NCBI GenBank assembly: GCA_022072225.1
Contig: JAJVIC010000006.1
Coordinates: forward strand, 73,785-137,784
Reading direction: 5' to 3'
Length of the DNA stretch: 64,000 nucleotides
Origin: Bacteroidia bacterium
GTDB lineage: Bacteria; Bacteroidota; Bacteroidia; SXHM01
Shown here: piece after piece, positions 1-64,000 of the stretch
How positions within the stretch are numbered: position 1 is the first letter of the stretch
How the letters are laid out: each line of letters opens with the position of its first letter
Program-made: the position numbers and the translations under genes
Notes under the pieces: model-generated
Told to the model about the DNA's origin: nothing
Database searches by the model: none
The model's input: the letters and a program-made list of their open reading frames with translations, nothing else

Positions 1-1195
1 ATATGAAGCATATACTCCTCAAAAAGATATTGATTTTATTAGATTGTTTTTCCTTTGTGCATCGCTGTCATTTTATGTTTATCCTTCGAAAAAATTCATT
101 GATAAAATAAACGAAAGATATAATGAGTTTAAAGTAGAAAACCTAGAATATGATATTAAACTTCTCATAGAAAAGTCAAACTCACCCTTTGATTTAGCAT
201 ATAAGTTTTTGTCGCTTTCCTTTTTTGATATTCCACAAGAAACTGTCCGTTTAAGAGATGATGATGAACCTGTGGTTTCTGTTGACTTTAAAATTCAAGA
301 ACTTATTTCTTACATAAAATTCATTGATGAAACCTTCACGGAATCAAACATAAACCTGAGCAAGTATAAAGAATCTATTTTGGGGGATTTCTTGGAAAAT
401 AGGGGCTTAAAGCACGATCGCCAATTGAGCTTCAACCCTTTCCATTTTTATCTTAATAGTAAGTTTGGGTATGAGTTTCTTAATAAATATCTCCACCACT
501 TATTCAGTGAAGTTACAATAGATTATTTACAATTTAATCCATTAGAATTAAGCACTGGGGAAATTGCATTTCTGAATATTTTATCAAGGATAAATTGTAT
601 TGGTAAAGAAGAAGTAAATCATTACAATAGGTTTAAGTATATGAAATATACAGGAGCTAAGAATATATTATTCTTTATTGATGAAGGAGAGGCGCACTTT
701 CATCCTCAATGGCAAAAGAAATTTTTAGAGCTATTATTGAATGTACTACCAGGAATGTTTCAAAACAAAACCATTCAACTTATTCTCACTTCACATTCGC
801 CTTTATTTCTTTCAGACCTTCCACGTGAAAATATTAATTTTCTTAAACGTAATGAAGCTACTGGATTATGTGAGGTTTCAGATTTAGAAAGCAGAAAAGA
901 TACATTAGGGGCTAATATACATACTTTATTCGCGGATAGCTTCTTTATCCAAGGTGGACTCATAGGAGACTTTGCAAAGAATAAAATTAATGAGACGATA
1001 AAACTATTGCAGGATGGTTCTACTGAAAAAATTTACGCTAAAAAAGATGAGATAAAAAAAATTATTCGAATGATTGGTGAACCAATTATTCGGAATAAAT
1101 TGTTACAACTTTTGAATGAGAGAATAGATGTAGATGAACGGATAAATGATTTGCAACGACAATTGGATAAACTGAAGAATAAGAGAAATGATTAG
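1..1195 (+). CDS. ptuA: PtuA-like (Septu) ABC-type ATPase, C-terminal ~390 aa; 5' end lies outside window
   Basis: Reading frame is open from base 2 (YEAYTPQKDIDFIRLFFL...), so the M at 44 is not the true start. ~88% aa identical to C-terminal half of 40421..42451, which has Walker A GSNGSGKSS. This copy retains Walker B FFIDEGEAHFHP and the LTSHSP H-loop-like motif. Stop overlaps start of downstream HNH gene. Confidence 0.55.
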   Translation, partial: YEAYTPQKDIDFIRLFFLCASLSFYVYPSKKFIDKINERYNEFKVENLEYDIKLLIEKSNSPFDLAYKFLSLSFFDIPQETVRLRDDDEPVVSVDFKIQELISYIKFIDETFTESNINLSKYKESILGDFLENRGLKHDRQLSFNPFHFYLNSKFGYEFLNKYLHHLFSEVTIDYLQFNPLELSTGEIAFLNILSRINCIGKEEVNHYNRFKYMKYTGAKNILFFIDEGEAHFHPQWQKKFLELLLNVLPGMFQNKTIQLILTSHSPLFLSDLPRENINFLKRNEATGLCEVSDLESRKDTLGANIHTLFADSFFIQGGLIGDFAKNKINETIKLLQDGSTEKIYAKKDEIKKIIRMIGEPIIRNKLLQLLNERIDVDERINDLQRQLDKLKNKRND

Positions 1196-2162
1196 GATTA
1201 AACGAGATAATCTCAATGCTTTAGCTAGGCAACATTATATAAATGTTGAATCTTTTGCTCCTAAACTCACAGAAAGACTAGAAGAAAAGTCTAAAAAATC
1301 TGGAATACTACAAAGTTTCTACAAACAGCTGTTTAAGGACGTAAAACTTACAAACGGAGAATCTTTACTAATCTCAACTCCTGAAAAATTAGAAGAAAAG
1401 ATAATAGAATACACAAATACGTTTGGATTCGATTTTTCGAAAAATATATACAAGACACTTAGACGAGAATTGCAAAAAGTATTTGATTACAATGGTTATG
1501 CAAAGGAATATGGATATTGGCTTGCAAAAGAATTGAATGTAAATGTTTGCCCGTATTGTAATCGGCAATACACATTTACAATTAGCCATGGACGAAAGAA
1601 AATAGTTCGACCCGAGTTTGATCATTTTTATAACAAAAAATCATATCCTTATTTATCTCTTTCATTTTATAATCTTATTCCATCATGTTCAATTTGTAAT
1701 CGTCTTAAGGGTTTTAAAGATTTCAGTATTAAAAAGAATATCCATCCCTATCTGAAAGGCTTTACTCCTATTGCAAAGTTCGAAACTAAATTGACCGATA
1801 TTGAAGCAATTTGGGGAGATTCAGATAAAATAGAATTATTATTAAACACTGGAGGAAATCCATTGATTAAAAAAAATGCTAAAATTTTCAAATTAGAAGA
1901 ATTATATAATGGGTACGGAGCAACAAGAAAAAACAATGTTTCAGGACACAGAGATTATGTAATTGAAATCATACAAAAAAGACTCATTTATAACAGTACC
2001 TATATTGATGAATTATTTGAAACATATCAAGGTATATTCTTTAAAACAAGAGAAGATACAGTAAGGTTAGTTTTATCTAATTATGTTACAGAAGACGGCC
2101 TAGAAAAAAGGGTTCTTTCTAAACTTACAAAGGATATAAATGAAGAATGGGGACTGATATAA
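1188..2162 (+). CDS. ptuB: PtuB-like HNH endonuclease
   Basis: HNH signature CPYCNRQYT...EFDHFYNKK...NLIPSCSICNRLKG. 8-nt overlap with upstream ATPase gene (translationally coupled pair). ~90% identical to 42444..43418. Confidence 0.55.
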   Translation: MIRIKRDNLNALARQHYINVESFAPKLTERLEEKSKKSGILQSFYKQLFKDVKLTNGESLLISTPEKLEEKIIEYTNTFGFDFSKNIYKTLRRELQKVFDYNGYAKEYGYWLAKELNVNVCPYCNRQYTFTISHGRKKIVRPEFDHFYNKKSYPYLSLSFYNLIPSCSICNRLKGFKDFSIKKNIHPYLKGFTPIAKFETKLTDIEAIWGDSDKIELLLNTGGNPLIKKNAKIFKLEELYNGYGATRKNNVSGHRDYVIEIIQKRLIYNSTYIDELFETYQGIFFKTREDTVRLVLSNYVTEDGLEKRVLSKLTKDINEEWGLI

Positions 2163-2187
2163 TTCAATTATTTCACCTCCAATTACT

Positions 2188-5100
2188 CTAAATTTGAGTT
2201 GAAATTTTATATTTAATATTGACAAAGATGTGATATAACGAAGAGTCCGAGCCATGAATAGATTTACCAATTTTAATAGCTGAATTTTCAAACTGAAATT
2301 GTTTACTTACGTCCTCTACGAATTTCGAGTTAATCTCAAAACCAGTAGGAAATTTTAATTCCGGTATTGTAGTTTGGGCATATTCAATCCATTTTTTTTC
2401 AAAATTCTCTGACGGGTAAAGAGAATAAATTAAAACAATAAATGTTTTTCTTTGATGTGTATAATACGCAACGAGTTTTTCTATATGCGATTGAACTCGT
2501 GGTTTATCTCTTAAAATAAAAGCTTCACAGGTTATGAATGATTTTTTATTCCAATCCAGAATATCTAAGTCTATTTCTCCTGCGTCTTTCCCTGATTCAG
2601 AGAAGGCTTTTCTTGTTTGATCCTTTACGGTCCAGCCCCAAGTGGTTACCCTTGATTCGAGCGATAACTGAACAATATCGTTGTACTTATTTTCATCGGC
2701 TATTTCATCAATTGAATTAATTTTGTCTAACATTCTATTTACAGCCAACGCTACTTCGTTAGTAATAAATTCATTTAAATCAATTTTACCATTTAATACT
2801 TCTGGAAAAATACGAATCAATTTATGTGGAACACAATTATAAATCCGGTTATAATTAATGCGTAACTCTTCAATATTATCAATCCCGCTGATTTCATGTT
2901 TTAGATCAGAAATGAATTGAATTTCTGAAGCACCAGAATATTGATGATACCTTTCCGCTTTTTCCAATAGTATGTTTGCTTCATTTATCTTCTTTTCGGC
3001 TAAGAGTCTTTTTATTTTCATATCTAAAACACTGGGTAACATTTGATATGGAAGTTCAAGCTTTGAAAATTCTTCATCGAGTAATTCGTATTTCCCAAGA
3101 TGAAACAAAACAATAATCCTGTTGAGAATAAGGTTTTCACCTAATAAGGATAAATCAACATCTGGATTTTGATTCACATAAACATCCCATTCTTCAAATA
3201 CTTCAGAATATAAATTAGAATCATTTGAAGCTTGTTCTGCCATCTTCATTTTAGCAACCATTCGGTTCAATGCGAATGAAGGATATATGGGAATTTTTTT
3301 GGTTAAGTCATCAAAGATGAGATATGCACTTGCTGGATTAGTAATTAAACGAATTAATCCTCTATAAAACTGTTTGTAGTCTTGTGCTTTAAGTTCTTTC
3401 CTTCCATATGTATTATTATTTTCAGGCTCGTTGATTTTATCTAAGTCAGCTTCGTTATTATGATAATATGCAATTAATAATTTTGTGTTATAGAGCAGAT
3501 TCTCATACTGTTTATCTTTCCCTGAAATGTTTTTTTCCCAATAGGAAACAATCTCATCTATTTTAGCCATCAATTTTGGATGCTGAGTAATTTTTATTAG
3601 TACAGATTGTATCTCTATCCAATATGATTCTTCTAAAAACTTTTTAAGGTTTGAGGTTTCTACTTTTCTTAAAAGAATTTCTTTCATTCCTTCAGATGTG
3701 ACCAATTCAACAACCGTAAGTATCTTTATTATATTATTTGTACTGATAATAGCGTCAATGACTTTCTCTTTATTACTAAACCAATTAATTGCACTTGCTA
3801 TTTGTGGAAGTAAGGCTTCATTTTCTGAGTTATGAAATCCAAACTCTTTATTGTAATTAAACAAGTCTATGCGACCATCTGTTGAACTATCTACCGCATG
3901 AATCTTAATGTAGTCAATAATTTGTCCCTCTATTCTCAATTTAATCTCACTTAATTCCTTTTTGTCAAAACCATACGGAATAGAAGGAGATGTTAATTTT
4001 AGTAATACTTGAATGAGAACACCTATATGGGTTCTAATTTTATCAGCTACAAATTGGTTTTTTGAATGATACTTATCTTCGGTTCTGTCAATTTTAAAAT
4101 TAGGTTGTAAAAAATTATTCAGTTTACCTCGTTTAAATATGAAGTAGATAGGATATATCCAATCAATAAATTGCAATCGTTCAATTTTTTCGCTCCAAAG
4201 AGGTAATCCATTCTCTTCTTTTTTATCAAAAAAATTATACTTTTTTATTTCCTCTACTTCTATTCTTGACATATATGAAGTGAAAAAAGTATCTGTTAAG
4301 AAATAAATATTTGGAGCATGAAGGTTAAACTGACTTTTGTATTTCCAATGTGTTGTACATTTCATTAGCCAAGTAAGACCATCCCATTGTAACATTGGAA
4401 ATTGGATTGTTCCGTTATTATATAAGGGTTTAACATCAAGGTTGGCAAATAAGGCAATAAGCTCATTAAAGACATTAGGAATAAAATATTCAATGTTTTT
4501 ATTCCCGTAACTTTTATGATTATAGAGCAAAGAATTTTCTAGTAACATAATAACTACTTTTTCTTTTTGCTCTTTTTCTGCAATTAAAATATTATCTTCT
4601 TTTCTTGAATTTCTATTGTTTGGTATATCATATTTATCGGAATTGAGATGTCGATAAATTTGAAAAATCAATTTTGCAGCGGTTGCCTTATCTGATAGAA
4701 CAGATCGTATTGTATAAAGCGCAATTTCAATACACATTGACCATAGTGTTTCTGATCTTTCATGTTGTTGACCTTTCGGGAATGTGAAGTCACTAATAAT
4801 TTGAAACGAAAAGGATACAAAATCTTTATCGCATAGAAGGTGTGCAATTATTTCTCTTCTATAATATTTAATACTCTGTCTCATAAACCATAAAAGAATT
4901 GGTTTATTAGTACTTTGTCGTAATAATTCAGTTATTCTTTTGTATCTATATAGTATTGGATTATTTCCATCTTGTGTTTCTATTCTTTCTAACTCAAAGT
5001 CATGCTTTACTACTATCGTAACAAGGTGTCTTAGATTGCGCCTTGCATTTTGTGAATGCAAATATGTACTATGAGATTTTTCTTCCCATTTATTAAGGCA

Positions 5101-6240
5101 AGTATAAAGTTCAAAGACATCTGAATTATTTAAAGAAAAATCTTCAAGTTCAAATCTATTATTGTCAAGGAATGAAAAATCACGCGTTGAGTCTACATCA
5201 ATAATTACTTTTTTAAATTCATCTTCAATGCCGTTTATATCTGGTTCGTTTACTATAATATCATAAGCAGCATCGAGAAATCTTTTTTTTGCAATTTCAG
5301 TAGCATTCATTAATGGATCAGGTGAACTTTCCCAATAACTAACTTGATTAATAAAAAATCTAATTCTTTCAACATCTGAGTCATAATTACCATCACTACA
5401 GAGCAGTTCCCAGAAATAACTGGAAATTTTATCGTGTAGATTAGACCAATATCGCGGTTCTGAATTGTAAAAATTGACAGTAACATCATCTGCTCCGTTT
5501 GCTTTAATTATTCCTTCTTTAATAAATTTTTCAAAGGATGGAATGTCATAAATAGATTTAAAAGTATTTTGTATTCTAATAAACTCTGACTTCGTAATTA
5601 ATAATCCTTCCGTATCTTTCCTAAATTCATTATAAAATTCAGTAATAAATTTAAAATCCTTCCAGTAATCAAGATATGGTTTAAAGTACAAATCAATGTT
5701 TGAAAACTCAACTATATTATCTTTTTCAGATAACCAACTTGGTGCTTTACTATAAATGTTATTACTTTCGATTTTACTTGGGCTATGGGAGTTATGTGCA
5801 GCAATAGCATCATCCAAAATGTTTTTGTTAATTTTTCTTTCATTGTTTGGCAATGTTGGATAAAAAGCAGATAGAAATTCAAGCTCATTTTTAAGATTAA
5901 TGATTGATTTGAACCTATGTAAATGAGCCCTTACTGATTCTGAAATTTCAATAAACCCTAGAATATTTCGTAACCAAAAATTTTGAAACAATTTATTAGA
6001 ATCTATTATAGTAGAATGTGTTCTTTCATAGTATTCTTTGAATGAATTAAAATCTGCTAGTGAACATTCAAATTTCAGCGGCTGACATTTGTATAGTATT
6101 TGCGCCCAAAAGCGTGAAGCCTCCCAAATCAAATCGGCTTCAATAACTTTTTTATCAAAATGATGAGTAAACTCATCTATTGGGCTAGTTTTAATATAAT
6201 TAACAAGCTCTTGAATTTTTTCCTGTTGTTCATAATCCAT
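2188..6240 (-). CDS. Very large hypothetical protein (~1350 aa) with no recognisable catalytic motifs
   Basis: Single uninterrupted ORF. Probable start is the internal MDYEQQEKIQEL (ATG at 6240), because the first ATG of the ORF (6273) lies inside the upstream terminator hairpin. No P-loop, no HNH, no helicase motifs seen. Occupies the slot between the Septu-like pair and element A that is filled by Gabija in the other copy. Confidence 0.5.
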   Translation of the reverse strand: MDYEQQEKIQELVNYIKTSPIDEFTHHFDKKVIEADLIWEASRFWAQILYKCQPLKFECSLADFNSFKEYYERTHSTIIDSNKLFQNFWLRNILGFIEISESVRAHLHRFKSIINLKNELEFLSAFYPTLPNNERKINKNILDDAIAAHNSHSPSKIESNNIYSKAPSWLSEKDNIVEFSNIDLYFKPYLDYWKDFKFITEFYNEFRKDTEGLLITKSEFIRIQNTFKSIYDIPSFEKFIKEGIIKANGADDVTVNFYNSEPRYWSNLHDKISSYFWELLCSDGNYDSDVERIRFFINQVSYWESSPDPLMNATEIAKKRFLDAAYDIIVNEPDINGIEDEFKKVIIDVDSTRDFSFLDNNRFELEDFSLNNSDVFELYTCLNKWEEKSHSTYLHSQNARRNLRHLVTIVVKHDFELERIETQDGNNPILYRYKRITELLRQSTNKPILLWFMRQSIKYYRREIIAHLLCDKDFVSFSFQIISDFTFPKGQQHERSETLWSMCIEIALYTIRSVLSDKATAAKLIFQIYRHLNSDKYDIPNNRNSRKEDNILIAEKEQKEKVVIMLLENSLLYNHKSYGNKNIEYFIPNVFNELIALFANLDVKPLYNNGTIQFPMLQWDGLTWLMKCTTHWKYKSQFNLHAPNIYFLTDTFFTSYMSRIEVEEIKKYNFFDKKEENGLPLWSEKIERLQFIDWIYPIYFIFKRGKLNNFLQPNFKIDRTEDKYHSKNQFVADKIRTHIGVLIQVLLKLTSPSIPYGFDKKELSEIKLRIEGQIIDYIKIHAVDSSTDGRIDLFNYNKEFGFHNSENEALLPQIASAINWFSNKEKVIDAIISTNNIIKILTVVELVTSEGMKEILLRKVETSNLKKFLEESYWIEIQSVLIKITQHPKLMAKIDEIVSYWEKNISGKDKQYENLLYNTKLLIAYYHNNEADLDKINEPENNNTYGRKELKAQDYKQFYRGLIRLITNPASAYLIFDDLTKKIPIYPSFALNRMVAKMKMAEQASNDSNLYSEVFEEWDVYVNQNPDVDLSLLGENLILNRIIVLFHLGKYELLDEEFSKLELPYQMLPSVLDMKIKRLLAEKKINEANILLEKAERYHQYSGASEIQFISDLKHEISGIDNIEELRINYNRIYNCVPHKLIRIFPEVLNGKIDLNEFITNEVALAVNRMLDKINSIDEIADENKYNDIVQLSLESRVTTWGWTVKDQTRKAFSESGKDAGEIDLDILDWNKKSFITCEAFILRDKPRVQSHIEKLVAYYTHQRKTFIVLIYSLYPSENFEKKWIEYAQTTIPELKFPTGFEINSKFVEDVSKQFQFENSAIKIGKSIHGSDSSLYHIFVNIKYKISTQI

Positions 6241-6262
6241 AATACAAAAGTATATTTTAAAT

Positions 6263-6290
6263 AAAAAAACCATCTCAATATTCGAGATGG
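6263..6290 (-). terminator. Rho-independent terminator after element-A MTase operon
   Basis: CCATCTC-aatattc-GAGATGG hairpin (6270..6290) followed on the minus strand by a T7 run (6263..6269). Confidence 0.6.
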
Positions 6291-6305
6291 ATTTGAATGC
6301 TTTAC

Positions 6306-6956
6306 TTATCCCAATAAATCACATCCAAGGAAATTGCGTTGTACTTCACTTGCTGACGTAAGCACAGAGTACCCACCGGCTGCGGGATCAATCACCGTAT
6401 CACCAACATCAGTTACCGCTTCAATTAAACTTTTTTGTAATTCAATTGGTTTTGAATGTGCATGATTTTTCTTTGTAATCTTCTCATTCCAAACATCTGG
6501 TATATTGTGCACTTTCCAAATGCCTTTTATTCGAACTGGCAACTTCTGAAAAATAACAAGATACTCACTTTTCTTTCGTGTCCTGTAGCCCAGACCAATT
6601 CTCCCTTTATCCCATGTCACAAAATCAACTAACTTAAGATTAGTTCCTCCAACCAATGAATGAAGGCTATTCACCAACATATATTTATCCACCCATAACA
6701 TCATATGGCCGCTTGGTAAAAGAACGCGGTCAATTTCCTTGATGAACTTGGCAATCAAATCATCATTCATTTGAGGTAACTGAAACCGGTCTTTCAATTT
6801 CTTTCCTTCGTTTCCATATTTCAATTGGTCAAACAACCCGCGATACTGTGGGTCAAAAAAGACGAGCTTAATACTTTCTTTTGCAAGTTGCGAAAGAAGC
6901 GTTAAGCCATCCATTTTATTCCTGCTATTTAGTTTTGGTTGTGGGTTGTTTGACAC
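6306..6956 (-). CDS. Beta-class N4/N6 DNA methyltransferase (PF01555-like), atypical motif IV DPQY
   Basis: N-terminal FFDPQY (DPPY-like motif IV), central WDKGRIGLGY, C-terminal HSKPIELQKSLIEAVTDVGDTVIDPAAGGYSVLTSA (motif I). Motif order IV->I. Confidence 0.7.
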   Translation of the reverse strand: MSNNPQPKLNSRNKMDGLTLLSQLAKESIKLVFFDPQYRGLFDQLKYGNEGKKLKDRFQLPQMNDDLIAKFIKEIDRVLLPSGHMMLWVDKYMLVNSLHSLVGGTNLKLVDFVTWDKGRIGLGYRTRKKSEYLVIFQKLPVRIKGIWKVHNIPDVWNEKITKKNHAHSKPIELQKSLIEAVTDVGDTVIDPAAGGYSVLTSASEVQRNFLGCDLLG

Positions 6957-6977
6957 AAAGGTTTATGGTTATTACTT

Positions 6978-7514
6978 CTAAACTTGTCCGTTGTCTGCCA
7001 TTGAATAGTAACTTTCAGATGTAATGATGAGATGGTCGACAATGGAAACACCTATCATCTTTCCAAACGTGTGAAGGCTTGTAGTCAGTGAAATATCCTG
7101 AGATGATGGGGTTAAATTTCCGCTCGGGTGGTTATGACACAGAATGACATTTGTTGCATTCGCCATTAATGCTAACTGGAAGATTTCTTTTGTATTGACT
7201 CCTGTTCCTACAGTGGAACCGACAGAGATTTCTGAAACTCCTAAGACGTGTTGGGCTTGGGAAAGCAGCATGACTAAGAAAACTTCTTTGTAGTCCATTC
7301 TGTTTTCATCAATGAAAGCGCGAAAGACAGTTTCGGCATCACTGGACTTAACCACCTTAATCATTTCTGAAAGAACGGGGCGGGTGTAATGTATTTGGAT
7401 TTCGTTAATAGTATGTTTCATGTTTTTTGATTTTGGTGAATGAAATATTGAGACGGCATTTTGTGCCGATTGCGTTTGATAGAAAAAATGAAAGTCACTC
7501 ATGGTGACTTTCAT
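6978..7514 (-). CDS. RadC-like JAB/MPN domain protein
   Basis: HNHPSGNLTPSSQDISLT JAMM motif typical of RadC. Confidence 0.8.
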   Translation of the reverse strand: MKVTMSDFHFFYQTQSAQNAVSIFHSPKSKNMKHTINEIQIHYTRPVLSEMIKVVKSSDAETVFRAFIDENRMDYKEVFLVMLLSQAQHVLGVSEISVGSTVGTGVNTKEIFQLALMANATNVILCHNHPSGNLTPSSQDISLTTSLHTFGKMIGVSIVDHLIITSESYYSMADNGQV

Positions 7515-7515
7515 T

Positions 7516-8298
7516 TCAAAATAATTGCAGTTGGGATGGAGACGGTGGTTTTTCCTCTGTTTTTCTCTCTTCTGAAGGAAGTTGCAGTTTCACTTCTTGA
7601 AACTCTGCCTGCTGCGATTGCCAAATACTCGATGCCTCTTTTTCAATTTTGAATATTCCTAATGGGAAGATTGAAATTTTGTAGCCAAAGCGGAAATCAT
7701 TTCTGGCTAATGCATCTGCACAAATGACTTCGCCTCGAAGACCATTGAGGAATAGATTGATTGCAGCCATCTTCACACAGCGGGGGTCTATGTCTATGCC
7801 GTAATAGCTGTGCATGCATTTGCTTTCTTTCGCAAATGCCATAAGCATTCTGCCACTTCCACAGGACGGGTCCAATACATTGGCAGATTTTGTTTCTTCA
7901 CCACGTACCATTTCTGCCATCATCTGGCAGACATGAAAAGGGGTAAAGAATTGTCCGTTTCTGCCGTGACTTAATTCTTGCTCAAAGAATGCTCCTAATA
8001 AATCATTTTCCTGGGAATTGTCTTTGTTTTCCTCCATGTAGAGAATGAGTTCTGCGAATAGCTCAGGAAAGTATTTCAACGTTCCTAAGGCCTTATAAGG
8101 CTCTATGACGCTCATATACTCGTCCTCATAGTAGGATAGACCTGTCTCAGGATTACGGGTAACACATGCTATGCAGATAGTGAGGAAATCATCGAATACC
8201 TGCTCATAGCTGCTCCCGTATGCAGCCTTATCAAACACTGCTTTAAATGATTGTAAGGTTCGGACACCAGTTTTGGTTTCCTTGGATGTTGTTTTCAT
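7516..8298 (-). CDS. Gamma-class N6-adenine MTase-like protein, probably catalytically degenerate (no NPPF/Y)
   Basis: Motif X GQFFTP, motif I VLDPSCGSGRML, motif II/III YGIDID. At the expected motif IV position the sequence is SIFPLG instead of NPPF/Y. Protein ends after ~260 aa with a low-complexity tail. Confidence 0.6.
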   Translation of the reverse strand: MKTTSKETKTGVRTLQSFKAVFDKAAYGSSYEQVFDDFLTICIACVTRNPETGLSYYEDEYMSVIEPYKALGTLKYFPELFAELILYMEENKDNSQENDLLGAFFEQELSHGRNGQFFTPFHVCQMMAEMVRGEETKSANVLDPSCGSGRMLMAFAKESKCMHSYYGIDIDPRCVKMAAINLFLNGLRGEVICADALARNDFRFGYKISIFPLGIFKIEKEASSIWQSQQAEFQEVKLQLPSEERKTEEKPPSPSQLQLF

Positions 8299-8376
8299 GG
8301 CTCTTTGATTTTGTAATGAACTATTTTCAAAGAGTATAGACCCTATAACAAACAGTAAACAGAAGTCAAAATATGC

Positions 8377-9540
8377 CTAATAGGCAATTGTGGTAGCACT
8401 GAAAGGTCGTGAAGGTGTACCGTCAATCATGAGGGTTAAATAAATATGGTAGTTGGGTAAGTTCACGAAATCTTCAACGTCAAAAGTCGGGTACATCTTT
8501 TGCGACATCACTGAAGCATCACCGGTATCAATACGAAAAGAAATATGCGTTCCCACATTTCCTAATACCGCATTCAAAATATCCGGCTGTAATTGTTTCA
8601 TGTATTGATGCGCGAGTATCATCCCGACCTTATACTTTCTCAACTCCGAAAGCATATTCACCAATGAAAGCGTACTGAAGTTCTGAAATTCATCCAGGTA
8701 AATAAAGAACGGAACACGGTTTTCTTCTTCTATCGTTACACGGGAAAATGCTGCTGAAGAAAGTGAGGTAAGTAATAGCGATCCTAGGATTTGACACACA
8801 TCTTCACCGATTGCACCTTTTGACAGATTTACCAGTAATATCTTCTTTTCATCCATTATTTTTCGAAGTGAAATTTCTTCAGTGTTTTCAATAATGACAC
8901 GCTTAATTGCAGGATACGCAAGCAAGCCTCCTATCTTGTTTAGCACTGGTAAAACATCGTTATACATGTACCGGGGAAACTCTTTTTTCCAGAATACTTT
9001 TACATCTTCATTCACTACGTTTTCTAATACTTCACTTCGGAAAGACTTGTCATATATCATCTTGTTTATATCAGACATTTTCGCACTTGGCTGGTCTAAT
9101 AATGCTAAAAGTGTAAAGCGAAGAATATGTTCAAGCTTTACACCCCATGCCGTTGACCACAGTTTTTTAAAGACTTCGATAATACTTGAAGCAATGAGAG
9201 AACGTTTTTCATATGAGACTTTCCGAAGTGGATTGTATGCGAATGGCTGTTTCGGGTCTGTGATGTCCATGTAAATAACATCATCCTTTCTATTGTCAGG
9301 AATATGTTCATTTATTTCACTGACTAAATCTCCGTGAGGGTCGAGTAAACATATTCCTCTTCCGTTCCTGATGTCATTTAGGATTTTGGTTTTTAAGAGG
9401 GTTGTCTTGCCTGTTCCGGTTTTACCAATGATATAGGTATGTAAAAGTCTGTCGGCTTGTCTAATACCGAATGGGGTTCCTTTATTTCGCCAGCTTACAC
9501 GGGCGAAATAGAGTATGTCTTTGTTTCGAAATTCATCCAT
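8377..9540 (-). CDS. Soluble TraD/TrwB/HerA-FtsK superfamily ATPase
   Basis: Walker A GKTGTGKTT. LLDPHGD. Walker B FFIYLDEFQNF. ILAHQ motif. No TM segment. Paralogous to the core of the 1023-aa protein at 34664..37735. Confidence 0.65.
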   Translation of the reverse strand: MDEFRNKDILYFARVSWRNKGTPFGIRQADRLLHTYIIGKTGTGKTTLLKTKILNDIRNGRGICLLDPHGDLVSEINEHIPDNRKDDVIYMDITDPKQPFAYNPLRKVSYEKRSLIASSIIEVFKKLWSTAWGVKLEHILRFTLLALLDQPSAKMSDINKMIYDKSFRSEVLENVVNEDVKVFWKKEFPRYMYNDVLPVLNKIGGLLAYPAIKRVIIENTEEISLRKIMDEKKILLVNLSKGAIGEDVCQILGSLLLTSLSSAAFSRVTIEEENRVPFFIYLDEFQNFSTLSLVNMLSELRKYKVGMILAHQYMKQLQPDILNAVLGNVGTHISFRIDTGDASVMSQKMYPTFDVEDFVNLPNYHIYLTLMIDGTPSRPFSATTIAY

Positions 9541-9609
9541 TTCTCCATTATCCTAAAATGGGGAAATGGAAATAGAATGCAATTTTTGCCAAATGTGATA
9601 AGATGAAAC

Positions 9610-11328
9610 CTACTGCGATTTTTTATCACTCGAAAGTATTTTGCCAATCAGGCATGTTCTAATCGCGGTCAGCTTGGTGCACAAGGCGGGACAAGTGAAT
9701 AAAAAATCACTGTTCCAATTATGTTTTTCAATGGTATTTTTAGGTTCAAAGAGGGTTCTTTTTGCCATATATTCTACTTCACACTCTTTTACACATTGAT
9801 AAGTATTATCCGTTGTAATATAAAGGTTTTTGTCTTTTAGCGTTAGGTTCAAAGCTAATTTTGCAGCTATGTTATTTTTCGCAGAATCGTCACCGATTTT
9901 GAATTGTTTGAGTGAATGCAAAGCAAAATCAAAACTTTCTTTTATCGCATTTTCCAAATGCGAAAGATGTTTTGTAGTTGCTTCTATTTGTACTGCAACC
10001 TCCTTTAATTCCTTCAAAACTTCTTCTTTCAATGGCTTAATTTCCTCTGCGCTCATTTCACCATCTGCCCTCATTCTAATAAGCCCATTAAGCCTATTAA
10101 ATAGCTCGCTTTCGCGTTTCTTTAGTCGTGACGTCATTTGCGCTTGTTCGTGACTGCAACTGCTCTTAAGCTCTTTTAGAGCCTTTAATCCCCAAACATT
10201 GAAATCCTTACCTATGCTGATTTTCTCCAATTCTTTGGTAATGTTATTTTCAATTACCTCACGAGTTATTGAACCCTGACTACACGCTCCTTTGTTTTTT
10301 GTGCAGAGATAATAGACTTTGTTCACCATGCTTGGATTTTTCATTTTATAAAAATCAAGTTTACACTTAGGACAAACCGTTTTTGTAACAATGGAATATT
10401 TGAACTTACAGTTTGTGCAGATAGCTTGTAGTTTATGCATTGCGGTTACCCAGCCCTGACATTCCCCGCAGCGAATAAGTCCTCGATATGGAAAATATTT
10501 TTTTCTCTGAATAACAAATCTTTTTTTCTGCAAAATATTTTGGACTTCTGAGAATTCTTTAAGTGTTACCATTGGTTGATGATTTCCTTTAAATCTCTCT
10601 TTATCGAAGTGTTCGTTCCGCCAGTAAAAATGACCACAGTAAAATTCCTTATTGAATAGATTATAGAACATATTCTTGGTGTACTTTTTTCCTTTCTTAT
10701 CTCGCAACCCTAACCTGTCTGCTTCGCGCTCAATAGCCCGTATCGAGTATTTCCCGGTAAGCATTAAATCCCATAATTTCCGCACCACTGGAAATAATTC
10801 AGGATCGGGAATAATCTCGGTTAATCCCTTGCCACGCTCCTCTTTTGGAGCGTGCATATATCCTAATGGTGCTGTTCCAGGAAACCATCCGCGCTCTGCT
10901 TTTTTTCGCATACCACGTTTTACATCCACGCTTAAATCATTGGAGTACTGAATAGCCATGCCAAATTCCACCATGAGAATAATGACATTATCAGACGGCT
11001 TATAATCCCTGCCGTATGTATTAATGCTCTGAATTGCGCCTTGCTGCAATTGCCAAATGATTTGTCCGCCATCAATTGAATTACGGGCAAGGCGATTGAG
11101 TTTCCAGCATAAAATTCCTTGCGCTTCTCCTTTCTTGATGCGTTGCATCATTGCATTAAACTTTGGTCTGCCTGGGTATTTTGCGCTTTGTTCTTCACTG
11201 ATAATATCTGCAATCTGAAGGTGCTCCCGCTCTGCAATACGCTGCATCTCTGAAATCTGGTCATTGATGGATGCCATTTGTTTATCCTCTGTATCTGTTG
11301 ATTTTCTGGCATATAAAAAATATTTCAT
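9610..11328 (-). CDS. Large serine recombinase
   Basis: N-terminal resolvase motif FLYARKSTDTEDKQMASINDQ with catalytic Ser, and CWKLNRLARN. Recombinase domain and zinc ribbon CGECQG...CTNCK...CPKC. Confidence 0.85.
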   Translation of the reverse strand: MKYFLYARKSTDTEDKQMASINDQISEMQRIAEREHLQIADIISEEQSAKYPGRPKFNAMMQRIKKGEAQGILCWKLNRLARNSIDGGQIIWQLQQGAIQSINTYGRDYKPSDNVIILMVEFGMAIQYSNDLSVDVKRGMRKKAERGWFPGTAPLGYMHAPKEERGKGLTEIIPDPELFPVVRKLWDLMLTGKYSIRAIEREADRLGLRDKKGKKYTKNMFYNLFNKEFYCGHFYWRNEHFDKERFKGNHQPMVTLKEFSEVQNILQKKRFVIQRKKYFPYRGLIRCGECQGWVTAMHKLQAICTNCKFKYSIVTKTVCPKCKLDFYKMKNPSMVNKVYYLCTKNKGACSQGSITREVIENNITKELEKISIGKDFNVWGLKALKELKSSCSHEQAQMTSRLKKRESELFNRLNGLIRMRADGEMSAEEIKPLKEEVLKELKEVAVQIEATTKHLSHLENAIKESFDFALHSLKQFKIGDDSAKNNIAAKLALNLTLKDKNLYITTDNTYQCVKECEVEYMAKRTLFEPKNTIEKHNWNSDFLFTCPALCTKLTAIRTCLIGKILSSDKKSQ

Positions 11329-11396
11329 AAGGAATTCAAAAATTACCTGATAATCTATTGACTCGGATTCATACCAAATCCAAGCCTAAGAGTCAA

Positions 11397-11579
11397 TCAT
11401 TCGTTATCCACAAAGTATGCTCCGCTTAAATCAAGAATGGTTGCCATAAATTGAAGAAGATGTAAGCCCTTTTTGTATGCTTCGTCATCGGATAATTCAA
11501 TATTAAAATTCTTAAAATAAATAGCCTTGAATTCTTTTAGCTGTTCCGGTGAAAGCGTTGTTGGCATCTTAATATTCAT
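11397..11579 (-). CDS. Small hypothetical protein upstream of recombinase (60 aa)
   Basis: Conserved in copy B (54190..54459), which is longer at the C-terminus. Confidence 0.4.
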   Translation of the reverse strand: MNIKMPTTLSPEQLKEFKAIYFKNFNIELSDDEAYKKGLHLLQFMATILDLSGAYFVDNE

Positions 11580-11608
11580 CTATTCAGAATAAGAGGATAT
11601 TTATCAGA

Positions 11609-11661
11609 AAAACAGAAGCAAAAAATTGCCAATTTGCAGAGTCAAATAATCGCTTCTGTTT
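11609..11661. promoter_or_regulatory. Conserved inverted repeat AAAACAGAAGC-N32-GCTTCTGTTT in divergent promoter region
   Basis: Present nearly identically in copy B (~54487..54540), between the recombinase-side small ORF and the wH gene. Confidence 0.4.
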
Positions 11662-11691
11662 ATTCTCTTTTCATCCAAGGATAATTGCTGA

Positions 11692-12192
11692 ATGGATTAC
11701 AAATACACAACACATGTTCCCAATGAACTTTTTGATAAACACCTGCCACACCTCACGTTCGCGGAACTTAAAATCTTGCTGATTATCATTCGCCAAACAC
11801 AAGGGTGGGTAGACACCAAAACAGGCAAGCGAAAAGTTCGGGATAGGATTTCCCGAACAATGTTTATGGCTAAAACTAATCTTTCCAGACGCGTCATTTC
11901 ACATACCATTCAATCCCTTATTTCCAAAGAACTAATTACAGTAACTGACTATACTGGCGCTGAGCTTCCTGCACCTGATGAACGCAAAGGGCAATTCCTA
12001 TATTATTCATTGTATAGCTCAATACAGGGGCATTTAGGGGCACATACAAGGGCATTACCGTTACCTACCCCAGGGCATCCTGTGAACCATATCAAAAGAA
12101 AAAATAAAAAAGAAAATAAAACAAAAGAAACAGTTCAATCCATCGGAAATATTTTAGAAAAAATGTATAAAAAGTATTTCCATAAAAAGTAA
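11692..12192 (+). CDS. Winged-helix DNA-binding protein, replication-initiator-N-terminal-like
   Basis: FAELKILLIIIRQTQGW...RDRISRTMFMAKTNLSRRVISHTIQSLISKELI resembles RepA_N/phage replisome-organiser winged helix. Basic K-rich tail. Confidence 0.45.
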   Translation: MDYKYTTHVPNELFDKHLPHLTFAELKILLIIIRQTQGWVDTKTGKRKVRDRISRTMFMAKTNLSRRVISHTIQSLISKELITVTDYTGAELPAPDERKGQFLYYSLYSSIQGHLGAHTRALPLPTPGHPVNHIKRKNKKENKTKETVQSIGNILEKMYKKYFHKK

Positions 12193-12212
12193 TTGGTTGT
12201 TGAAAATCTGTT

Positions 12213-12256
12213 CGCAGGTGTGCCTCCTTTAAAAAGCACACCTGCGGTTTCGTTTC
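12213..12256 (+). terminator. Rho-independent terminator
   Basis: CGCAGGTGTGC-ctcctttaaaaa-GCACACCTGCG followed by GTTTCGTTTC. Conserved in copy B. Confidence 0.65.
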
Positions 12257-12421
12257 TCAAATAAACCGATTGCGTATTTTTAGTGCACACAATTTCCCCA
12301 CGAAATGAACGGACTTGTTACCAAACGGTAAGTAACCGCGAAAAAAATTTGCCAAAGTGGCATATTCTGTATTCTGTTTTTCCTTAAGTCGGTTTCGTAT
12401 CATTTACTTATTACTAAGTAA

Positions 12422-12793
12422 TTGAAAAATATTATGAAACATAATGTGAACTATTTGCGAACCTATCGCAAGCAAACAGAGATAACGCAAGCCGACATGG
12501 CTTTTTTATTACACAAGGAAGACAACTCAAATCTTTCACGGTGTGAGAAAGGAAAACGTGCGCCCAGTGTCCATATGATTATTGTGTATAGTTTACTATT
12601 TAACACTCCGGTGATTTCATTTTTCACCAATCAACGGGACCTGATTAAACAACGGCTCATTGAGCGAATAAAAGAATTAATGGAGCAATTAAAAATGGAC
12701 GACCCGACTGAAAATATTATATCGAGAATTGAGTATTTGCAAAAGGCGCTTATTAGATTAACAGAGGAAAAAACATATGAAAAACAACAATAA
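12422..12793 (+). CDS. HTH (XRE-like) transcriptional regulator
   Basis: QTEITQADMAFLLHKEDNSNLSRCEKGKRAPSVHMI helix-turn-helix. Coiled-coil-like C-terminus. Confidence 0.55.
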   Translation: MKNIMKHNVNYLRTYRKQTEITQADMAFLLHKEDNSNLSRCEKGKRAPSVHMIIVYSLLFNTPVISFFTNQRDLIKQRLIERIKELMEQLKMDDPTENIISRIEYLQKALIRLTEEKTYEKQQ

Positions 12794-13274
12794 AGAAATG
12801 GTTCTTGCACTATATCCTAATCGGCAAGGGTTCGGGTATGCATTCTTGGAAAAGCTGACCGAACCAAGGGATTGTGGAGTTGTTACGATTCGCCCTATAA
12901 GTAATCAAAAGTGCTTGGAGCGAATAAAAAAATTCATTGAGTATTATCAGCCAACTCTTATTCTCCTTGAAGACCCTGAAGGTAAATCTTCCTGGAAAAG
13001 TTTGCGTGTGAAAAAATTGATACACAGTATTACTGATTTTTGCCAACTCAACGACATTACGGTAAGACGTTATACACGAGAACAAATCCGATTCGTGTTT
13101 TCGGAATTTAAAGTGAAATCAAAGTACGAGATTGCTGCGCAGATAATAAAATGGTTACCACAGTTCAAAAACAAAATGCCCGAAGTACGAAAGCCTTGGA
13201 TGTGTCAGGATTACAACATGGTTATGTTTGATGCGATTTCACTTGCGATTACTCATTTTTATCTAGATAATTAA
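12777..13274 (+). CDS. Hypothetical protein (165 aa)
   Basis: 17-nt overlap with the upstream HTH gene. Conserved in copy B. Last gene of the repeat unit. Confidence 0.45.
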   Translation: MKNNNKEMVLALYPNRQGFGYAFLEKLTEPRDCGVVTIRPISNQKCLERIKKFIEYYQPTLILLEDPEGKSSWKSLRVKKLIHSITDFCQLNDITVRRYTREQIRFVFSEFKVKSKYEIAAQIIKWLPQFKNKMPEVRKPWMCQDYNMVMFDAISLAITHFYLDN

Positions 13275-13338
13275 ATGTCTAACTAACTATTTGATTAGTA
13301 GAAGATAATCGTAACTTTATAATCTCTAATAATTATTA

Positions 13339-14469
13339 ATGCTTACTGCGCATTTTCCTAATCGAATTCTGTTTGGTATTGGGATCATCAACCGTATCAA
13401 AGAAGAATTATTATTACTTGATGGATGTAAAAGTATTTTACTGATCACAAGTCCAGGTATGCCAAGTCGTATTTTTTTTCCTGAAATACTAAAGACAATT
13501 CAATCAGTTGTAAAGAATGTTCAAGTAATAGCAACTCTCACTCCTGAACCAGATGATAAAATGATTGAAATGATTTTTGGACAAATAGAATTAAAAAATG
13601 TAGATGCAGTAATAGGAGTTGGGGGAGGCAGTGTTATGGATGCTGCAAAATTAATTTCTTGTCGCGTTGTTAATAATGAACCGTTTGTTGAAATGGCCGG
13701 AAGTAATTTGGTTAAGCGTAAAGGCCCACCTATCCTATTAATACCAACGGTTGCAGGAAGTGGTAGTGAGGTTACTCATGAAGCTGTTCTGACTGATAAT
13801 GATTCTGGAACAAGATATGCCCTAAAGGATTTCAAATTGTTATCTCATTGCTCAATCATAGATCCATCTCTTTTAACTACTTGTCCTAAGGTTTTAATTG
13901 CTACATCAGGAATTGATGCTTTTATACATGCAGTTGAATCAATCGGTAATTTAAATGCCAATGTTTTTTCAAATTTAAATGGATTACAAGCGATTAAATC
14001 TTTAAAAGAAGGATTGGTTGAGGCTATTTGTGATGTTACAAATGAAAGAGCCTTAAATCAAATATCCTTGGGCTCTATGTTTGCTGGGTTCGCTTTTGCA
14101 GCAACAGGAACAGCAGCAATTCATGCATGTGGTTATCCGCTAACTACAATACACAAAATACCACATGGACAGGCCAATGCTGTAATGTTACCATACGTTA
14201 TTAAATATAATCTCCAAACAGGTAATTACTATGATTCAATAACGGAATTATGGGGTACTAAAAATTTACCATTATCTCTTTTGCAACTTGTAAATGAAAT
14301 AGGTTTAAAAACAAATCTAAAATCTATGGGGATTAAAATAGATGAGTTAGAGAAACTGGCTGAAATCGCCTTTCTTGATAAACGTCATTTATCTGTTAAT
14401 CCAACAGATATTTCGTTAGATATATTGAAAAATATCTTTAAAAACGCTTGGGAAGGAAATTTAGATTGA
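13339..14469 (+). CDS. Iron-containing alcohol dehydrogenase family protein
   Basis: AVIGVGGGSVMDAAK signature (GGGSxxDxAK) and metal-binding His residues downstream. Confidence 0.85.
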   Translation: MLTAHFPNRILFGIGIINRIKEELLLLDGCKSILLITSPGMPSRIFFPEILKTIQSVVKNVQVIATLTPEPDDKMIEMIFGQIELKNVDAVIGVGGGSVMDAAKLISCRVVNNEPFVEMAGSNLVKRKGPPILLIPTVAGSGSEVTHEAVLTDNDSGTRYALKDFKLLSHCSIIDPSLLTTCPKVLIATSGIDAFIHAVESIGNLNANVFSNLNGLQAIKSLKEGLVEAICDVTNERALNQISLGSMFAGFAFAATGTAAIHACGYPLTTIHKIPHGQANAVMLPYVIKYNLQTGNYYDSITELWGTKNLPLSLLQLVNEIGLKTNLKSMGIKIDELEKLAEIAFLDKRHLSVNPTDISLDILKNIFKNAWEGNLD

Positions 14470-14513
14470 ATAACTATAACTTTCTGAAAGCTTATACTCG
14501 TTTCTTAAATATT

Positions 14514-15374
14514 TTAAAAAGCAACTAATAGTATACCAATAAAAATCATTGTTATTCCAGCAATTTTAAATGACAATCCTTTACGTTCTTTCAATTTCCA
14601 AATACCCCAAACTGAAATAAGGACTGCGGCCGATTCTCTTAAAGGAGATATTAATGCAACAGGCGCAATAGACAGAGAAAATAGAACTAATTGGTAGGTA
14701 GCAATGATAAAGATACCTATAATGGCTGTTTTTGCAAATGAACCTTTTTTCGGATTAATTTCTCTTCCTGTGTACATTATAAAATACCGCCTGATAGGAA
14801 TAAAACCTATGAGACAAAGTGCGGTGAAGAAATATTTAAGTGCTCCAAAATAAATGGGATTCGTATATTCTAAACCTATCTTATCTATAATGGTGTATGA
14901 AGCAATGAAAACACCTGTAAGGAGTGCCGGGATAAATCCTTTTTTGCCTTCTAATCTCGCTCTTCTTACAAACCAAATTCCAAAAATAAGTAAGAGTATA
15001 CCTGCCACTTGATATAGAGTCACATTTTCTTTTAGCAATAATATACCAAAAAAAAAGGATAACACTGGTGCTATCCCTCTCGCAATCGGATATACCACCG
15101 ACAATTCTCCATGTCTATAACTATGCGACAAGAAAAAGAAGTACCCCAATTCAGCAATCCCGGAAAGCATCCCATAGAAAATTGCCGTAGAGGAAATGGG
15201 TGGCATTTGTTCAACAATCCAGTAGGTCATAATAAGTGGTATGAATAATATTACTCCTATGCCTATTGCTTTTGTTGAAACATCTAACGGATCGTCAGCT
15301 GATTGCAATAAAATATTCCAACTAACATGTAAAATTGCAGATATAAAGATGAGAATGATCGCAGAAGAAAGCAT
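14514..15374 (-). CDS. DMT/EamA-like polytopic membrane transporter
   Basis: About 10 hydrophobic helices and a duplicated EamA-like architecture. Confidence 0.6.
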   Translation of the reverse strand: MLSSAIILIFISAILHVSWNILLQSADDPLDVSTKAIGIGVILFIPLIMTYWIVEQMPPISSTAIFYGMLSGIAELGYFFFLSHSYRHGELSVVYPIARGIAPVLSFFFGILLLKENVTLYQVAGILLLIFGIWFVRRARLEGKKGFIPALLTGVFIASYTIIDKIGLEYTNPIYFGALKYFFTALCLIGFIPIRRYFIMYTGREINPKKGSFAKTAIIGIFIIATYQLVLFSLSIAPVALISPLRESAAVLISVWGIWKLKERKGLSFKIAGITMIFIGILLVAF

Positions 15375-15474
15375 ACATAAAGTATATCAAAGCAGGGAAA
15401 AAACCACTATTTAATTTAGGCATCAATTTTGTTATCTTATTAGGTATCAACTCTTCCTACCTTTTCATAATGAG

Positions 15475-16401
15475 ATGATAAAAAGATTAAAATTCTTTGA
15501 TGAAATTTCATTGGGAAATGAAGTGGTGTCTGAATTGCGTTCATTGCAATCGTTTAACGATAATTACAAAATCATCCAGAGCTATAATGCTCCACATATT
15601 AGAGACGCAGCAATTTCAATAAAAAAAACCTTTTCAAACTCTGATAATGGAGTATTGATTAAAATTCAGCCGCAATTATCTAATCTTGAATTGAGGTCTT
15701 TAGTTTGGCTTCTTTCATGCAATATAGGGAAACCAATTGTTCAAGATGAATCAGGGACTCAGATTATGTATGTATATGATAGGAATAGATCAAATTCAAT
15801 TTTCAATGGAGCAAGGTATCACCAAACTCACCAAGGCGGAGCATTACATACAGACCAGGGCGGAGTCAAACATACAAAGAATGTTAATGATCCAGAGCCA
15901 ATTGATTTTTTAGTTTTAGGTTGCATACAGCAAGGATTAATTGGTGGAGAAACTATTTTGGTTCATGCTGATGAATTATACCGTGAACTTTTAAAATTTC
16001 CCATAGTAATTGATATTTTAAAAGGACAATTTTTTTGGGAATTACGGGGGCAATCTCAAAATTATTATGATGGGCCAATTTTAACCATTGGAAACGATGG
16101 TAAGCCTAGATTTCGTTATATTAGGCCATATATGGAATCAGCGTACACACGTCTTGGAAAAAAAATAAAACCTCTTGAAACGTGGGCCTTGGACGTATTA
16201 GACTCTCTATTGGAAAGTTCTATAATCCAAAATAGGATTCTATTAAATAGAGGTGAAATTCTAATTTTCAGAAACGATCGATTTGTACATGGTCGTACTT
16301 CTTTTACAGATGATTGGAGTGATAATCCAGCGGTAGAAAATAATATTGATTTACTTACCAATAAAAGATTATTCCAACGAATTTGGCTCTCAGAAAAATG
16401 A
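15475..16401 (+). CDS. TauD/TfdA-family Fe(II)/2-oxoglutarate dioxygenase
   Basis: HTDQ (HxD) and C-terminal LIFRNDRFVHGRTSF motif. Confidence 0.65.
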   Translation: MIKRLKFFDEISLGNEVVSELRSLQSFNDNYKIIQSYNAPHIRDAAISIKKTFSNSDNGVLIKIQPQLSNLELRSLVWLLSCNIGKPIVQDESGTQIMYVYDRNRSNSIFNGARYHQTHQGGALHTDQGGVKHTKNVNDPEPIDFLVLGCIQQGLIGGETILVHADELYRELLKFPIVIDILKGQFFWELRGQSQNYYDGPILTIGNDGKPRFRYIRPYMESAYTRLGKKIKPLETWALDVLDSLLESSIIQNRILLNRGEILIFRNDRFVHGRTSFTDDWSDNPAVENNIDLLTNKRLFQRIWLSEK

Positions 16402-16443
16402 CTAAAGAATAAATTTTGACTTAGGATTTATTATACGAGAGTA

Positions 16444-17643
16444 TCAGTTATGATAAATCAGGTTGTTTATTGCTTTTAAGATAATTAAAAAATTCTTATA
16501 CGCAGTTTCATTTTCCAATGTCTCATTAGTAAGCATTAGGCATAATGAATCATCGAATAATAACTCATGCTTCAATTTATAAATTTCCTCACTACTTAGA
16601 GATGTATTTATTCCATCTAATGAATCTCCTATTCTTGTTGCAATCACACATTTTTTATTGTGTTTTTTAGAAGATGTCCTAAGCAAATCTTCAACCTGAA
16701 GAATGTCTTTTTTATAAAGGGATAACTGAACTGCCAAATCTCCTCTAGCTATCATTATCCCATCTGTAACAGCAGATATTTCATCAATATTTTCTATACC
16801 TCTCATCGTTTCTATTTTTGCCATTAGTTTAGCTTTTGGGGGCAAGGAAAGCCTTTTCATTTCTTCAATGCTTTTCTTAGTATTACAGAATGAAAGGCAA
16901 ATCCACTCAAAATATTCTAATGAGCCATTAGAATTTAATTTATTGATTAAGTCAATTGTTTCAATCGGTATAGATTCTACCGTGTCGTATAAACCAGCAA
17001 TATCAATACCTCTATAATTATAAATCATGCAGTCGCTTAAAGCTTCACAATAGATTGCAATTTCATCATGTTTTATAATCTCAAATTGACTCCAACCATC
17101 AGATATTAAAAGAAATTTTGCATCTTTTTTTAATGGTATAGTTTCTTTATAAGGAATTACTTTTGTGTTTTGAAGTCTTTTATCTTTTATGATATCTAAG
17201 TTAGAATCGGGCACTAAAGCTATAATCTCTCCTTTTAATATTTCTAATTCATCTCTGCCAGATAATAAATCCAAATGAGAAATCCGGACTTTAGGCCCTG
17301 ATAAATCAATAGCTAATGATATGTTCTGCTCACCGATTATCTTCTTCACCCTCACAACTTCATCGTGAATCTCTTTCTCATTTTTGTATTTAGAAGAACT
17401 AATACGAATAGTTTCAATACACTGATGACTTAACATTTTATTAATTGAATCGTCTGATAAACTAGGTCTGATTGTTAACCAAAAGTTAAAAGATTTTCCA
17501 GACGCACTTTTTTGTAGTGGACGGTGTGTATCAAATATATCAATTGGAATAGGTAAGCTTTTAGAATCCCATATTACCTTGGGTTTGTGACGAGAAACAC
17601 TTAAATTAGGTTTATGTAAATATTGATTACTCATTATTATCAA
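16444..17643 (-). CDS. Pyruvate-kinase-like barrel-domain protein (no C-terminal regulatory domain)
   Basis: AIDLSGPKVRISHLD, KIETMRGIENIDEI, GIMIARGDLAVQLS match PK active-site motifs. Only 399 aa. Confidence 0.6.
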   Translation of the reverse strand: MIIMSNQYLHKPNLSVSRHKPKVIWDSKSLPIPIDIFDTHRPLQKSASGKSFNFWLTIRPSLSDDSINKMLSHQCIETIRISSSKYKNEKEIHDEVVRVKKIIGEQNISLAIDLSGPKVRISHLDLLSGRDELEILKGEIIALVPDSNLDIIKDKRLQNTKVIPYKETIPLKKDAKFLLISDGWSQFEIIKHDEIAIYCEALSDCMIYNYRGIDIAGLYDTVESIPIETIDLINKLNSNGSLEYFEWICLSFCNTKKSIEEMKRLSLPPKAKLMAKIETMRGIENIDEISAVTDGIMIARGDLAVQLSLYKKDILQVEDLLRTSSKKHNKKCVIATRIGDSLDGINTSLSSEEIYKLKHELLFDDSLCLMLTNETLENETAYKNFLIILKAINNLIYHN

Positions 17644-17645
17644 TT

Positions 17646-18344
17646 TTAATTTAAATAATGAGGTAAATCAAATCCCCAGCATACTGCTGAATAACATTGC
17701 GTAGAATAATTTATTTTCAAATGCTCATCTAAATTAGTTCTTACAATATTTAAGCAGTTTTTAGCTAACTGTACATCACCAACCTTGCTCAATGACAAAT
17801 AATATTTTTTACAAATTCCTTCGTACCTTGAAGTATCGGTTTCATAGTTTTTTGAAACAGAATAGACAAATAATTCAGCTAAATCAGTATATTTTATTAA
17901 TTCCGATTTAGCGCTTTCACAAATTTTATAAAAAGCATTTTGTTCAATTGGAACTTCATCTGTAAACTTTTGAATTATATCTGCATTTCTTAATGTTAAC
18001 AATTCTTTTATGCTTGAATTGTACTGGGGAATTCCTTCTAGGATAAAATAAAGAAATGATTTAAAAATGGCTGCTTTGGCAGACCGCCATTCATCTTGAA
18101 GATCAACTTTAATAGATAATATAATACCGGATTTAATATGTAATCTTTCCATTACTTCATAGGCAGAGGCTAATTGCTTTTCAGATAATTCAGAATCAAG
18201 AAAATTTCTCCAATCGAACCTTTCCGTCAATTGAATTTTAGCAATCGTTCCCAGCATATAAATATTAATTCCTCCTCTAATTTGCGGCCAAATAGAACCT
18301 CCTTTTATATACGAGCTGCAAAGTTGATTTATAAACGTCTCCAT
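17646..18344 (-). CDS. Hypothetical protein (232 aa)
   Basis: ORF abuts the PK-like gene. No motif recognised. Confidence 0.4.
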   Translation of the reverse strand: METFINQLCSSYIKGGSIWPQIRGGINIYMLGTIAKIQLTERFDWRNFLDSELSEKQLASAYEVMERLHIKSGIILSIKVDLQDEWRSAKAAIFKSFLYFILEGIPQYNSSIKELLTLRNADIIQKFTDEVPIEQNAFYKICESAKSELIKYTDLAELFVYSVSKNYETDTSRYEGICKKYYLSLSKVGDVQLAKNCLNIVRTNLDEHLKINYSTQCYSAVCWGFDLPHYLN

Positions 18345-18414
18345 TCGTATGTAAATATTACTATTGCATTATTGAAAGAAGCGAATGCCTTTTATCATTC
18401 TATTCTGGTAGCAT

Positions 18415-19494
18415 TTAATAAATTGGGATATACATCTTTGGTAACAAATACACTTCTTTGCTTACATCGTGGTTCTTAATCTTTTTGAATAACATTTCTA
18501 CACCAAAATCTGAAAGTAATTTTGGACTTTGGTCAACTGTATTAATGAAATTTTTATTCTTTTTATCAATTATTGCTTTAGCTTCCTCAATCCCATCGCA
18601 TCCTAGCACAATTATATTACTGAGTAACTTATTATTTATCTCTTTTATTGCAGTTAATGTACCTATTGCCATTTCATCATTAGTGCAAAAAATCAAATCC
18701 CAAATTTTTTCATTGTTCTTTATCTTCGCTTTAAGATTTTCTAAGATTATTCTATGAGATATTTTTCTATTGAATTCACCGCTATCATCTATAGTTAATT
18801 CGCAGTTGGGGAATTTTAACCGGATAAAAGAAGCAAAATTATTTTGCCGTTCACTTTGTAATTTAGAAGCTATAATAAGAATTTTAGGTGCAGTTATTTG
18901 TTTTTTTATTAAGATAGAAATTGCAGTATCGCTAGCAATTTTACCAATCACTGAATTATCAAAACCAATAAATGAACAGTTGTTGTCAAAAGTTTTATAT
19001 AAATCATTCTTGTGACAATCAAGAAATAGTAAAGGTTTTTTGAATTTATTTGAAAAACTCTGAAATCTCTCATAATGTTTATCTGGCTCAGCGTGGATAA
19101 AGATGCCTGCTGAATAACTATTAACATCATTATATAATTTTTCAATATGTTTATTCATATCAATAATGTTAAAATCATCAATCGGGAGTTTAACTATTGG
19201 CTCATAACCTTGAGTCTCTATCGCATGAATAATATCCTTAATTAATTCTGAAAAGAAAGGAGTAGAGGTAAATGCCGATGAAATAATGAATATTCTTTTA
19301 TTGGCAGTTAATCTTTTCTTTATAAGGGTTATCCAGAATGCCCCTATTAATATAAGAATTAATATTGTTATTATTAACACCCAAATAGGTACTTGTCTAC
19401 TAAAAAGATGAAATACCTTAAAATATTCTAACGCAGAAATTATCGCTGCGGCAATCACGCTGCCAATTAAAGCTAAGGCTATTTCTTTTTTCAT
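18415..19494 (-). CDS. Membrane-anchored periplasmic-binding-protein-like (LacI/RbsB fold) protein
   Basis: Two N-terminal TM helices followed by a PBP-type domain (IIVLGCDGIEEA). Confidence 0.45.
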   Translation of the reverse strand: MKKEIALALIGSVIAAAIISALEYFKVFHLFSRQVPIWVLIITILILILIGAFWITLIKKRLTANKRIFIISSAFTSTPFFSELIKDIIHAIETQGYEPIVKLPIDDFNIIDMNKHIEKLYNDVNSYSAGIFIHAEPDKHYERFQSFSNKFKKPLLFLDCHKNDLYKTFDNNCSFIGFDNSVIGKIASDTAISILIKKQITAPKILIIASKLQSERQNNFASFIRLKFPNCELTIDDSGEFNRKISHRIILENLKAKIKNNEKIWDLIFCTNDEMAIGTLTAIKEINNKLLSNIIVLGCDGIEEAKAIIDKKNKNFINTVDQSPKLLSDFGVEMLFKKIKNHDVSKEVYLLPKMYIPIY

Positions 19495-19500
19495 TCGGTA

Positions 19501-20091
19501 TTAAATTTCAATTTCACTCAATTTTTTTACTGATGAAATTTTTTGAAGAGTAATTAAACTTTTATTATGATCATCATCATTCGCAGCTGCGCAACAATCA
19601 GAAACGACAATTACATTAAAGTCTCTATCATGAGCATCTCTCGCAGCTGATTCAATTGCTAAGTCTGTTGCTACTCCTGAAAGGTAAACTGTGCTTATTC
19701 CTTTTGCCCTTAATATTACTTCTAAGTCGGTTCCATAAAATGCACTTACTCTTCTTTTTACTATCACTTTTTCAGTTGCAAGGGGTTTAATTTGTTCAGC
19801 AAAATTTGTTCCCCAGGTATCAGCTTGAAGTGCTTTAAATTCCTTTGCTTTTCCGAACAATGGTGAGTTTGCAGGATGTTCAATGTAATTTTCAGAAAAG
19901 GAAACTCTCACATGAAAAATTTCAAGGTTTTTATTTCTAAATTTATCCTGAAGTGATTTTACATTTAATAGAATATTGTTTTTTTCTACAAATGTTAAAT
20001 AGCCTTTCCCTGTGAGTTTTCCACCTTGTGAAACCATTTCATTGACGAAGTCAATGCAAATTAGTGCTGAGTTTTGTTTCGTTTGTTCCAT
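19501..20091 (-). CDS. Isochorismatase-family cysteine hydrolase (nicotinamidase-like)
   Basis: ALICIDFVNEMV N-terminal motif and VSDCCAA catalytic Cys region. Confidence 0.7.
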   Translation of the reverse strand: MEQTKQNSALICIDFVNEMVSQGGKLTGKGYLTFVEKNNILLNVKSLQDKFRNKNLEIFHVRVSFSENYIEHPANSPLFGKAKEFKALQADTWGTNFAEQIKPLATEKVIVKRRVSAFYGTDLEVILRAKGISTVYLSGVATDLAIESAARDAHDRDFNVIVVSDCCAAANDDDHNKSLITLQKISSVKKLSEIEI

Positions 20092-20097
20092 AATTTA

Positions 20098-20754
20098 TTA
20101 GTTATTTGAATTCATTATTGTGAGAAGGTTTTTTAGTTCATTTACTGATGCTGCAAAATATGTTGGTTTGCAACTTTGAAGATATTCTGATGGGTGGTAG
20201 CCATAGCCCACTGAAATAATATCAATTGGAACATCCCGGCAATACAGGATATCACTTTCTAAGTCTCCAACATAGACCGCATCTTCTTTTTTAATATTTA
20301 AGTCTTTTAAGAGATTAAATATTTTTTCTGTTTTTGATTGTTGTAACTCTCGGCCTGCTATTTTATAAATCGCATTTTCATTAAATGTTGCATCTTTTGT
20401 TAAAATATTTCTAACAGCTTCACTATACGAAGATGTCACTATTGAAACTTTTTTATCGCCAAGTGTGTTGAGCGTCTCAATTATGCCATAAAAGGGTTTA
20501 ATGTTTTCTGAAACTGCCTGCATACGCTCAGAATGATGATTAAAAAAGGCTTTTGTTCCTTCTTGTCCAATCCATTTGTTTAGGCATGTTTTGAGTGCAC
20601 CGGCATAAACAATAGCCATGTCATTTTTTGTTTCAACCTTTGGTAAGAGTGGAAAGAATTCATCCCTGATTTCGTTGAATTTTTCAACTGCTAATTCATA
20701 GCTGTCAGAGATTACTCCGTCAAAGTCAAAAATAAAATGTTTGTAATATTTCAC
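20098..20754 (-). CDS. HAD-superfamily hydrolase/phosphatase
   Basis: FIFDFDGVISDS motif I and VGDLESD motif IV. Confidence 0.75.
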   Translation of the reverse strand: MKYYKHFIFDFDGVISDSYELAVEKFNEIRDEFFPLLPKVETKNDMAIVYAGALKTCLNKWIGQEGTKAFFNHHSERMQAVSENIKPFYGIIETLNTLGDKKVSIVTSSYSEAVRNILTKDATFNENAIYKIAGRELQQSKTEKIFNLLKDLNIKKEDAVYVGDLESDILYCRDVPIDIISVGYGYHPSEYLQSCKPTYFAASVNELKNLLTIMNSNN

Positions 20755-20773
20755 TGGTAAATAGTTTTGGTAA

Positions 20774-21700
20774 TTATACTGGCTGATATATTGATATTAC
20801 CTCTTTCAACGTTGGCATAGAGGGGCCTGCACCTTGTCTTGTTACACATATTGAAGCTGCAACATTTGCAAACTCTATCGCATCTGTTAGTGATGCATTT
20901 TTTGAAAGTTTTGCTGCAATTGCACCAACGAAGCAGTCACCAGCTCCGGTAGTATCAATGGCTTTTACTTTTTTCCCTTCTATTTTAACTATAGTATCTT
21001 TTATGAATCCTACAGCACCTCTTTCACCAAGTGTTACAATTATTGATTGCTCGCCACTTTTGATTTTATGTACAGCGTTCGATATCGAAGCTTCGTCATT
21101 AGCATCAACCTTTTTTTCAGAAAGAACTTCGAGTTCGGTTTCATTTAATATTAAAATATCTACTAATTGTAGCAGATCCTTTGAAACTTTTTTTGCCGGT
21201 GCCGGATTTAGAATATTAATTGTTCCTGATTTTTTCCCTTTTTTAAAGAAAGCCTGTATGGTATCGGTTGGAATTTCAAATTGAGAAACTAAAATATCGC
21301 CTTTACTTATTTCAGTTTTTTCAATCTCTTTTTCAGTCAATCGAAAATTTGCTCCAGGCACAACTACGATTGTGTTGTTTGAAGTTTCAGTTGAAACAGT
21401 TATTAAGGCAGTTCCAGTTGGATTTTTTGAAGAGATTCCAATTTGATTTTTCATCCCTTGGTCTTCTAGGAACTTAATTAATTCTTTTCCAAAGCCATCA
21501 GAACCGACCATTCCTACCATAGTGGTTTTACCGCCAAGCTTGGAAGATGAAACAGCCTGGTTTGCACCTTTCCCGCCTGGAAAGTATTTTAAATCAGTTC
21601 CAAAAACTGTTTCTCCTATTTGTGGATGTTTTTTGGTTATAGCTACAATATCCATATTGATGCTACCTGCTACAATTACTTTATTCATGATGATTTCCAT
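20774..21700 (-). CDS. Ribokinase / PfkB-family sugar kinase
   Basis: VIVAGSINMDIV, GGKGANQA, DTTGAGDCFVGA motifs. Confidence 0.8.
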   Translation of the reverse strand: MEIIMNKVIVAGSINMDIVAITKKHPQIGETVFGTDLKYFPGGKGANQAVSSSKLGGKTTMVGMVGSDGFGKELIKFLEDQGMKNQIGISSKNPTGTALITVSTETSNNTIVVVPGANFRLTEKEIEKTEISKGDILVSQFEIPTDTIQAFFKKGKKSGTINILNPAPAKKVSKDLLQLVDILILNETELEVLSEKKVDANDEASISNAVHKIKSGEQSIIVTLGERGAVGFIKDTIVKIEGKKVKAIDTTGAGDCFVGAIAAKLSKNASLTDAIEFANVAASICVTRQGAGPSMPTLKEVISIYQPV

Positions 21701-22766
21701 TTAAGGTTTTTAAAACATTATTATTTTTATGAATTGTCATTAACTTAGTCTTTTTACCATTATATGGTTCTGCGACAGATTCTCTAGGAACCAGCATTGG
21801 AGTTACGGTTTCCTTTTGTTGAGGAATTTCTATTTTACTTCTTCCAGCCTCAATTCTTTTTAAAAGCATGGCAGAAGCTTTTGCAACTAATATTCTAACG
21901 GGCTGAGCAATTGTTGTCAATGCCGGGTATACCCATTTACTCATTGGAATATCGTCAAACCCAATTACTGAAAGTTGATCTGGTAATTTCCATCCAGCTT
22001 TTTGCAAACGTTGCATTAAGCCAATTGCCATTAAATCATTTGCACATATTATTGCGGTTGGTCTTTCTTCTGGTTTCATCTCAATTAATCTATCAGCGCA
22101 TTCGATTCCAGTGCCAATTTTATAGTCGCCTTCAAAAATAAATTTAGGCTCTATTTTTATTCTGTTTGCCGCCATAGCTTCTTCAAAAGCTTCATGCCTT
22201 TGCTTCGCTGTAAACGTTCCTTTAAGGCCTTTCAAATACGCAATCTTTTGATGTCCTTTTGTAAATAAATAATCGACCGATTGCAATGTTCCTTTTTTAC
22301 TATCTATAGCAACATAATCGAAATTTCTACTTTCTAGTTGCCTATCGAAAGACAATACCGGCAAATTATGGTGGTTGGCAATAAGAGAACTATAAAGCTC
22401 ATCATTTTGATTTCCCGAATTAATATAGATTAAGCCAGAAATGCCGAGCCCTTTATAACGATCAATAATTTGTAGGTCCTTACTTAATTTGCCATCAGAA
22501 TTAGCAATAAGTAAATGCCAACCGTGTCTTTCAAATTCCTTTTCAAATTCAAAAGCGATAGAGGTGAAATACGGGTTATCCGCATCGGGAATAATTAATC
22601 CAATAACTCTTTCTACTGGCAAACTCGTGCCTAAATCTTTAAGTGCTTTGGTTATTTTTTTTCCAATTTCTGGGCGGACTTTAAATTTTTTATCAAAAAA
22701 TCTAGTAACTGAGGATTTGGATACTCCTGCTACTTCCGCTATATCTTTATATTTTGTATTGTTCAT
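21681..22766 (-). CDS. LacI-family transcriptional regulator
   Basis: N-terminal HTH KDIAEVAGVSKSSVTRFF plus periplasmic-binding-fold sugar-binding domain. Confidence 0.8.
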   Translation of the reverse strand: MNNTKYKDIAEVAGVSKSSVTRFFDKKFKVRPEIGKKITKALKDLGTSLPVERVIGLIIPDADNPYFTSIAFEFEKEFERHGWHLLIANSDGKLSKDLQIIDRYKGLGISGLIYINSGNQNDELYSSLIANHHNLPVLSFDRQLESRNFDYVAIDSKKGTLQSVDYLFTKGHQKIAYLKGLKGTFTAKQRHEAFEEAMAANRIKIEPKFIFEGDYKIGTGIECADRLIEMKPEERPTAIICANDLMAIGLMQRLQKAGWKLPDQLSVIGFDDIPMSKWVYPALTTIAQPVRILVAKASAMLLKRIEAGRSKIEIPQQKETVTPMLVPRESVAEPYNGKKTKLMTIHKNNNVLKTLNGNHHE

Positions 22767-22778
22767 ATTTATAGGTTT

Positions 22779-23507
22779 TTAGTTATTGGTGCCGGTTCTT
22801 TTTTGTCTGTCAATCAGGAACTGAAAATTGAAAATGTGATGTTTAGGATTTTGATAAAAGAACAAAAGTTCATCCTTAATCTCAGAATCAATAATATCCT
22901 GGCTAACCGCTTCGTTGAGAATTTGAGGGTAGCTAACTAAGGCCTTAATAGGAATATTTAACCTTCGGAACCTTTCTTTCATGTGGTTAAAATTCCAGTT
23001 AACAATGCTTTGAACACCAACAACATTTATCTGTTTTTCTTCACGTAAAGACTTTATTGCTTCTTCCAAGCTTTCTCCGGAAGCAACTAAATCATCAACA
23101 ACCACAGCAGTTACATTCTTTAAGTTACCGGGAGCTCCAACAAAGCGTCCTTCATCAACTCCATGTTCTTTCGCTTTTTTTCTTACAAATGCAGTTGGTA
23201 GCCCCATATCAGAAGCGACAGTGCTGCTCCATTGAATTCCCGCAGCTTCAACTCCTACAATTAGCTCAACTCCGGGAAAGTTATTTTTTATTGAGCTAAC
23301 GAGTGATTGAACTACTACTGCCGTTGAGCCCGGATTCCCCATTAAGTAGCGGCAATTTGTATAAACCGGAGCTTCAATTCCGCTTTTCCATTTAAACCAC
23401 TTTGTTTTATCTAAAAGTGAGTCAGTGTCTTTTATAAGATAACTGCCTGAATTGAGTAGTGCTCTGGCAACTTGTTCTGTTGTTGGCTGGTAAATAAGTT
23501 CTTGCAT
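22779..23507 (-). CDS. Phosphoribosyltransferase (type I PRTase fold)
   Basis: AVVVDDLVASGESL PRPP-binding motif. Start probably MQELIYQ (internal to the 272-aa ORF). Confidence 0.65.
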   Translation of the reverse strand: MQELIYQPTTEQVARALLNSGSYLIKDTDSLLDKTKWFKWKSGIEAPVYTNCRYLMGNPGSTAVVVQSLVSSIKNNFPGVELIVGVEAAGIQWSSTVASDMGLPTAFVRKKAKEHGVDEGRFVGAPGNLKNVTAVVVDDLVASGESLEEAIKSLREEKQINVVGVQSIVNWNFNHMKERFRRLNIPIKALVSYPQILNEAVSQDIIDSEIKDELLFFYQNPKHHIFNFQFLIDRQKRTGTNN

Positions 23508-23723
23508 TTTGATTTGGGTTTTTAAGTTTGGTCCCAAAGGTATGAAGTTTATCTGAAAACTGAAATTAATTTCAGTTTTCAGATAAACTAAAAACATAAT
23601 CGCTTGATTATGACCAAGAAAAAATAATGACCCAACATATAATTAGATCAAAAAGTTCTACGATATATTTTTTGTCACGTAACTTGATTACTGTGACTTT
23701 AAATAATTCTTAAGATATAAGTC

Positions 23724-23885
23724 TTACCCCGCAAGAAATAATAGAAAACCAAAAAAGCCCATTACGACTATAGTAAACAACATATGCAGGCATTTATCAT
23801 TATCACTCAGTTTCAAAAACTCAGGATCATTCGGATTCGTTGGAGCGAAAATTAAATCGTGCAAACTTGCAATCCACGTTTTCAT
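23724..23885 (-). CDS. Small membrane peptide (53 aa), cassette copy 1
   Basis: MKTWIASLHDLIFAPTNPNDPEFLKLSDNDKCLHMLFTIVVMGFFGFLLFLAG. ATGA overlap with upstream 73-aa gene. Homologue at 62611..62769. Confidence 0.5.
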   Translation of the reverse strand: MKTWIASLHDLIFAPTNPNDPEFLKLSDNDKCLHMLFTIVVMGFFGFLLFLAG

Positions 23886-24103
23886 GCTTGCTGTTTTAGT
23901 TGGTATGGTGCAAATGCCCGAATATCCTTAATGTAATTTTCTTCAACCGGGTAATCCACTTCAACTATGAATCCATACAGCATATACAGCTTATATATTG
24001 CCTTGTTGTAGTCCACAATTTCATAAAAATACTTACCTCTCTTCCAAAGCATATCGCCTCGGTCATCAAGGGAAAGCGTATTAAAATCTATAGCTGTTAC
24101 CAT
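23882..24103 (-). CDS. Small conserved protein (73 aa), cassette copy 1
   Basis: Homologous to 62774..62998 (LSLxxRxxxxxxKGKYxxExVxY...YxLLYxFVVEV). Translationally coupled to downstream membrane peptide. Confidence 0.5.
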   Translation of the reverse strand: MVTAIDFNTLSLDDRGDMLWKRGKYFYEIVDYNKAIYKLYMLYGFIVEVDYPVEENYIKDIRAFAPYQLKQQA

Positions 24104-24116
24104 GTTTCCAAAGATA

Positions 24117-24350
24117 TTACTTTAAAGAAGTAAAGAAATCAGGTAATGAAATTTTGTGAGCATCCAACACTTTGAGAAAAGTCTCTATGGTAAAATTCGT
24201 CCCTTTCTCCATACGCCAATACTGTATTCGGGATATTTCATGATCGAATGCAAATTTTTCTAACGATTTATACCCTGAGTCCTTTCGCATTTCACGTAGT
24301 TTTTTAGCAATTTGAGTAATCCGCTTGTCTAATTTCTTTGTTTCTTTCAT
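24117..24350 (-). CDS. XRE-family HTH regulator
   Basis: KRITQIAKKLREMRKDSGYKSLEKFAFDHEISRIQYWRMEKG. Start probably MKETKK. Confidence 0.6.
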   Translation of the reverse strand: MKETKKLDKRITQIAKKLREMRKDSGYKSLEKFAFDHEISRIQYWRMEKGTNFTIETFLKVLDAHKISLPDFFTSLK

Positions 24351-24459
24351 GGTGCAAACATAAAAAATAGTTATCAACAACGATACATCATATAAGATAC
24401 TTTTTTATCTTTACTTTCATAATCAAAGACATAATTTTTTAAACTTTAAAATCAGACTC

Positions 24460-25986
24460 ATGAGTAAAGATGTCGGACTATGGATTAGAGTATCTACTGA
24501 AGATCAGGCACAAAGTGACAGCCCTGAACACCACGAGAAACGTGCCCGTATGTATGCGGAAATAAAAAACTGGAATGTGCGAGAAGTATATTATTTGCTC
24601 GGGGTCAGTGGTAAGTCTGTCATGGAACATCCTGAAACAAAAAGGATGCTTGCAGATATTCAGGCAAGGAAAATCACTGGTTTGGTATTTTCAAAGCTTG
24701 CCAGGCTTTCCCGTAACCTGAAAGAACTGACTGAATTTTCTCAAATCTTCGGAAGTAATCATGCTGACCTTATCAGCTTGGATGAAAGCATCGACACGTC
24801 AACCCCTGCCGGTCGGATGTTCTATAATATTATGGGGTCGCTCAGCCAATGGGAACGGGAAGAAATCGCAAACAGAGTTGCAAAGTCCATTCCTGTTCGG
24901 GCTAAGCTCGGAAAGTCGCTTGGTGGTGAAGCACCCTTTGGCTACAAATGGATAGATAAAAAGCTTGAACTGGATGAAAAAGAAGCCCCGATTCGGAAAC
25001 TTCTCCATGAACTTTTTGCCGAACACAAGCGGAAACGTACAGTTGCCAATATGCTCAATGAAAAAGGGTATCGCACTAGGAATGGCAGCAAGTTTTCAGA
25101 TACCACCATAGACCGCCTATTAAAGGATCCTGCTGCAAAAGGTCTGAGGCGTGTAAACTATACTAAGAGTTCCGGTCTCAACAAAAAGTGGGAACTGAAG
25201 CCAAAAGAAGATTGGGTATTTCAAGAAGTGCCTCGCATCGTATCGGATGAACTTTGGGAAAAATGCAATCAAATTCTCGATGCAATTTCATCGAGCAAAA
25301 CTAAGGTCAGAAAAAGAACAATTCATCTTTTTAGCAGCGTTTTGCAATGCGATTGTGGCGAAAAAATGTACATGAGAAGCAAATCGCCAAAATATGTTTG
25401 CCGGAAATGCAAAAACAAAATTGGTCCGCAGGATTTGGAAGAAATTTATCACAGTCAGTTGAAACAACTTCTCTTTTCCGAAACTGAACTGGAAAAGCAT
25501 TTGCAAACGGAACAATCTCAAATCGGTGACAAAAAACAACTGATTGAAATATTAGTTGCAGATATTCAGAAACTGCATACCAAAATAAAAGACACTTTTG
25601 AGTTATACCATGAAGGTAAAATTCAAAAGGATGCGTTTGAAAGCTATCATAAGCCGTTATATGATGAATTGAAACAAAAAGAAATGACACTGAACGAAAC
25701 CCAAGCTTACATTGACAGTATACAGGTTCAATCACTTTCAAACGAACAAGTCCTTCACGATGCTCGTGATTTATATGCTCATTGGATTCAATTCTCCAAT
25801 GAAGAAAAGAAAACCATAATAGAAGCTATTACAGAGAATATCATTATTAGTGAAAGGGATATTACCATAAACCTTTCCTACATTCCTACGCTGACTCATG
25901 ATGCTGGGGCGACTATGAATCCAAATACTGCAATTGTATTACCCATATTGGTGCAATTAAGCAATGAACGTACATGGTTGCGTTGA
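24460..25986 (+). CDS. Large serine recombinase (third copy in window, distinct lineage)
   Basis: GLWIRVSTEDQ catalytic motif, FSKLARLSRN, recombinase domain, zinc ribbon CDCGEKMYMRSKSPKYVCRKCKNKI, coiled-coil C-terminus. Confidence 0.85.
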   Translation: MSKDVGLWIRVSTEDQAQSDSPEHHEKRARMYAEIKNWNVREVYYLLGVSGKSVMEHPETKRMLADIQARKITGLVFSKLARLSRNLKELTEFSQIFGSNHADLISLDESIDTSTPAGRMFYNIMGSLSQWEREEIANRVAKSIPVRAKLGKSLGGEAPFGYKWIDKKLELDEKEAPIRKLLHELFAEHKRKRTVANMLNEKGYRTRNGSKFSDTTIDRLLKDPAAKGLRRVNYTKSSGLNKKWELKPKEDWVFQEVPRIVSDELWEKCNQILDAISSSKTKVRKRTIHLFSSVLQCDCGEKMYMRSKSPKYVCRKCKNKIGPQDLEEIYHSQLKQLLFSETELEKHLQTEQSQIGDKKQLIEILVADIQKLHTKIKDTFELYHEGKIQKDAFESYHKPLYDELKQKEMTLNETQAYIDSIQVQSLSNEQVLHDARDLYAHWIQFSNEEKKTIIEAITENIIISERDITINLSYIPTLTHDAGATMNPNTAIVLPILVQLSNERTWLR

Positions 25987-26426
25987 GAACCTGTAGTTTT
26001 GTCCTGAAGGTTCAAAAGCCAAAACATGAGGCATATCCGAAGGAATTAGAAACGATTGGAGACCATATCCGGGCAAAGCGAATGGATTTAGGGTTACTGC
26101 AAAAAGATGTGGCTAATATATTCAATGTTTGCGAAGCTACACTTACAGGGTGGGAATTGAATCGCTTTACCCCGACTCACAAATACTTTAAAAGCATAGT
26201 CACTTTTTTAGGGTATGTTCCCAAAGAATGGAGAGAAGGGTCACTCGGCACACGATTAAAGTATGCTCGTCTCTTATCTGGACTTACACAAGAACAATTG
26301 GCAAAAAGGGTTGGATGTGACGAATCAAACCTCCGGGTTATAGAACTAAACAAACGAACTCCCAGGAATGAAACCTTAATAAAAGTTACAGGGTTTATTC
26401 AGGATTCTTTTTTACTTAAAAAGTAA
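25974..26426 (+). CDS. Tandem HTH_XRE-domain protein
   Basis: Two HTH units (LGLLQKDVANIFNVCEATLTGWE and LTQEQLAKRVGCDESNLRVIE). 13-nt overlap with recombinase gene. Confidence 0.6.
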   Translation: MVALRTCSFVLKVQKPKHEAYPKELETIGDHIRAKRMDLGLLQKDVANIFNVCEATLTGWELNRFTPTHKYFKSIVTFLGYVPKEWREGSLGTRLKYARLLSGLTQEQLAKRVGCDESNLRVIELNKRTPRNETLIKVTGFIQDSFLLKK

Positions 26427-26430
26427 GACA

Positions 26431-26775
26431 CTATACCGTCTTTGAATCAATTACAGAAAACTTTATTATAGTAGCTGTATCTCCGGTATTATTCCAAATA
26501 TATGAATCAAGTCCCCAATAGAAATTGTGAGTCAAAGTGCCTGCTTGGTTCTTGGTAGCCTCATACTTTCCTTTTGAAGTATGCACTCTAATAAAATCAC
26601 CTTTATTTATTTTCATTTTAGGGAAATGAAAGAAGTGATGTTTCTTTTTAGAGGGTGTGCCGCTATTATCGAAAATACGATCAATTAAGGCATAATCTCC
26701 AATGTTTACGTCCTCTATTACATTGATAACTACATATTCATTTTCTTTATCAAGCCTGTTAATTTTTAAGCTCAT
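26431..26775 (-). CDS. Hypothetical protein (114 aa)
   Basis: ORF only. His-rich patch HHFFHFP. Confidence 0.35.
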   Translation of the reverse strand: MSLKINRLDKENEYVVINVIEDVNIGDYALIDRIFDNSGTPSKKKHHFFHFPKMKINKGDFIRVHTSKGKYEATKNQAGTLTHNFYWGLDSYIWNNTGDTATIIKFSVIDSKTV

Positions 26776-27346
26776 GTCTGGTTTTGTTTAAATCAAAGGT
26801 AATAAAGCTACTTAAAATCGCACATGGCTCCTGAATTTATTTTTCACTAAACCGCTAATTTGTAGGTAGGCGAAATATTTGTCCGTGAGAGTTCTTAATC
26901 GAAGTGGCAAGTGCGATTGCTAAGAACTCTTTTTTGACAAATATTTCGTCCTGTGTGTCGGCTGATTATTTGGAAACGAGAATACTTTTTTTAACGGATA
27001 CATCGCCTGCTGCCTTTTTCAGGCAGAGGCAAGCCACTGATTTGTGCGTAGGTGTCTTGCCATAGCTTTTTCTAAAACAATGCTGAACTTTCAGCCAGCG
27101 TTTTTTAGAAAAAGCGGCAGGCATCAAATAACTCTAAAGTGGTTTGAAAATGAATTTAACAGAAATTCACTTTTCAAATCTCTTTTAGCTCTATATCAGC
27201 CGTAAATCGCTTTTCAAAAAGTCAGTCTTCGGATACGAAGGCGCTTTTTGAAATGGGATTGAAGGCGATTCTATAGATTTCTAATTCATATTTCTTATTA
27301 AAATTTAATACCAGAAAATCATCTTACTCCTGAACATATTTATATC
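26776..27346. other. 570-bp GC-richer intergenic region with multiple long inverted repeats; candidate ncRNA and/or recombinase attachment region
   Basis: Arms CGAAATATTTGTC/GACAAATATTTCG flank AGAGTTCTTA/TAAGAACTCT (26870..26950). GCTTTTTCTAAAA...TTTTAGAAAAAGC spans 27066..27118. No ORF >60 aa in this stretch in the supplied six-frame track. Confidence 0.35.
27227..27250 (+). terminator. Intrinsic terminator on + strand with no upstream protein gene
   Basis: CTTCG-gata-CGAAG GCGC TTTTTG. The nearest upstream +-strand CDS ends 800 bp away, implying a non-coding transcript. Confidence 0.45.
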
Positions 27347-27877
27347 CTATTCGTTGTTCTTATTTTCACGTGTTTGTAAGAGTTTACCTTTCTCGTATGT
27401 TTCTTCTTTAATTATTACTCCAGTTTCGGAATAATATTTCCAAATACCGGTCTTTACAGCATTTTTATAAATTCCTTCAATTTGAATCTGACCATTATCG
27501 TAATAAAATATTGCCCCCCCTTCTTCATAACCATCTTTCCAAAAAGTTTTTTGGGATAACTTTCCATTTTCATAAAACCCTTTTGTTTCGCCATCTTGCT
27601 TACCATTTTGCATTTGAGAAATAGACATGGTATCCCCATCTTCATAATATTGAATAATTAGACCATTTATTTCTCCTTCTTTCCAATAGGTTTCATGTTT
27701 TTTCCCACCGCTCTTATAAAATCCTGTTTGGATTCCATTTAACTTTCCATTTTGATATTGTTTTATTTCGATTAAATGACCGTCAACATCATATTGTTTT
27801 ATTTCCCCGTCCTTAATTTTACAGGATAAAATAAAACACAAAAAACAGACATTTAGTATATAAAATTTTTTTCTCAT
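27347..27877 (-). CDS. MORN-variant (YwqK-like) repeat lipoprotein; candidate immunity protein
   Basis: Lipobox ILSC. Repeated G-x-Y/W-x-x-Y-Y/F-x-N-G units (GFYKSGGKKHETYWKEG, KGFYENGKLSQKTFWKDG, AIFYYDNGQ). Sits 2 nt downstream of the toxin-like gene. Confidence 0.6.
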   Translation of the reverse strand: MRKKFYILNVCFLCFILSCKIKDGEIKQYDVDGHLIEIKQYQNGKLNGIQTGFYKSGGKKHETYWKEGEINGLIIQYYEDGDTMSISQMQNGKQDGETKGFYENGKLSQKTFWKDGYEEGGAIFYYDNGQIQIEGIYKNAVKTGIWKYYSETGVIIKEETYEKGKLLQTRENKNNE

Positions 27878-27878
27878 A

Positions 27879-30038
27879 TTATTTTACAATTTCTTCTGTT
27901 GTATAAGTCTTTGATGATGTTTGACCTGTTGGTTGATTATTTTTATAGGTTTCTGTTGTTTCAGTTACTTGGAGACTTCTAAACTTTTCTACTTTATTGC
28001 CACCCCAAAATGTTTTAACATTTCTTGTTTGAATTTCTCCTTTCTGAATATCAAATTTGGTTACGCTATTTATGTTAAATTGGCTCTCATCATTTGGTCT
28101 TGTTAAATTAATTACTCTAGTTATATAGTTTTCTTCTACTGTTAATATATTATATTCATTTTGATTCATATAAAGCCACTCTGATTCAGCATAATTATCA
28201 TCTAAGAATGAGTATGTTCCTGTTCTTGCAGCTTCACCCCATGCTCCGTCATTGGGGGCACCAGATGTTAAACTTGCATATTCAGGTGTTGTCTTAAACA
28301 TACTTGCCAAAGCGCCTTTTGCACCATTTGATGTATGAGAAAGATTTGTTTCATGCCAATGTAATGTCTCAACATCCCAATCATATTCACCACCTTCATT
28401 TCTCGCTCTGGAGTTTCCATCCCAAGTATTTACAACATTATTAAGTAATTCTTCGTCAACAACAATTTTGATTCTATTCTTATCAAAATAATGAAAATTA
28501 TAAACGGCTGATCTATACAAATCAATTTTGAATGGCTTACCAGTTCTTGGGTCAATTGGCTCTTGTCCATCTTTATCAATAAACATAATGGGATTGTCAG
28601 CAAATGCTGCATATGGCGACCACATAGGATATTTTCTCTCTAACGGATCAACACTCATGAACCTTCCCAATCTCGCATCGTATATCCTTGCCCCAAAGTC
28701 ATACGCAAATGCCACAGGGTCGATCAATGATACGTTCTTTTTAGTGGTGTCTATTGCTGCAATAGTTTTGGTCTCCGTATCAAAAGTAAACTGCCCATAC
28801 TCTTCAAACTTTTGAGGATAGAAAACTTCCTGGAATAAGCCGCCTGTTAAAGAATAGAATTGATTGTATTCATCGGGTATTCCTTCAACAGTAAAAGGCT
28901 TTGGATTGCGGTCTGTAGGTTTCTCACCTTCTTTTGTTTGAAAACCATTTAATACCATTTCCTGGACATCCATTGGCATTTGTTTGTAGCCAAGGCGTTG
29001 CAAACGTGCGAGGTGGTTTTCCAATTCAACAAATGTTTTTTCTTTAGTGAGTTTACTAAGGTTTACTGTTTTATTGTCGCTAATTATTTTTAACATCCGT
29101 TCATTTAAAACCTGGTGTTTTAATAGCAACGCATTTAAGTTAAGGCTATCGTTTTGTAAAACAGTTTCGGCACATTGTAAAAGAAAATTATCGTCTTTAG
29201 TATTGAACTTATGTTCATACGCCTTGGCAAGATTTACCATGCACAAGCCAATGCTTTGTCTATTGTCATAACTGCGTAATGATATTCCGCTTTCAATGGC
29301 AGAACTTGTTGTATAGGTTAATGTTTGCAATATTCCATCGCCTGGATGTCCTGCGGTGGCAAGTTCAACATTATAATATTGTCCTTTTGTGTCGCGGTGT
29401 TGAATGTAAATGTGCTGCGGTGCGGTGCAAAGTTCCGCCCCTGTATTTAAGCGATCTGCCATTATTTTAAAGAATGCAGTTAAGGCAAAACAATTACCTG
29501 CTTGCTCTTTAGAATTAAGTAAATTCAGTAGTTGTGAATTACTCCAGTCTTTTATACCGAAAGGGTCCGCAGTTGAATAACTGAAAGGCAAATGAACGAG
29601 CGGATAAATACCTGTTGTATCTTCTATGTAAGTAAAAATAGCCCAATTATTAAGCGCATTTTTATAGAGTTCTTTTTTTCGTGTTGGTGAAATAGCAATT
29701 TCATTTATATCAAATCTTCCGTTTGCTTTTACCTTTGGAATGTAATTCATAGTGTCGCTGTAATCATTGGCGACTGCAAGGTTTTCAATAAAGGAAAGAT
29801 GAAAGTCTATGCTCTTTTGAAAAGTTTCATATCTGTATTGATTATTATGGAAAGGATTTTCGCTGATGAAAACGGCACGTTCAAAACTTGGAGTTTGTTT
29901 TCCTTCCATCATGTTTTTCAATTCAACAAAGGCAGAAGAAAAGTAATAGTACGTGCTGTCGTTTTTCTCGCTAGCGTGCAACGCAGCTGAGAATGCTGCG
30001 AATAGAACTGTGAGCAGCAAAAGGATTTTAGTTTTCAT
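27879..30038 (-). CDS. Secreted polymorphic-toxin-like protein: transglutaminase-like N-domain + RHS-core motif + unknown C-terminal domain
   Basis: Signal peptide. Cys/His region (EQAGNCFALTAFF...HIYIQH) paralogous to 30063..31571. RIYDARLGRFMSVDPL...SPYAAFADNPIMFIDKDGQEP matches the RHS-repeat-associated core terminus. ~220-aa C-terminal tail of unknown fold. Confidence 0.55.
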   Translation of the reverse strand: MKTKILLLLTVLFAAFSAALHASEKNDSTYYYFSSAFVELKNMMEGKQTPSFERAVFISENPFHNNQYRYETFQKSIDFHLSFIENLAVANDYSDTMNYIPKVKANGRFDINEIAISPTRKKELYKNALNNWAIFTYIEDTTGIYPLVHLPFSYSTADPFGIKDWSNSQLLNLLNSKEQAGNCFALTAFFKIMADRLNTGAELCTAPQHIYIQHRDTKGQYYNVELATAGHPGDGILQTLTYTTSSAIESGISLRSYDNRQSIGLCMVNLAKAYEHKFNTKDDNFLLQCAETVLQNDSLNLNALLLKHQVLNERMLKIISDNKTVNLSKLTKEKTFVELENHLARLQRLGYKQMPMDVQEMVLNGFQTKEGEKPTDRNPKPFTVEGIPDEYNQFYSLTGGLFQEVFYPQKFEEYGQFTFDTETKTIAAIDTTKKNVSLIDPVAFAYDFGARIYDARLGRFMSVDPLERKYPMWSPYAAFADNPIMFIDKDGQEPIDPRTGKPFKIDLYRSAVYNFHYFDKNRIKIVVDEELLNNVVNTWDGNSRARNEGGEYDWDVETLHWHETNLSHTSNGAKGALASMFKTTPEYASLTSGAPNDGAWGEAARTGTYSFLDDNYAESEWLYMNQNEYNILTVEENYITRVINLTRPNDESQFNINSVTKFDIQKGEIQTRNVKTFWGGNKVEKFRSLQVTETTETYKNNQPTGQTSSKTYTTEEIVK

Positions 30039-30062
30039 ATTATCGGTTTTTCGTTTATAAAA

Positions 30063-31571
30063 TTACTTAGAAAAAAATAAGTCGCGTGGTTGTCGTCCGT
30101 TTATTTTGCTTGCCCGTTGTAGTTTTTGTTTGGTATCGTAATACTTCATCAGTTGCATGTAATCGCTTTCGGGAAATTCCTGAATACCTGCTGTGTTTTC
30201 CTGTTCCATGAAATTAGTCAGGTTATTGTAAGCTGCAAAAGTTTCGGGGTCTTTTTCAATTTGAGAAAAATCGGTATAGCGTTTTGTTTGAACCTGCGTA
30301 TTGAGTTCATCAGCTAAAAGTCGTTTGTTTAAATACCTGAACGAACCATTGACATAATCTTTATTCGGAAAATAAGTTGCTGCTGTGTTCATGCAGTCGC
30401 GGATAAATTGCTTGTCGTAAAGCCAGTGTTCTTTTACATAGGTTACGGCAAGATCAATCATAACGGAAGCAATAATTTGTTTTTTGTTCAGGTTGGTGAT
30501 GTAAATTTTGTTGTTCATTGCTTTAGCCATGCGGGGTAAGGTTTCAAGATAAAACTGGTCGGGCATAATACTACCTGTTGTGGTTTCAAAATTGAGCGTT
30601 GCACCCAAATGGTTTTTATAACGAATGAAAGAATGCGAAAGCGAATAGCCAAGAAAAGCATCAATTTTCAAAGCTTCGGCATGAATGAGATAAGCAGTGG
30701 GAAGCGTGTGGCATTGACCGCCACCGGTGGCAAGAATTTTTGTTACAAAATAATTGGTTCTGTTTTCGGCAGGGTCATAATTGAGGTAATCATAAAAGAA
30801 AGGTGCATGTGCTTTATCTTCTTTTTTTAGAAATAAGGTATCAGAATTAAAACGCTGAATACCCATGTGAAGCATTTCGGGGTCGGACATATTCATGTTG
30901 TTCTCTTTCAGCCACTGCCTAATGAAATCAACATTCTGCGTGATAATGCTTTTGTATTGCTCATAAGAAAGCAACACATTTCCGTAAGCAGCCTCTTCGT
31001 AATAATAAGCATCGGCAATTGAAAGGGCTGTGCGCTCTTCCAACATATCTTTCAATTTAGTGAAAGCATTTTGATAGTTTACAAAATCGTTTTTGTAAAC
31101 AGAACTCTTATAATAATCATCGTTAAATTTCAGCTTGTTATTTGAAACCTCAAACAACAAGTCATTGAACTCTTTCATTTGTTTTTGTTGGGAGCTTTGC
31201 TCCGGTGGTCGTCCGTTTAATTGGTTTTGTTGCTGTGCATTTATCTGTTGTTGTGTTGCTTGCTTGCTGTTGCCATACACAGCTAAATTTTGTTGCTGCT
31301 TTAGAATGTCGTCAGCGGTTGTGCCATTACCTTTGCGCTGCTTCATGTCATTAGTCATTGTTTGTGCACTATTGACGGGATACGACCATCCAAAGGGTGT
31401 CAATTCGGGCATAAAAACATCGTTCTGCTGTTTAATAAGAATGCTGTCGCCAAGCGTATTATACATGCTGCTAATGCTACCAACTTTTTGTTGTGCATTA
31501 GAAGAAGGACAATAGAATAACAATATAATCGTTATGCTTTTTAGAACTAAAAAAATTACCCGCTGAACCAT
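30063..31571 (-). CDS. Secreted transglutaminase-like cysteine-peptidase-fold protein with Q-rich linker
   Basis: Signal peptide. QQ-rich low-complexity region. GGGQCHTLPTAYLIHAEAL with downstream His/Asp-type residues. Confidence 0.5.
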   Translation of the reverse strand: MVQRVIFLVLKSITIILLFYCPSSNAQQKVGSISSMYNTLGDSILIKQQNDVFMPELTPFGWSYPVNSAQTMTNDMKQRKGNGTTADDILKQQQNLAVYGNSKQATQQQINAQQQNQLNGRPPEQSSQQKQMKEFNDLLFEVSNNKLKFNDDYYKSSVYKNDFVNYQNAFTKLKDMLEERTALSIADAYYYEEAAYGNVLLSYEQYKSIITQNVDFIRQWLKENNMNMSDPEMLHMGIQRFNSDTLFLKKEDKAHAPFFYDYLNYDPAENRTNYFVTKILATGGGQCHTLPTAYLIHAEALKIDAFLGYSLSHSFIRYKNHLGATLNFETTTGSIMPDQFYLETLPRMAKAMNNKIYITNLNKKQIIASVMIDLAVTYVKEHWLYDKQFIRDCMNTAATYFPNKDYVNGSFRYLNKRLLADELNTQVQTKRYTDFSQIEKDPETFAAYNNLTNFMEQENTAGIQEFPESDYMQLMKYYDTKQKLQRASKINGRQPRDLFFSK

Positions 31572-31641
31572 CTGGTTTTGAAATGGTTTGTAGAGTAAAA
31601 TTAGAAAAATTTATCAATTCCAATGAACTTATTACATTGCA

Positions 31642-33375
31642 ATGTTTATGGAGCTATATAAAACAAAATCTTCTGACATTTATACTGAGTTTACTCATTG
31701 GGATCGTGCTATTGAGAATAGACTTTTTGAAGAGAATTGCAGGGTAATTAAGCTTGTATGTTTATATAAAGCAGTTTTTAGAAATTGTCATTTTGAAAAA
31801 GATACCCTTTTGGGCAATTGCACTTTTGAGAATGATGTCTTATTTAATACCTGCACATTCAGTGAAGAAATTGTTTTTAAGAATTCTGAATTTAAAAAAG
31901 GACTAAAATTTGAAAATTGTACATTTCAAAAGGAACTAGTATTTAATGATTGCACCGTCCATGATATTCTTTGTAAGAATAGTACTGGAAATGAAATTTA
32001 TTTCAGTGGCTATATAAAGAATAATGCGGTTAAGAATCACGAAATTATTTTTGATGATGTTACATTTGAAAAAATAAAGTTTGAACATATAGAACTATTT
32101 AAACCAATTAAATTCCTCTCAGTGGAATTTAAAGAAGTATGGTTTCATCATTGTCATGCAGAAGCACCTATGACATTTGGAGATAGTGAAAAGGACATTT
32201 ACTTTAAATCAAAAAAGATTGATGTTGAATCTTCAAAATTCTTCCATCGGATTGATTTCTTAAAAGGTGTAATTACTGAATTTGCACGTTTCCATAAGGT
32301 TGATTTCAATGAACAAGTAGTTTGGAGGGATACATTTCATACAAATAGTATAGAGCTTATGGAAGTTCGTGCTAAATATGATGTATGTCTTGACTTTAGA
32401 AACAATACAACACATTTATATTTTCAAAATTGTTGGTTTGATACAAGCTTTACTATATTTAATATAAATCCAGCATTGAATTCTATTGAAGATAGAGTAA
32501 CTGTTGATTTTTACGGCATCATTCATGGCAATTATATAATTGCTGATTTACCGACACTTTCAATTACTATTTCGTGTATAAATTTTGGAAATATTCTATT
32601 CAATAATGTTTCGACTAAACTAATTCACTTAAATAGATTCTATAATTACAACAAGCTATTTTTTAATAGCATCAAGCTTGACCCTACTTTTAATGTATTA
32701 ACGATAATCGATTCAAATATTAATAATACAGAATTTGAAAATATCGATTTCACAAAATTCAATGAAGTAGTGATAACTAAAAGTGATGTCAGCAGTATGC
32801 TATTGTCTAACTCGCTTTTTCCGAAGCAAATTCAGATTAAAACCAATAATCCTCAATTAGGCTACGGAATTGAAGTACAGGAAGAAGCTAATCGGAATAT
32901 GTACTTCAGAGAATCATATCGTCAATTAAAAATGGCAATGGAAAAATCAGGGAACCGTTACTACGCTCTGCTGTATAAATCCAAAGAAATGTATTATCAG
33001 AGAAAAGAATTTGGATGGGGATGGGATAAAATTCTGCTTACGCTTAATTATTTGACAAACAATAATGGGATAAGCTGGGGACGAGGAATTGTATTCACTC
33101 TACTTTGTGCATTAGGCTCTTTTTTTGCTTTAAACTCATTGATTAACGAACCTTATTTTTATTGGGGTTTCTCTTATTCAGGACTGGAAACTCTCCAAGC
33201 ATTTAAAATAGGATTTAAACAATATATAAACTATCTATCCTCTTATCCAAGATTAACAATAGATGAAGGAGTAACTTCTAACTGGAAAATAAACAGTGTT
33301 GTTTTATTGTCACGAATATTAGTGAGCATTGGAATATTTCAAACAATTTTTGCATTTAGAAAATATGGCAAGTAA
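31642..33375 (+). CDS. Pentapeptide-like repeat protein with C-terminal TM helices
   Basis: N-terminal tandem ~10-aa C/N-x-F repeats (NCHFEKDTLLGNCTFENDVLFNTCTFSEE...). 3-4 hydrophobic helices at the C-terminus. Confidence 0.5.
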   Translation: MFMELYKTKSSDIYTEFTHWDRAIENRLFEENCRVIKLVCLYKAVFRNCHFEKDTLLGNCTFENDVLFNTCTFSEEIVFKNSEFKKGLKFENCTFQKELVFNDCTVHDILCKNSTGNEIYFSGYIKNNAVKNHEIIFDDVTFEKIKFEHIELFKPIKFLSVEFKEVWFHHCHAEAPMTFGDSEKDIYFKSKKIDVESSKFFHRIDFLKGVITEFARFHKVDFNEQVVWRDTFHTNSIELMEVRAKYDVCLDFRNNTTHLYFQNCWFDTSFTIFNINPALNSIEDRVTVDFYGIIHGNYIIADLPTLSITISCINFGNILFNNVSTKLIHLNRFYNYNKLFFNSIKLDPTFNVLTIIDSNINNTEFENIDFTKFNEVVITKSDVSSMLLSNSLFPKQIQIKTNNPQLGYGIEVQEEANRNMYFRESYRQLKMAMEKSGNRYYALLYKSKEMYYQRKEFGWGWDKILLTLNYLTNNNGISWGRGIVFTLLCALGSFFALNSLINEPYFYWGFSYSGLETLQAFKIGFKQYINYLSSYPRLTIDEGVTSNWKINSVVLLSRILVSIGIFQTIFAFRKYGK

Positions 33376-33401
33376 TAAGAATAAGGAAAACCGATTAATG
33401 T

Positions 33402-34655
33402 CTATTCTACATTAAATCCAGCCTTCTTACTTAAGGATTTGAGAAAATTTTCAAATTCGGTTTCCCATAATTCTTCATGACTTTGCGTTTCCAAGGGAAC
33501 GGTCAATGACTTATTATCGGATTTGGCAGTTACTTGCCATTTCTGAATATTGGAATCGTTTTTATGTTTTAGTGGTTGCAATCGTAATTCAGAGTTTTTC
33601 CCGTTATATATACCTTGTAGTTTCTCCCAGATGTTATTCTCGGTTTTTAAAAGTGCTGCCATGGGACTATTATAGTGTTTTTGACTATATACGAATAAAA
33701 AATTCCTATTCTGAGAATGATCGATAACATTCACACTGAAAATTTCACTTTTAAATGAGATACGCCTCTTATTCCAGATTGCACTTCCTTCAAAATAAAA
33801 TTTGTAATACCCTGGAACAACAATCTTTGATAATTCCAACAGCAATGTTTCAGAAGTTTTTGGAAGTACTGAATATATTTTGGCATCAGGGAGTACTGCA
33901 ATGGATTTTCCAATTATTTCGCTGGGGTGAAAATATAACCGTGTCGGTTCATTAATGCCTCGGAGTGTATGTTGTCTGATAATTCGTTTTTGAGTGTTTT
34001 GAATATATTGTGTTGTGATGACGTTTAATGTAAGTACATCAAGTTTTTCGTTTGATTTATTCGTTAGTTGTAACCAAACCTGATACGAACTTTCGGTATG
34101 AGATTTTATGACCCGAGTATCGACTATAAAGTAATCATAGGCATTGGGTTTGGGTGAATCAAAAAAATCAAACCTTACTGCTTGAGGGGTATAAATATGT
34201 GGTTCCACTGGAGTTGAAATAACATAATCTTCCAGACCCAATTTTTGTAAGGCAGCTTTACTCTGAATAAATTTACTTTCTAAACTTTCTCCTATCCAAA
34301 GCTCTATTGCAAAAGGCACTTCTGTGTTTTCTAGGATGTGATGTAATTCATTGCTTAAATCAGTAGGACTGACAATCACGAACCGATCAATATCTTTTGC
34401 ATCATGCCATACGAGCTTTGAAGCTATGTCGGTAACGTTAAGCTTACGATTTAAGTTTTTACACTCAAATTTCCAGACTTCATATTGACCTAATTCATGC
34501 GAATATTTTCTTGCAGAAATATCATATCCGAATTGACTGCCCGCATTTTGCAAACGAACATTTTCAAACCCAATATCTTTCAATAATTCATATACAAGTT
34601 TTTCGAAATATTTTCCCTTATTGGGTAGCGACAATAGTTTCTCAATTATTTTCAT
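33402..34655 (-). CDS. Mrr-cat-like PD-(D/E)xK restriction-endonuclease-domain protein with ~300-aa unknown C-terminal domain
   Basis: GKYFEKLVYELLKDIGFENV...FGYDISA...WKFECK matches the Mrr N-terminal catalytic domain (D, E-x-K). Confidence 0.55.
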   Translation of the reverse strand: MKIIEKLLSLPNKGKYFEKLVYELLKDIGFENVRLQNAGSQFGYDISARKYSHELGQYEVWKFECKNLNRKLNVTDIASKLVWHDAKDIDRFVIVSPTDLSNELHHILENTEVPFAIELWIGESLESKFIQSKAALQKLGLEDYVISTPVEPHIYTPQAVRFDFFDSPKPNAYDYFIVDTRVIKSHTESSYQVWLQLTNKSNEKLDVLTLNVITTQYIQNTQKRIIRQHTLRGINEPTRLYFHPSEIIGKSIAVLPDAKIYSVLPKTSETLLLELSKIVVPGYYKFYFEGSAIWNKRRISFKSEIFSVNVIDHSQNRNFLFVYSQKHYNSPMAALLKTENNIWEKLQGIYNGKNSELRLQPLKHKNDSNIQKWQVTAKSDNKSLTVPLETQSHEELWETEFENFLKSLSKKAGFNVE

Positions 34656-34663
34656 TCACATCA

Positions 34664-37600
34664 CTATTTTTTATTTCTCCTCAAAGAATTTAAAATGGTA
34701 TTTGCCACTTGTTGCTGTGAATCGGAACTTGCTGTTCCCACATTTACTTTTATCCGATAACCTTTCACTATTTTTTCTTCCGGCTGCTTTTGAATTGTGC
34801 TTAAGAAGGTAAAGAGTTCTGCGGTTTGACAGCACACAATATTTTTCAGTTCTGTTTTACTGAAATGTGTTTCGCACAAAGTCTGTATTCTCCCTAAGTG
34901 TACTGTGTTCTCTGAACACACAAACACCTTTGAATATCCCGCATGGAAACATTTCTTAATATTTCCGACTTCGTATTCTTTCGTATTGGTAACTGCGATT
35001 TCACACGCTATTTTCAAATTGTCCTTTATTAACCCTACATCAACTCTGCCTTTGCCATCTGGTGTTGGTTCTTCAATCACTGCTTTAAATCCATATCCCT
35101 CTGCTATGCGTTTAATGAGTTCTTGCAAGTAGCGATGTTCTCGCATTTCACGTTTCTGTTCTTCTTTCTCGGTGAACTCTTTTCCTTTCTGCTGTATTGC
35201 TTCATCTGCCTCTTTAAACTCAGGTTGTGGTTGTTCTTTTGGCTGTTCAGGTTGTGGTTCTTGTTTAGCTTCTTGCTTTGGAATTTCTGTTTTTTCAGTC
35301 TCAGCTTTTCGTTCTGAAAATCGTAGTGACTGTGCTAAAAGTTCTTCAACTTCTTCTCGCGGTTTACCATAAGCACTTCGTGAAAGTATTGCTACTTTAT
35401 TCCGTACCAACTGTGCATACTTTTCGTTCTTTGCTTCAATGAAAGGAATTGCAATATTGAAATCATTGTCTTTGCGTTCAACTCGTACAATAGCTTGTCC
35501 GGTATTTAGATTCTGAATATCTGTTTCGTCAAAAGATGAAAAGCTGTTTGCAAGTTGTTTGGCATCTTCTTCACCGCATCTGAAGCATACGCGCGTTGCG
35601 GGATTTGAAAGCACTGAATTTGCAAGCTCTTTATCTAACGTTCGTAACTGTTCCAAATCCTGATGCGCCAAAACAAGCCCTAATCCATACTTCCGTGCCC
35701 CTGAAAGGATGGAGCTCATGGATGGTGTTATAAAATGTTGAAATTCGTCTATATAGAGAAAAAACGGTAAACGTGCCTCTTCCTTCATATTCTGCCTGTG
35801 AAGCGCTGCCTGGTGCAATTTTGCCACGATAATAGAGCCTAAGAGGTAGCTGTTATCCTCTCCGATTAGCCCTTGTGAGAGCTTTACTAAAAATATCTTC
35901 TTGGAATTTATGACATCATGAAAGTCTATCCCGCTTTTTTGGACCATCATATTGCGTACAATCCTCGGACGCAAAAAGGTATCAAGCCTTGTTAAGATTG
36001 GTGCAATGGAATTAGAGCGCAGAAGCGGGAATTCTTTTTTCCAGTAATACACAATATTGGGGTCGTTTACTTTCTGCAATGTTTTTGCACGAAAGGCATC
36101 ATCTGTCAGGAATTGGCGCAAATCCAGAAATGTTCCTCCATCTTCATGTTCTAAGAATGCAATTACTGCATTAGCCAAAACAGAAGTCATCTGATCGCCC
36201 CAACTAGTCGCAAACCGTTTAAACAGAGAAACAATATCTGAAGAAAGAATAATTTTTTCAGGTTCTGTTTTTGCAAATAATAAATTCAGTCCTACGGGGT
36301 AATCGGTATCAGATGGGTCAAGTAATACGACATCTTTAATTCTGTGTGCGGGAATATGCTCAATCGCTTTTTCTATTAAGTCACCATGCGGGTCAAGAAC
36401 GCAAAGTCCATTTCCTAATTGCATATCTTGAATAATGGATTGCAAAAGGAAATTTGATTTGCCCGTGCCCGTTGCTCCTATGACATGAGTGTGTCGCAAG
36501 CGTTGCTGAACTGAAAGTGCGGCTTTTCGTTCTTGCCCCAAATAGTTATTTAAGCCTAAAACAAAATCGTGATGCAATACTGCTTCTGGTGCTGGCTTTG
36601 TTTTTCCTTGGTAGGTGCGAAGTTTTGGCGCGGAAACAGTCATATCCGGTATATGCACAATGGACGCAAGCTCTCCCGCATTTAAAATCATTCCTGTTCT
36701 TCGGGACAAACGATTTTCAACATCTTCTAAAACACAGTCAATACTTTGAATGGGAACTGACGTAAAACTATTGCACCCTTGTCGGTGTAGTGCAGATAAA
36801 CTTTGCACTATCTCATTATTAAGCGACATAGCCTTGTCAACGGTATGGCTAATCGTCAGCACTCGAATAGTTGCAACGAATAAAGGCTTTGACACTTTTT
36901 CCTGAACCAGTTTCGCCATGTCAGGGTCATTCCTGAAAAAAGATTTTCCATGATGGTCTGTTGCAGCTCGCATCATACTTTGCGCCCATTGGTTTACTGT
37001 GCCTTTAAATAACACCTGCACAATAGCACGTTCATTTTTTTGTACTGTTCCTAAGACAGATAGGCAGCCCGCTAATGGGTCGGGACTAAACTTGTCATAG
37101 CATTTGATGGGTCTCATGAATTCCTGGGCAAGTCCAAGTTCATGGATGGCAAACCCCATATGGTCTTCCACATTTTGAAGGAGCATATTTTCAAATTCTG
37201 AAACAACAACGGTCGGCAAATATTCTTCGACATAGCTGCGGACTATTGAAACGTCTTGTGCATCACAGCTTAATTGAATTTGAATCTTGTCATGGTGTCC
37301 AACAATTTCAAACGAAAGAGTATTTCTCGTGTTTGATAGCAACACTAATAACTGTTCAATAAAGCCTAATTCAATACGCGTATCTTTTTGAAACGAAAAA
37401 TGAAGTTCACGAATACGAGGTCTTTCGTCTATGACATTGTATGCATTGATAGGATATAACTCTTGGAGATATTGAACGGCCTCTTCTGTCTGCGGCTGTT
37501 CTTTTTCTTTTGTTCCAAAGAGTGTAGAGAATGCATCAACAACGGTTGGGAAAAATCGCGGTCGTACACCATCATCAATTGTGGTTTGATATTGTGGTGG

Positions 37601-37735
37601 TAAATGACCAAAAAAGGGAATGAATTCAGGCTCTAACTCAACGGGGTCTTGAAACACATTCCATCCTCGTCCACGCTGTTCCCACGTGTAAAATTGGGCG
37701 GTGTAAAATTCTTCAAGCGAATATCCGTTATGCAT
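34664..37735 (-). CDS. HerA/TraD-FtsK-like ATPase fused to C-terminal Mrr-cat-like PD-(D/E)xK domain (1023 aa)
   Basis: Walker A GATGTGKSNF, VLDPHGD, Walker B FFLYIDEFQHF, VLAHQ. Acidic E/Q/P-rich linker, then ELIKRIAEGYGFKAV...GRVDVGL...IACEIAV. No TM helix. Confidence 0.6.
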   Translation of the reverse strand: MHNGYSLEEFYTAQFYTWEQRGRGWNVFQDPVELEPEFIPFFGHLPPQYQTTIDDGVRPRFFPTVVDAFSTLFGTKEKEQPQTEEAVQYLQELYPINAYNVIDERPRIRELHFSFQKDTRIELGFIEQLLVLLSNTRNTLSFEIVGHHDKIQIQLSCDAQDVSIVRSYVEEYLPTVVVSEFENMLLQNVEDHMGFAIHELGLAQEFMRPIKCYDKFSPDPLAGCLSVLGTVQKNERAIVQVLFKGTVNQWAQSMMRAATDHHGKSFFRNDPDMAKLVQEKVSKPLFVATIRVLTISHTVDKAMSLNNEIVQSLSALHRQGCNSFTSVPIQSIDCVLEDVENRLSRRTGMILNAGELASIVHIPDMTVSAPKLRTYQGKTKPAPEAVLHHDFVLGLNNYLGQERKAALSVQQRLRHTHVIGATGTGKSNFLLQSIIQDMQLGNGLCVLDPHGDLIEKAIEHIPAHRIKDVVLLDPSDTDYPVGLNLLFAKTEPEKIILSSDIVSLFKRFATSWGDQMTSVLANAVIAFLEHEDGGTFLDLRQFLTDDAFRAKTLQKVNDPNIVYYWKKEFPLLRSNSIAPILTRLDTFLRPRIVRNMMVQKSGIDFHDVINSKKIFLVKLSQGLIGEDNSYLLGSIIVAKLHQAALHRQNMKEEARLPFFLYIDEFQHFITPSMSSILSGARKYGLGLVLAHQDLEQLRTLDKELANSVLSNPATRVCFRCGEEDAKQLANSFSSFDETDIQNLNTGQAIVRVERKDNDFNIAIPFIEAKNEKYAQLVRNKVAILSRSAYGKPREEVEELLAQSLRFSERKAETEKTEIPKQEAKQEPQPEQPKEQPQPEFKEADEAIQQKGKEFTEKEEQKREMREHRYLQELIKRIAEGYGFKAVIEEPTPDGKGRVDVGLIKDNLKIACEIAVTNTKEYEVGNIKKCFHAGYSKVFVCSENTVHLGRIQTLCETHFSKTELKNIVCCQTAELFTFLSTIQKQPEEKIVKGYRIKVNVGTASSDSQQQVANTILNSLRRNKK

Positions 37736-38216
37736 TCATCGGAGTGGTGTTTGGTTTCCGCTCAAATTCAGACAGTGATTTAATTCCTTTCGGTTGGGTA
37801 ATGGTATCTATGACATTCAAGATACTTTGATGCACACTGGAACGGAACATGGTTGCAGTATCAATGACATAGTAGGGTTTGTATTGCATACGCTCTACAA
37901 TCTTTTCTCCGATGTATGGAATCTTAATTAATAGCTCTTGCCAAAAACTGATTTTTTCTCTCAGCCACCATGAAACAAAAAAGCCGGTGCCAAATGGTGC
38001 TGCACAAATATGAAAGATGTAATCCTTTCGCTTTACTTCAAAGTAGAGTCGGTTCTTCGACATTAATCCACCTTCACTGAGTGTAAGGGTTTTCATCTTG
38101 ACATCTGGCAACTGTCTGCGCGTTATTTCTGCTTCGACATTTTTGTAAAAATCTTTTGCTGAAAATTGGAAATCATCAAAGAGATGATTCCAGTTGGAAG
38201 TAGCGACTGAACTCAT
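37728..38216 (-). CDS. Hypothetical protein (162 aa), operon partner of the ATPase
   Basis: 8-nt overlap with the ATPase gene start. Confidence 0.4.
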   Translation of the reverse strand: MSSVATSNWNHLFDDFQFSAKDFYKNVEAEITRRQLPDVKMKTLTLSEGGLMSKNRLYFEVKRKDYIFHICAAPFGTGFFVSWWLREKISFWQELLIKIPYIGEKIVERMQYKPYYVIDTATMFRSSVHQSILNVIDTITQPKGIKSLSEFERKPNTTPMNA

Positions 38217-38268
38217 GGTTAAAGATTTTGGTTTTATATACTAATTAAAAAAGTTTTACCATTAAAAT

Positions 38269-38481
38269 TTAAAGTTCCTCACACTTAAACCCTGCCTTCT
38301 GCAATGCTTCAATGACTTGAAAGGGTGTAAACCCGGAACCTACAACTCGCAGAGTAAAATTCTCATCCTTAAAATCAATATCCCAATTAAATATTTTTTC
38401 TTGAAACTCTTTAAAACAATTTTCTACTTTCTGTTTATCAGTTACCTTCGTTATATTAGTTTTAAAAAGTAGAATTTTCAT
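38269..38481 (-). CDS. Small hypothetical protein (70 aa)
   Basis: First ORF of the minus-strand gene string 38481->33402. Confidence 0.35.
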   Translation of the reverse strand: MKILLFKTNITKVTDKQKVENCFKEFQEKIFNWDIDFKDENFTLRVVGSGFTPFQVIEALQKAGFKCEEL

Positions 38482-38533
38482 TACTACAAATGAAAGACAA
38501 TTTCATTATAGAACGCAATACTATGATAAGGTA

Positions 38534-40348
38534 TTATGCTGGTATAGCTACTGCATTCTTTTTCCAGATTACATCAATCTCGCCAATAAGAAAATTTGTT
38601 CTTGCTTCAATTTTATGCTCATCCCAAACGATATCGCCCTCATCAAAGGGTTTCACTAAATCAAGTTTCGTAATTATTAATTCAGCATAGTCTTTTATTC
38701 CTTTTTTTCTGCCTTCTCCTACCATTTTGACTTCATACTTATAATTTTTAAGTGCAGAATTTAAATTTGTCGTTAGCAGAGTCATGTTTCCAATCCAATA
38801 GATTTTTGCCCAGCGGTCTTCAGCCGACTCTTTTTCTGACATAAGAGAACCATCAGGCTTGGTTTTTACCGGTAATGTGCCCCAATGCTCAGTCCAACTC
38901 TGTGGCATAATGTGCTCTAACGAATAGCAGTATTTTAAAGCCGTAGTATCATTCTTTTTATCATTATGTCTTCTATGAAGCTCGACCCAAAATAATAAAA
39001 GTGCTGCGTGACGATTCGAAATATACTTTAGCTGATTGTAAAAATCAGCATCATTACTTTCGGCTAAACGTGCATAAAGAGCGTTGGGATTTGTAATAAA
39101 CTCTTTACAAAATTTATTAAAAGCTTTTACTTCGTGTTTTGAAATAACGCGTCTTACTACAAAACTTTCAATGGCGGAAAACACTTTCTCTAATTGGGCT
39201 TCATCGTCACGCAAGCTTTTAAACAGATGTAATATCAATGGATGAAACGTTGAAATTTCAAAGCAATCCAAAATATGGAATAGTCGCTTCTGATATTCAT
39301 CAAAAGAGAACATTGTTTGATTGGTAAATATTAAAAATTTCTTCTTGTAAATGTCTGCGTATTCGGTAATATCCTCAATAAATTTCTTAATCTGATCAAA
39401 CGTTGTAAAATTTGCAATGTGCTCTTTATACAGCCAAGATAAATCTGACAGTGTATGCTCGTCAGGGTCGTAAATTCCTTTGATAACAGCTACCGAGTGA
39501 AGTAGGAGTTCAATATTATCTCTTCGCAAGCGTCCAGTTGAGCGTTGTGTTTCCCAAAAAGTAACATTCTCTTTTTCCCCGGTAATAATTTTATTCCAGG
39601 TCGCACTATATAATTTGATAGCTTCTTTTTGACCCTTCAGTTGGATTACCTTTTGAAAAAGAGCATTTTTTATAATATCAGCGGCACTCAAATGAACTCC
39701 TGCGCTGTTAATGGTATCGAATATAGCTTGCTCCTCGTCTTTCGCCCCTAAATCAATGACAACTAGAATTTCATTTTCGCTTTTTGTGAGCCAATTAAAA
39801 AGCGCCATATTTTCTTTCGAATCTTTTTTCTCAAGTTCATTTAAAAAATATTGATAGCATTGCATAACTCTGCTATCACTATCATTGGGAATTACCAATG
39901 GTGAACTATCTATTCCTGCTCGTATAACGGATTCATATACCTGTGCATCCAAATGCGAATGTTGAATCTTAATAAGATAATTTTCATCCGTTTCATCTAT
40001 TTTATAAAACAGACAATTTCTCATTGAGTTTTCTACATTTTTCTTAGTCGCATCCGGTAATGAATCGTATAAAGCTTTGAGTAGAATACTTAATGTGGTT
40101 AAACGTTGTTGTCCATCAATAATAAGAGCTTCTTTAGGTTCACCCGTTGCAACTGTTTGCTGTTTTAAAATGATTGAGCCTAAAAAGTGATTTTTACTGG
40201 TGTTGGAAAGTTCGATAAGTAAGTCTTCCCAATTATCTTTTTTCCAAACATAAGCTCTTTGAAAAAATGGTACACGAATTAGTGCTTCCATTTTAAGAAA
40301 CGTAAAGGCTCTCGATTTTGCTTCCATCGTGTAAGTATTTGAAAGCAA
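38534..40348 (-). CDS. GmrSD-family type IV restriction-like protein (DUF262 + DUF1524)
   Basis: N-terminal FFQRAYVWKKDNW and IIDGQQRLTTL (DGQQR, DUF262). C-terminal YSLEHIMPQSW His-Me finger (DUF1524). Confidence 0.75.
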   Translation of the reverse strand: MLSNTYTMEAKSRAFTFLKMEALIRVPFFQRAYVWKKDNWEDLLIELSNTSKNHFLGSIILKQQTVATGEPKEALIIDGQQRLTTLSILLKALYDSLPDATKKNVENSMRNCLFYKIDETDENYLIKIQHSHLDAQVYESVIRAGIDSSPLVIPNDSDSRVMQCYQYFLNELEKKDSKENMALFNWLTKSENEILVVIDLGAKDEEQAIFDTINSAGVHLSAADIIKNALFQKVIQLKGQKEAIKLYSATWNKIITGEKENVTFWETQRSTGRLRRDNIELLLHSVAVIKGIYDPDEHTLSDLSWLYKEHIANFTTFDQIKKFIEDITEYADIYKKKFLIFTNQTMFSFDEYQKRLFHILDCFEISTFHPLILHLFKSLRDDEAQLEKVFSAIESFVVRRVISKHEVKAFNKFCKEFITNPNALYARLAESNDADFYNQLKYISNRHAALLLFWVELHRRHNDKKNDTTALKYCYSLEHIMPQSWTEHWGTLPVKTKPDGSLMSEKESAEDRWAKIYWIGNMTLLTTNLNSALKNYKYEVKMVGEGRKKGIKDYAELIITKLDLVKPFDEGDIVWDEHKIEARTNFLIGEIDVIWKKNAVAIPA

Positions 40349-40420
40349 ATGTATTGTTTTTTAATGTTCGGTATTAAAAAGAATAAATTTGCGGTATCAT
40401 CAGCAAATAAAATGTAGAAA

Positions 40421-42451
40421 ATGGAAATATTATTCTTATGGATTAATAATTTTAATAACATCAAAGAGCAAGGATTTCAATTTGGAGGTAAGTATTTTAT
40501 TACTTATGATAAGAATAATCATGCACTTTATTTTAATAAAAATCCAAAATACATTGAAGGTTTTTTTAAAAATATTACTAATGACGCAAGTGATGGTGTT
40601 ATAAATAGCGTCTCAGCTTTAGTTGGTTCAAATGGTAGTGGGAAAAGCAGTGTAGTTCAATTTTTAGCAGGACAATTAATGGCTGGCCATATAATGGGTA
40701 GCAATAAATTACCGCTAAAAGATAACGGATTAATTGTAGTTGAAAGAGAAAATGAATTTCTCATTTATGATAACGATGAAGATGAGAAATTTATACACAA
40801 GCCTTTTAATCAAGATTCAGGTTTTACTGTTGATATTATTAAAGCTAACAAGAGAAAAACATACCCGCATGGAAATAGACTATATCATGAATTAATTGGC
40901 ATTTATTATTCTGATAGTTGGCATGATAATGTTGTTAAAACTATCGGTTCAGAGTCTGATTTAATCAACCTCTCAAGTAGTACATTATATTATAAAAGCC
41001 ACACTCCTATAGAACATGATTTAAAGAGAAAAAATAACTATACGACAGTATATTACCCTGATAAGCATATTAGTGATGATGTTAGAAGACAAATTGTTTT
41101 CATTAATGAGAAACATGAAGTAGTAAAGAAACTTGGTATAAAAATTCCATCTCACATTAATATTTTTATTCGGCAAGAATATACTATGGGTGGTGGAAGT
41201 AAAAACCCAAGAATAAAAGAGGATTCGGAAAAATTTCAAAAAACATTTCGATTAGTTTATCAAGCATATACCCCACAAAATGATATTGATTTTATTAGAT
41301 TGTTTTTCCTATCGGCATCCTTGGCTTTTTATGTTTATCCTTCCAAAAAATTTATTGAAAGGATAAACGAAAGATATAATGAATTTAATGTAGAAAATTT
41401 AGAATATGATTTTAAGCTTCTCACAGAAAAGTCTGCTACTCCGTTTGATTTAGCATATAAATTTTTATCATATCCTTTTTTTGAAATTCCAAAGGAAGCT
41501 GTAAAATTAAGAGAAGAGGATGAGCCTGTTGTTTCAGTTGATTTTAAAGTTCCAGAAACTATTTCTTACCTCAAATTCATAGATGAAAACTTCACAATAT
41601 CAAACATAAATCTACAGAAGTATAAAGAATCTATATTGGAGGATTTTCTGACAAATGGTGGCTTAAAAGAAAATCGTCAACTGAGTTTTAATCCATTTCA
41701 TTTTTATCTTAATTCTAACTATGGATATGAGTTTCTAAATAAATATCTCCATCACTTATTTAATGAAGTTGCAATAGATTATTTAGAGTTTAATCCATTA
41801 GAATTAAGTTCAGGGGAAATCGCGTTTCTGAATATTCTCTCAAGAATAAACTGTATTGGGAAAGAGGAAGTAAATAATTACAACAGATTCAAGTATATGA
41901 AATATACAGGTGCGAAAAATATTTTATTCTTTATTGATGAAGGAGAGGCACACTTTCACCCTCAGTGGCAAAAGAAATTTTTAGAACTATTGTTGAATGT
42001 ATTACCTGGGATGTTTCAAAATAAAACTATTCAACTTATTCTCACTTCGCATTCACCTTTATTTTTATCCGACCTTCCTCGTGAGAATATTAATTTTCTT
42101 AAACGCAATGAAGTTAAAGGAGTATGTGAGGTCTCAGATTTAGAAAGCAGAAAAGACACTTTAGGTGCAAATATTCACACTTTACTTGCAGATAGTTTCT
42201 TTATTCAAGGTGGACTCATTGGAGACTTTGCAAAAAATAAAATTAATGAAGTAATAGAACTATTGCAGGATGGTCCCACTGAGAAAATTTACGGTAAAAA
42301 AGAAGAGATAAAAAAAATTATACGAATGATTGGTGAACCAATTATTCGGAACAAACTGACACAACTTTTGAATGAGAGAATAGATGTAGATGAACGAATA
42401 AATGATTTACAGCGACAATTAGATAAACTGAAGAATAAGAAAAATGATTAG
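40421..42451 (+). CDS. ptuA: PtuA-like (Septu) ABC/AAA_21-type ATPase, full length
   Basis: Walker A VGSNGSGKSS, Walker B ILFFIDEGEAHFHP, LTSHSPLF. 676 aa. Confidence 0.6.
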   Translation: MEILFLWINNFNNIKEQGFQFGGKYFITYDKNNHALYFNKNPKYIEGFFKNITNDASDGVINSVSALVGSNGSGKSSVVQFLAGQLMAGHIMGSNKLPLKDNGLIVVERENEFLIYDNDEDEKFIHKPFNQDSGFTVDIIKANKRKTYPHGNRLYHELIGIYYSDSWHDNVVKTIGSESDLINLSSSTLYYKSHTPIEHDLKRKNNYTTVYYPDKHISDDVRRQIVFINEKHEVVKKLGIKIPSHINIFIRQEYTMGGGSKNPRIKEDSEKFQKTFRLVYQAYTPQNDIDFIRLFFLSASLAFYVYPSKKFIERINERYNEFNVENLEYDFKLLTEKSATPFDLAYKFLSYPFFEIPKEAVKLREEDEPVVSVDFKVPETISYLKFIDENFTISNINLQKYKESILEDFLTNGGLKENRQLSFNPFHFYLNSNYGYEFLNKYLHHLFNEVAIDYLEFNPLELSSGEIAFLNILSRINCIGKEEVNNYNRFKYMKYTGAKNILFFIDEGEAHFHPQWQKKFLELLLNVLPGMFQNKTIQLILTSHSPLFLSDLPRENINFLKRNEVKGVCEVSDLESRKDTLGANIHTLLADSFFIQGGLIGDFAKNKINEVIELLQDGPTEKIYGKKEEIKKIIRMIGEPIIRNKLTQLLNERIDVDERINDLQRQLDKLKNKKND

Positions 42452-43418
42452 GATTAAACGAGATAACCTCAACACTTTAGCTAGGCAGCACTATAAAAAT
42501 GTTGAGTCTTTTTCTCCTAAACTTACAGAAAGGCTGGAAGAAAGGTCTAGAAAACCTGGAGTACTACAAAGTTTCTATAAGCAGCTATTTAAGGATGTAA
42601 AACTTAAAAACAGCGAATCTTTACTAATCTCAACTCCTGAAAAATTAGAAGAGAAGATAAAAGAATACACAAATACATTTGGATTTGATTTTTCAAAAAA
42701 CATACACAAGACACTTAGACGGGAATTGCAAAGGGTGTTTGATTATAGTGGTTATGCAAAAGAATATGGATATTGGCTTGCAAAAGAATTGAAAGTAAAT
42801 GTTTGCCCATATTGTAACCGGCAATACACCTTTACAGTTAGTCGTGGAAGAAATAAAATAGTTCGACCTGAATTTGATCATTTTTATAACAAAAAAACTT
42901 ACCCATATTTATCACTTTCATTTTACAATCTTATTCCATCATGTTCAATTTGTAATCGTCTTAAAGGCTTTCAAAATTTCAACATCAAAAAGAATATTCA
43001 TCCTTATTTGAGCGGCTTTAATCCTATTGCAAAGTTTAAAACTAAGTTAAACGGCATAGAAGCAATTTGGGGTGATTCGGATAAAATAGAATTATTGTTA
43101 AACACTGGAGGAAATCCATTGGTTAAAAAAAATGCTAAAACTTTCAAATTAAAAGAATTATATAATGGGTACGGAACAATAAGAAAAAACGATGTTTCCG
43201 GACACAGAGATTATGTAATTGAAATCATACAAAAAAGACTCATTTATAACAGTAGCTATATTGATGAATTATTCGAAACATATCAGGGTATATTCTTTAA
43301 AACAAGAGAAGATGCAGTAAGGTTAGTATTGTCTAATTATGTTACAGAAGATGGATTAGAAAAAAGGGTTCTTTCTAAACTTACAAAGGATATAAGCGAA
43401 GAATGGGGCCTATTATAA
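42444..43418 (+). CDS. ptuB: PtuB-like HNH endonuclease
   Basis: CPYCNRQYT...EFDHFYNKK...CSICNRLKG. 8-nt overlap with ptuA-like gene. Confidence 0.6.
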   Translation: MIRIKRDNLNTLARQHYKNVESFSPKLTERLEERSRKPGVLQSFYKQLFKDVKLKNSESLLISTPEKLEEKIKEYTNTFGFDFSKNIHKTLRRELQRVFDYSGYAKEYGYWLAKELKVNVCPYCNRQYTFTVSRGRNKIVRPEFDHFYNKKTYPYLSLSFYNLIPSCSICNRLKGFQNFNIKKNIHPYLSGFNPIAKFKTKLNGIEAIWGDSDKIELLLNTGGNPLVKKNAKTFKLKELYNGYGTIRKNDVSGHRDYVIEIIQKRLIYNSSYIDELFETYQGIFFKTREDAVRLVLSNYVTEDGLEKRVLSKLTKDISEEWGLL

Positions 43419-43514
43419 TTAGGCTATTAAAAGAAATATTCAATTTGGTTCCGTTTGCGAACAAATTCCCTCACAATCATTAAATAAAAGAGTATTGATA
43501 AAATAAAACGAAGT

Positions 43515-45278
43515 CTACCTACTTCCGTCATATGTATATGATAATGTTTGTAAATGTCCAGTCGTTGCATATGGTCTACCTCTCTGAGTAGTTCGACCTG
43601 TTTCAGATATTAAATAAAGATTGTTTTTTGCTCGTGAACAAATAACATATAATAGCTTTTTGGCTGTACTTTGAGCATCTTCTTCATTCCAGTTAGGTAT
43701 ATAGCCATGCAATAATCCAAATGCAATAACTGTTTGAAATTCTTCTCCTTTAATTCCGTGGCAAGTATTTACTACAACGCCTGAATTATGTGAAAATAAT
43801 CTCTTGAAACTTTTTACATCTGTAGCATAATCAAATTCACGATTTTCTAATCTCTTTTTTGCTCCTTCAAAAAATGAATCCCAATGCAATTTCAAATACT
43901 CATTTTCTTCAACCTTGATTTTTAAATTTTCACAAGCTTTTGAAAAACATTCATGAAGAAATTCCAATCCATTAACCCGATCAGATTTAATAGCATTAAG
44001 CGATTTTAAAAGGCTTCGAGTTCTTCTTTCATCATCTGGAAAAAGATGTACACCAATACCATCAAGCTCATTTAATAATTCAGCAGCCCATCTTGTTCTT
44101 GTATGATACATATTAGGAGCAGGGTCAACTAAAAATAAACGTGCAAATTTATACCACGTATTTTCTCTATTGCGTATTAGGGGTGAAAGTCCAGGCGCGT
44201 CAAAGTTCACGGATGGCAATAATTTTTTTAGCTTTCTACCCATTGGGATAATTAACCACCATTGCGGGGCTAAAACACATATTTCATGCTCAGGAACACC
44301 TTTTGCAATATTTTCTTGGATTAATGAAGCAATTGTTTCATCAAGGACATCTTTATGCACCTCTTGATTGGAAAAGCTTATTAAACCTCGCTCATCAGAA
44401 TATTTACAAAGAGATTTGATGTCAATATTTGTAGATTGAAAGTTTCGGTAGTAGTCTATTATTCGTTGATTACTTCTGTAATTACCTGACAATTCTTTCT
44501 CCCGCATTTCAATATTTCCAAATTGCGCTTTTATCTCATTTAAAGATTTTGCAACACCGCCCAGTGATACATATATTGCTTGATCTTTGTCTCCTACTAT
44601 AAATAACAGTGTTTTACCATTTTGAGCCTTAATTATTTTAGATAATATGGCGTATTGCAGTTCCTGGGTGTCTTGATATTCATCCACGCATATTAAATGG
44701 AAAATGTTATTTAAAGTTTTTGCAATTTTTGGATAATTATCAAGTAAGGCATATGCAAAATAAAGCATTTGATCAAAGTCAATAAGCTTGTGGGTTTTCA
44801 ATATACTATGGTATTCCTTAACTAAATCGATATTCGTAATTTCTGCTAATGAACCATCTGCATTTATTCGGGTTAGGATTCTTGTATACCAAGGCAGACT
44901 ATACTTCTCTTTTAAAGCCGAAATAATTTCTTCTGATCTATGTTCATCAGCGATAACAAAACCGTTTTTTAGTTCATCCAAATAACCTTTATAAGGGCGG
45001 AGTATCCAGTCTAAGCAAAAAGAGTGAATTGTGCCTGCCCAAAGTTGGGCTTTAGGCTCAACGTTCATTCTGCTTATTCTTTCCTTTATCTCATCTGCTG
45101 CACGATTAGTAAAAGTTAATGCAACAATTGTTTTTTTACTCTCTTCAATTTTTTTAAGTTCATGAGCAATTTTAAAAGTAAGTACACGAGTTTTGCCACT
45201 GCCGGGACATGCAGTAATCAAAACATGTCCCGACTCAATCACTGCTGCTTTCTGTTGTTCACTTAAACTTCTAAGCAC
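43515..45278 (-). CDS. gajB: GajB-like UvrD/PcrA-family helicase
   Basis: Motif I CPGSGKT, Ia TFTNRAADEI, II VDEYQDTQ, III VGDKDQAIY. 8-nt overlap with upstream OLD-family ATPase gene. Confidence 0.7.
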   Translation of the reverse strand: MLRSLSEQQKAAVIESGHVLITACPGSGKTRVLTFKIAHELKKIEESKKTIVALTFTNRAADEIKERISRMNVEPKAQLWAGTIHSFCLDWILRPYKGYLDELKNGFVIADEHRSEEIISALKEKYSLPWYTRILTRINADGSLAEITNIDLVKEYHSILKTHKLIDFDQMLYFAYALLDNYPKIAKTLNNIFHLICVDEYQDTQELQYAILSKIIKAQNGKTLLFIVGDKDQAIYVSLGGVAKSLNEIKAQFGNIEMREKELSGNYRSNQRIIDYYRNFQSTNIDIKSLCKYSDERGLISFSNQEVHKDVLDETIASLIQENIAKGVPEHEICVLAPQWWLIIPMGRKLKKLLPSVNFDAPGLSPLIRNRENTWYKFARLFLVDPAPNMYHTRTRWAAELLNELDGIGVHLFPDDERRTRSLLKSLNAIKSDRVNGLEFLHECFSKACENLKIKVEENEYLKLHWDSFFEGAKKRLENREFDYATDVKSFKRLFSHNSGVVVNTCHGIKGEEFQTVIAFGLLHGYIPNWNEEDAQSTAKKLLYVICSRAKNNLYLISETGRTTQRGRPYATTGHLQTLSYTYDGSR

Positions 45279-47409
45279 TTGCCAATACTTTTTTTATTAC
45301 ATCCGTGACAATATCAGAATCCATTTTTTTGCAATAAAAATCCAATGCGCTATTAGTATCATTGATTTTATTAAACTCATCAAATAATACCTTGTAATCT
45401 GTCTTATCTCCGGTAAATGATAAAGTAGAGAATGCTTTTAATCTATATTTTGCCATTGAAACTAATGTTCCTTTACTTAAATGAGGAGCGGCAAAAATTA
45501 AGGCTTTTGTGATGTGAGTTGGGATTGAAGTTAAATGAGTTACTTGCTCGGCTATCATGAGTGCAAACCATCCTTTACCAAATTTTTTTGCTAATCGCAG
45601 AATTTCCTTGCCAGATACTGAAACATCCTTATCCTCAAGTAAAGCTTTTGAGGTATCAATGTCAGCTTTACGAGAATATTCTTTATTTACTACCTGAACA
45701 ATTTCATGCGAGTTATTCGCCAATAAAAAATCAACCTCAAATGTATATTTACCATAAAAAGCTTTAATCCATCCATTATCCTTACAAAACTCCTTTAAAT
45801 TTTCTTTTCTTTCCAATCCTGCCTTCTGAGAATTCCGACAATCTTTTTGATATCGATTATCGTCAGCAGGATTATCTGGCAATGTGACAATTGAGGAATC
45901 AAGGTCTGTAATTATTGCACAGTATTTGTTTATTCTATCATCATGAAAAATTCTGGCGATGTTTTCAAATCCGGTGCTTCCAATATTAATAAGACTAATA
46001 CCAATTTCATCCAGTGTTACACCTAATACCTTCTTAACTAGTTCGGGTATTATTATTTGTTCTGCATCTCCTTCAACTAATAATACACCTTTAGCGAACA
46101 ATAAGTTAGTTCTTACTGCATCGAGATACCTTTCTAATCTGACAATTTCCGGTTTTGACAATCCATTAGATGGACTAAATACTATTGCTTCTTTTTTGGC
46201 TCTGCTTAATATGTTTACTGAACTTATTTGACTTACAGAGGAAATGTGAGTCGAATGAGTTGATATTATTACTTGGGTATTATGATTATCTAATTTTTGA
46301 AAGAGTGTCTTCTGAATGTGTGTATGAATATGCGCCTCTGGTTCTTCAATCAAAATGAAATTTGCTATCTTATTAAAAGCCTTTATTCGCTCATATTCCA
46401 ATAATTTAAGCGAAATGTATATCAGGTTAGCGCCTCCTAAGCTAAGTTCCCATATCTTACCTTGGTAATCCGGCTCATCGGGGTCACCTACAAGTAGTTT
46501 AAGTGATTGTAAAAGTTTATCTATTTCTGAAGGTAATTCACTTTGTATTTTAATGCCGGGCGCATAGGTTTCTCCGACTGATTCTTTAATAGTATTTGTT
46601 ATACCATCTGAAACTTTTTTTACTTCATCTAAGGACGATAAATCATCATTCAAAGTTTTTACTTTGGTTTCTATATCTGTTTTCTTTGCTTCGGGTATAT
46701 CATTCTCCTTACCACGAAGCAAATTCAAAAGAGGGTTATCTCTGAATGATCTTAAATCTGCTTCAACGTCTCTTAAAGCTTTTGCGAATGTGCAAGAAAC
46801 TTCATTTGGAATTGCGAGACCATGTAATTTGATTCCGTAGACATCTGATTGTTCATCATCAGGATTCGGAAAAATAATCTCCTCAAAATCGCCCACGTAC
46901 TTTTTATATGCTTCATCATCAGAAAAATTAACATTCCCTTTACCTTTATACACTACTTCGTAGTCATTAATAGAAAATGTTTTTAAAATGTCGGCTAATC
47001 CCTCATCGCTTTTTTTAGCGCTTATTGAATATTCATATAGTTGTCTTCTTTGCGGTTCACGCGGCCTAAAGTACAGAGCATATGAGCCCGTATTGGTATC
47101 TAAATCATCAGCATTTCCAACCTTGTGCATTGCAATTGCCTGTGCTTCTTCATTAGGGTCTAAATCTCCAAAAAGAACTTGAATAATAATCCAATGTCCT
47201 TGCCAGTTTCCCAAGGTTCTGTTAAAATCATTTTCAAAAAAACGAGCTCCTCGAGGTAATGATTCGTCAATTAACAATCGCAAGGCATGAAAAAGGTTTG
47301 TTTTACCGGCACCATTCTCGCCTATTATAGTGTTAACCCCTTTATTGAAATTTAGTCTAACACTCCTAAAAGTCCTAAAATTCCGAATTGATAAATTAGA
47401 TATATACAT
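45271..47409 (-). CDS. gajA: GajA-like OLD-family ABC ATPase with C-terminal TOPRIM domain
   Basis: N-terminal IGENGAGKTNLFHAL, Walker B ILIEEPEAHIH. TOPRIM VLLVEGDAEQIIIPEL and AIITDLD (DxD). Confidence 0.7.
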   Translation of the reverse strand: MYISNLSIRNFRTFRSVRLNFNKGVNTIIGENGAGKTNLFHALRLLIDESLPRGARFFENDFNRTLGNWQGHWIIIQVLFGDLDPNEEAQAIAMHKVGNADDLDTNTGSYALYFRPREPQRRQLYEYSISAKKSDEGLADILKTFSINDYEVVYKGKGNVNFSDDEAYKKYVGDFEEIIFPNPDDEQSDVYGIKLHGLAIPNEVSCTFAKALRDVEADLRSFRDNPLLNLLRGKENDIPEAKKTDIETKVKTLNDDLSSLDEVKKVSDGITNTIKESVGETYAPGIKIQSELPSEIDKLLQSLKLLVGDPDEPDYQGKIWELSLGGANLIYISLKLLEYERIKAFNKIANFILIEEPEAHIHTHIQKTLFQKLDNHNTQVIISTHSTHISSVSQISSVNILSRAKKEAIVFSPSNGLSKPEIVRLERYLDAVRTNLLFAKGVLLVEGDAEQIIIPELVKKVLGVTLDEIGISLINIGSTGFENIARIFHDDRINKYCAIITDLDSSIVTLPDNPADDNRYQKDCRNSQKAGLERKENLKEFCKDNGWIKAFYGKYTFEVDFLLANNSHEIVQVVNKEYSRKADIDTSKALLEDKDVSVSGKEILRLAKKFGKGWFALMIAEQVTHLTSIPTHITKALIFAAPHLSKGTLVSMAKYRLKAFSTLSFTGDKTDYKVLFDEFNKINDTNSALDFYCKKMDSDIVTDVIKKVLASA

Positions 47410-47411
47410 GC

Positions 47412-47624
47412 TTATGTATTAGGAGTATTTTTTGTTTCCATCTGCTTGATAATATTGTTTACCTCCTGTTCTGTAGAACGTAGCTTTGACTGACAAAATG
47501 TTATGAGTTCAGAAGCTCGTTTAACTTTTTCTGCAAGAACATCAACTGACACAGATTCTGATTCAATTTCAGAAGCAATTTTTTTTAATTCCGCATATGC
47601 TGCTTCATAGGTTATATTCTCCAT
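47412..47624 (-). CDS. xseB: Exodeoxyribonuclease VII small subunit
   Basis: YEAAYAELKKIASEIESESVSVDVLAEKVKRASELITFCQSKLRSTEQEV matches XseB helical hairpin consensus. Confidence 0.75.
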   Translation of the reverse strand: MENITYEAAYAELKKIASEIESESVSVDVLAEKVKRASELITFCQSKLRSTEQEVNNIIKQMETKNTPNT

Positions 47625-49065
47625 CTTTTTTTGTTTTTGATATTACTTTAGTATTAACGTCATATTTTTCCATAGTAATCACTAAATCATTTCCTGGATT
47701 AATTGCATCTGCACTTTTAAGTATTTTTCCGTTATGGGATACAATAGCAAATCCTTTTTTTAGAATATTTTTTGGACTCATTAATTTTACAATCGAAACA
47801 TAATGTCCAATGTAACCTCTTTGATTAATATAATATTTGCTTGAGAATATTTTAAGGTTGCTAATTAAATTATTAAGGTCAGAAGTCTTATTAGCTGTCA
47901 GAATTTGAGGTTTTGAAAGCAACTGATTCAATAAAGAAATTAAGTTTGTTTGTCTATTGTATAAAATAGTTTTTGTTTTATTGATGATTACTTGATTAAA
48001 ATTTGTAAGCTGATCTTTGTAATGACTGATGAAGGTTCTTGATTTATTAAGTATTATCAGATTGCAGGCGTTAAGCTTTTGTTGCGAATTACTCAATAAT
48101 TGCTGTGATTTTATTACAACAGCTTTTTGTAATAACAAAACTGAGTCTTCAAAGTCGTGATTATGTGAGATAATAAACTCTGCAGCTTTAGTGGGAGTTT
48201 TTGTACTTACACTAACCATTAAATCTACTATACTCACATCCTTATGATGACCAATACCCGTAATAATAGGTATTGGAAATTTCGCAACTGCTCTTGATAA
48301 ATTGTATGTATCAAAAACAAGAAAATCAGTTTTTGCACCACCTCCACGAATAATTACAACACACTCGTATTTTTTATTTGAGTTATAGATAGCAATAAGT
48401 TTATTAATAAGTTCTTTTTCCGCTTCTGCACCTTGAACCGAAGATTGATAAATATCTATTGAAAATTTATATCCAAACTTATTGTTACTGATAGTATGTG
48501 TGAAATCTGTATAACCTTCGGAATTAGGAGAACCAATAATTGCAATATTTTGAATAACTGTATTTAATTTAAGTTTTTTATTTGCTGTTATATATTCTTC
48601 ACCAACTTTATGTATAAAGGAAGGATTTTCTGCAACTAACTTTAGCAGTGTTTCTCGTCTTTGTTTCTCTATATTTCCCAAAGTAAACGATTGATCAATA
48701 TCATGTAGTACAAGAGAAAATCCGTACGCAGTATGAAACTCAACCTTTACTTTGACTAAAACCTGCAATCCATTTGTAAATTTTTGTGCAGTTGCATTTT
48801 CAAATAGCTTTATATTTTGTGAACCAGCAAACCAAGATACACCCCTTACTTTCGCTATCGGGTCATTTGATCCATCGACTTTTTCAATAAATTCAAAGTA
48901 GTGTCTATCTTGATTAGGATAAAATTTGTGACTCGATATCTCCGCAATAATCCAATAAAAATCTGAACCAAACGATTGTTTGATTACATCCTCTACCTTT
49001 CGGGTAAGGTCTGACAGCTTAATATATTTGATTTCTTCCAGCGGGATAAAATAAGTCCAAAAGTA
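47605..49065 (-). CDS. xseA: Exodeoxyribonuclease VII large subunit; N-terminal OB-fold region in frame but without a canonical start codon
   Basis: Catalytic region IIGSPNSEGYTDF and VVIIRGGG in the annotated ORF (47605..48768). The same frame stays open upstream through IKLSDLTRKVEDVIKQSFGSDFYWIIAEISSHKFYPNQDRHYFEF (OB fold) to a TAA at 49066..49068, with no ATG/GTG/TTG. Confidence 0.65.
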   Translation of the reverse strand, partial: YFWTYFIPLEEIKYIKLSDLTRKVEDVIKQSFGSDFYWIIAEISSHKFYPNQDRHYFEFIEKVDGSNDPIAKVRGVSWFAGSQNIKLFENATAQKFTNGLQVLVKVKVEFHTAYGFSLVLHDIDQSFTLGNIEKQRRETLLKLVAENPSFIHKVGEEYITANKKLKLNTVIQNIAIIGSPNSEGYTDFTHTISNNKFGYKFSIDIYQSSVQGAEAEKELINKLIAIYNSNKKYECVVIIRGGGAKTDFLVFDTYNLSRAVAKFPIPIITGIGHHKDVSIVDLMVSVSTKTPTKAAEFIISHNHDFEDSVLLLQKAVVIKSQQLLSNSQQKLNACNLIILNKSRTFISHYKDQLTNFNQVIINKTKTILYNRQTNLISLLNQLLSKPQILTANKTSDLNNLISNLKIFSSKYYINQRGYIGHYVSIVKLMSPKNILKKGFAIVSHNGKILKSADAINPGNDLVITMEKYDVNTKVISKTKKDGEYNL

Positions 49066-49120
49066 TTAAAATTGAACACATTACTTATAAAACCAATATG
49101 TTACGAGTTATAAATTATAA

Positions 49121-49157
49121 ATAAAAAACACCATTTCAAAAAATGAAATGGTGTTTT
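49121..49157 (-). terminator. Rho-independent terminator after element-B MTase operon
   Basis: AAAACACCATTTC-aaaaaat-GAAATGGTGTTTT hairpin followed on the minus strand by a T-run. Confidence 0.6.
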
Positions 49158-49162
49158 AGTTT

Positions 49163-49813
49163 TTATCCTAATAAATCACATCCAAGGAAATTGCGTTGTA
49201 CTTCACTTGCTGAAGTTAGCACTGAGTACCCACCGGCTGCGGGGTCAATTACTGTATCACCAACATCAGTTACTGCTTCAATTAAGCGTTTTTGTAATTC
49301 TATCGGTTTTGAATGAGCGTGATTTTTCTTTGTAATCTTTTCATTCCACACATCCGGAATGTTATGTATTTTCCAAATACCCTTTATTCTCACTGGCAGC
49401 TTCTGAAAAATAACAAGATACTCGCTTTTCTTTCGGGTTCTATATCCTAACCCAATCCGTCCCTTATCCCACGTCACAAAATCAACCAGCTTCAAATTAG
49501 TTCCGGTAACCAATGAATGAAGGCTATTTACCAGCATGTACTTGTCTACCCATAACATCATATGTCCGCTTGGTAACAGAATACGGTCAATCTCCTTGAT
49601 AAACTTTGCAATCAAATCATCGTTCATCTGAGGTAACTTGAAACGTTCTTTTAGCTTCTTTCCTTCATTCCCGTATTTCAATTGGTCAAACAACCCGCGA
49701 TACTGCGGGTCAAAAAAGACAAGCTTAATACTTTCCTTCGCAAGCTGCGAAAGCAGTTTCAAGCCATCCATTTTGTTTCTCGTATTGAGTTTTAATCGTG
49801 GGTTGTTTGACAC
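49163..49813 (-). CDS. Beta-class DNA methyltransferase (PF01555-like), DPQY motif
   Basis: Paralogue of 6306..6956 with the same motifs. Confidence 0.7.
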   Translation of the reverse strand: MSNNPRLKLNTRNKMDGLKLLSQLAKESIKLVFFDPQYRGLFDQLKYGNEGKKLKERFKLPQMNDDLIAKFIKEIDRILLPSGHMMLWVDKYMLVNSLHSLVTGTNLKLVDFVTWDKGRIGLGYRTRKKSEYLVIFQKLPVRIKGIWKIHNIPDVWNEKITKKNHAHSKPIELQKRLIEAVTDVGDTVIDPAAGGYSVLTSASEVQRNFLGCDLLG

Positions 49814-49834
49814 AAATGTTCATGGTGATTACTT

Positions 49835-50371
49835 TTAAACCTGTCCGTTATCTGCCATAGAATAATATCCTTCGGAAGTGAGAATGAGGTGATCAACGAT
49901 GTTAATACCAATCGCTTTTCCAAACGTGTGAAGATTTGCAGTCAATGAAATATCCTGGGATGAGGGCTGCAAATTTCCACTCGGGTGGTTGTGACACAGA
50001 ATGACATTGGTTGCATTCGTCAGTAATGCCAATTGGAAAATTTCTTTTGTATTCACTCCGGTTCCAACTGTGGACCCAACTGAGATTTCTGCTATACCCA
50101 ACACTTGCTGCGCCTGGGAAAGAACCATAACAAGGAAAAATTCTTTGTAGTCAATTCTTTTTTCATCAATGAAGGCGCGAAAGACAGGTTCGGCTTCACT
50201 GGATTTAACCACCTTGACCATTTCTGAAAGAACGGGGCGGGTATAATGTATTTGGATTTCGTTAATAATGTGTTTCATGTTTTTTGATTTTGGTGAATGA
50301 AATTTTGAGACGGCATTTAGTGCCGATTGTGTTTGATGGAAAAAATGAAAGTCACTCATGGTGACTTTCAT
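49835..50371 (-). CDS. RadC-like JAB domain protein
   Basis: HNHPSGNLQPSSQDISLT. Confidence 0.8.
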   Translation of the reverse strand: MKVTMSDFHFFHQTQSALNAVSKFHSPKSKNMKHIINEIQIHYTRPVLSEMVKVVKSSEAEPVFRAFIDEKRIDYKEFFLVMVLSQAQQVLGIAEISVGSTVGTGVNTKEIFQLALLTNATNVILCHNHPSGNLQPSSQDISLTANLHTFGKAIGINIVDHLILTSEGYYSMADNGQV

Positions 50372-50372
50372 T

Positions 50373-51155
50373 TCAAAATAATTGCAGTTGGGATGGAGGT
50401 AGTGGTTTTTCCTCTGTTTTTCTTTCTTCCGAAGGAAGTTGAAGTTTCATTTCCTGAAACTGTGCTTGCTGCGATAGCCAAATACTCGATGCTTCTTTTT
50501 CAATCTTGAATATTCCTAATGGGAAAATTGAAATTTTGTAGCCAAAGCGGAAATCATTTCGGGCTAGTGCATCTGCACAAATGACTTCGCCTCGAAGACT
50601 ATTGAGGAATAGATTGATTGCCGTTATCTTCACACAGCGCGGATCAATATCTATCCCATAATAGCTATGCATACACTTGCTTTCTTTCGCAAATGCTAAA
50701 AGCATTCTGCCGCTTCCACAGGATGGGTCCAACACATTTGCAGACTTTGTTTCTTCACCGCGTACCATTTCTGCCATCATCTGGCACACATGAAAAGGGG
50801 TAAAGAACTGCCCGTTTCTGCCGTGACTTAATTCCTGTTCAAAGAAAGTTCCCAATAAATCATTGCCTTGGGAATTGTCCTTGTTTTCTTCCATGTAGAG
50901 AATGAGTTCAGCAAATAGCTCAGGGAAGTATTTCAGTGTCCCTAACGCTTTATATGGCTCTATAACGCGCATATACTCGTCCTCGTAGTAGGATAGCCCG
51001 TTCTCAGGATTACGGGTAAGGCATGCAATGCAGATAGTGAGAAAATCATCGAATACCTGCTCGTAGCTGCTCCCGTATGCAGCTTTGTCAAAAACTGCTT
51101 TGAATGATTGTAAAGTGCGGATACCGGTTTTGGTTTCCTTGGATGTTGTTTTCAT
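50373..51155 (-). CDS. Gamma-class N6-MTase-like protein lacking NPPF
   Basis: GQFFTP, VLDPSCGSGRML. Same degenerate SIFPLG region as copy A. Confidence 0.6.
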   Translation of the reverse strand: MKTTSKETKTGIRTLQSFKAVFDKAAYGSSYEQVFDDFLTICIACLTRNPENGLSYYEDEYMRVIEPYKALGTLKYFPELFAELILYMEENKDNSQGNDLLGTFFEQELSHGRNGQFFTPFHVCQMMAEMVRGEETKSANVLDPSCGSGRMLLAFAKESKCMHSYYGIDIDPRCVKITAINLFLNSLRGEVICADALARNDFRFGYKISIFPLGIFKIEKEASSIWLSQQAQFQEMKLQLPSEERKTEEKPLPPSQLQLF

Positions 51156-51233
51156 GGCTCTTTGATTTTGTAATGAACTATTTTCAAAGAGTATAGACCT
51201 GATAACAAACAGTAAACAGAAGTCAAAATATGC

Positions 51234-52397
51234 CTAATAGGCAATTGTGGTAGCACTGAAAGGTCGTGAGGGTGTGCCGTCAATCATGAGGGTTAAGTAA
51301 ATATGGTAGTTGGGTAAATTCACAAAATCTTCAACGGAAAAGGTTGGGTACATCTTCTGCGCCATGACTGATGCATCTGCGGTATCAACACGAAATGAAA
51401 TATGCGTACCGACATTTCCCAACACCGCATTCAAAATATCCTGTTGCAACTGCTTCATGTATTGATGTGCGAGAATCATCCCCACCTTATATTTTCTTAA
51501 TTCGGAAAGCATATTCACCAATGAAAGTGTGCTGAAATTTTGGAATTCATCGAGATAAATAAAGAAAGGAACGCGATTTTCTTCTTGCACTGTTACGCGG
51601 GAAAATGCTGCTGAAGAAAGTGACGTAAGTAAAAGGGCTCCTAAGATTTGGCACACATCTTCCCCAATTGCACCTTTTGACAGGTTTACCAATAGTATCT
51701 TTTTTTCATCCATTATTTTCCGCAGAGATATTTCTTCTGTATTTTCAATGATGACACGCTTAATAGCTGGGTATGCAAGTAGTCCACCTATTTTGTTTAA
51801 TACAGGAAGCACATCGTTATACATATATCGAGGAAACTCTTTTTTCCAAAATGTCTTTACATCTTCATTCACTACATTTTCTAATACTTCATTGCGAAAA
51901 GATTTATCATATATCATCTTATTAATGTCCGACATTTTTGCGCTTGGCTGGTCTAATAATGCTAAGAGCGTAAAGCGAAGAATATGCTCAAGCTTAACAC
52001 CCCAAGCAGTTGACCAAAGCTTTTTAAAGACTTCGATAATGCTTGAAGCAATTAAGGAACGTTTTTCATATGACACTTTCCGAAGTGGGTTATATGCAAA
52101 CGGTTGTTTTGGGTCTGTGATGTCCATATAAATAACATCTCCTTTTCTGTGTTCAGGAATACGTTCCTTTATTTCACTGACTAAATCACCGTGCGGGTCA
52201 AGCAAACAAACACCATTGCCATTTTTTAGGTCGTGAAGAATTTTGGTTTTAAGTAAAGTTGTTTTACCTGTTCCTGTTTTTCCAATGATGTAGGTATGCA
52301 AAAGCCTGTCGGCTTGTTTAATGCCGAACAGCGTTCCTTTATTTCGCCAGCTTACACGGGCGAAATAGAGTATGGCTTTGTTTTGAAATTCATTCAC
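51234..52397 (-). CDS. Soluble TraD/HerA-like ATPase
   Basis: GKTGTGKTT, Walker B FFIYLDEFQNF. Paralogue of 8377..9540. Confidence 0.65.
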   Translation of the reverse strand: MNEFQNKAILYFARVSWRNKGTLFGIKQADRLLHTYIIGKTGTGKTTLLKTKILHDLKNGNGVCLLDPHGDLVSEIKERIPEHRKGDVIYMDITDPKQPFAYNPLRKVSYEKRSLIASSIIEVFKKLWSTAWGVKLEHILRFTLLALLDQPSAKMSDINKMIYDKSFRNEVLENVVNEDVKTFWKKEFPRYMYNDVLPVLNKIGGLLAYPAIKRVIIENTEEISLRKIMDEKKILLVNLSKGAIGEDVCQILGALLLTSLSSAAFSRVTVQEENRVPFFIYLDEFQNFSTLSLVNMLSELRKYKVGMILAHQYMKQLQQDILNAVLGNVGTHISFRVDTADASVMAQKMYPTFSVEDFVNLPNYHIYLTLMIDGTPSRPFSATTIAY

Positions 52398-52465
52398 TAC
52401 TCCATTATCCTAAACTGGAGAAATGGAAATAGAATGCAATTTTTGCCAAATGTGATAGGATTAAA

Positions 52466-54193
52466 TTACTCTGAAATATTCTTCTCAGACTGAAGTTTGT
52501 CAATCAGGCAAGTTCGAAGCTGTTGAAGCTTCTCCCGCAGAATGGAAATTGATACCCAATAACAACTTTTCTGACTATACAACATATGGTCGGTTTCAGG
52601 TTCGAAGCACTTCTTTTTTGCCTGATAAACAACTTCACACTCTTTAATTATCTGATAGCACTTTCGCGTTGTATATTCAAGCTTTTTATCTTTTATTTTT
52701 AGGTTCGAAGCAAATTCAGAAGCAATATTTTTTTTCTTGATTTCTTCAGCTTTTAGAAATTTATCTACTGCAAGTACAGCAAACCGAAAATGTTCCTGCG
52801 CGGCTTTTTTCCAGTTTAGGCTACAATCTTTTTGAAATTTTAACTCCTGTTGAATGCTCACAATCTCGGTTTCCGATTTTTGTCGTAATGCGCGAAATTC
52901 TTCACCAGTAATCTCATTATCTGCTCTCATTTTAACCAAACCTTCTAATCGGTTTTCTAATTCAGTTTTTCGTTTTTCAAGCTGTGTTAATTGAATAGAA
53001 TGAGAATTATTCACTTCGTCAAAATGAGCTAATTCCTGTAACACATATTCGTAGAATTCCTGATTAATAGAAATTGCTGCAAGTCCTTTTTTTATTTCAT
53101 TTTCAATATGAATATCTGAAACGCACCCCTCTGTACAATCTCCATGATTTTTTGTACACCGATAATACACTTTATCAATTATCGTTGGTTTTGCTGGCAT
53201 ATCACGTAAATCAGTTTTACAGCTTGGACATATAGTATTTGTTATGATTGAAAACTTGTATTTGCAATTTGTACAGATTGCTTGAAGTTTGCGTTCGGCA
53301 GTTACGAACCCGCCACAACCACCACAGGAAATAAGTCCACGATAGGGATAGATATATGTGGTTTGTCGTGTTGGATTTCCATAACCTCTTAAAATTCGTT
53401 GGACTTTTTCAAATTCTTGTACGCTTACCATTTTTTTGTGCTTGCCTTCATGTTTTAGAAGTTCTCCATTTTCATCTTTGGTATAGAAAAAGCCGCAATA
53501 GAACTCATTCGTAAATAGCCGATGGTAGGTGTTGTGAGAAAGAGTATTTCCTGCGGAATTATGTAACCCCATTTTATTTCCTTCTCGTCTTATTGAAGCC
53601 ACGGAATAGTTGCCGGTAAGCATCTTTCTCCAAAGACTTTTTACAAGATTGAAGGTTTTTGAAGTTGGTACAATTTCATCATCGATGCCCAGCCGATAGC
53701 CTGTATTGTGTTTATATCCTATGGGCATATGTTGACTTCCATACCACCCGCGTTCGGCTTTCCGTCTAAGTCCTCGTTTAACATCAACGCTTAAATCCTT
53801 AATGTATTGGTTAGCCATACCAAATTCGACCTGCATCATTAAAACGTTATCAGAGGGCTTATAATCCCTTCCATAGGTCTGTATATGTTTAATGGTATTT
53901 TGTTGCAGTAGCCAACTAATTTGACCTCCATCTACCGGATTACGTGCTAACCTGTTTAATTTCCAGCATAAAATTCCTTGAGCTTCTCCCTTGTGAATAC
54001 GTTTTAGCATAGTATTGAAACCTATTCTTCCTGGCTCCTTCGCGGATTTGGCTTCTGAAATAGTGTCAACTATTTCTAATTTGGAATCCTTAGCCAATTG
54101 TAGCATCTCTGCAATCTGGTCTTCAATTGAAGCCATTTGCTTGTCTTCTGATTCGGTTGATTTTCGGGCATAAATAAAATATTTGATGGTCAT
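52466..54193 (-). CDS. Large serine recombinase
   Basis: FIYARKSTESEDKQMASIEDQ, CWKLNRLARN, zinc ribbon CGGCGG...CTNCK...CPSC. Confidence 0.85.
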   Translation of the reverse strand: MTIKYFIYARKSTESEDKQMASIEDQIAEMLQLAKDSKLEIVDTISEAKSAKEPGRIGFNTMLKRIHKGEAQGILCWKLNRLARNPVDGGQISWLLQQNTIKHIQTYGRDYKPSDNVLMMQVEFGMANQYIKDLSVDVKRGLRRKAERGWYGSQHMPIGYKHNTGYRLGIDDEIVPTSKTFNLVKSLWRKMLTGNYSVASIRREGNKMGLHNSAGNTLSHNTYHRLFTNEFYCGFFYTKDENGELLKHEGKHKKMVSVQEFEKVQRILRGYGNPTRQTTYIYPYRGLISCGGCGGFVTAERKLQAICTNCKYKFSIITNTICPSCKTDLRDMPAKPTIIDKVYYRCTKNHGDCTEGCVSDIHIENEIKKGLAAISINQEFYEYVLQELAHFDEVNNSHSIQLTQLEKRKTELENRLEGLVKMRADNEITGEEFRALRQKSETEIVSIQQELKFQKDCSLNWKKAAQEHFRFAVLAVDKFLKAEEIKKKNIASEFASNLKIKDKKLEYTTRKCYQIIKECEVVYQAKKKCFEPETDHMLYSQKSCYWVSISILREKLQQLRTCLIDKLQSEKNISE

Positions 54194-54459
54194 AAAATAT
54201 TGTCCTTCGCATAATGCGGTTGTGTTACAAAATCATCCTGACTCGCTTTTAGCGAAGAGTCAAGTGAGCTATCTCGGCTTTCAGGATAATCACAGAATAC
54301 AGGATTATCCTCTATGATTTCCGCAATAAATCGCATCAGGTGCAATGCCTCTGTATGTGCCTGCTCGCTTGAAAGTTCTTCACCGAAATATTTTTTATGC
54401 AACTCCTGATACTTGGCGATTTGTTCCTCTGTTAATGAAGTTGGTTTAAAAATTGGCAT
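54190..54459 (-). CDS. Small hypothetical protein (89 aa) coupled to recombinase
   Basis: 4-nt overlap with recombinase start. N-terminus homologous to 11397..11579. Confidence 0.4.
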   Translation of the reverse strand: MPIFKPTSLTEEQIAKYQELHKKYFGEELSSEQAHTEALHLMRFIAEIIEDNPVFCDYPESRDSSLDSSLKASQDDFVTQPHYAKDNIL

Positions 54460-54570
54460 TCATAAACTGTAGCGGCATATACTTTCAAAAAACAGAAGCA
54501 AAAAATTGCCAATTGAAGAGTCAAATAATCGCTTCTGTTTATTCTTTTTTCATCCAAGGATAATTGCTGG

Positions 54571-55071
54571 ATGGATTATAAATACACAACTCATGTCCCC
54601 AATGAGCTTTTTGATAAACATTTGCCACACCTCACGTTTGCAGAACTTAAAATCTTGCTAATTATCATTCGTCAAACGCAAGGCTGGGTAGATCCCAAAA
54701 CAGGCAAGCGAAAAGTGCGGGATAGGATTTCAAGAACAATGTTTATGTCTAAAACTAATCTTTCCAGACGGGTCATTTCACATACCATTCAATCCCTCGT
54801 TACGAAGGAACTAATTACAGTAACTGACTATACTGGCGCTGAGCTTACTGCACCTCATGAACGCAAAGGACAATTTCTATATTACTCATTGTATAGCCCA
54901 ATACAGGGGCATTTAGAGACACCTGCAAGGGCATTACCGTTACCTACTCCAGGGCATCTAGTGAACCATATCAAAAGAAAAAATAAAAAAGAAAATAGAA
55001 CAAAAGAAACCGTTCAATCCATCGGAAATATTTTAGAAAAAATGTATAAAAAGTATTTCCATAAAAAGTAA
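54571..55071 (+). CDS. Winged-helix Rep-like protein
   Basis: Paralogue of 11692..12192. Confidence 0.45.
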   Translation: MDYKYTTHVPNELFDKHLPHLTFAELKILLIIIRQTQGWVDPKTGKRKVRDRISRTMFMSKTNLSRRVISHTIQSLVTKELITVTDYTGAELTAPHERKGQFLYYSLYSPIQGHLETPARALPLPTPGHLVNHIKRKNKKENRTKETVQSIGNILEKMYKKYFHKK

Positions 55072-55090
55072 TTGGTTGTTGAAAATCTGT

Positions 55091-55134
55091 CCGCAGGTGT
55101 GCCCCCTAAAAAAGCACACCTGCGGTTTCGTTTC
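55091..55134 (+). terminator. Rho-independent terminator
   Basis: CCGCAGGTGTGC-cccctaaaaaa-GCACACCTGCGG then TTTCGTTTC. Confidence 0.65.
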
Positions 55135-55299
55135 TCAAATAAACCGATTGCGTGTTTTTACTGCACACAATTTCCCCACGAAATGAACGGACTTGTTACC
55201 AAACGGTAAGTAACCGCGAAAAAAATTTGCCAAAGTGGCATATTCTGTATTCTGTTTTTCCTTAAGTCGGTTTCGTATCATTTACTTATTACAAAGTAA

Positions 55300-55674
55300 T
55301 TGAAAATCATTTTTATGAAACATAATGTGAACTATTTGCGAACCTATCGCAAGCAAACAGAGATAACGCAAGCCGACATGGCTTTTTTATTACACAAGGA
55401 AGATAACTCAAATCTTTCACGGTGTGAGAAAGGAAAACGTGCGCCCAGTGTCCATATGATCATTGTGTACAGCTTACTATTTAACACTCCGGTGATTTCA
55501 TTTTTCACCAATCAACGGGACCTGATTAAACAACGGCTTATTGACCGCATACAAGAACTGATTGAGCAATTAAAAACAGAAGACCCAACCGAAAATATTA
55601 TATCTCGAATTGATTATTTGCAAAAGGCGCTTATTAGACTAACCGAAGAAAAAACATATGAAAAACAACAATAG
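55300..55674 (+). CDS. HTH (XRE-like) regulator
   Basis: Paralogue of 12422..12793. Confidence 0.55.
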   Translation: MKIIFMKHNVNYLRTYRKQTEITQADMAFLLHKEDNSNLSRCEKGKRAPSVHMIIVYSLLFNTPVISFFTNQRDLIKQRLIDRIQELIEQLKTEDPTENIISRIDYLQKALIRLTEEKTYEKQQ

Positions 55675-56155
55675 AGAAATGGTTCTTGCACTATATCCTA
55701 ATCGGCAAGGGTTCGGGTATGCGTTCTTGGAAAAGCTGACCGAACCAAGGGATTGCGGAGTTGTTACAATTCGCCCTATCAGTAATCACAAGTGTTTGGA
55801 GCGAATAAAAAAATTCATCGAATATTACCAGCCAACTCTTATCATTCTTGAAGACCCTGAAGGTAAAACTTCATGGAAAAGTTTGCGTGTGAAAAAATTG
55901 ATATACAGCATTACAGATTTTTGCCAACTCAACAACATTACTGTAAAAAAGTACTCTCGTGAACAAATACGATTCGTGTTTTCGGAATTTAATGTAAAAT
56001 CAAAGTATGAGATAGCTGCACAGATAATAAAGTGGCTACCACAGTTCAAAAACAAAATGCCCGAAGTACGAAAGCCTTGGATGTGTCAGGATTATAACAT
56101 GGTGTTGTTTGATGCGCTTTCACTTGCTATTACTCATTTTTATCTGACAGAATAA
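55658..56155 (+). CDS. Hypothetical protein (165 aa)
   Basis: Paralogue of 12777..13274. Confidence 0.45.
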   Translation: MKNNNREMVLALYPNRQGFGYAFLEKLTEPRDCGVVTIRPISNHKCLERIKKFIEYYQPTLIILEDPEGKTSWKSLRVKKLIYSITDFCQLNNITVKKYSREQIRFVFSEFNVKSKYEIAAQIIKWLPQFKNKMPEVRKPWMCQDYNMVLFDALSLAITHFYLTE

Positions 56156-56163
56156 AGAAACTA

Positions 56164-57165
56164 CTATGCTCTTTTGGCTATTCGTTCACCAGGATGCCAT
56201 GCTTGCGGGTGAAATTTAGATTCTTTAAATGTAATTAAAGCCTCATCAATCAACAAACGTAATTGAGGATCATTTGTGTTGATATAAGGTCTTAAGTCCA
56301 GTAAATTATCCTCTCTGTAAAGGCATCTTTGTAACTTTCCATCTGCTGTCAGGCGTAAGGCCATTATGCCATCCTGGCAAGGAAATAGTGGGCAGTTATT
56401 GCAGGTATCGCCATAATGATTGCCAACAGTTGAGTCTTTAACAGAAATTTTAGCTCCATTTTTCATGGTAAACGTTGGCATGGGTATACCTAACCCTCCT
56501 GCCTGAGTTTCTATTTCTTCATGAATAGCAAACTTCCGTAATTGTGGAAATACCTCCGTCAGATTCATAAAGAATGCATTTTCTGTATCTTCTATAAACT
56601 GTTTTGGCAATTGCATATAATCAAGCAATTTCCAGTCAATATTATTTAATGTTGAAATAAAATTTATAAAATCTACGATTTCATTATCATTAATATCCTT
56701 CATCACAACAGTATTAAGCTTTACCGGTAAACCTATCTCATTGCAAACCTTAATGCCTGCTAATAGTTTATCTAATAAATCAACCTTGGTTATTTCTTTT
56801 AGCTTATCCTTATTCAGGGAATCCAAACTAATAGTAACTGAATCGATGCCTGCTTCTTTCAGGAGTGGCGCTTGTTCGCTTAATTTTAAGCTCCTGGTAA
56901 CAATTGAAATATCTTTAACACCATCCATTTCATTGACAGCTTTTATCATCTTGTAGATGTCTTTATGAAGCATTGGTTCACCTCCAGTAAACCTAATAGA
57001 AGTAACACCAGCTTTTACAATTTCTCCCATGAGAAAAATGAAATCGTTGGCAGATAGTTTGGCTTCCTTTTCAATTGATGCGCAACCTTCGCCTTCTGGG
57101 CGGCAATAGAAGCATTTTTTGTCACAAATTTCTGTTACGCATACTCTTAAATGTGGGATTTTCAT
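56164..57165 (-). CDS. Radical SAM protein with C-terminal SPASM/twitch-like Cys cluster
   Basis: CVTEICDKKCFYC (CxxxCxxC). C-terminal DTCNNCPLFPCQDG...LQRC. Confidence 0.75.
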   Translation of the reverse strand: MKIPHLRVCVTEICDKKCFYCRPEGEGCASIEKEAKLSANDFIFLMGEIVKAGVTSIRFTGGEPMLHKDIYKMIKAVNEMDGVKDISIVTRSLKLSEQAPLLKEAGIDSVTISLDSLNKDKLKEITKVDLLDKLLAGIKVCNEIGLPVKLNTVVMKDINDNEIVDFINFISTLNNIDWKLLDYMQLPKQFIEDTENAFFMNLTEVFPQLRKFAIHEEIETQAGGLGIPMPTFTMKNGAKISVKDSTVGNHYGDTCNNCPLFPCQDGIMALRLTADGKLQRCLYREDNLLDLRPYINTNDPQLRLLIDEALITFKESKFHPQAWHPGERIAKRA

Positions 57166-57173
57166 GTTGTTGA

Positions 57174-58484
57174 TTATAAATGTACATAAGGACTATTTTC
57201 AGAATTAAATTTATGTATGATAGGTTCCCATTGCGGATTAACCCATGGTGTTTCTATTGTATAATAATCAAAGTATGCCCATTGCTCCAATGACGCGGGT
57301 GCTTTGAAACCTGCTGCTATTGCTTCCTCAAATAATGGGGTTCCTGGATAAGGAGCATAGAAATGTAATTTAACATCATGGCGGGGGTCGATAGCTCTGA
57401 TATGAGATGCTAATTCCAGAGTTTTTTCTATCTCATCTTTATCACCACAGTTAGGGAACCCTACTACAAAAGTAAAACTGCCCACAACGTCATATCTGCT
57501 GCATTTCTCAGCAAGACTAACAGTCATAGCAGGGGTTATTTCTTTTTTAATAATATCCAGTGCATTTTGGGAACCCGATTCAGCTCCTATTAGGAGACGT
57601 GAGCATCGTGAGCGGTTTAATAACTGCCATTGATCTTCAGTTAAACCATTTAATGTTTTAGGGTGACCAGATGCTGCCCAGGTAATATTATAATCAGTAT
57701 TTCCTAATGCCTCAGCAAACTGCATGACTAACGGTATATTCACAAAAAAATTAGCGTCATAAAATTTAATTGCATTTGCCTCGCCTGAATGCACTAAATA
57801 ATCAATGTCTTGCATTATTCTCTGTACTCCATATGATTTCCACCTTCTGTTGTACAGTGCAACTTCTGAACAAAATGTGCATTCAAAAGGACACCCCTGG
57901 CTGGAAACATAGTTTAAAATTTGAGTTCCGATCTTCGGGTCATTTCGCAGGTATTTTTTTACATCAATAAGTTGCCACGGAAATTCAGGCAGGATATTTT
58001 TATTACGTAGCGGCAATTGACCATTGTTGATTATATCTTGCTTTTCTTTATAAAGAATATTATCAATAGCTCTCAGGCTTTTACCTGTTTTTAATGCGTC
58101 AACTATTCCCTTAAAGGCGAATTCGCCCTGACCTTTAACTACTATGTCAATACATGGGTGTGCTATGGTTAATTCTGGGAAGATTGTAGCATGAGGGCCA
58201 CCCCAAACAGTAGTAATTTCAGGGTTGTGTTCTTTTATCTTTTTTGCAAAAGATAAGCCTCCGCTTATTTGGTGCCCGGTCATAGCACTAATTCCTACAC
58301 AAAGGCAATTCTCAGTAAGGTTCTTAAAATCAATTTCGTTATCTTTTAAATTATCATCGATTATTATTACTTCAAAATCATTGGCTACCACGCTAGCGAT
58401 AGACAAAAGAGAATAGGGTATCCAATAGAAAGAATAAAACCTCTCATGATGAGTTGCAGGATGATATAGTACTATTTTTTCCAT
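57174..58484 (-). CDS. B12-binding-domain radical SAM protein
   Basis: N-terminal Rossmann-like B12-binding-type region. QGCPFECTFCSE radical SAM cluster. Confidence 0.7.
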   Translation of the reverse strand: MEKIVLYHPATHHERFYSFYWIPYSLLSIASVVANDFEVIIIDDNLKDNEIDFKNLTENCLCVGISAMTGHQISGGLSFAKKIKEHNPEITTVWGGPHATIFPELTIAHPCIDIVVKGQGEFAFKGIVDALKTGKSLRAIDNILYKEKQDIINNGQLPLRNKNILPEFPWQLIDVKKYLRNDPKIGTQILNYVSSQGCPFECTFCSEVALYNRRWKSYGVQRIMQDIDYLVHSGEANAIKFYDANFFVNIPLVMQFAEALGNTDYNITWAASGHPKTLNGLTEDQWQLLNRSRCSRLLIGAESGSQNALDIIKKEITPAMTVSLAEKCSRYDVVGSFTFVVGFPNCGDKDEIEKTLELASHIRAIDPRHDVKLHFYAPYPGTPLFEEAIAAGFKAPASLEQWAYFDYYTIETPWVNPQWEPIIHKFNSENSPYVHL

Positions 58485-58507
58485 CGGATACCTGGCTTAA
58501 ATCCTTC

Positions 58508-58894
58508 TTACTGTTTTATGAATTGTGATATTTCCCATAAATTATTGTCAGGGTCTGCGAAATAGGCTACGCGTTGACCCCAAGGCATTGTTTTTGGTTC
58601 AATTAGAAACTTAACACCTGCATTTTTAAGTTTGGAATAATACTCATCTACATCGTCTACTGCATCCCAAGCCAAAATCATAGGTCTTGAGTCTGAACTT
58701 ACAGACAGTAACCCTCCGCATAAATCTTTAGCGGTGTTTTTGTCTAAAAGAGCGATAGTTGTCCCATCGGTTTTAAAGTCTGCGAAACTTTCCGATTCGT
58801 TCTGGACCTCTAATCCTAGTTTATCTCTGTAAAAAGAGATTGATTTTTTTAAATCAGCCACTACAAGGGCGATTGCCATAATTTTTTTAGTCAT
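58508..58894 (-). CDS. Glyoxalase/VOC-family protein
   Basis: MAIALVVADLKKSISFYRDKLGLEV. Start probably MTKKIMAI. Confidence 0.65.
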   Translation of the reverse strand: MTKKIMAIALVVADLKKSISFYRDKLGLEVQNESESFADFKTDGTTIALLDKNTAKDLCGGLLSVSSDSRPMILAWDAVDDVDEYYSKLKNAGVKFLIEPKTMPWGQRVAYFADPDNNLWEISQFIKQ

Positions 58895-58983
58895 GTTGTT
58901 TTTATTTAAAGGGTTAATAATGATCAAAAGTATAGCTATTTTTTGCTTGATTTGCACTCTATACCTTTATAATCAAGTAAATA

Positions 58984-59032
58984 CTGACACAAGATTGTCA
59001 GTGATAAGGGCATGCTGACATATAGTTGTCAG
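58984..59032. promoter_or_regulatory. Two tandem palindromic operator-like sites CTGACA-N6-TGTCAG
   Basis: CTGACACAAGATTGTCAG (58984..59001) and CTGACATATAGTTGTCAG (59015..59032), 31 bp centre to centre, each followed by TGAT. ~55 bp upstream of the SDR gene. Confidence 0.5.
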
Positions 59033-59086
59033 TGATTGGAAACCGTTGAACCTATGGTTTAAAAATTATTTAATTTCGACCTCAAT

Positions 59087-59794
59087 ATGAATATTGTAAT
59101 TATCGGAGGTACAAAAGGGCTCGGTATGGTTATAAGTAAAACCATATCCAATAAATCCGATAAGTTGATTATTACATATAATAGGGATGAATTCAATGCC
59201 ACTGCGGCACTTAATGAGCTAAAAAAAATCAATAAAAAAACTTTTTTGTATCAGGTTGATATCTCAGACCTGAAATCTATAGAACACTTAAAATATTCTT
59301 TAACGAAGCGCTTTGGTCAGATACATATATTAATTAATAATGTAGGAATTAATCAAAGAGAAAGGCTTTCAGAGATAACTGAAAATAGCTGGAATGAAAT
59401 TATAAATACAAATCTTACAGGTACTTTCTGGACGTGCAAATTATTTGGAGAACATATGTTTGAAAATAAAACCGGCTCAATAGTAAATATTAGTTCTACC
59501 GCAGGTATAAAACCATTTCCTAAATCATATCATTATGTTGCAGCTAAATCTGGGATTATATCTTTAACAAAGGCATTGGCAAAAGAGCTATCTCCATTTG
59601 TAAGAATTAATTCAGTGGCTCCTGGTTATATTGAGAGTCCAGGCAAGAAAAAAGATTTAAAATTACAGCAAGAAATACCTTTAAAGAGATATGGTAAAGC
59701 CATTGAGATTGCAAAAACTGTTAGCTTTATTGCTAAGGATGCAACATACATAACCGGACAAACTATTGTAGTAGACGGAGGAATGACATTATGA
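59087..59794 (+). CDS. SDR-family oxidoreductase
   Basis: IIGGTKGLGMVIS cofactor motif. NISS and YHYVAAKSG (YxxxK). Confidence 0.85.
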   Translation: MNIVIIGGTKGLGMVISKTISNKSDKLIITYNRDEFNATAALNELKKINKKTFLYQVDISDLKSIEHLKYSLTKRFGQIHILINNVGINQRERLSEITENSWNEIINTNLTGTFWTCKLFGEHMFENKTGSIVNISSTAGIKPFPKSYHYVAAKSGIISLTKALAKELSPFVRINSVAPGYIESPGKKKDLKLQQEIPLKRYGKAIEIAKTVSFIAKDATYITGQTIVVDGGMTL

Positions 59795-59813
59795 TAAAAT
59801 CTTAATTTATCTT

Positions 59814-60785
59814 ATGAAAAAACTTAAACTCAATAATTCTATAAAATTTTCATTAAAGCCAACCTCTCCATTTGCATTTGAAGGCACATTTTATAAGCCA
59901 TCGCATTTTCCTACACCTGACAGAAAATATTCAGATAATGTTTACTGGCAATCTTTAAATTTTAAAAATCAGTTATATGGTATTAAATTAAAAAGTATAG
60001 GCACCACCGCCAAACCTAATATAGAAGGTACTCTCTATTATAACGGTAAAGTAACAGATAAAACTATAGAAGAAATAAAGAATGAACTGTCTTTCAGGTT
60101 TGATTTAAATGCGAATCTTTCAGAAATGATAGATTTAGGAAAACGTGATGACCTTTTAACTCAGGCAATGAAAACAAGAAAAGGAATGCGGGTGTGCACA
60201 CCATATTCCTTATATGAATTTTTGGTTATTACAACTGTTTTGCAAAATACCACTGTTAGGCGTTCTGTGCAAATGATGAATAATCTTTTTACAACTTATG
60301 GTACATTGTTAAAATTTGATGATGTTGAGCTTTATGGTTTCTGGAATATTGATGCTCTTAATAATGCCTCAGAAGAGGATTTGCGAAACTTGAAGCTTGG
60401 TTACAGAGCCAAGATTTTTAAAAAACAAGCAGAAATGTTTCTAACTGATAAATACGTCACCGAAAAATTAAGAACTTTATCGAAAGAAAATTTAAGAAAA
60501 ACTTTATTAGCCATATATGGCGTGGGGCCTGCTTCAGTTCAGTATTTATTATTTGAAGTCTTTCATTTTTATGACGCCTGTGAATTCCTGCCCCCGTGGG
60601 AGCAAAAAATTTATTCACAATTATTATTTTCTCAGGATATAGTGGATTCCGAAAAAATACTAAAAAGGATTCATGAAAGATGGGGTAAATGGAAAATGTT
60701 AGCTATGCATTATATTTTTGAAGATTTATTTTGGCGGCATAAACAAGAAAATATTCCATGGCTAAAACAACTGATACGCCTTTAA
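59814..60785 (+). CDS. HhH-GPD-like (DNA glycosylase fold) protein, tentative
   Basis: LLAIYGVGPASVQYLLFEVFHFYDA resembles a helix-hairpin-helix GxG followed by a conserved Asp. Confidence 0.4.
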   Translation: MKKLKLNNSIKFSLKPTSPFAFEGTFYKPSHFPTPDRKYSDNVYWQSLNFKNQLYGIKLKSIGTTAKPNIEGTLYYNGKVTDKTIEEIKNELSFRFDLNANLSEMIDLGKRDDLLTQAMKTRKGMRVCTPYSLYEFLVITTVLQNTTVRRSVQMMNNLFTTYGTLLKFDDVELYGFWNIDALNNASEEDLRNLKLGYRAKIFKKQAEMFLTDKYVTEKLRTLSKENLRKTLLAIYGVGPASVQYLLFEVFHFYDACEFLPPWEQKIYSQLLFSQDIVDSEKILKRIHERWGKWKMLAMHYIFEDLFWRHKQENIPWLKQLIRL

Positions 60786-61849
60786 ATGAACAAAAACGAC
60801 CAAAAAGCCGAGTAGCTCGGTTAGTTAATATTATTGTATTGCTTGGTATTAAAGGTTCACTTACCGCTGAAGAACTATCGGAAAAACTTAAAGTAACAAA
60901 AAGAACAGTTTACAGAGATGTTGAAGCTCTTAATTCCTGGGGACTTAAAATTAAATCGAGTGCAGGGGTTGGGGGTGGATATCAATTACCGCCAGAAATA
61001 AAAATGAATTTATCAGCACTTACAGCTTCGGAAATCTCTTTTATAGGAGCAGGATCACTAGCAATAAAAGATTTCATAGACTTACATGAAGATGTTTACA
61101 ATTTTGAAATAACAAAGGAAAAATTAAGCAGTGGCCTGCCTCCTTCATTAAAACCAGTATTTGATAAATATAATAGTTGCTTTTATTTTGACCCTTCCCG
61201 ATGGTATAAGAAATATACCCTTTCAAACCATTTAAAATTATTGAGAGACGCAGTTATCGATGATTTTCAAATTAATATTTCATATAAAGAAATTAATAAT
61301 AATGAACGCAATGATTCTATCAATCCATACGGTCTAGTTTATAAATCTGATACATGGTATCTTGTCGGCTTATCTCAGTCTGACAAGACTATAAAGCGTT
61401 GGAATGTTACAAGATTAAATACTCTTGAGAAGTTAAATACTAATTTTAAAAGACCGGAGGGGTTTTCGTTAAAAGAATGGTGGACAAATGAACTGGAAGA
61501 ATTTGGAAAAGGCAATGTCAAGGTTTCATTAAAAATAAGTAAGGATGCAATGCACAGGTTTTCTCGATTTCAGTGGAAAGCAAATAATAAGTTTTATGAT
61601 AATGATAACTCAATCATTGTTGAGTTAATGGTTGATAATTATAACTGGCTTATAGATATTGTCCTTGTTAGTCAGGGAAAGGTTACTGTTATTGAACCGG
61701 AAGACTTAAAATCAAAAATTCAAAATATTGCATCTACCATAAATATTAGCCACTCATTTCCTGATAGTCCCTTAATTGATAATAAAAAAACGATAAACAT
61801 AAGTGATCTTGAAGCTTTGAGTTTATCGGAGGGTAAAGGAGATGAATAA
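60758..61849 (+). CDS. WYL-domain transcriptional regulator (HTH + WYL)
   Basis: N-terminal HTH ARLVNIIVLLGIKGSLTAEELSEKLKVTKRTVYRDVEAL. WYL motif YKSDTWYLVGL...RWNVTRL. 28-nt overlap with upstream gene. Confidence 0.7.
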   Translation: MAKTTDTPLNEQKRPKSRVARLVNIIVLLGIKGSLTAEELSEKLKVTKRTVYRDVEALNSWGLKIKSSAGVGGGYQLPPEIKMNLSALTASEISFIGAGSLAIKDFIDLHEDVYNFEITKEKLSSGLPPSLKPVFDKYNSCFYFDPSRWYKKYTLSNHLKLLRDAVIDDFQINISYKEINNNERNDSINPYGLVYKSDTWYLVGLSQSDKTIKRWNVTRLNTLEKLNTNFKRPEGFSLKEWWTNELEEFGKGNVKVSLKISKDAMHRFSRFQWKANNKFYDNDNSIIVELMVDNYNWLIDIVLVSQGKVTVIEPEDLKSKIQNIASTINISHSFPDSPLIDNKKTINISDLEALSLSEGKGDE

Positions 61850-61913
61850 GTGACAAACAGTTGTCATTTATAATATTGATTGTTTAATCATGCAATGAAA
61901 ATGAGTAATAAAT

Positions 61914-62588
61914 TTGTTCAGAATATTTTATATTATCATGAACAAAAAGGTTACTATACTGATTAGACATGCCGAATCTGTTAAGAACACGTTAAATATT
62001 TTTAGTGACATTAAACAGAAACAGCCCCTGACTGAAAAAGGTTATAATCAGGCACAAAAGATAGCCCACTTTCTTAAAACTATTTCTTCTTTTAGTTTTC
62101 CTAACGGAATTCATATTTATAGTGATACAGACATTCGCACTTTTCATACAGCAGAAATAATCTCTGACGCTTTAAAAGTAAAGCATTCAGTTGCAGATTT
62201 TGAGTCAATTAATGTTGGCTTATTGAAGGGGGTATCTGAAGAAACGGTAAAAAAAACTTATCCTGAATTAGCTGAAAAAGAAGATTTGTACAGGCTCGGG
62301 AAAATTGATGGGTATGAAATAGAATACCCCGAAGGTGATACCATTCAATCTTTTCAAAGAAAAAAAGTAAATACCTATAAAGAAATTTGGAAGGATTCTA
62401 ATAGTTCAGCACTAATTATAGTGACCCATCAATCCGTTATTGGTGCTATATTAAACCATTATAATAAGATAGAAAATAAAGACAGTTTATACCGGTTTAT
62501 ACCAGTAGACTTTTGCAGCATTTCCACATTAGCGCATACTTCGGCAGGTGATGGAAAAATAGGTTGCATAAATTACACTCCCACATAA
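61914..62588 (+). CDS. Histidine phosphatase (phosphoglycerate-mutase-like) family protein
   Basis: ILIRHAESVKN (RHG/AE motif) and IVTHQSV downstream His. Confidence 0.7.
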   Translation: MFRIFYIIMNKKVTILIRHAESVKNTLNIFSDIKQKQPLTEKGYNQAQKIAHFLKTISSFSFPNGIHIYSDTDIRTFHTAEIISDALKVKHSVADFESINVGLLKGVSEETVKKTYPELAEKEDLYRLGKIDGYEIEYPEGDTIQSFQRKKVNTYKEIWKDSNSSALIIVTHQSVIGAILNHYNKIENKDSLYRFIPVDFCSISTLAHTSAGDGKIGCINYTPT

Positions 62589-62610
62589 GCCAACCCATTG
62601 TCTCTAAATC

Positions 62611-62769
62611 TCACCTGAGGCTCATCAGAAAGAAAAAGATTCCCATCACAGCTACAATTATAAGTACGTAGAAACACTTTTGGTTTTCTGTGATTTTCAG
62701 AAATTCAGGGTCATTGGGTTCGTTTGGATGGAAAACTATATCAAACAAAGCGGCTATATATTTCTTCAT
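62611..62769 (-). CDS. Small membrane peptide (52 aa), cassette copy 2
   Basis: MKKYIAALFDIVFHPNEPNDPEFLKITENQKCFYVLIIVAVMGIFFFLMSLR. Homologue of 23724..23885. Confidence 0.5.
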   Translation of the reverse strand: MKKYIAALFDIVFHPNEPNDPEFLKITENQKCFYVLIIVAVMGIFFFLMSLR

Positions 62770-62773
62770 AGGT

Positions 62774-62998
62774 TTAAGCTGCTCTATTGGGAATAAGTGG
62801 TACAGGCTCAAATGCTCGCATATCACGCAATCGGTTGCCTGAAAGGTTGTATTCTACTTCTACTACAAAATCGTATAGTAGATAATATTTCCAGATGCAT
62901 TTACCGTACTCTACTCGTTCTTCAACATATTTTCCTTTTGTCTGAATGAGGCTTGCTCGTCTTTGAAGCGAGAGCATATTAAATTCAACATTGTTCAT
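62774..62998 (-). CDS. Small conserved protein (74 aa), cassette copy 2
   Basis: Homologue of 23882..24103. 4 nt upstream of the membrane-peptide gene. Confidence 0.5.
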   Translation of the reverse strand: MNNVEFNMLSLQRRASLIQTKGKYVEERVEYGKCIWKYYLLYDFVVEVEYNLSGNRLRDMRAFEPVPLIPNRAA

Positions 62999-63026
62999 AC
63001 TTTTATTTTGTGTTGCACTAATTAAT

Positions 63027-63968
63027 TTATACAGATTTTACAGCCTTTTCCGCCTTAAAACTTTCTACAGGAGAAAAAGAGTCCAATCTGCCGGTACTTT
63101 CAATCCTGAGCGCATAATAATTGCCATTATAATATAAGCCTTTATCACCGTAGGTCCTAAAATCAAGCTTCTTCGACAGTCTGTCTTCAATTTTATCTTC
63201 TAAATTTTCTATTGCAATCTTTAATACGCGCTGAATATCTTTCTGATTATATTGAAACTTTGATTTTAACTTAAATGCGCCTTCAGGCTGGAGTTCATCA
63301 CAATGCCGTAGATAAACATGTAGATAGCTTTTAAAATCCATATATACAGGGTGTTTTGTATTGTACACAGAAAGCACTTCGTCTTCAAAAGTTATGGCTG
63401 ATTTAAGCACTTCAACGTAAATTTCAGGATGCTCCCGAACGAAAATGGCAATATCAGTGATGCCGCTTCTTTTTAATTCTTCCTTGAATATATCAAGTCT
63501 CTGAATGGTTCTGTTTCTCAGTAAGACAGAAAATTCTTCATCTTCTTCTTTAGAGATTTTTTGAGCATATGTTTTGGCAGCTAATTCATAGAACCGCACT
63601 TCTTTCCTTACCAATCCACCCGGTGTATAAATTTTGTCTTTGAAAAGACCTATTGAGGCTGTCTCTTGAGTATACAAAAAATAACCACAGAACTCGTCCC
63701 ATTCTCTTTGTATCAGGGTATATCCATCAGTAAATTTCTGTTTATGCAAGTAATGCCCCAACTGAGCCGGGGTAATTCCTGTATCATCAAAGGGCACATA
63801 GATAGTATTAGGGATTTCTTTTCGACCTTTCTGTGCATAAGCATTTACTTCAGGATGAATATTCAGTACCGATAATTCATAAATATCTCCGCTACTAAAA
63901 CCATTTTGTATTAGTTCACGATGTTGATCTCTATTTAATTTATAATTTGATGATGCTCTTAGTTTCAC
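63027..63968 (-). CDS. Hypothetical protein (313 aa)
   Basis: ORF only, no recognised motif. Confidence 0.4.
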   Translation of the reverse strand: MKLRASSNYKLNRDQHRELIQNGFSSGDIYELSVLNIHPEVNAYAQKGRKEIPNTIYVPFDDTGITPAQLGHYLHKQKFTDGYTLIQREWDEFCGYFLYTQETASIGLFKDKIYTPGGLVRKEVRFYELAAKTYAQKISKEEDEEFSVLLRNRTIQRLDIFKEELKRSGITDIAIFVREHPEIYVEVLKSAITFEDEVLSVYNTKHPVYMDFKSYLHVYLRHCDELQPEGAFKLKSKFQYNQKDIQRVLKIAIENLEDKIEDRLSKKLDFRTYGDKGLYYNGNYYALRIESTGRLDSFSPVESFKAEKAVKSV

Positions 63969-64000
63969 ACTTCCGTTTGTCCTGGGTATCTCCTTCGAGT

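Follow-up and report, generated by a model that had tools for sequence, protein, structure and literature searches.

Related systems

In P2/P4 satellites and SXT ICEs, a conserved backbone flanks slots where unrelated defence systems replace one another. Small integrative and replicative actinomycete elements of the pSAM2/SLP1 type carry int, xis, rep, tra and a regulator, and their transfer needs a single DNA translocase of the FtsK/TraB type. Pipolins act as defence platforms as well (PMC11551731). Serine-recombinase integrative and mobilizable elements (IMEs), described only in Clostridia and other Firmicutes according to PMC5704250, carry a site-specific integrase, insert into a dispensable gene and in some cases encode their own coupling protein; they are frequently arranged in tandem with related or decayed elements, giving chimeric attI junctions (PMC5704250). 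The staphylococcal and enterococcal cassette chromosome elements (SCC/SCCmec and ECC) are islands that are moved by large serine recombinases (LSRs) and lack their own conjugation and phage genes; they often form tandem arrays of related cassettes with anti-phage defence cargo (PMC11470126; PMC6222049).

In the present study, we analysed a stretch of 64,000 nt (the window) from a Bacteroidia bacterium MAG (GCA_022072225.1, contig JAJVIC010000006.1, 73,785-137,784, forward strand), in which a segment of about 7 kb occurs twice. The reading that we favour, and consider reasonably probable, is that these repeats are the shared backbone module of two diverged ~40-kb islands with two LSRs each, lying head to tail and holding variable cargo slots; such islands would belong to a common class of element, in a variant that seems not to have been described. 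Both limits of the tandem array fall beyond the window, and neither attL nor attR of the two islands was seen within it.

Two copies of a nine-gene module

When the window was compared with itself, 6251-13264 (copy A) matched 49111-56145 (copy B). In the blastn comparison 6251-9880 aligned with 49111-52736 at 85.2% identity over 3640 nt, and 11608-13264 with 54488-56145 at 92.9%. Sliding identity is 80-96% at 6300-9640, 40-70% at 9644-11614 and 88-100% at 11614-13264. The genes are as follows.

6306-6956, minus: g1, N4/N6 DNA methyltransferase without partner nuclease (PF01555; PADLOC MTase_II 6.8e-78); 95.4% aa identity to copy B
6978-7514, minus: g2, RadC-like JAB-domain protein (PF04002 1.4e-35); 86.5% aa
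7516-8298, minus: g3, N6 adenine methyltransferase (PF02384; PADLOC mad2 2.2e-17); 94.2% aa
8377-9540, minus: g4, 387-aa TraD/VirD4/TrwB-like P-loop ATPase (PADLOC mad8); 93.3% aa
9610-11328, minus: g5, large serine recombinase SRa, 572 aa (Resolvase and Recombinase domains)
11397-11579, minus: g6, small ORF upstream of SRa, in the low-identity block 9644-11614
11692-12192, plus: g7, phage replication protein O-like winged-helix protein (PHROG 'replication initiation O-like' 5.4e-14); 92.2% aa
12422-12793, plus: g8, XRE-type HTH regulator (PF01381); 95% aa
12777-13274, plus: g9, RuvC-fold protein, last gene of the module (AlphaFold pLDDT 92; top PDB matches RuvC)
49111-56155, copy B module; minus: g1 49163-49813, g2 49835-50371, g3 50373-51155, g4 51234-52397, recombinase SRb 52466-54193, g6b 54190-54459; plus: g7 54571-55071, g8 55300-55674, g9 55658-56155

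A preliminary description of this DNA had reported the same nine genes in the same order at 85-95% amino acid identity. Order and orientation are indeed identical; the identity range of 86.5-95.4% applies to 7 of the 9 pairs, the outliers being the recombinase and its small upstream neighbour (38% over 50 aa), whose two lengths of 60 aa (copy A) and 89 aa (copy B) had been given correctly. The view that these are no recent duplicates is borne out by dS values of 0.25-1.0 across the module genes. With dN/dS at 0.03-0.17 for all pairs, ptuAB included, both copies are old and under purifying selection. SRa and SRb share 47.7% of residues overall and about 35% in the recombinase domain, and this low identity, together with that of the small ORF, shows that a cassette of about 2 kb (recombinase plus small upstream ORF) has been swapped.

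Several assignments should be read with their scores. The matches of g4 to PF10412, NCBIfam TraD/VirD4-like and CedD all lie under the curated cut-offs and its PDB match to TrwB is weak, the zinc ribbon of SRa falls slightly below cut-off, and so does the PF04492 match of g7. For g6, profile searches gave no family match; from its position we regard it as a candidate directionality factor or regulator. The protein g9 has 66 homologues, and its catalytic set is incomplete: in an alignment, Tyr13 occupies the position that we assign to the first catalytic Asp of RuvC.

Module edges and conserved hairpins

6251-6300, minus: left module edge, terminator-like hairpin 6270-6290 after g1, aligned with 49111-49160
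12213-12246, no strand: GC-rich inverted repeat with perfect 11-nt arms in the g7-g8 spacer, also at 55091-55125

The conserved intergenic hairpins described earlier were confirmed at 6270-6290/49125-49157, kept via compensatory changes, and at 12350-12362/55228-55240, alongside the inverted repeat above. For the putative conserved promoters of the same description, a sigma-70 scan gave a result under shuffle expectation; the promoter consensus of Bacteroidota differs from the sigma-70 type.

On the left, similarity decays fuzzily across the terminator hairpin with no abrupt limit. On the right, the final 10 nt of g9 in copy B still fit the family consensus, so that only copy A departs at 13264. 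The att sites expected at the four 7-kb boundaries did not materialize, as our search found no att-like repeats, inverted or direct, linking them.

Backbone blocks beyond the module

2-2164, plus: PtuAB-like pair of copy A, the ATPase clipped by the window start and followed by an HNH-like protein at 1188-2162
40421-43418, plus: PtuAB-like pair of copy B (676 aa and 324 aa), 88-89% aa identity to copy A
33402-38216, minus: Mrr_cat protein (417 aa), 1023-aa DUF8128/TraD-like ATPase and 162-aa protein
23724-24380, minus: block preceding SR3 that holds two small ORFs and the gene of an 87-aa HTH protein; it recurs at 62611-62998 and right after the window end
24460-25986, plus: SR3, second large serine recombinase, 508 aa (Pfam)
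25974-26426, plus: HTH3, double-HTH regulator, first gene past the att site (Pfam)
62611-64000, minus: beginning of the following backbone block, with two small ORFs and one of 449 aa; the 87-aa HTH and SR3' come after the window end

The preliminary description placed a 7-kb element beside pre-existing Septu-like pairs, with flanks in which similarity ends sharply. The directly adjoining DNA is indeed unrelated, but similarity resumes past the variable segments. By blastn, 2-2164 is 87.5% identical to 41258-43420; the best PADLOC match of this pair is the candidate system PDC-M62 A/B (PDC-M62A 3e-108 and PDC-M62B 2.2e-80 in copy B), the Septu PtuA/PtuB models scoring far lower, and its dS of 0.39-0.72 falls inside the range of the module genes. 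Further left, the Mrr_cat protein and the ATPase (01394/01395) have paralogues upstream of copy A, POELPBGB_01352 (95% identical) and POELPBGB_01353 (64%), which sit 8-9 genes upstream of ptuA-A (01361), just outside the window; this portion of copy A was traced through locus tags and protein identities rather than DNA. To the right, 24117-24393 is 85% identical in nucleotides to 8318-8594 of L081, which extends 658 nt beyond the window end (extended length 64658), and SR3 (01387) has a 56% identical paralogue just past that end, SR3' (POELPBGB_01425).

The PDC-M62 pair, the Mrr_cat and ATPase genes, and the small ORFs with HTH and LSR are thus all colinear around the two copies, so the repeated unit measures about 40 kb (period ~40-43 kb; the two g9 ends lie 42.9 kb apart), within which the 7-kb segment forms one of the backbone blocks that separate cargo slots. 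The repeat itself stands; its status as a stand-alone element does not.

Cargo slots

2188-6240, minus: single 1350-aa ORF of copy A, in the same slot as Gabija and XseAB of copy B
43515-49065, minus: xseA-xseB-gajA-gajB of copy B, one tight operon (Exonuc_VII_L, Exonuc_VII_S)
38534-40348, minus: GmrSD type IV restriction enzyme (PF03235 and PF07510)
13339-23597, no strand: variable segment 1, after module A, with Fe-ADH, EamA, TauD, PK-like, isochorismatase, HAD, PfkB, LacI and PRTase (Pfam)
56164-62588, no strand: variable segment 2, after module B, with two radical SAM proteins, glyoxalase, SDR, HhH-GPD, WYL regulator and His phosphatase (Pfam)

The 1350-aa ORF matched no Pfam, PADLOC or PHROG family. 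Gabija of copy B is well recognized (GajA 5e-283, GajB 1.8e-229 in PADLOC); the genes of its operon overlap or end 2 nt apart, and the xseA frame is open up to 49065 without a canonical start codon. GmrSD has no paralogue at 90% identity or above in the genome. The segment after module A, which we read as island cargo, is unrelated to the segment after module B, where the nearest relatives of a radical SAM protein are only 46-47% identical (JGI metagenome contigs). Gene annotation of the window found no capsid, terminase or mating-pair genes.

An attP-type site and relatives inserted in comM

25961-25985, plus: attP-type site GCAATGAACGTA-CA-TGGTTGCGTTG, covering both the stop codon of SR3 and the beginning of HTH3

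This is the sole site of its type within the window, and its meaning derives from relatives. SR3-type LSRs end comM-inserted islands in two other metagenomes, where attB and attP were reconstructed; attB, attL and attR of these relatives yield an attP with dyad symmetry at 10/12 positions, and the window site is built in the same way. In L109 and L086 an SR3-like LSR adjoins an N-terminal comM fragment, and the protein beside the truncated comM of L109 (P0076) is 89% identical to SR3. In L110, from the same sample as L109, a C-terminal comM fragment adjoins a double-HTH gene to which HTH3 is 67% identical in amino acids, and the pair of 162-aa protein and ATPase is 77% identical in nucleotides to that of the window; the two comM ends of this relative lie on two separate contigs. 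The left arm of the window site matches the attR element arm of L109, with 4/14 positions differing from the 89%-identical relative, and the right arm is identical to the attL element arm of L110. Since fused SR-HTH homologues exist, the contiguity of SR3 and HTH3 is the unrecombined arrangement.

Module and SR3-type LSR also meet elsewhere. In L086 the SR3-like LSR is preceded, at a distance of 5.3 kb, by a module (LSR, HTH, g9), and the interval holds no comM fragment. The match lists of g9 and SR3 have contigs of 94,675, 80,634 and 10,709 nt in common, and those of SR3 and the ATPase at least nine contig sizes, both paired by size only. Relatives carry CBASS, TIR-NACHT/SLATT or SymE inside or beside the module, and L001 holds CBASS and DUF4238 between LSR and ATPase, an internal cargo slot. 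The proposal of a mobile-element family travelling with defence genes is thereby upheld, although not with a unit of about 7 kb.

Interpretation

Under the favoured reading, each unit comprises, always in this order, an Mrr-like nuclease with a ~1000-aa TraD-like ATPase; the PDC-M62 (Septu-like) pair; the nine-gene module with two orphan methyltransferases, RadC, the 387-aa ATPase, LSR and small ORF, RepO-like, XRE and RuvC-fold proteins; and finally two small ORFs, the 87-aa HTH and an SR3-type LSR whose stop overlaps the attP-type site, followed by the double-HTH gene. The slots between these blocks differ in content per copy, holding the 1350-aa ORF or XseAB plus Gabija, GmrSD, and two unrelated metabolic operons. 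The SR3-type LSR may integrate and excise the island at the 2-bp CA core, the RepO-like protein may drive replication of the excised circle, and the TraD-like ATPases may either translocate the DNA on their own or deliver it to the conjugation machinery of a helper; transfer is a conjecture because no relaxase or oriT was identified. Furthermore, methyltransferases and RadC could guard incoming DNA, while homologous recombination in the conserved flanks could exchange cargo. The strongly diverged recombinases (48% and 56%) would permit two relatives to coexist in tandem, which could arise either by accretion at an att site or through one homologous crossover of a resident with an incoming circle.

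Could the tandem be partly a product of assembly, with two strain variants of one island or a circular SR3-attP-HTH3 episome threaded into one contig through shared repeats? The sequence comes from a MAG, a circular form would be expected to show precisely the SR3-attP-HTH3 junction, and an independent Logan assembly of SRR10609163 stops at every repeat, so that the long-range order is not confirmable from it. We nevertheless regard this as improbable: the copies differ by 7-15% and are thus resolvable, and the same Logan assembly recovers both the junction from the A-type g9 end to Fe-ADH and that from the B-type g9 end to radical SAM, copy-specific SNPs tying each end to the flank of its copy (81 nt hold 5 positions that tell the copies apart), as well as the 1350-aa cargo linked to A-type ends.

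An autonomous integrative (mobilizable) element of about 7 kb with its own LSR, inserted twice beside pre-existing Septu-like pairs, is an unlikely account too. Its set looks complete (LSR, small ORF, replication-like protein, regulator, coupling-protein-like ATPase) and its right edge coincides with the g9 end. Moreover, a compact ~6-kb version adjoins a giant CUB protein in L085, and in L087 about 5.6 kb (two genes) separate a reshuffled one from aspartyl-tRNA synthetase, the 10 kb downstream containing no SR3; the module may thus be mobile by itself as well. Against this stand the colinear blocks on both sides at equal relative position and orientation, the non-homologous DNA directly flanking the two copies, which leaves no common target site, the gradual left edge, the lack of repeats among the four edges, and a near-identical right end of about 50 nt despite an identity of only ~35% between the recombinase domains of the two LSRs.

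A purely chromosomal origin, in which the region was duplicated in tandem in situ and the copies then diverged and had parts replaced without any mobility, would explain the same orientation, tandem layout and conserved block order, but is very unlikely given a mosaic (the dS range, recombinase pairs at 48%/56%, the ATPase pair at 64%) hard to reach by divergence in place, the attP-type site at the unit boundary, and the same block types inserted in comM in unrelated metagenomes. The duplication from ptuAB to the recombinase with a replaced middle, suggested earlier as an alternative, came closer yet is too small, and the attP-type junction and the comM-inserted SR3-type relatives favour tandem mobile islands.

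Comparison with known systems

Like SCC and ECC, the islands here are putatively LSR-moved and lie in tandem, with defence cargo and no conjugation or phage genes found in the window. Unlike them, their LSRs are not Ccr (they score 48-64 bits with NCBIfam CcrA/B/C, whose cut-offs are 700-900), relatives target comM instead of rlmH, each unit has two unlinked LSRs, and the gene set includes TraD-like ATPases along with one RepO-like and one RuvC-fold protein, in the phylum Bacteroidota. With IMEs they share the serine integrase, insertion in a gene, tandem layout and coupling-protein-like ATPase, but they differ in having no relaxase or oriT found and in their size, ~40 kb of mostly defence and metabolic cargo. 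The likeness to pSAM2/SLP1 is a lead only. The ATPase here belongs to the TraD/VirD4/TrwB type and does not resemble FtsK, and the host is from another phylum. Compared with P2/P4 satellites, SXT ICEs and pipolins, the islands have another backbone, a serine instead of a tyrosine recombinase, and no PolB, phage or T4SS genes; what they have in common with these defence hotspots is a backbone with exchangeable defence slots.

Extent and divergence of the repeated module

Self-comparison of the window bore out the existence of the 7-kb repeat. As the preliminary description had stated, copies A (6251-13264) and B (49111-56145) share nine ORFs in one order, and the orientations of these ORFs agree as well. 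The two strong matches pair 6251-9880 with 49111-52736 (85.2% over 3640 nt) and 11608-13264 with 54488-56145 (92.9%), and between them only 10884-11328 aligned, weakly, with 53743-54187 (69%); the PtuAB-like pair to the left of each module is repeated as well (2-2164 with 41258-43420, 87.5%).

Genes of the module, with protein identity between copies A and B
g1, leftward: N4/N6 DNA methyltransferase, 95.4%
g2, leftward: RadC-like JAB protein, 86.5%
g3, leftward: N6 methyltransferase, 94.2%
g4, leftward, 8377-9540 of the window: 387-aa TraD/VirD4/TrwB-like P-loop ATPase, 93.3%
g5: large serine recombinase (LSR; SRa in copy A, 572 aa; SRb in copy B, 575 aa), 47.7%
g6: small ORF without family, upstream of the LSR, 38%
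g7, rightward: RepO-like winged-helix protein, 92.2%
g8, rightward: XRE-type regulator, 95.0%
g9, rightward: 165-aa protein with no Pfam match, 92.6%

An identity of 85-95% had been claimed for all nine proteins, which holds for seven pairs (86.5-95.4%) but not for the recombinase or its small upstream ORF. Along the alignment of the two copies, sliding identity is 80-96% at 6300-9640, 40-70% at 9644-11614 and 88-100% at 11614-13264, and these clean breaks show the exchange of a cassette of about 2 kb comprising the recombinase and its small ORF. By domain, SRa and SRb share ~68% identity in the catalytic part and ~35% in the recombinase domain. Purifying selection was apparent on every gene pair (dN/dS 0.03-0.17, dS 0.25-1.0, the recombinase being saturated), and, of the intergenic terminators described as conserved, hairpins are kept after g1 and between g7 and g8. 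A 3,758-nt Logan contig carries another, third version of the module LSR and HTH regulator (P0069, P0330), whose identity to copy A is 90% or more.

Judged by their domains, SRa, SRb and the further LSR outside the modules, SR3 (508 aa), can be classed as phage/ICE-type large serine recombinases. The resolvase catalytic domain PF00239 matched SRa at 4.3e-19 and SR3 at 4.6e-29, the Recombinase domain PF07508 matched at 2.1e-12, and the zinc ribbon, at 24.2 bits, fell just short of the 25.3 cut-off; SRa and SRb both have the YARKST motif with the nucleophilic serine, and all three sizes lie within the 450-700 aa expected. Our searches of the window found no att site for SRa or SRb, and the module's own LSR could act in an alternative route of integration, in a nested element or in resolution.

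With an alignment of its homologues (n=66), g9 was predicted to adopt an RNase H-like RuvC fold (pLDDT 92), its top Foldseek matches being the RuvC structures 7xhj, 4ld0 and 1hjr (TM 0.65-0.73). Reading the homologue alignment by eye against the RuvC motifs, we found a nearly invariant Tyr13 at the site of the first catalytic Asp, and of the four catalytic acidic positions, Asp152 of the last helix alone shows near invariance; the tyrosine at that first position suggests that g9 is probably not a standard RuvC resolvase. For the RepO-like protein, a repeat search for iterons gave only short two-copy repeats.

A repeated unit of about 40 kb

The window includes the locus tags POELPBGB_01362 (ptuB, copy A) to POELPBGB_01414 (g9, copy B) on a MAG contig of 337,103 bp, and the blocks to its left are known from locus tags and protein identities. 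The genes that lie around the modules are as follows.

Genes right of copies A and B
13339-23597: ten metabolic-looking genes (Fe-ADH...PRTase), right of copy A
24460-25986: SR3, an LSR, after two small ORFs and an 87-aa HTH gene, and then a double-HTH gene (HTH3)
After HTH3: MORN and pentapeptide proteins, unknowns, Mrr_cat, a 1023-aa DUF8128 + TraD-like ATPase, a 162-aa protein, GmrSD
Right of copy B: seven genes differing from those after copy A (rSAM...His phosphatase)
After those seven: the two small ORFs again, a 449-aa ORF and, again, the HTH gene, on a Logan contig reaching 658 nt past the window end

By cluster look-up, the contig encodes a paralogue (01352) of the copy B Mrr_cat protein (01394) at 95% identity, and the 1023-aa ATPase (01395) has two, 01353 (64%) and 01342 (56%, next to SIR2-HerA); 01352 and 01353 sit 8-9 genes upstream of the copy A ptuA (01361), and SR3 (01387) has a 56% paralogue, 01425 (SR3'), just past the window. 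With these paralogues, the two copies have five colinear blocks in common, separated by variable segments and recurring with a period of ~40-43 kb.

Colinear blocks
Block 1: Mrr_cat + ATPase
Block 2: PDC-M62 A/B (the Septu-like pair)
Block 3: nine-gene module
Block 4: small ORFs + HTH
Block 5: SR3-type LSR

Order of the units
Part 1: Mrr'/ATPase' ... ptuAB-A, 1350-aa ORF, module A
Part 2: Fe-ADH...PRTase, small ORFs, HTH, SR3-att-HTH3
Part 3: Mrr/ATPase, 162-aa protein, GmrSD, ptuAB-B, gajBA-xseBA, module B
Part 4: rSAM...His phosphatase, small ORFs, 449-aa ORF, HTH, SR3'

Our best reading of this anatomy is that the window holds two related units of ~40 kb, head to tail, in which the 7-kb segment would be one backbone block and the Septu-like pair another, the differing defence cargo occupying a slot between them. 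The tandem may instead, with lower probability, be an artefact of assembly, against which stand short-range, copy-specific links: the independent Logan assembly of run SRR10609163 is identical wherever present and, although broken at every repeat, links each g9 end to its own flank. Its contig with the 1350-aa ORF spans 4.2 kb. Exact look-ups of the flanking proteins for empty sites returned the same sample only, and a metagenome scan with the radical SAM protein gave only 46-47% relatives whose context is not shared.

The preliminary description had proposed a family of small (~7-kb) integrative elements that target, or travel with, a defence hotspot. We disfavour an autonomous 7-kb element, for the colinear blocks continue beyond the 7 kb on both sides, the flanking DNA of copies A and B revealed no common target site, and the att sites expected at the four proposed edges, sought by right-end sequence and inverted repeats, gave chance-level AT-rich matches only. 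What keeps the idea of autonomy alive is a pair of compact relatives: one (L085) has RadC-DUF7222-ATPase-LSR-small ORF-RepO-HTH-g9 beside a giant CUB protein, and the other (L087) has ATPase, LSR, N6 methylase, HTH and g9 reordered and accompanied by SymE and ArdC; a sulfate transporter comes next there, and AspRS ~5.6 kb on.

The putative attachment site and comM

SR3 belongs to a very large family (>5000 matches at 54-66% identity). In the locus of its closest relative (89%; L109), the 3' end of the LSR abuts an N-terminal comM fragment followed by housekeeping genes, and DNA homology to the window ends 9 nt short of the SR3 stop codon; in another relative locus (L086) an SR3-like LSR lies against an N-terminal comM fragment in the same way. 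On a separate contig from the sample of L109 (L110), the C-terminal comM fragment stands directly against a double-HTH gene 67% identical to HTH3, and the same locus holds the pair of 162-aa protein and ATPase at 77% nucleotide identity to the window. The fragments of L109 and L110 are complementary (ComM residues 1-354 and 340-440+), and from the junctions we read attB as GCAGGGG-CA-GGGGTTCAT, attL as ...GCAGGGG-CA-TGGTTGCGTTGC and attR as GCAACGCACCAA-CA-GGGGTTCAT, and hence reconstructed attP as GCAACGCACCAA-CA-TGGTTGCGTTGC, a 10/12 imperfect palindrome with a putative 2-bp CA crossover; the comM attB region in relatives includes GCAGGGGCAGGGGTTCAT.

The only attP-type site in the window, at 25961-25985, is GCAATGAACGTA-CA-TGGTTGCGTTG, which has a symmetry of 6/12 and overlaps the SR3 stop and the HTH3 start. 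Many SR3 homologues are SR-HTH fusions, and the contiguity of SR3 and HTH3 is therefore the unrecombined arrangement. That SR3 is part of a mini-element of 2.3 kb was not supported, with no second att arm near 23600-23720. Duplication of a chromosomal region in situ is disfavoured by the mosaic divergence between the copies and by the att site at the unit boundary.

As for the association of the blocks, 5.3 kb separate the module of L086 from the SR3-like end downstream of it, and this interval contains no comM fragment; the match lists of g9 and SR3 contain contigs of identical size (94,675, 80,634 and 10,709 nt), as do those of SR3 and the ATPase (at least nine), which suggests, indirectly, that modules and SR3, and SR3 and ATPases, co-occur.

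The ORF-free stretch 26838-27270 contains three pieces 71-93% identical in nucleotides to the L110 island, and could be a regulatory or RNA element conserved near the left end of the island. The relative island in comM (L110 19073-20611 and 22777-23081; L109 5725-6795) itself carries an intact 512-aa comM, ~80-90% identical to the disrupted host halves, as if this copy compensated for the interrupted host gene.

Two origins of the tandem fit these data. A second island may have accreted at the att site of the first, leaving a chimeric attI such as tandem accretion of IMEs is described to produce (PMC5704250), or an incoming circle may have recombined with a resident island through one homologous crossover and so left a native attP inside the array. 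The less symmetric att site mildly favours accretion, and the right att arm, identical to that of the relative with the 89% LSR, mildly favours the crossover.

Defence and metabolic cargo

The label "Septu-like" of the preliminary description needs refinement, since PADLOC fits the candidate system PDC-M62 A/B (3e-108 and 2.2e-80) far better than the PtuA and PtuB models on the same pair (1.9e-18 and 1.3e-9), and the Pfam HNH match is below the cut-off. By the PADLOC models (GajA 5.1e-283, GajB 1.8e-229, genes overlapping), gajAB can be assigned to Gabija with certainty.

Cargo between the PDC-M62 pair and the module
2188-6240, minus strand: 1350-aa ORF (copy A)
43515-49065, minus strand: xseA-xseB-gajA-gajB (copy B)

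The four genes of copy B form one tight operon (20-nt overlap, 2-nt gap, 8-nt overlap), and the frame of xseA is open to 49065, with no ATG, GTG or TTG start before 48768. An insertion of module B into the 5' part of a housekeeping xseA was considered and rejected, as xseA is a member of this operon and the far side of the module leaves no space for the lost 5' end. A full-text literature search found no Gabija coupled with exonuclease VII subunits. The 1350-aa ORF, without Pfam, PADLOC or PHROG match, occupies the same slot as Gabija and XseAB and is a candidate new defence gene.

Other parts of the island carry cargo too. The operon at 18415-23597, after module A, encodes an isochorismatase-family hydrolase, HAD phosphatase, PfkB kinase, LacI regulator and phosphoribosyltransferase, which we would, speculatively, take for a set of genes for the salvage of nucleosides or nicotinamide. 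A perfect 38-nt palindrome, TTATCTGAAAACTGAAATT|AATTTCAGTTTTCAGATAA, lies at 23549-23586 upstream of the PRTase gene, and an independent Logan contig stops within it, at 23575. At 33402-37735, the 1023-aa protein (DUF8128 and TraD-like ATPase, with a C-terminal PD-(D/E)xK-like motif seen by eye) adjoins the Mrr_cat protein. In PADLOC this 1023-aa protein fits mad8 of MADS best; among the module proteins, g3 matches mad2 and g4 matches mad8. The function could be defence instead of transfer. Another stretch rich in defence genes (L111) lies 20 genes upstream of the window on the MAG contig, with a third ~1000-aa ATPase paralogue (POELPBGB_01342) beside a SIR2 + HerA pair, an XOO_2897-type deaminase and a pYEATS protein.

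Relatives and mobility

Among species-representative genomes, relatives of the g4 ATPase number more than 500; of the 80 best matches, nearly all are Patescibacteria (42-48% identity). These loci (L002-L080) encode mostly ~1000-aa proteins like the 1023-aa protein of the window (34664-37735) and share no neighbours with the window; we rejected them as module relatives, the ATPase alone being shared. A Ferruginibacter MAG (L001), on the other hand, has g9, g8, g7, small ORF, LSR, CBASS + DUF4238, ATPase and RadC in order, the CBASS pair (SMODS cyclase and patatin) and the DUF4238 protein lying within the module between LSR and ATPase (L001 6104-9878). In L086, LSR, HTH and g9 are followed by SLATT and TIR-NACHT genes; a Sulfitobacter plasmid has a pair of LSR and 395-aa ATPase (43%), and Bradyrhizobium plasmids a pair of HTH and g9-like genes. 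Taken together, these relatives make the module a recurrent, modular backbone of a mobile element with defence cargo. Bacteroidota metagenomes hold thousands of SR3-type LSRs, ~1,900 ATPases of ~1000 aa and 66 RuvC-fold proteins.

No relaxase family of Pfam, NCBIfam or PHROGs matched any module protein; in the window, Pfam revealed no type IV secretion or mating-pair genes besides the TraD/VirD4-like ATPases, and neither capsid, terminase or packaging-redirection genes nor tRNA genes or Rfam families were found. PHROG matches were to integrase, methylases, regulators and RepO-like proteins only, searches of a phage collection and IMG/VR (the latter with g9) gave no match, and plasmid and phage collections contained no near-identical DNA. 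From its gene content, the island would be neither an IME with its own relaxase, nor an ICE with mating-pair genes, nor a prophage or satellite. We infer transfer only from the TraD-like ATPases, RadC and orphan methylases, together with ArdC in a relative, and the other mechanistic steps beyond the sequence anatomy are likewise what we infer.

A bolder reading, which we regard as quite improbable, would make the island family a self-sufficient, T4SS-independent element whose LSR-excised circle is replicated through the RepO-like protein and moved from cell to cell by a single TraD/HerA-like translocase, with two exchangeable LSR cassettes giving alternative integration and tandem stacking.

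Significance and comparison with known systems

The unit of analysis changes with these results: the defence genes (PDC-M62, Gabija + XseAB, GmrSD and the 1350-aa unknown) would be cargo in slots of stackable ~40-kb serine-recombinase islands, and not hotspots visited by a small element. The island family offers a handle for the discovery of new defence genes in a phylum that has received little study, and the attP-type site of the window and the comM attB of relatives, with their candidate integrases, offer natural LSR/att pairs.

Full-text literature searches found no description of this island family. The single-translocase, T4SS-independent reading would have its likeness in the TraB plasmids of Streptomyces; its ATPase family occurs widely in Patescibacteria as well. 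Serine-recombinase IMEs with tandem accretion come closer (PMC5704250). The closest analogues are the SCC/ECC cassette chromosomes, which are LSR-driven, arranged in tandem and loaded with defence cargo (PMC11470126); the islands differ from them in that their LSRs are not Ccr (CcrA/B/C scores far below the curated cut-offs), in that the insertion target is comM in relatives and rlmH for SCC, and in having two LSRs per unit and a home in Bacteroidota.

Follow-up and report, generated by a model that had tools for sequence, protein, structure and literature searches.

In Rhs and TcC toxins, among them RhsA of P. protegens, Tse5 of P. aeruginosa, TccC3 of Photorhabdus and YenC2 of Yersinia, two aspartates and a P-xxxx-D-x-x-G motif precede a variable toxin (PMC8765631, PMC8636562). 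In the form PxxxxDPxGL this motif, together with the two catalytic aspartates (D1324 and D1346 of RhsA), drives self-cleavage of the C-terminus (PMC8765631, PMC8636562), and in the solved Rhs proteins the autoprotease forms a plug inside a cocoon (PMC8765631). The cocoon is built of YD repeats, and export is by way of PAAR/VgrG or TcA/TcB. That polymorphic toxins can have a transglutaminase domain at the N-terminus was pointed out in 2012 by Zhang, de Souza, Anantharaman, Iyer and Aravind (PMC3482391, section 19, Fig. 5D). The 'inactive transglutaminase' toxins of that work have the transglutaminase fold directly after a signal peptide, are Sec-dependent, possess RHS elements and end in diverse C-terminal toxins; a combination of transglutaminase and RHS in Bacteroidetes is recorded in its Ntox10 row (PMC3482391).

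A similar overall layout is found in Neisseria MafB (MAFB-N/DUF1020) and Myxococcus SitA, Sec-dependent polymorphic toxins that lack an injection machine of their own, where a signal (that of a lipoprotein in some) is followed by an N-terminal carrier of the protein's own, a variable toxin and a downstream immunity gene. The SitA toxins are lipoproteins transferred by TraA/B outer-membrane exchange. YwqJ of Bacillus subtilis is an LXG-family toxin, and YwqK, its MORN-variant immunity protein, is cytoplasmic and lacks an export signal. The ywqJ-ywqK genes have been treated as a toxin/antitoxin pair (PMC8321402), and MafB has been placed under T2SS/Sec (PMC3482391, Table 1).

Organisation of the locus and its carrier protein

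The locus lies within the window, the whole 64-kb stretch of Bacteroidia DNA that was analysed. The evidence supports its description as a polymorphic-toxin-like secreted protein in which the end of an RHS core leads into a variable toxin domain, with a candidate immunity gene downstream. Polymorphic toxins are a well-known kind of system; the tail is a previously undescribed candidate toxin domain. Its features are as follows.

30063..31571, minus strand: partner gene, ORF of 502 aa (signal peptide, Gln-rich linker, transglutaminase-like and helical domain)
27879..30038, minus strand: carrier-toxin gene, ORF of 719 aa
29970..30038, minus strand: Sec signal peptide of the toxin, residues 1-23 (MKTKILLLLTVLFAAFSAALHA, then S), read from the sequence
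28944..29957, minus strand: carrier N-domain, residues ~28-365, a Transglut_core2-like core and then TPR-like helices
28707..28943, minus strand: linker with a short beta-meander, residues 366-444 (AlphaFold2 model, TIGR03696 match of P0039, alignment with P0121/P0122)
28563..28706, minus strand: C-terminal end of the RHS repeat-associated core, residues 445-492 (TIGR03696 and PDB profile matches)
27882..28562, minus strand: variable C-terminal tail, residues 493-719, 226 aa, candidate toxin domain
27347..27877, minus strand: MORN-variant-repeat lipoprotein gene, ORF of 176 aa with lipobox ILSC19 and MORN_2, candidate cognate immunity

In the order of transcription, the partner gene comes first in the operon, a conserved position, followed by the carrier-toxin and the immunity candidate. 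There is a gap of 24 nt between the partner gene and the ATG of the toxin, and a single nucleotide (not two, as initially annotated) between the TAA of the toxin and the ATG of the MORN gene. The 719-aa ORF is intact; in its product a signal peptide is followed by a transglutaminase-like and helical N-domain, an RHS-core end and the 226-aa tail, four parts in all. The Sec signal peptide claimed for it in the initial annotation is present and is apparently of the signal peptidase I type; in at least 69 of 120 family members identified by regular expression, and in several others by eye, a lipobox cysteine stands in its place. No secretion-system gene was found within the 64-kb window.

The proposed paralogy of the carrier with the neighbouring 502-aa protein was borne out by BLASTP (E = 2e-10, 22 % identity over ~370 residues). 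Assignment of the shared N-terminal region to a transglutaminase/papain-like fold is provisional, based on relatives and conserved residues and not on a direct match, as the window's 719-aa protein itself has no hit to Transglut_core2 (Pfam PF13369) at E ≤ 1. Six of eight relatives match this family over the Cys..His core, all across profile positions ~48-109, and two exceed the gathering score (P0114 with 24.6 and the partner at L010 with 24.5, cut-off 23.5; the other four lie below it). C183, H209, N223 and E225 are invariant in 120 of 120 carrier homologues and D234 is retained in 119. A candidate catalytic triad would consist of C183, H209 and E225, with N223 and D234 as alternatives at the acidic position, an equivalence based on the Pfam alignment region and spacing, not on superposition. 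In the AlphaFold2 model the N-domain has a pLDDT mostly above 90, and its best Foldseek matches are all menin, with weak scores (E ~0.013, probability up to 0.96). Menin combines a transglutaminase-like domain with TPR-like helices.

Orthologues of the partner gene lie directly upstream of the carrier-toxin at L026 (81 % identity), L009 (49 %, E = 3e-134), L010 (44 %) and L001 (35 %). At L005 the N-domain module is a separate gene of 346 aa (E ~1e-40 to the carrier N-domain region); because it can stand alone, the module is read as an accessory or carrier part, not as the toxin. Neither the transglutaminase-like N-terminal module nor the paralogous partner gene has a counterpart in Rhs/TcC toxins. 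The carrier resembles the 'inactive transglutaminase' toxins in the layout described above, and departs from them in two respects: those domains are described as lacking one or more residues of the Cys-His-Asp triad, whereas here C183, H209, N223 and E225 are invariant in 120 of 120 homologues, and they are followed by RHS-repeat arrays, of which the window carrier keeps only the last part of the core (PMC3482391). The carrier domains of MafB and SitA are unrelated to that of the window, and these systems have neither an RHS-core junction nor a paralogous partner gene. We know of no route equivalent to TraA/B for the carrier family.

The RHS-core end and the exchange of tails

The motifs YDARLGRFMSVDPL (residues 453-466) and NPIMFIDKDGQEP (residues 482-494) of the 719-aa protein were initially read as the end of an RHS core, and profile searching shows that the resemblance is not spurious. 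TIGR03696 (Rhs_assc_core) matches residues 445-492 with E = 3.6e-9 over model positions 30-76 of 76, and its 37.0 bits exceed the curated cut-off of 32.5. When a family profile was searched against the PDB, it found YenC2 (1e-5), TccC3 (5.7e-5) and RHS2 (3.5e-4), with only the RHS-core segment aligned. The absence of a YD-repeat shell noted at the outset is also confirmed: at E ≤ 1 the 719-aa protein matches neither RHS_repeat nor any other Pfam family, only ~80 residues separate the N-domain from the core, and the AlphaFold2 model contains no cocoon, its linker having a three-stranded meander (strands within 411-429) and low confidence elsewhere. As the YD-repeat cocoon of Rhs/TcC toxins is missing, nothing would encapsulate the window toxin. 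On alignment and model, the linker (residues 366-444) is read as a remnant of the last RHS repeats; in the sister protein P0039, TIGR03696 positions 3-75 of 76 are matched over the corresponding region, and the linker region also aligns to the short carrier of P0121/P0122.

Both aspartates of the Rhs/TcC autoprotease motif are present, D464 in SVDPL and D488 in P483-xxxx-D-K-D-G491-Q492. They are 24 residues apart, compared with ~22 in Rhs, and among 120 homologues D464 is conserved in 119, P483 in 118, D488 in 115 and G491 in 119. The window has D-K-D-G-Q where the family has DPDG followed by R, K, E or Q; in Rhs proteins the residue after the glycine is L. The cleaved crystal chains 4igl_B, 4o9x_A and 6l7i_G terminate one residue past the column of G491, and from these ends of cleaved TcC chains the self-cleavage site is predicted to lie, probably, between Q492 and E493. 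Model confidence is low in this part of the protein (pLDDT <50 for residues 445-476).

At least 233 homologues share residues 1 to ~492 of the carrier at 40-60 % identity, and in 80 of 120 homologue alignments the alignment ends at query residues 490-500. Beyond this point the family carries at least 46 unrelated tail clusters, with recognised domains of toxins and cell-wall hydrolases among them (CHAP, M23, M91, YkuD, Tox-MPTase3, Toxin-JAB1, GIY-YIG and Tox-PL-2). The homologues make up a sizeable family of the Bacteroidota, known to date from Bacteroidota-type genomes; the scaffold called unusual in the initial annotation does lack a YD-repeat shell, but it is no one-off, given these homologues and the conserved paralogous partner gene. 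Four members lie on one contig of 3,259,072 bp, so that several paralogues with different tails occur in one complete genome. The sharpest comparison is with L026, whose carrier is 85 % identical to that of the window and whose DNA is 82.6 % identical over 2,931 nt. DNA homology stops exactly at the codon of G491 (position 28567), and beyond it both the tail and the downstream gene of L026 are unrelated to those of the window. Joint replacement of tail and downstream gene, exactly at the RHS-core junction, is a signature of toxin/immunity diversification. These sequence comparisons show the RHS-core end to be a conserved junction for the recombinational exchange of tail-plus-immunity cassettes.

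The C-terminal tail and its downstream partners

The last ~220 aa had been described as belonging to no recognised family, and this holds for the 226-aa tail: residues 494-719 gave no Pfam match at E ≤ 10 and no NCBIfam match at E ≤ 0.01, a tail profile found nothing among PDB sequences below E = 1.6, and the tail model found nothing among PDB folds below E = 0.36. In the AlphaFold2 model of the tail (pLDDT 79, pTM 0.78), a small N-subdomain of alpha/beta type is joined by a sheet whose strands are long and antiparallel. By composition the domain is acidic, with a pI of 5.0, and hydrophilic, with a GRAVY of -0.89.

A search of 1.84 billion proteins, suggested initially as a check for the same domain on other carriers, recovered a tail family of 68 representatives at 50 % identity. 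The domain is C-terminal in every case, on carriers of 240 to 3,169 aa. Carriers with RHS_repeat/DUF6443 range from 1,223 to 3,169 aa, which places the domain on bona fide RHS-repeat proteins; it is also found on short carriers with a signal peptide, and as orphan cassettes such as those existing for Rhs/TcC tail/immunity pairs (arrays with the window-type tail at L008 and L015/L016). This distribution marks the tail as a mobile module. The family starts exactly one residue past the cut position of the TcC chains, and its invariant residues include PIDPxTG, D35, G114, Y116, E142, R154, K173, R179, T199-E200 and Y219. The closest relative of the window tail is that of L027, with 57 % identity. 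Three features by which polymorphic toxins in the sense of Zhang et al. are recognised are found here: a shared carrier with unrelated tails, a downstream gene linked to the tail, and the tail on other carriers and orphan cassettes.

The downstream lipoprotein matches Pfam MORN_2 (PF07661) with four repeats (E = 2.5e-17; score 61.4 bits, cut-off 29.6), and the cysteine of its lipobox ILSC is residue 19. MORN lipoproteins are encoded directly downstream of the window-type tail in at least five lineages, the window included, and on four carrier types (the other loci being L004/L018-20, L006, L007/L022/L023 and L021). At these other loci the gap between toxin and MORN gene is -50 to +54 nt, and the MORN proteins are 30-38 % identical to that of the window (E = 1e-18 to 1e-33); a word-indexed search with the window protein found relatives at most 32 % identical. 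A lipobox is present in all homologues with a complete called N-terminus, the gene call at L004 starting at the lipobox cysteine itself. As a lipoprotein, the MORN protein would work outside the cytoplasm. The analogy first drawn with YwqK stands as regards the MORN_2 repeats and the position of the gene directly after the toxin, and one relative of the window protein has been named 'antitoxin component YwqK' by JGI; it does not extend to location or target, since a lipobox marks the window protein as well as those homologues whose N-terminus is complete, and there is no relationship between the toxin domains of the two systems.

At nine or more loci with the window-type tail, MORN is replaced by a membrane protein of ~145 aa with four to five predicted membrane segments, for which no Pfam family was matched. 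It is the partner at L027 and throughout the crown clade of the tail tree; the window holds no copy. The type of downstream gene follows the tail, not the carrier. Among the loci compared, MORN and the membrane protein in no case occur at the same tail locus, which fits alternatives for one role and not two roles. Candidate immunity, the function first proposed for the MORN lipoprotein, is favoured by its recurrence in at least four other lineages, with the amendment that it is one of two alternative partners.

The immunity proteins of pore-forming colicins are membrane-embedded. So are Imm-CdiI and Imm17, immunity proteins of envelope-acting toxins, and where immunity proteins are secreted or membrane-bound, this corresponds to the place in which the toxin is active (PMC3482391, section 38). 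Like all of these, the ~145-aa partner is small and consists almost wholly of membrane-spanning helices; unlike helical pore-formers, the window tail is hydrophilic and beta-rich. As both types of partner are located in the envelope, the periplasm or the membrane is the suggested site of action of the tail toxin.

Proposed mechanism, alternatives and significance

Taken together, the locus is likely a three-gene Sec-dependent polymorphic toxin module of partner, carrier-toxin and MORN immunity, with an envelope-acting tail and a junction that is probably self-cleaving. The signal peptide would export the 719-aa protein across the inner membrane, and residues ~28-365 would cooperate with the paralogue from the gene immediately upstream. 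The RHS-core end probably cuts the chain between Q492 and E493, freeing the tail. Residues 493-719 would then be a toxin of undescribed fold, most likely acting at the periplasm or cytoplasmic membrane of the target, and the MORN lipoprotein would bind and neutralise it outside the cytoplasm, guarding the producer against its own periplasmic pool of toxin as well as toxin from sister cells. For the window proteins themselves, toxicity, neutralisation, cleavage and the route of delivery are inferred from sequence. The pairing of toxin and immunity that had been proposed is supported by the 46 or more tail clusters, the joint swap of tail and downstream gene, and the recurrence of MORN in at least four other lineages. 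Counting against the mechanism are the lack of a cocoon, the low pLDDT at 445-476 and the sequence D-K-D-G-Q in place of D-P-x-G-L; the pairing of the tail with the membrane protein at L027 and the mere 30-38 % identity of the MORN homologues; and the acidic, hydrophilic tail without a fold match, in a window without a secretion-system gene.

Of the alternatives, the one with most in its favour concerns the junction. The RHS-core end may serve as a recombination handle only, its protease lost; the tail would then remain attached, or a papain-like processing peptidase, namely the Cys-His module in the carrier or in its partner, would free it. A cocoon that could hold a plug is missing, model confidence is low there and the P1 residue is not Leu; the Cys-His-acid residues are invariant in 120 of 120 homologues, as expected of an active enzyme, and 'Proteases: Transglutaminase' is given for some RHS toxins by Zhang et al. 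(PMC3482391, section 5 table). Yet D464, P483, D488 and G491 are 96-99 % conserved in ~120 divergent members, which is more than a handle at the DNA level would need, and the tail family has its start exactly one residue past the TcC cut position; loss of the protease is a possibility to be taken seriously, but self-cleavage is the likelier reading.

It is improbable that the MORN protein is not the immunity protein, that is, that the true one was the ~145-aa membrane protein, lost here, with MORN an accessory or bystander and the toxin decaying or otherwise neutralised. The partnership of the closest tail relative and crown clade with the membrane protein and its absence from the window would fit such a loss, and MORN_2 proteins are common, the window's having no close relatives (≤32 % identity in the word-indexed search). 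Against it, mutually homologous MORN lipoproteins adjoin the tail in at least five lineages and on four carrier types at -50 to +54 nt, they never accompany the membrane protein, no MORN gene lies downstream of the different tail on the 85 %-identical L026 carrier, and the toxin ORF is intact. Still less probable is that these proteins are no weapons at all but secreted enzymes for envelope or cell-wall remodelling or for predation, with an anchoring domain of transglutaminase-like type, interchangeable catalytic heads and downstream genes that regulate or inhibit them for the cell's own use. Several tails are indeed peptidoglycan enzymes (CHAP, M23, YkuD), N-terminal transglutaminase domains have been proposed as cell-surface anchors (Zhang et al., PMC3482391, section 19), and no delivery system was found in the 64-kb window; but the same carrier bears typical intracellular toxins (GIY-YIG nuclease, Toxin-JAB1, Tox-PL-2, Tox-MPTase3), the window tail is common to canonical RHS toxins and orphan-cassette arrays, tail and downstream gene are exchanged together exactly at the RHS-core junction, and one complete genome holds several differently tailed paralogues.

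Beyond the three-gene toxin module, a bolder proposal, which we regard as speculative and rather unlikely as a whole, is that carrier and paralogous partner constitute a Sec-dependent machinery, unrecognised so far, by which Bacteroidota export and process toxins. Presentation or release of the toxins would fall to these two proteins as a papain/transglutaminase-like module, and the Rhs aspartyl autoprotease would operate free of a cocoon. Against the tail, an envelope toxin of new fold, bacteria would have evolved immunity in two unrelated ways, through a MORN lipoprotein of the periplasm and through a protein within the membrane.

The current understanding of Rhs toxins is of a cocoon in which the toxin is enclosed and from within which it is cut free. 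The carrier family retains the cutting motif and the recombination junction, with the cocoon replaced by another secreted scaffold and a paralogous helper. If cleavage works, the autoprotease would be more self-contained than structural work suggests, and the family would offer a small, tractable model. The general picture of polymorphic toxins is unchanged, with one variant added. This large family comprises hundreds of members bearing dozens of kinds of tail, and since most tails match nothing known, it represents a reservoir of candidate antibacterial domains in environmental Bacteroidota. The window tail is a good first candidate among them, having a confidently predicted fold, no solved relative and two types of partner that both point to the envelope.

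Operon layout and genomic setting

The candidate toxin gene is the middle one of three co-directional ORFs, separated by spacers of 24 nt and then 1 nt (TAA-T-ATG).

Genes of the toxin operon
30063..31571, minus strand: partner, 502 aa
27879..30038, minus strand: carrier-toxin, 719 aa (carrier, residues 1 to about 492; tail, residues 493-719)
27347..27877, minus strand: MORN lipoprotein, 176 aa

A 'hypothetical protein' from a metagenome-assembled genome of Bacteroidia matches the 719-aa protein at 100 % identity. The N-terminal sequence of the 719-aa protein, MKTKILLLLTVLFAAFSAALHA|S, can be read as a signal peptide; many members of the carrier family possess a lipobox Cys at the N-terminus, with a signal-peptidase-I type signal in the subgroup of the window. 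The operon sits within a mobile/defence island.

Island neighbours identified by Pfam
24460..25986: large serine recombinase
33402..34655: Mrr-like nuclease
34664..37735: TraG/TrwB-like ATPase
38534..40348: GmrSD
40421..42451: AAA_21 ATPase, AbiEii-like
43515..47409: OLD-type ATPase and UvrD helicase

The last of these entries comprises a 712-aa OLD-family ATPase with a TOPRIM domain followed by a 587-aa UvrD-type helicase, a pairing characteristic of Gabija, an anti-phage system. No secretion-system genes were found among the window ORFs scanned against Pfam, nor were further RHS-core or orphan cassettes found within the 64 kb. A promoter/terminator scan gave counts no higher than in shuffled sequence, and promoters of Bacteroidota are not of the sigma-70 type.

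Divergent from the operon is a gene for a 577-aa pentapeptide-repeat protein (31642-33375; Pentapeptide_3, 9e-18) with a hydrophobic C-terminal region. On the other side, the gap of ~570 nt 3' of the MORN gene has two hairpin-plus-T-run sites and is free of ORFs of 60 aa or more; it is followed on the same strand by a 114-aa ORF (26431-26775) whose match to the Lamin-tail domain is weak and under the cut-off (E = 1.5e-4). A segment of ~7 kb is also duplicated in the window (6251-13264 and 49111-56145; 85 % identity over 3,640 nt, 93 % over 1,660 nt and 69 % over 446 nt). It encodes two DNA methyltransferases, a RadC-like JAB protein, a TrwB/TraG-like ATPase, a large serine recombinase and a phage Rep-O-like protein, and gives the impression of a single integrative mobile element present in two copies. 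One copy adjoins a 1,361-aa ORF (2188-6273, minus strand) with no Pfam match at E <= 1e-4.

Carrier architecture and tail exchange

The initial annotation described an RHS-core terminus with no YD-repeat shell, based on two motifs located at residues 453-466 and 482-494, and this description holds under profile search. TIGR03696 (Rhs_assc_core, NCBIfam) matched residues 445-492 (E = 3.6e-9; 37.0 bits, curated cut-off 32.5), covering the 76-position model only from position 30 to 76. A profile built from 60 family members matched the solved TcC/Rhs chains YenC2 (1e-5), TccC3 (5.7e-5) and RHS2 (3.5e-4), solely over the RHS-core segment. Neither RHS_repeat nor any other Pfam family was found in the 719-aa protein at E <= 1, and the ~80 residues between N-domain and core are modelled by AlphaFold2 as a three-stranded meander and nothing more. 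As the sister protein P0039 matches TIGR03696 over positions 3-75, the short linker of the carrier-toxin is a remnant of the last RHS repeats.

In the AlphaFold2 model, residues ~30-360 form an alpha/beta core and then helical repeats, for the most part with pLDDT above 90. C183, H209, N223 and E225 are invariant in all 120 homologues and D234 in 119. The carrier-toxin itself reaches no Pfam model, Transglut_core2 included; this model was matched by six of eight relatives at profile positions ~48-109 (the Cys..His core), two of them exceeding the gathering score. The best Foldseek matches of the N-domain in the PDB were all menin, which combines a transglutaminase-like domain with TPR-like repeats, and were weak (E = 0.013, probability up to 0.96). 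The partner is a paralogue of the carrier-toxin (2e-10), in agreement with the paralogy of the N-terminal domain noted in the initial annotation. Orthologues of the partner lie directly upstream of carrier-toxin genes at four of the loci examined in other genomes (L001, L009, L010 and L026), making it a conserved operon partner. A split form of the system occurs at a further locus (L005): first a partner-type gene of 448 aa, then one of the carrier-N-domain type (346 aa, matching residues 1-380 of the carrier-toxin at E about 1e-40), next a 361-aa tail protein and last a small membrane protein. In the 361-aa protein, a signal peptide and a short linker precede the RHS-core end and a window-type tail. 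This makes the transglutaminase-like module an accessory part that can be separated, and not the toxin.

Partner proteins carry Gln/Pro-rich low-complexity sequence after the signal peptide and have at the C-terminus a conserved basic stretch and then Leu-Phe (...GRQPRDLFFSK, ...KTKKSLFLN, ...KSKRNLFF and ...KQKRNLFIQSF; window 30063-30110 and loci L001, L009 and L010), features that may constitute a sorting or interaction signal. At L010 (1-4163), a carrier-toxin operon with a distant tail (P0053) directly follows a TonB-dependent receptor and exbB-exbD-exbD-tonB; this adjacency may be coincidence, or could bear on how these toxins cross outer membranes.

Homology searching with the carrier returned 233 proteins. 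The best 120 are of 611-806 aa, except P0059 (556 aa) and P0117 (477 aa), and share 43-61 % identity (one 85 %), mostly over the first 56-70 % of the query, with a few covering more; 80 of these 120 pairwise alignments stop at query residues 490-500. Beyond the D-x-x-G motif, the 87 tails that could be scored divide into at least 46 clusters with no relation to one another. The few tails recognised by Pfam are CHAP, Peptidase_M23, M91, YkuD, DUF6973, VWA7_N, Tox-MPTase3, Toxin-JAB1, GIY-YIG, Tox-PL-2 and M10, and a complete 3.26-Mb Vicingaceae genome encodes at least four carrier-family paralogues. The carrier scaffold, previously called unusual, does lack a shell; it is not a one-off, given this number of homologues and tail clusters. 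A close carrier relative, at L026, is the sharpest evidence for a polymorphic toxin family. Its carrier and partner gene are 85 % and 81 % identical to those of the window at the protein level, and the DNA is 82.6 % identical over 2,931 nt, ending at window position 28567, codon G491. Past this codon the tail is unrelated to that of the window, and the downstream gene encodes an unrelated 201-aa lipoprotein.

The Rhs C-terminal autoprotease consists of a PxxxxDPxGL motif and two catalytic aspartates and cuts just after the second motif; the aspartates of RhsA are D1324 and D1346, and Photorhabdus Rhs1 has two DPLGL motifs 17 residues apart (PMC8765631, PMC8636562). In the carrier family, D464 (119/120), P483 (118/120), D488 (115/120, with Glu in four more) and G491 (119/120) are conserved and 24 residues lie between the two aspartates, whereas the Gly is followed by R/K/E/Q rather than Leu. 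The cleaved crystal chains 4igl_B (690 aa), 4o9x_A (2,191 aa) and 6l7i_G (664 aa) end one residue past the column aligned with G491, and conservation of the tail family starts one residue beyond these ends, at [E/D/N]-P-I-D-P-x-T-G. Self-cleavage is therefore predicted at Q492|E493. Solved Rhs proteins hold their protease plug inside a cocoon, whereas the carrier-toxin has none; its plug segment is modelled by AlphaFold2 with pLDDT below 50.

The tail domain

Not even the query protein was recovered when the tail was run in a word-indexed homology search, and the family counts rest on an exhaustive HMM search of 1.84 billion representatives. This identified 68 proteins (54 at E <= 1e-10), always with the domain at the extreme C-terminus. 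The same domain was found on RHS_repeat or DUF6443 carriers of 3,169, 2,215, 1,343 and 1,223 aa, on an open frame of > 2,221 aa (L011), on transglutaminase-like carriers (window, L001 and L017), on short signal-peptide proteins (P0121, P0122 and P0125) and on orphan cassettes starting with the YRYxFNGxExD part of the RHS core.

Several of these loci have features of their own. P0126 (L003 / L011, same contig, JAHDEE010000076.1) is called as a 240-aa tail protein, with the frame open for > 2,221 codons upstream through RHS-like sequence; the call is probably an annotation artefact or the mark of a pseudogene, and no immunity-type gene follows. On one 65.7-kb contig (L015 / L016), two tail copies ~8 kb apart are each followed by an identical 145-aa membrane protein and differ upstream of the RHS-core end, which looks like a recent cassette duplication or displacement. 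At L008 (2211-5537), an array of orphan cassettes lies 3' of a tail-plus-membrane-protein pair, each opening with MVMPGR...GGDYR[YF]GF.G.EK, where the RHS core starts, and each with a small gene behind it; one has a TseH-type tail.

The sequence after the RHS core had been described as unrecognised, and so it proved. The tail had no match in Pfam (E <= 10) or NCBIfam (E <= 0.01). Against PDB sequences, its profile hit a phage tail tube protein alone (E = 1.6) and the full-length protein gave only a weak P-II match (E = 0.63) that was attributed to chance; a Foldseek search of the PDB with the tail model gave no fold match (best E = 0.36). The putative toxin domain is acidic and hydrophilic (pI 5.0, GRAVY -0.89), and its AlphaFold2 model (pLDDT 79, pTM 0.78) combines a small alpha/beta part with a sheet of long antiparallel strands. 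PIDPxTG, D35, G114, Y116, V141-E142, I146, R154, K173, R179, T199-E200 and Y219 are invariant, and D120-D121 nearly so. Two candidate activities were considered and dropped. An ExE-type ADP-ribosyltransferase motif ('AESEW') lies in a poorly modelled segment that is deleted in the distant member P0053. A pore-forming long beta-hairpin with a conserved W-W-G-G tip was judged speculation, as the one-sided hydrophobic pattern equally fits a sheet packed on helices; the domain is strongly hydrophilic.

Downstream genes and putative immunity

Across ~25 tail loci surveyed, the gene directly downstream of the tail was of one of two types, never found together. Type (a), homologous to the window's MORN_2 lipoprotein (E 1e-18 to 1e-33), occurs at L004 and the near-identical L018-L020, at L006, at L007 with L022/L023, and at L021; gaps to the tail gene range from -50 to +54 nt, and a lipobox is present in all with a complete called N-terminus. 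Type (b), at L001, L002, L005, L008, L014, L015/L016, L017, L025 and L027, is a membrane protein of ~145 aa (152 aa at L027) predicted to cross the membrane 4-5 times, for which Pfam gave no match; no copy was found in the 64-kb window. Other polytopic membrane proteins lie downstream at L013 and at L010, with its distant tail. In a neighbour-joining tail tree (no support values), MORN-linked tails form deep branches and membrane-protein-linked tails a crown clade; the window tail is the exception, MORN-linked yet nested in the crown beside L027, its closest tail relative. The downstream-gene association tracks the tail and not the carrier, as expected of immunity genes. The toxin/immunity pairing first proposed fits the recurrence of the MORN lipoprotein after the tail; this lipoprotein is not the sole partner kind, since the ~145-aa membrane protein takes its place elsewhere, L027 included.

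According to Zhang et al. (PMC3482391, section 38), immunity proteins are for the most part cytoplasmic, and those that are secreted or lie in the membrane correspond to toxins with a site of action at the cell surface. Because both partner kinds are envelope-located, this rule suggests the periplasm or the membrane as the place where the tail acts. Such a toxin, if exported by Sec, would also require its producer to have a periplasmic immunity protein, for which the MORN lipoprotein is the candidate. Its earlier placement in the YwqK family stands for repeat type and gene position (PMC8321402), whereas it differs from YwqK in being a lipoprotein; one of its relatives was named as YwqK by JGI.

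N-terminal transglutaminase domains in Sec-dependent polymorphic toxins were already described by Zhang et al. 2012 as 'inactive', having lost their catalytic residues, and as followed by RHS-repeat arrays (PMC3482391, section 19), whereas the carrier family keeps these residues invariant and lacks the array. No account of the shell-less architecture beyond that work, nor any of the partner gene, the window-type tail or the membrane-type partner, turned up in literature searches. The initial observation is confirmed and, with these amendments, its interpretation supported. The family combines a modular architecture and a swap junction with a mobile tail that co-varies with two families of envelope-located partners.

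Follow-up and report, generated by a model that had tools for sequence, protein, structure and literature searches.

Type IV coupling proteins (VirD4/TrwB/TraD) combine a P-loop domain bearing Walker A and B motifs and an all-alpha insert with an N-terminal transmembrane (TM) anchor in the same polypeptide, and their genes are linked to those of a relaxase and a type IV secretion system (T4SS). Similar motors serve in defense. The HerA ATPases pair with a separate partner in HerA-NurA, SIR2-HerA/Nezha and DUF4297-HerA. In MADS, according to a preprint supplement, the Mad6 kinase, Mad7 (DptG-like) and Mad8 are mandatory together, with methyltransferase (MTase) and specificity subunits. The Dnd/Dpt systems (DptFGH) include DptH/DndH, whose profiles run to >1,300-1,700 positions. 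Finally, the mobilization modules of integrative mobilizable elements combine an integrase and a relaxase, with or without a coupling protein of their own, and an oriT, and a helper T4SS mobilizes them.

We analyzed a locus that touches on all of these in a 64,000-nucleotide stretch of Bacteroidia DNA (the window). An earlier note had proposed here a candidate defense operon of four co-directional open reading frames (ORFs) encoding a motor, two Mrr-cat nuclease domains and two small proteins. The four ORFs, of 70, 162, 1,023 and 417 amino acids (aa), are present on the minus strand as described (Table 1). The 8-nt overlap of p162 and p1023 was confirmed, while the gap between p1023 and p417, given as 9 nt, is 8 nt (34656-34663). 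Pfam bore out the surrounding pentapeptide-repeat, GmrSD, Septu-like and Gabija-like genes. All quoted motifs were located in the translations: GATGTGKS (aa 420), DPHGD (448), IDEFQHF (662), LAHQ (689), GYGF (880), GRVDVGL (896) and CEIAV (911) in p1023, and FEKLVYELLKDIGF (17), GYDIS (43) and FECK (63) in p417.

Table 1. Features of the locus, numbered from the first nucleotide of the window
Feature	Position	Strand	Description
LSR508	24460-25986	plus	Large serine recombinase; Resolvase + Recombinase domains
HTH_3 regulator	25974-26426	plus	150 aa; overlaps LSR508 stop
Pentapeptide-repeat protein	31642-33375	plus	Pfam
p417	33402-34655	minus	417 aa; Mrr_cat nuclease + ~300 aa of unassigned sequence
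p1023	34664-37735	minus	1,023 aa; DUF8128 + ATPase + acidic linker + PD-(D/E)xK nuclease domain
C-terminal PD-(D/E)xK domain	34736-35158	minus	p1023 aa ~860-1000; restriction-endonuclease fold
Linker	35183-35320	minus	p1023 aa ~806-851; disordered, acidic/proline-rich (pLDDT + composition)
P-loop ATPase core	35426-36568	minus	p1023 aa ~390-770
DUF8128 domain	36701-37423	minus	p1023 aa ~105-345; alpha/beta
p162	37728-38216	minus	162 aa; small partner protein, 5' gene of module
p70	38269-38481	minus	70 aa; orphan small ORF between GmrSD and p162
GmrSD_N/C gene	38534-40348	minus	Pfam
Septu-like AAA_21+HNH	40421-43418		Pfam
Gabija-like OLD/TOPRIM + UvrD	43515-47409		Pfam

The architecture proposed for p1023, an N-terminal domain followed by a TraD/HerA-class ATPase, an acidic linker and a C-terminal nuclease, is real. 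The N-terminal domain is DUF8128 (PF26449, precomputed for p1023 homologues); it is modeled by AF2 with a pLDDT of 80 to 90 and matched nothing among solved structures. It recurs in a Patescibacteria subfamily and, partly, in a coupling-type ATPase of a Bacillus plasmid. The core has Walker A at aa 420-427, Walker B (YIDEFQ) at aa 661-666 and an all-alpha insert at aa ~491-610, and Pfam assigns a TrwB_AAD_bind/TraG-D_C/DUF87 core to aa 408-737. p1023 is a ring-type ATPase of the FtsK/HerA superfamily, in the coupling-protein/DptH class. The linker has an AF2 pLDDT below 50. No TM-like segment was found in p1023, nor in 113 of 120 relatives.

The C terminus had been read as Mrr-cat. The restriction-endonuclease fold is indeed there, in the form of a PD-(D/E)xK alpha-beta-beta-beta-alpha-beta core in which acidic residues and a lysine are conserved. 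Membership in the Mrr_cat family, by contrast, was undetectable: Pfam Mrr_cat (PF04471) did not match p1023, or any of 14 isolated C-terminal domains even at an E value of ≤5. E888, D899, E912 and K928 are invariant, and the domain looks catalytically intact. Its fold resembles those of restriction and defense nucleases, including Upx, FokI, Can2 and McrC. That the two are indistinguishable is an observation that sits poorly with a role in mobility.

No named system had been recognized at the locus, and PADLOC v2, Pfam and NCBIfam likewise assign none; PADLOC v2 called no complete system and gave only partial mad8, DndH and HerA matches for p1023. In sequence, the ATPase is closest to the coupling proteins DotL, TrwB, SXT TraD and the CD1115 family. 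In structure, by contrast, the defense protein DptH is its best match, level with VirB4 and TrwB, and its best-scoring profile is PADLOC mad8; both points count against a mobility function. The NCBIfam equivalog models for coupling proteins scored far below their cutoffs (SXT_TraD, 48 bits versus 366; conju_CD1115, 48 versus 250; TraD_Ftype, 23 versus 521), as did those for the HerA family (helicase_HerA, 17 versus 970; HerA_antiphage, 11.9 versus 800).

p1023 thus shares with type IV coupling proteins the P-loop domain with its Walker motifs and all-alpha insert, but lacks both the anchor and the linkage to transfer genes; instead, it has a fused PD-(D/E)xK nuclease and an obligatory partner, p162, and resides on elements of the large serine recombinase (LSR) type. 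The possibility that it is a standard coupling protein embedded among transfer genes, raised in the earlier note, is contradicted by its surroundings, since no relaxase or T4SS gene was recognizable in the window, in annotated relatives or in a Pfam census of 150 neighboring proteins. An informative comparison is the DUF87 coupling ATPase of a pLS20-type conjugative plasmid of Bacillus, which aligned by BLASTP to aa 200-752 of p1023, and hence to part of DUF8128. Its gene lies directly 5' of relaxase and Tcp/VirB4 genes, so that a relaxase gene stands where p1023 has its fused nuclease domain.

The likeness to the defense motors is confined to the ATPase. Of the MADS components named in the preprint supplement, p1023 shares the mad8-like core only; Mad6, Mad7, MTase and specificity subunits are absent nearby. 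The PADLOC match to DndH is weak (~2e-5), the N-terminal regions of the DptH/DndH profiles are unlike that of p1023, and no DptF- or DptG-like neighbors, nor any other MADS or Dpt partners, were found in the p1023 neighborhood. As far as the tools used show, the DptH/DndH and Mad8 systems are without DUF8128, p162 or a fused PD-(D/E)xK domain. Compared with the HerA-nuclease pairs, p1023 differs in its DUF8128 N terminus and its p162 partner, and it carries its nuclease, of the PD-(D/E)xK fold, in cis; no NurA, SIR2 or DUF4297 partner adjoins it in the window.

The p1023 family is large: >1,900 proteins of ~1,000 aa belong to it, and reference genomes contain at least 600 of its loci. It extends over Bacteroidota, Acidobacteriota, Verrucomicrobiota, Planctomycetota and Actinomycetota and reaches archaeal bins as well. 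Current annotation gives its members no label beyond [quoted passage not shown] or DUF8128; we found no description of the family in the literature searched. The full-length architecture was missing from 72,556 plasmids (PLSDB) and 50,697 phages, which likewise speaks against a standard coupling protein.

What recurs with p1023 is p162. A p162 homologue lies immediately 5' of the ATPase gene in all ~35 full-length loci with at least 500 nt of upstream sequence. The p162 family forms 1,478 clusters at 50% identity, has an invariant CAAPFGTGFFVSWWL-type motif and matched nothing in Pfam, NCBIfam or PADLOC. At least one TM-like segment is present in 85% of the top 149 representatives of the family, and some relatives are fused to a signal peptide, extracytoplasmic domains and a TM segment. 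The membrane anchor absent from p1023 would come, if at all, from the separate p162. The p162 of the window has no TM insert, and ~30% of its close relatives likewise lack a TM segment, which is awkward for docking to a secretion channel and so for a mobility role.

The second recurrent neighbor is an LSR. Among 42 loci, an LSR was found within the fetched flank in 22, with gaps as short as 0 to 94 nt; a tyrosine integrase took its place in 3 and no recombinase was found within the fetched flank in the other 17, and both observations count against the mobility reading. In 16 loci a same-strand LSR lies ≤2 kb downstream of the p1023 homologue, and in 4 more it lies within 7 kb. Beyond the LSR come housekeeping genes or a truncated comM, and variable cargo lies 5' of the p162-p1023-LSR trio. 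The typical layout is a terminal operon, p162 to p1023 to LSR, beside the attachment site, which often lies in comM. When loci are compared in pairs, divergence of the ATPase closely tracks that of its adjacent LSR (Pearson, 0.90; Spearman, 0.84; Mantel P, ~0.0005; n = 11), a statistic computed without correction for host phylogeny.

In the window, the p1023-adjacent LSRs have their ortholog in LSR508, which is 44 to 53% identical to every one of them over 94% of its length; the other LSRs of the window reach ~22% in the same comparison. The p1023-adjacent LSRs, LSR508 included, form one family. Housekeeping-type genes lie to the left of LSR508, and homologues of the HTH_3 regulator that overlaps it are found at element edges beside comM fragments in two other loci (L002 and L177). 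LSR508 is the probable integrase of the element bearing the module, and this element carries the GmrSD, Septu and Gabija genes as cargo. Consistent with a mobility function, the GC content of p1023 (0.40 to 0.41) is like that of the backbone and LSR regions, whereas the defense cargo is AT rich (0.28 to 0.34). The 150-protein census was led by recombinases, HTH proteins, comM fragments, MTases and RadC, with sporadic PADLOC matches. The Bacteroidota elements also bear ArdC, RadC and orphan MTases, together with a second coupling-type ATPase, a paralogue of ~390 aa. The first three are points of likeness to integrative mobilizable elements, as is the core of a site-specific recombinase and a coupling-type ATPase at the end of an element with variable cargo. 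Here, however, a canonical relaxase (HUH, Rep_trans or similar) is missing, and the fused PD-(D/E)xK domain is the only candidate DNA-processing activity.

Together, anatomy and inheritance make it very probable that the two-gene p162/p1023 module is a stable backbone of widespread LSR-using integrative elements. The link to defense islands did not hold up as the defining one, as the neighbor most strongly and consistently linked to the pair is one LSR at the ends of such elements. Coinheritance with one LSR across phyla points to core equipment of a mobile element rather than to a proven antiphage operon. We tentatively favor the reading that p162/p1023 is a DNA-processing and translocation module for the element's own mobility. 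Besides the linkage to p162 and the LSR and the codivergence, the points in its favor are the sequence closeness of the ATPase to coupling proteins, the gene order on the Bacillus plasmid, the make-up of the neighborhoods and the anchor offered by p162. In such a scheme, the LSR would first excise the element. p1023 would then assemble into a hexamer that p162 tethers or regulates, and load on element DNA, which the C-terminal nuclease would nick or cut while the motor pumps it. p1023 would act as a combined "coupling protein and DNA-processing nuclease" in horizontal transfer or postexcision handling of the element, probably exploiting the transfer channel of a helper. With no T4SS or canonical relaxase in any neighborhood, transfer would need an unseen helper, which counts against this reading. 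A mobility module of LSR-type islands would explain how islands without conjugation genes spread defense cargo between genomes, and would name accessory factors for a recombinase class of genome-engineering interest.

The main competing explanation, possible though not the best supported and, in our view, somewhat doubtful, is that the element carries the pair as a motor-nuclease system for defense (or for action against, or exclusion of, mobile elements). p162 would be a membrane sensor or adaptor, and upon invasion the p1023 hexamer would load on foreign DNA, translocate along it and cut it with the C-terminal PD-(D/E)xK domain. The sensor-like extracytoplasmic domains of p162 relatives and the conserved catalytic residues of a nuclease of defense type fit this explanation, as does the company the pair keeps: it lies among defense systems in the window and in several Bacteroidota loci, where SIR2-HerA, Thoeris and Qat are among the neighbors, and a WYL regulator is near the module in one locus (L011). 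The family is also nearly missing from viral contigs and phage genomes. Moreover, one contig carries three divergent p1023 paralogues (64% and 56% identical), a pattern that resembles the diversification of conflict genes and speaks against mobility. However, the pair behaves as backbone and not as swappable cargo: in different phyla it shares its orientation with, and has diverged in step with, a single LSR family at the ends of the elements. Known defense genes are rarely its immediate neighbors outside Bacteroidota, the lack of a PADLOC call also weighs against defense, and the wider DUF8128-ATPase family takes in genuine coupling proteins of plasmids as well as a Patescibacteria clade of housekeeping type. 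If defense were nonetheless the function, the pair would add to the known systems a two-gene motor-nuclease system equipped with a membrane sensor.

The tight p162-p1023-LSR operon and its codivergence also bear on a third explanation. LSRs require element-specific directionality factors, and none is recognizable here. A membrane-tethered translocase with p162 might, in the manner of FtsK and Xer, control the directionality, synapsis or multimer resolution of the LSR without exporting DNA, or handle the excised circle as it replicates and segregates. The TM-anchored DUF8128-ATPase of Patescibacteria, which sits in housekeeping synteny with an XerC-like recombinase nearby in 28 of 107 loci, lends this some support, although that adjacency may be mere conserved synteny. 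We consider such an accessory role unlikely: a recombination activator is not expected to carry a nuclease domain, the LSR of Bacteroidota loci (the window included) is kilobases away and sometimes on the opposite strand, and tyrosine integrases occur in some loci. Similarly improbable is the broader version in which p162/p1023 would be the membrane-tethered translocase-nuclease of the LSR, coupling excision to processing and export of the element, or setting directionality as FtsK does for XerCD. If true, such an accessory machine would give a widespread class of genomic islands a mobility mechanism free of relaxase and T4SS genes.

Whether the pair serves mobility or defense, the relevant unit is p162 plus p1023 (34664-38216), not the four-gene block. 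The proposal of a conserved operon with p70 and p417 failed on its neighborhoods, where only p162 and p1023 recur: neither p417 nor p70 has a homologue in any of ~177 fetched loci, including an 81%-identical relative (L177). A four-gene defense operon (p70, p162, p1023 and p417) is thus highly improbable, despite the shared orientation and close spacing of the genes (52, -8 and 8 nt). p70 had only subthreshold profile matches, and 52 nt separate it from the GmrSD gene as well as from p162. The two nuclease domains, which had both been taken for Mrr-cat, are unrelated at the family level, with an HHalign probability of 0.3% between the p1023 C terminus and the p417 profile.

For p417 itself, the Mrr_cat assignment stands. 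Pfam places the domain at aa 14-125 with 32.3 bits against a gathering cutoff of 21 (1.2e-7), and the D...(D/E)xK motif is intact, with D45, E64 and K66 (E64-x-K66) invariant in the family alignment. This intact nuclease, together with a second p417 copy (_01352) that is 95% identical and adjoins a p1023 paralogue (_01353) on the same contig, would suit the four-gene proposal. Yet the neighboring p1023 copies are only 64% identical, a mosaic that indicates separate histories and, like the divergence of the paralogues, recalls conflict genes more than mobility genes. Among 5.8 billion proteins, p417 has no more than 10 relatives; the distant ones lie away from p1023-like genes, with one of them adjoining an N6_N4 MTase. 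Both p417 and p70 are local additions to the module, and p417 is probably an independent restriction-type gene that is adjacent here without being a conserved partner. Its N terminus gave partial PADLOC matches to PDC-M58A and LmuA.

The earlier note had assigned four minus-strand ORFs, named here by their length in amino acids (p70, p162, p1023 and p417), to a single candidate defence operon. We found all four ORFs as described, together with the quoted motifs at their positions and the 8-nt overlap of p162 with p1023; the p1023/p417 gap is 8 nt, and not 9 nt as had been claimed. On either side of p70, 52 nt separate it from p162 and from the upstream GmrSD gene. Pfam bore out the flanks as well: a pentapeptide-repeat protein, GmrSD, a Septu-like AAA_21+HNH pair and a Gabija-like OLD/TOPRIM plus UvrD pair. 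A scan for sigma-70 promoters and terminators, whose coverage excludes Bacteroidota promoters, was uninformative, with fewer matches than in shuffled sequences.

Coordinates of the features discussed, in the window unless a related locus (L-number) is named
Feature	Position	Strand	Source or remark
p70	38269-38481	-	ORF listing
p162	37728-38216	-	ORF listing
p1023	34664-37735	-	ORF listing
p417	33402-34655	-	ORF listing
LSR508, large serine recombinase	24460-25986	+
Shared backbone segment, two copies	2-2164 = 41258-43420
Shared backbone segment, two copies	6251-9880 = 49111-52736
Shared backbone segment, two copies	11608-13264 = 54488-56145
1361-aa ORF	2188-6273	-	cargo slot
719-aa protein, then 176-aa protein	27347-30038	-
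Exonuc_VII_L-family protein, 387 aa	47605-48768	-	E 1e-63
Truncated ComM fragment, L088	14604-15680		Mg-chelatase-like
Truncated ComM fragment, L176	21884-22942		Mg-chelatase-like
Truncated ComM fragment, L002	14506-14904		Mg-chelatase-like
Truncated ComM fragment, L177	22852-end		Mg-chelatase-like

Neighbourhoods were compared across about 180 fetched loci, 47 of which form the full-length clade. In every locus of this clade whose upstream sequence extends for 500 nt or more, a p162 homologue lies directly upstream of the ATPase, usually overlapping it or separated by a few nucleotides. No homologue of p417 or p70 was detected in any other fetched locus. The closest relative (L177, 81% identity) has the same 8-nt p162/ATPase overlap, and its remaining neighbours are unrelated. 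The p417 family is tiny (10 proteins); its distant members have no p1023-like gene nearby, and one adjoins an N6_N4 methyltransferase. On the source contig, POELPBGB_01352 is a 95%-identical p417 relative adjoining the p1023 paralogue POELPBGB_01353, which is only 64% identical to p1023. Since the neighbouring copies differ so much in identity, p417 and p1023 have separate histories. The unit that recurs is therefore p162 plus p1023, two genes and not four, and the original four-gene model is very unlikely. Three p1023 paralogues (POELPBGB_01342, _01353 and _01395, with 56%, 64% and 100% identity) share a 337-kb MAG contig, within a span of about 55 genes. Two of the paralogues each adjoin a p417 copy, and these copies are 95% identical to each other, a mosaic that could reflect either recombination or diversifying selection. 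We infer the position of _01353 relative to the window from locus tags only.

Pfam placed a coupling-protein core in p1023 (TrwB_AAD_bind at aa 408 to 732, plus TraG-D_C and DUF87), and NCBIfam gave sub-threshold TraD/VirD4/HerA matches. More than 1,900 homologues of about 1,000 aa were found, the majority with the N-terminal domain PF26449 (DUF8128), in 600 or more loci, and conservation in the family spans the whole length of the protein. In p1023 itself, the N-terminal peptide (aa 1-60) is conserved and has low model confidence; K426 belongs to the Walker A motif, and D899, E912 and K928 to the nuclease domain. When the PDB was searched with the full-length profile, only the ATPase region matched (residues ~386 to 797), and neither DUF8128 nor the nuclease domain did; a sequence-profile search with the C-terminal domain returned nothing. 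The GC content of p1023 (0.40 to 0.41) is like that of the element backbone and unlike that of the AT-rich cargo. PADLOC assigned p1023 to no named system; its best match was mad8 (2.9e-18), over the ATPase alone. Membership in MADS was rejected, as this match reflects a shared HerA/DptH-type ATPase and the partner genes are absent. The module is not a canonical member of the type IV coupling proteins, MADS, Dpt or HerA. The literature searched held no description of DUF8128/PF26449 or related terms. The p1023 architecture and its recombinase linkage are undescribed in the profile libraries and literature searched; the component parts are known.

At 50% identity, the p162 family falls into 1,478 clusters; it shares an invariant CAAPFGTGFFVSWWL-type motif and has no match in Pfam, NCBIfam or PADLOC. 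By sequence profile, p162 matched only hydrophobic GPCR segments in the PDB. TM-like segments occur in 85% of the top family representatives, and 63% have two or more; the window's copy has none. As p1023 and its relatives contain no TM segments, p162 is likely a membrane anchor, adaptor or sensor. In seven members (P0257, P0260, P0261, P0278, P0287, P0306 and P0333), the p162 domain is fused to a signal peptide, to extracytoplasmic domains that are SH3b-like or otherwise beta-rich, and to a TM helix, all of which precede it. These fusions suggest that p162-family proteins serve some lineages as transmembrane sensors or anchors. Together, p162, as the likely membrane adaptor, and the DUF8128-ATPase-nuclease constitute a two-gene module.

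A large serine recombinase (LSR) was present in the fetched flank of 22 of 42 loci, with a tyrosine integrase instead in 3. Downstream of p1023 and on its strand, the LSR is at most 2 kb away in 16 loci and at most 7 kb away in a further 4. Beyond the LSR are housekeeping genes or truncated comM; upstream of the p162-p1023-LSR trio, the genes are variable (IS transposase, glycosyltransferases, HsdM, WYL regulator). The p1023-adjacent LSRs form a single family (41 to 89% identity), and they diverge in step with the ATPase (Pearson 0.90, Mantel p~0.0005, n=11, uncorrected for host phylogeny). LSR508 is orthologous to them (44 to 53% identity over 94% of its length) and has housekeeping-type genes to its left; two other LSRs in the window are unrelated (~22% identity). 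In the four loci tabulated, ComM fragments abut the trio-type recombinase or an HTH gene at element edges, and comM is therefore a recurrent integration target of the element family. A tblastn search of the window for comM fragments, meant to fix the element ends, found none; the junctions are predicted to the left of 24460 and, on the right, near 56145. A census of 150 neighbours was headed by recombinases, HTH regulators, comM fragments, methyltransferases (MTases) and RadC; PADLOC matches were no more than sporadic. The module is a backbone component of integrative elements, inherited together with a specific LSR at the element ends. Our tentative preference is that it would process and translocate the element's own DNA, coupling protein and nuclease being joined in one polypeptide. 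FtsK/Xer-like control of the recombinase by the module is a rather improbable possibility. A motor-nuclease role in defence or exclusion is a close rival and a real possibility: the cargo is rich in defence genes, the ATPase is similar to DptH/Mad8, the nuclease fold is restriction-like, some p162 fusions are sensor-like and the p1023 paralogues are divergent.

In the wider family, a conjugative plasmid of Bacillus encodes a protein partly homologous to p1023 (alignment over aa 200 to 752); as its gene lies immediately upstream of the relaxase and Tcp/VirB4 genes, this protein is a genuine coupling protein there. The full p1023 architecture was not found in the plasmid or phage records searched, and only 2 full-length matches occurred among 2.9 million viral contigs. 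Distant homologues, annotated as hypothetical proteins, occur in SPO1-like and other large phages (H26-H35; Bacillus phages CP-51, JL, Shanette, CampHawk and 0305phi8-36), covering aa ~223 to 796 at 22 to 23% identity (E~1e-19 to 1e-23). Members of a shorter subfamily (~800 aa) contain DUF8128, the ATPase and an N-terminal TM helix and lack the nuclease domain and p162. This subfamily is abundant in Patescibacteria, in housekeeping synteny with NrdR, RNR, an XerC-like gene and DnaX. We recorded 107 such Patescibacteria/CPR loci (L022-L083 and L111-L163; ~780 to 860 aa), 28 with an XerC-like recombinase nearby. These proteins may be FtsK-like or DNA-uptake translocases of reduced genomes.

The window also holds two related backbone copies (85 to 93% identical DNA), each preceded by a Septu-like pair and carrying an N6_N4 MTase, RadC, an N6 MTase, a 387-aa TrwB-like ATPase, a ~572-aa serine recombinase and RepO-like genes. 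Their recombinase interiors are far more diverged (69% over 10884-11328; proteins 48% identical). ArdC, RadC, orphan MTases and a ~390-aa ATPase (36 to 38% identity to the p1023 core) are common to Bacteroidota relatives; a general link of this ATPase with LSRs was rejected, adjacency being limited to the window, L017 and L176. Between the shared parts, one copy carries the 1361-aa gene, which has no Pfam match and is a candidate uncharacterised defence gene; the other carries Gabija and an ExoVII-large-subunit-like gene. Elsewhere lies an apparent polymorphic toxin-immunity pair: a 719-aa protein with an Rhs/YD-type core-end motif (DPLERKYPMWSPYAAFADNPIMFIDKDGQEP) and an N-terminus resembling a signal peptide, and after it a 176-aa protein with MORN repeats. 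The XseA-like Exonuc_VII_L-family gene, between Gabija and the element backbone, is in an unusual location.
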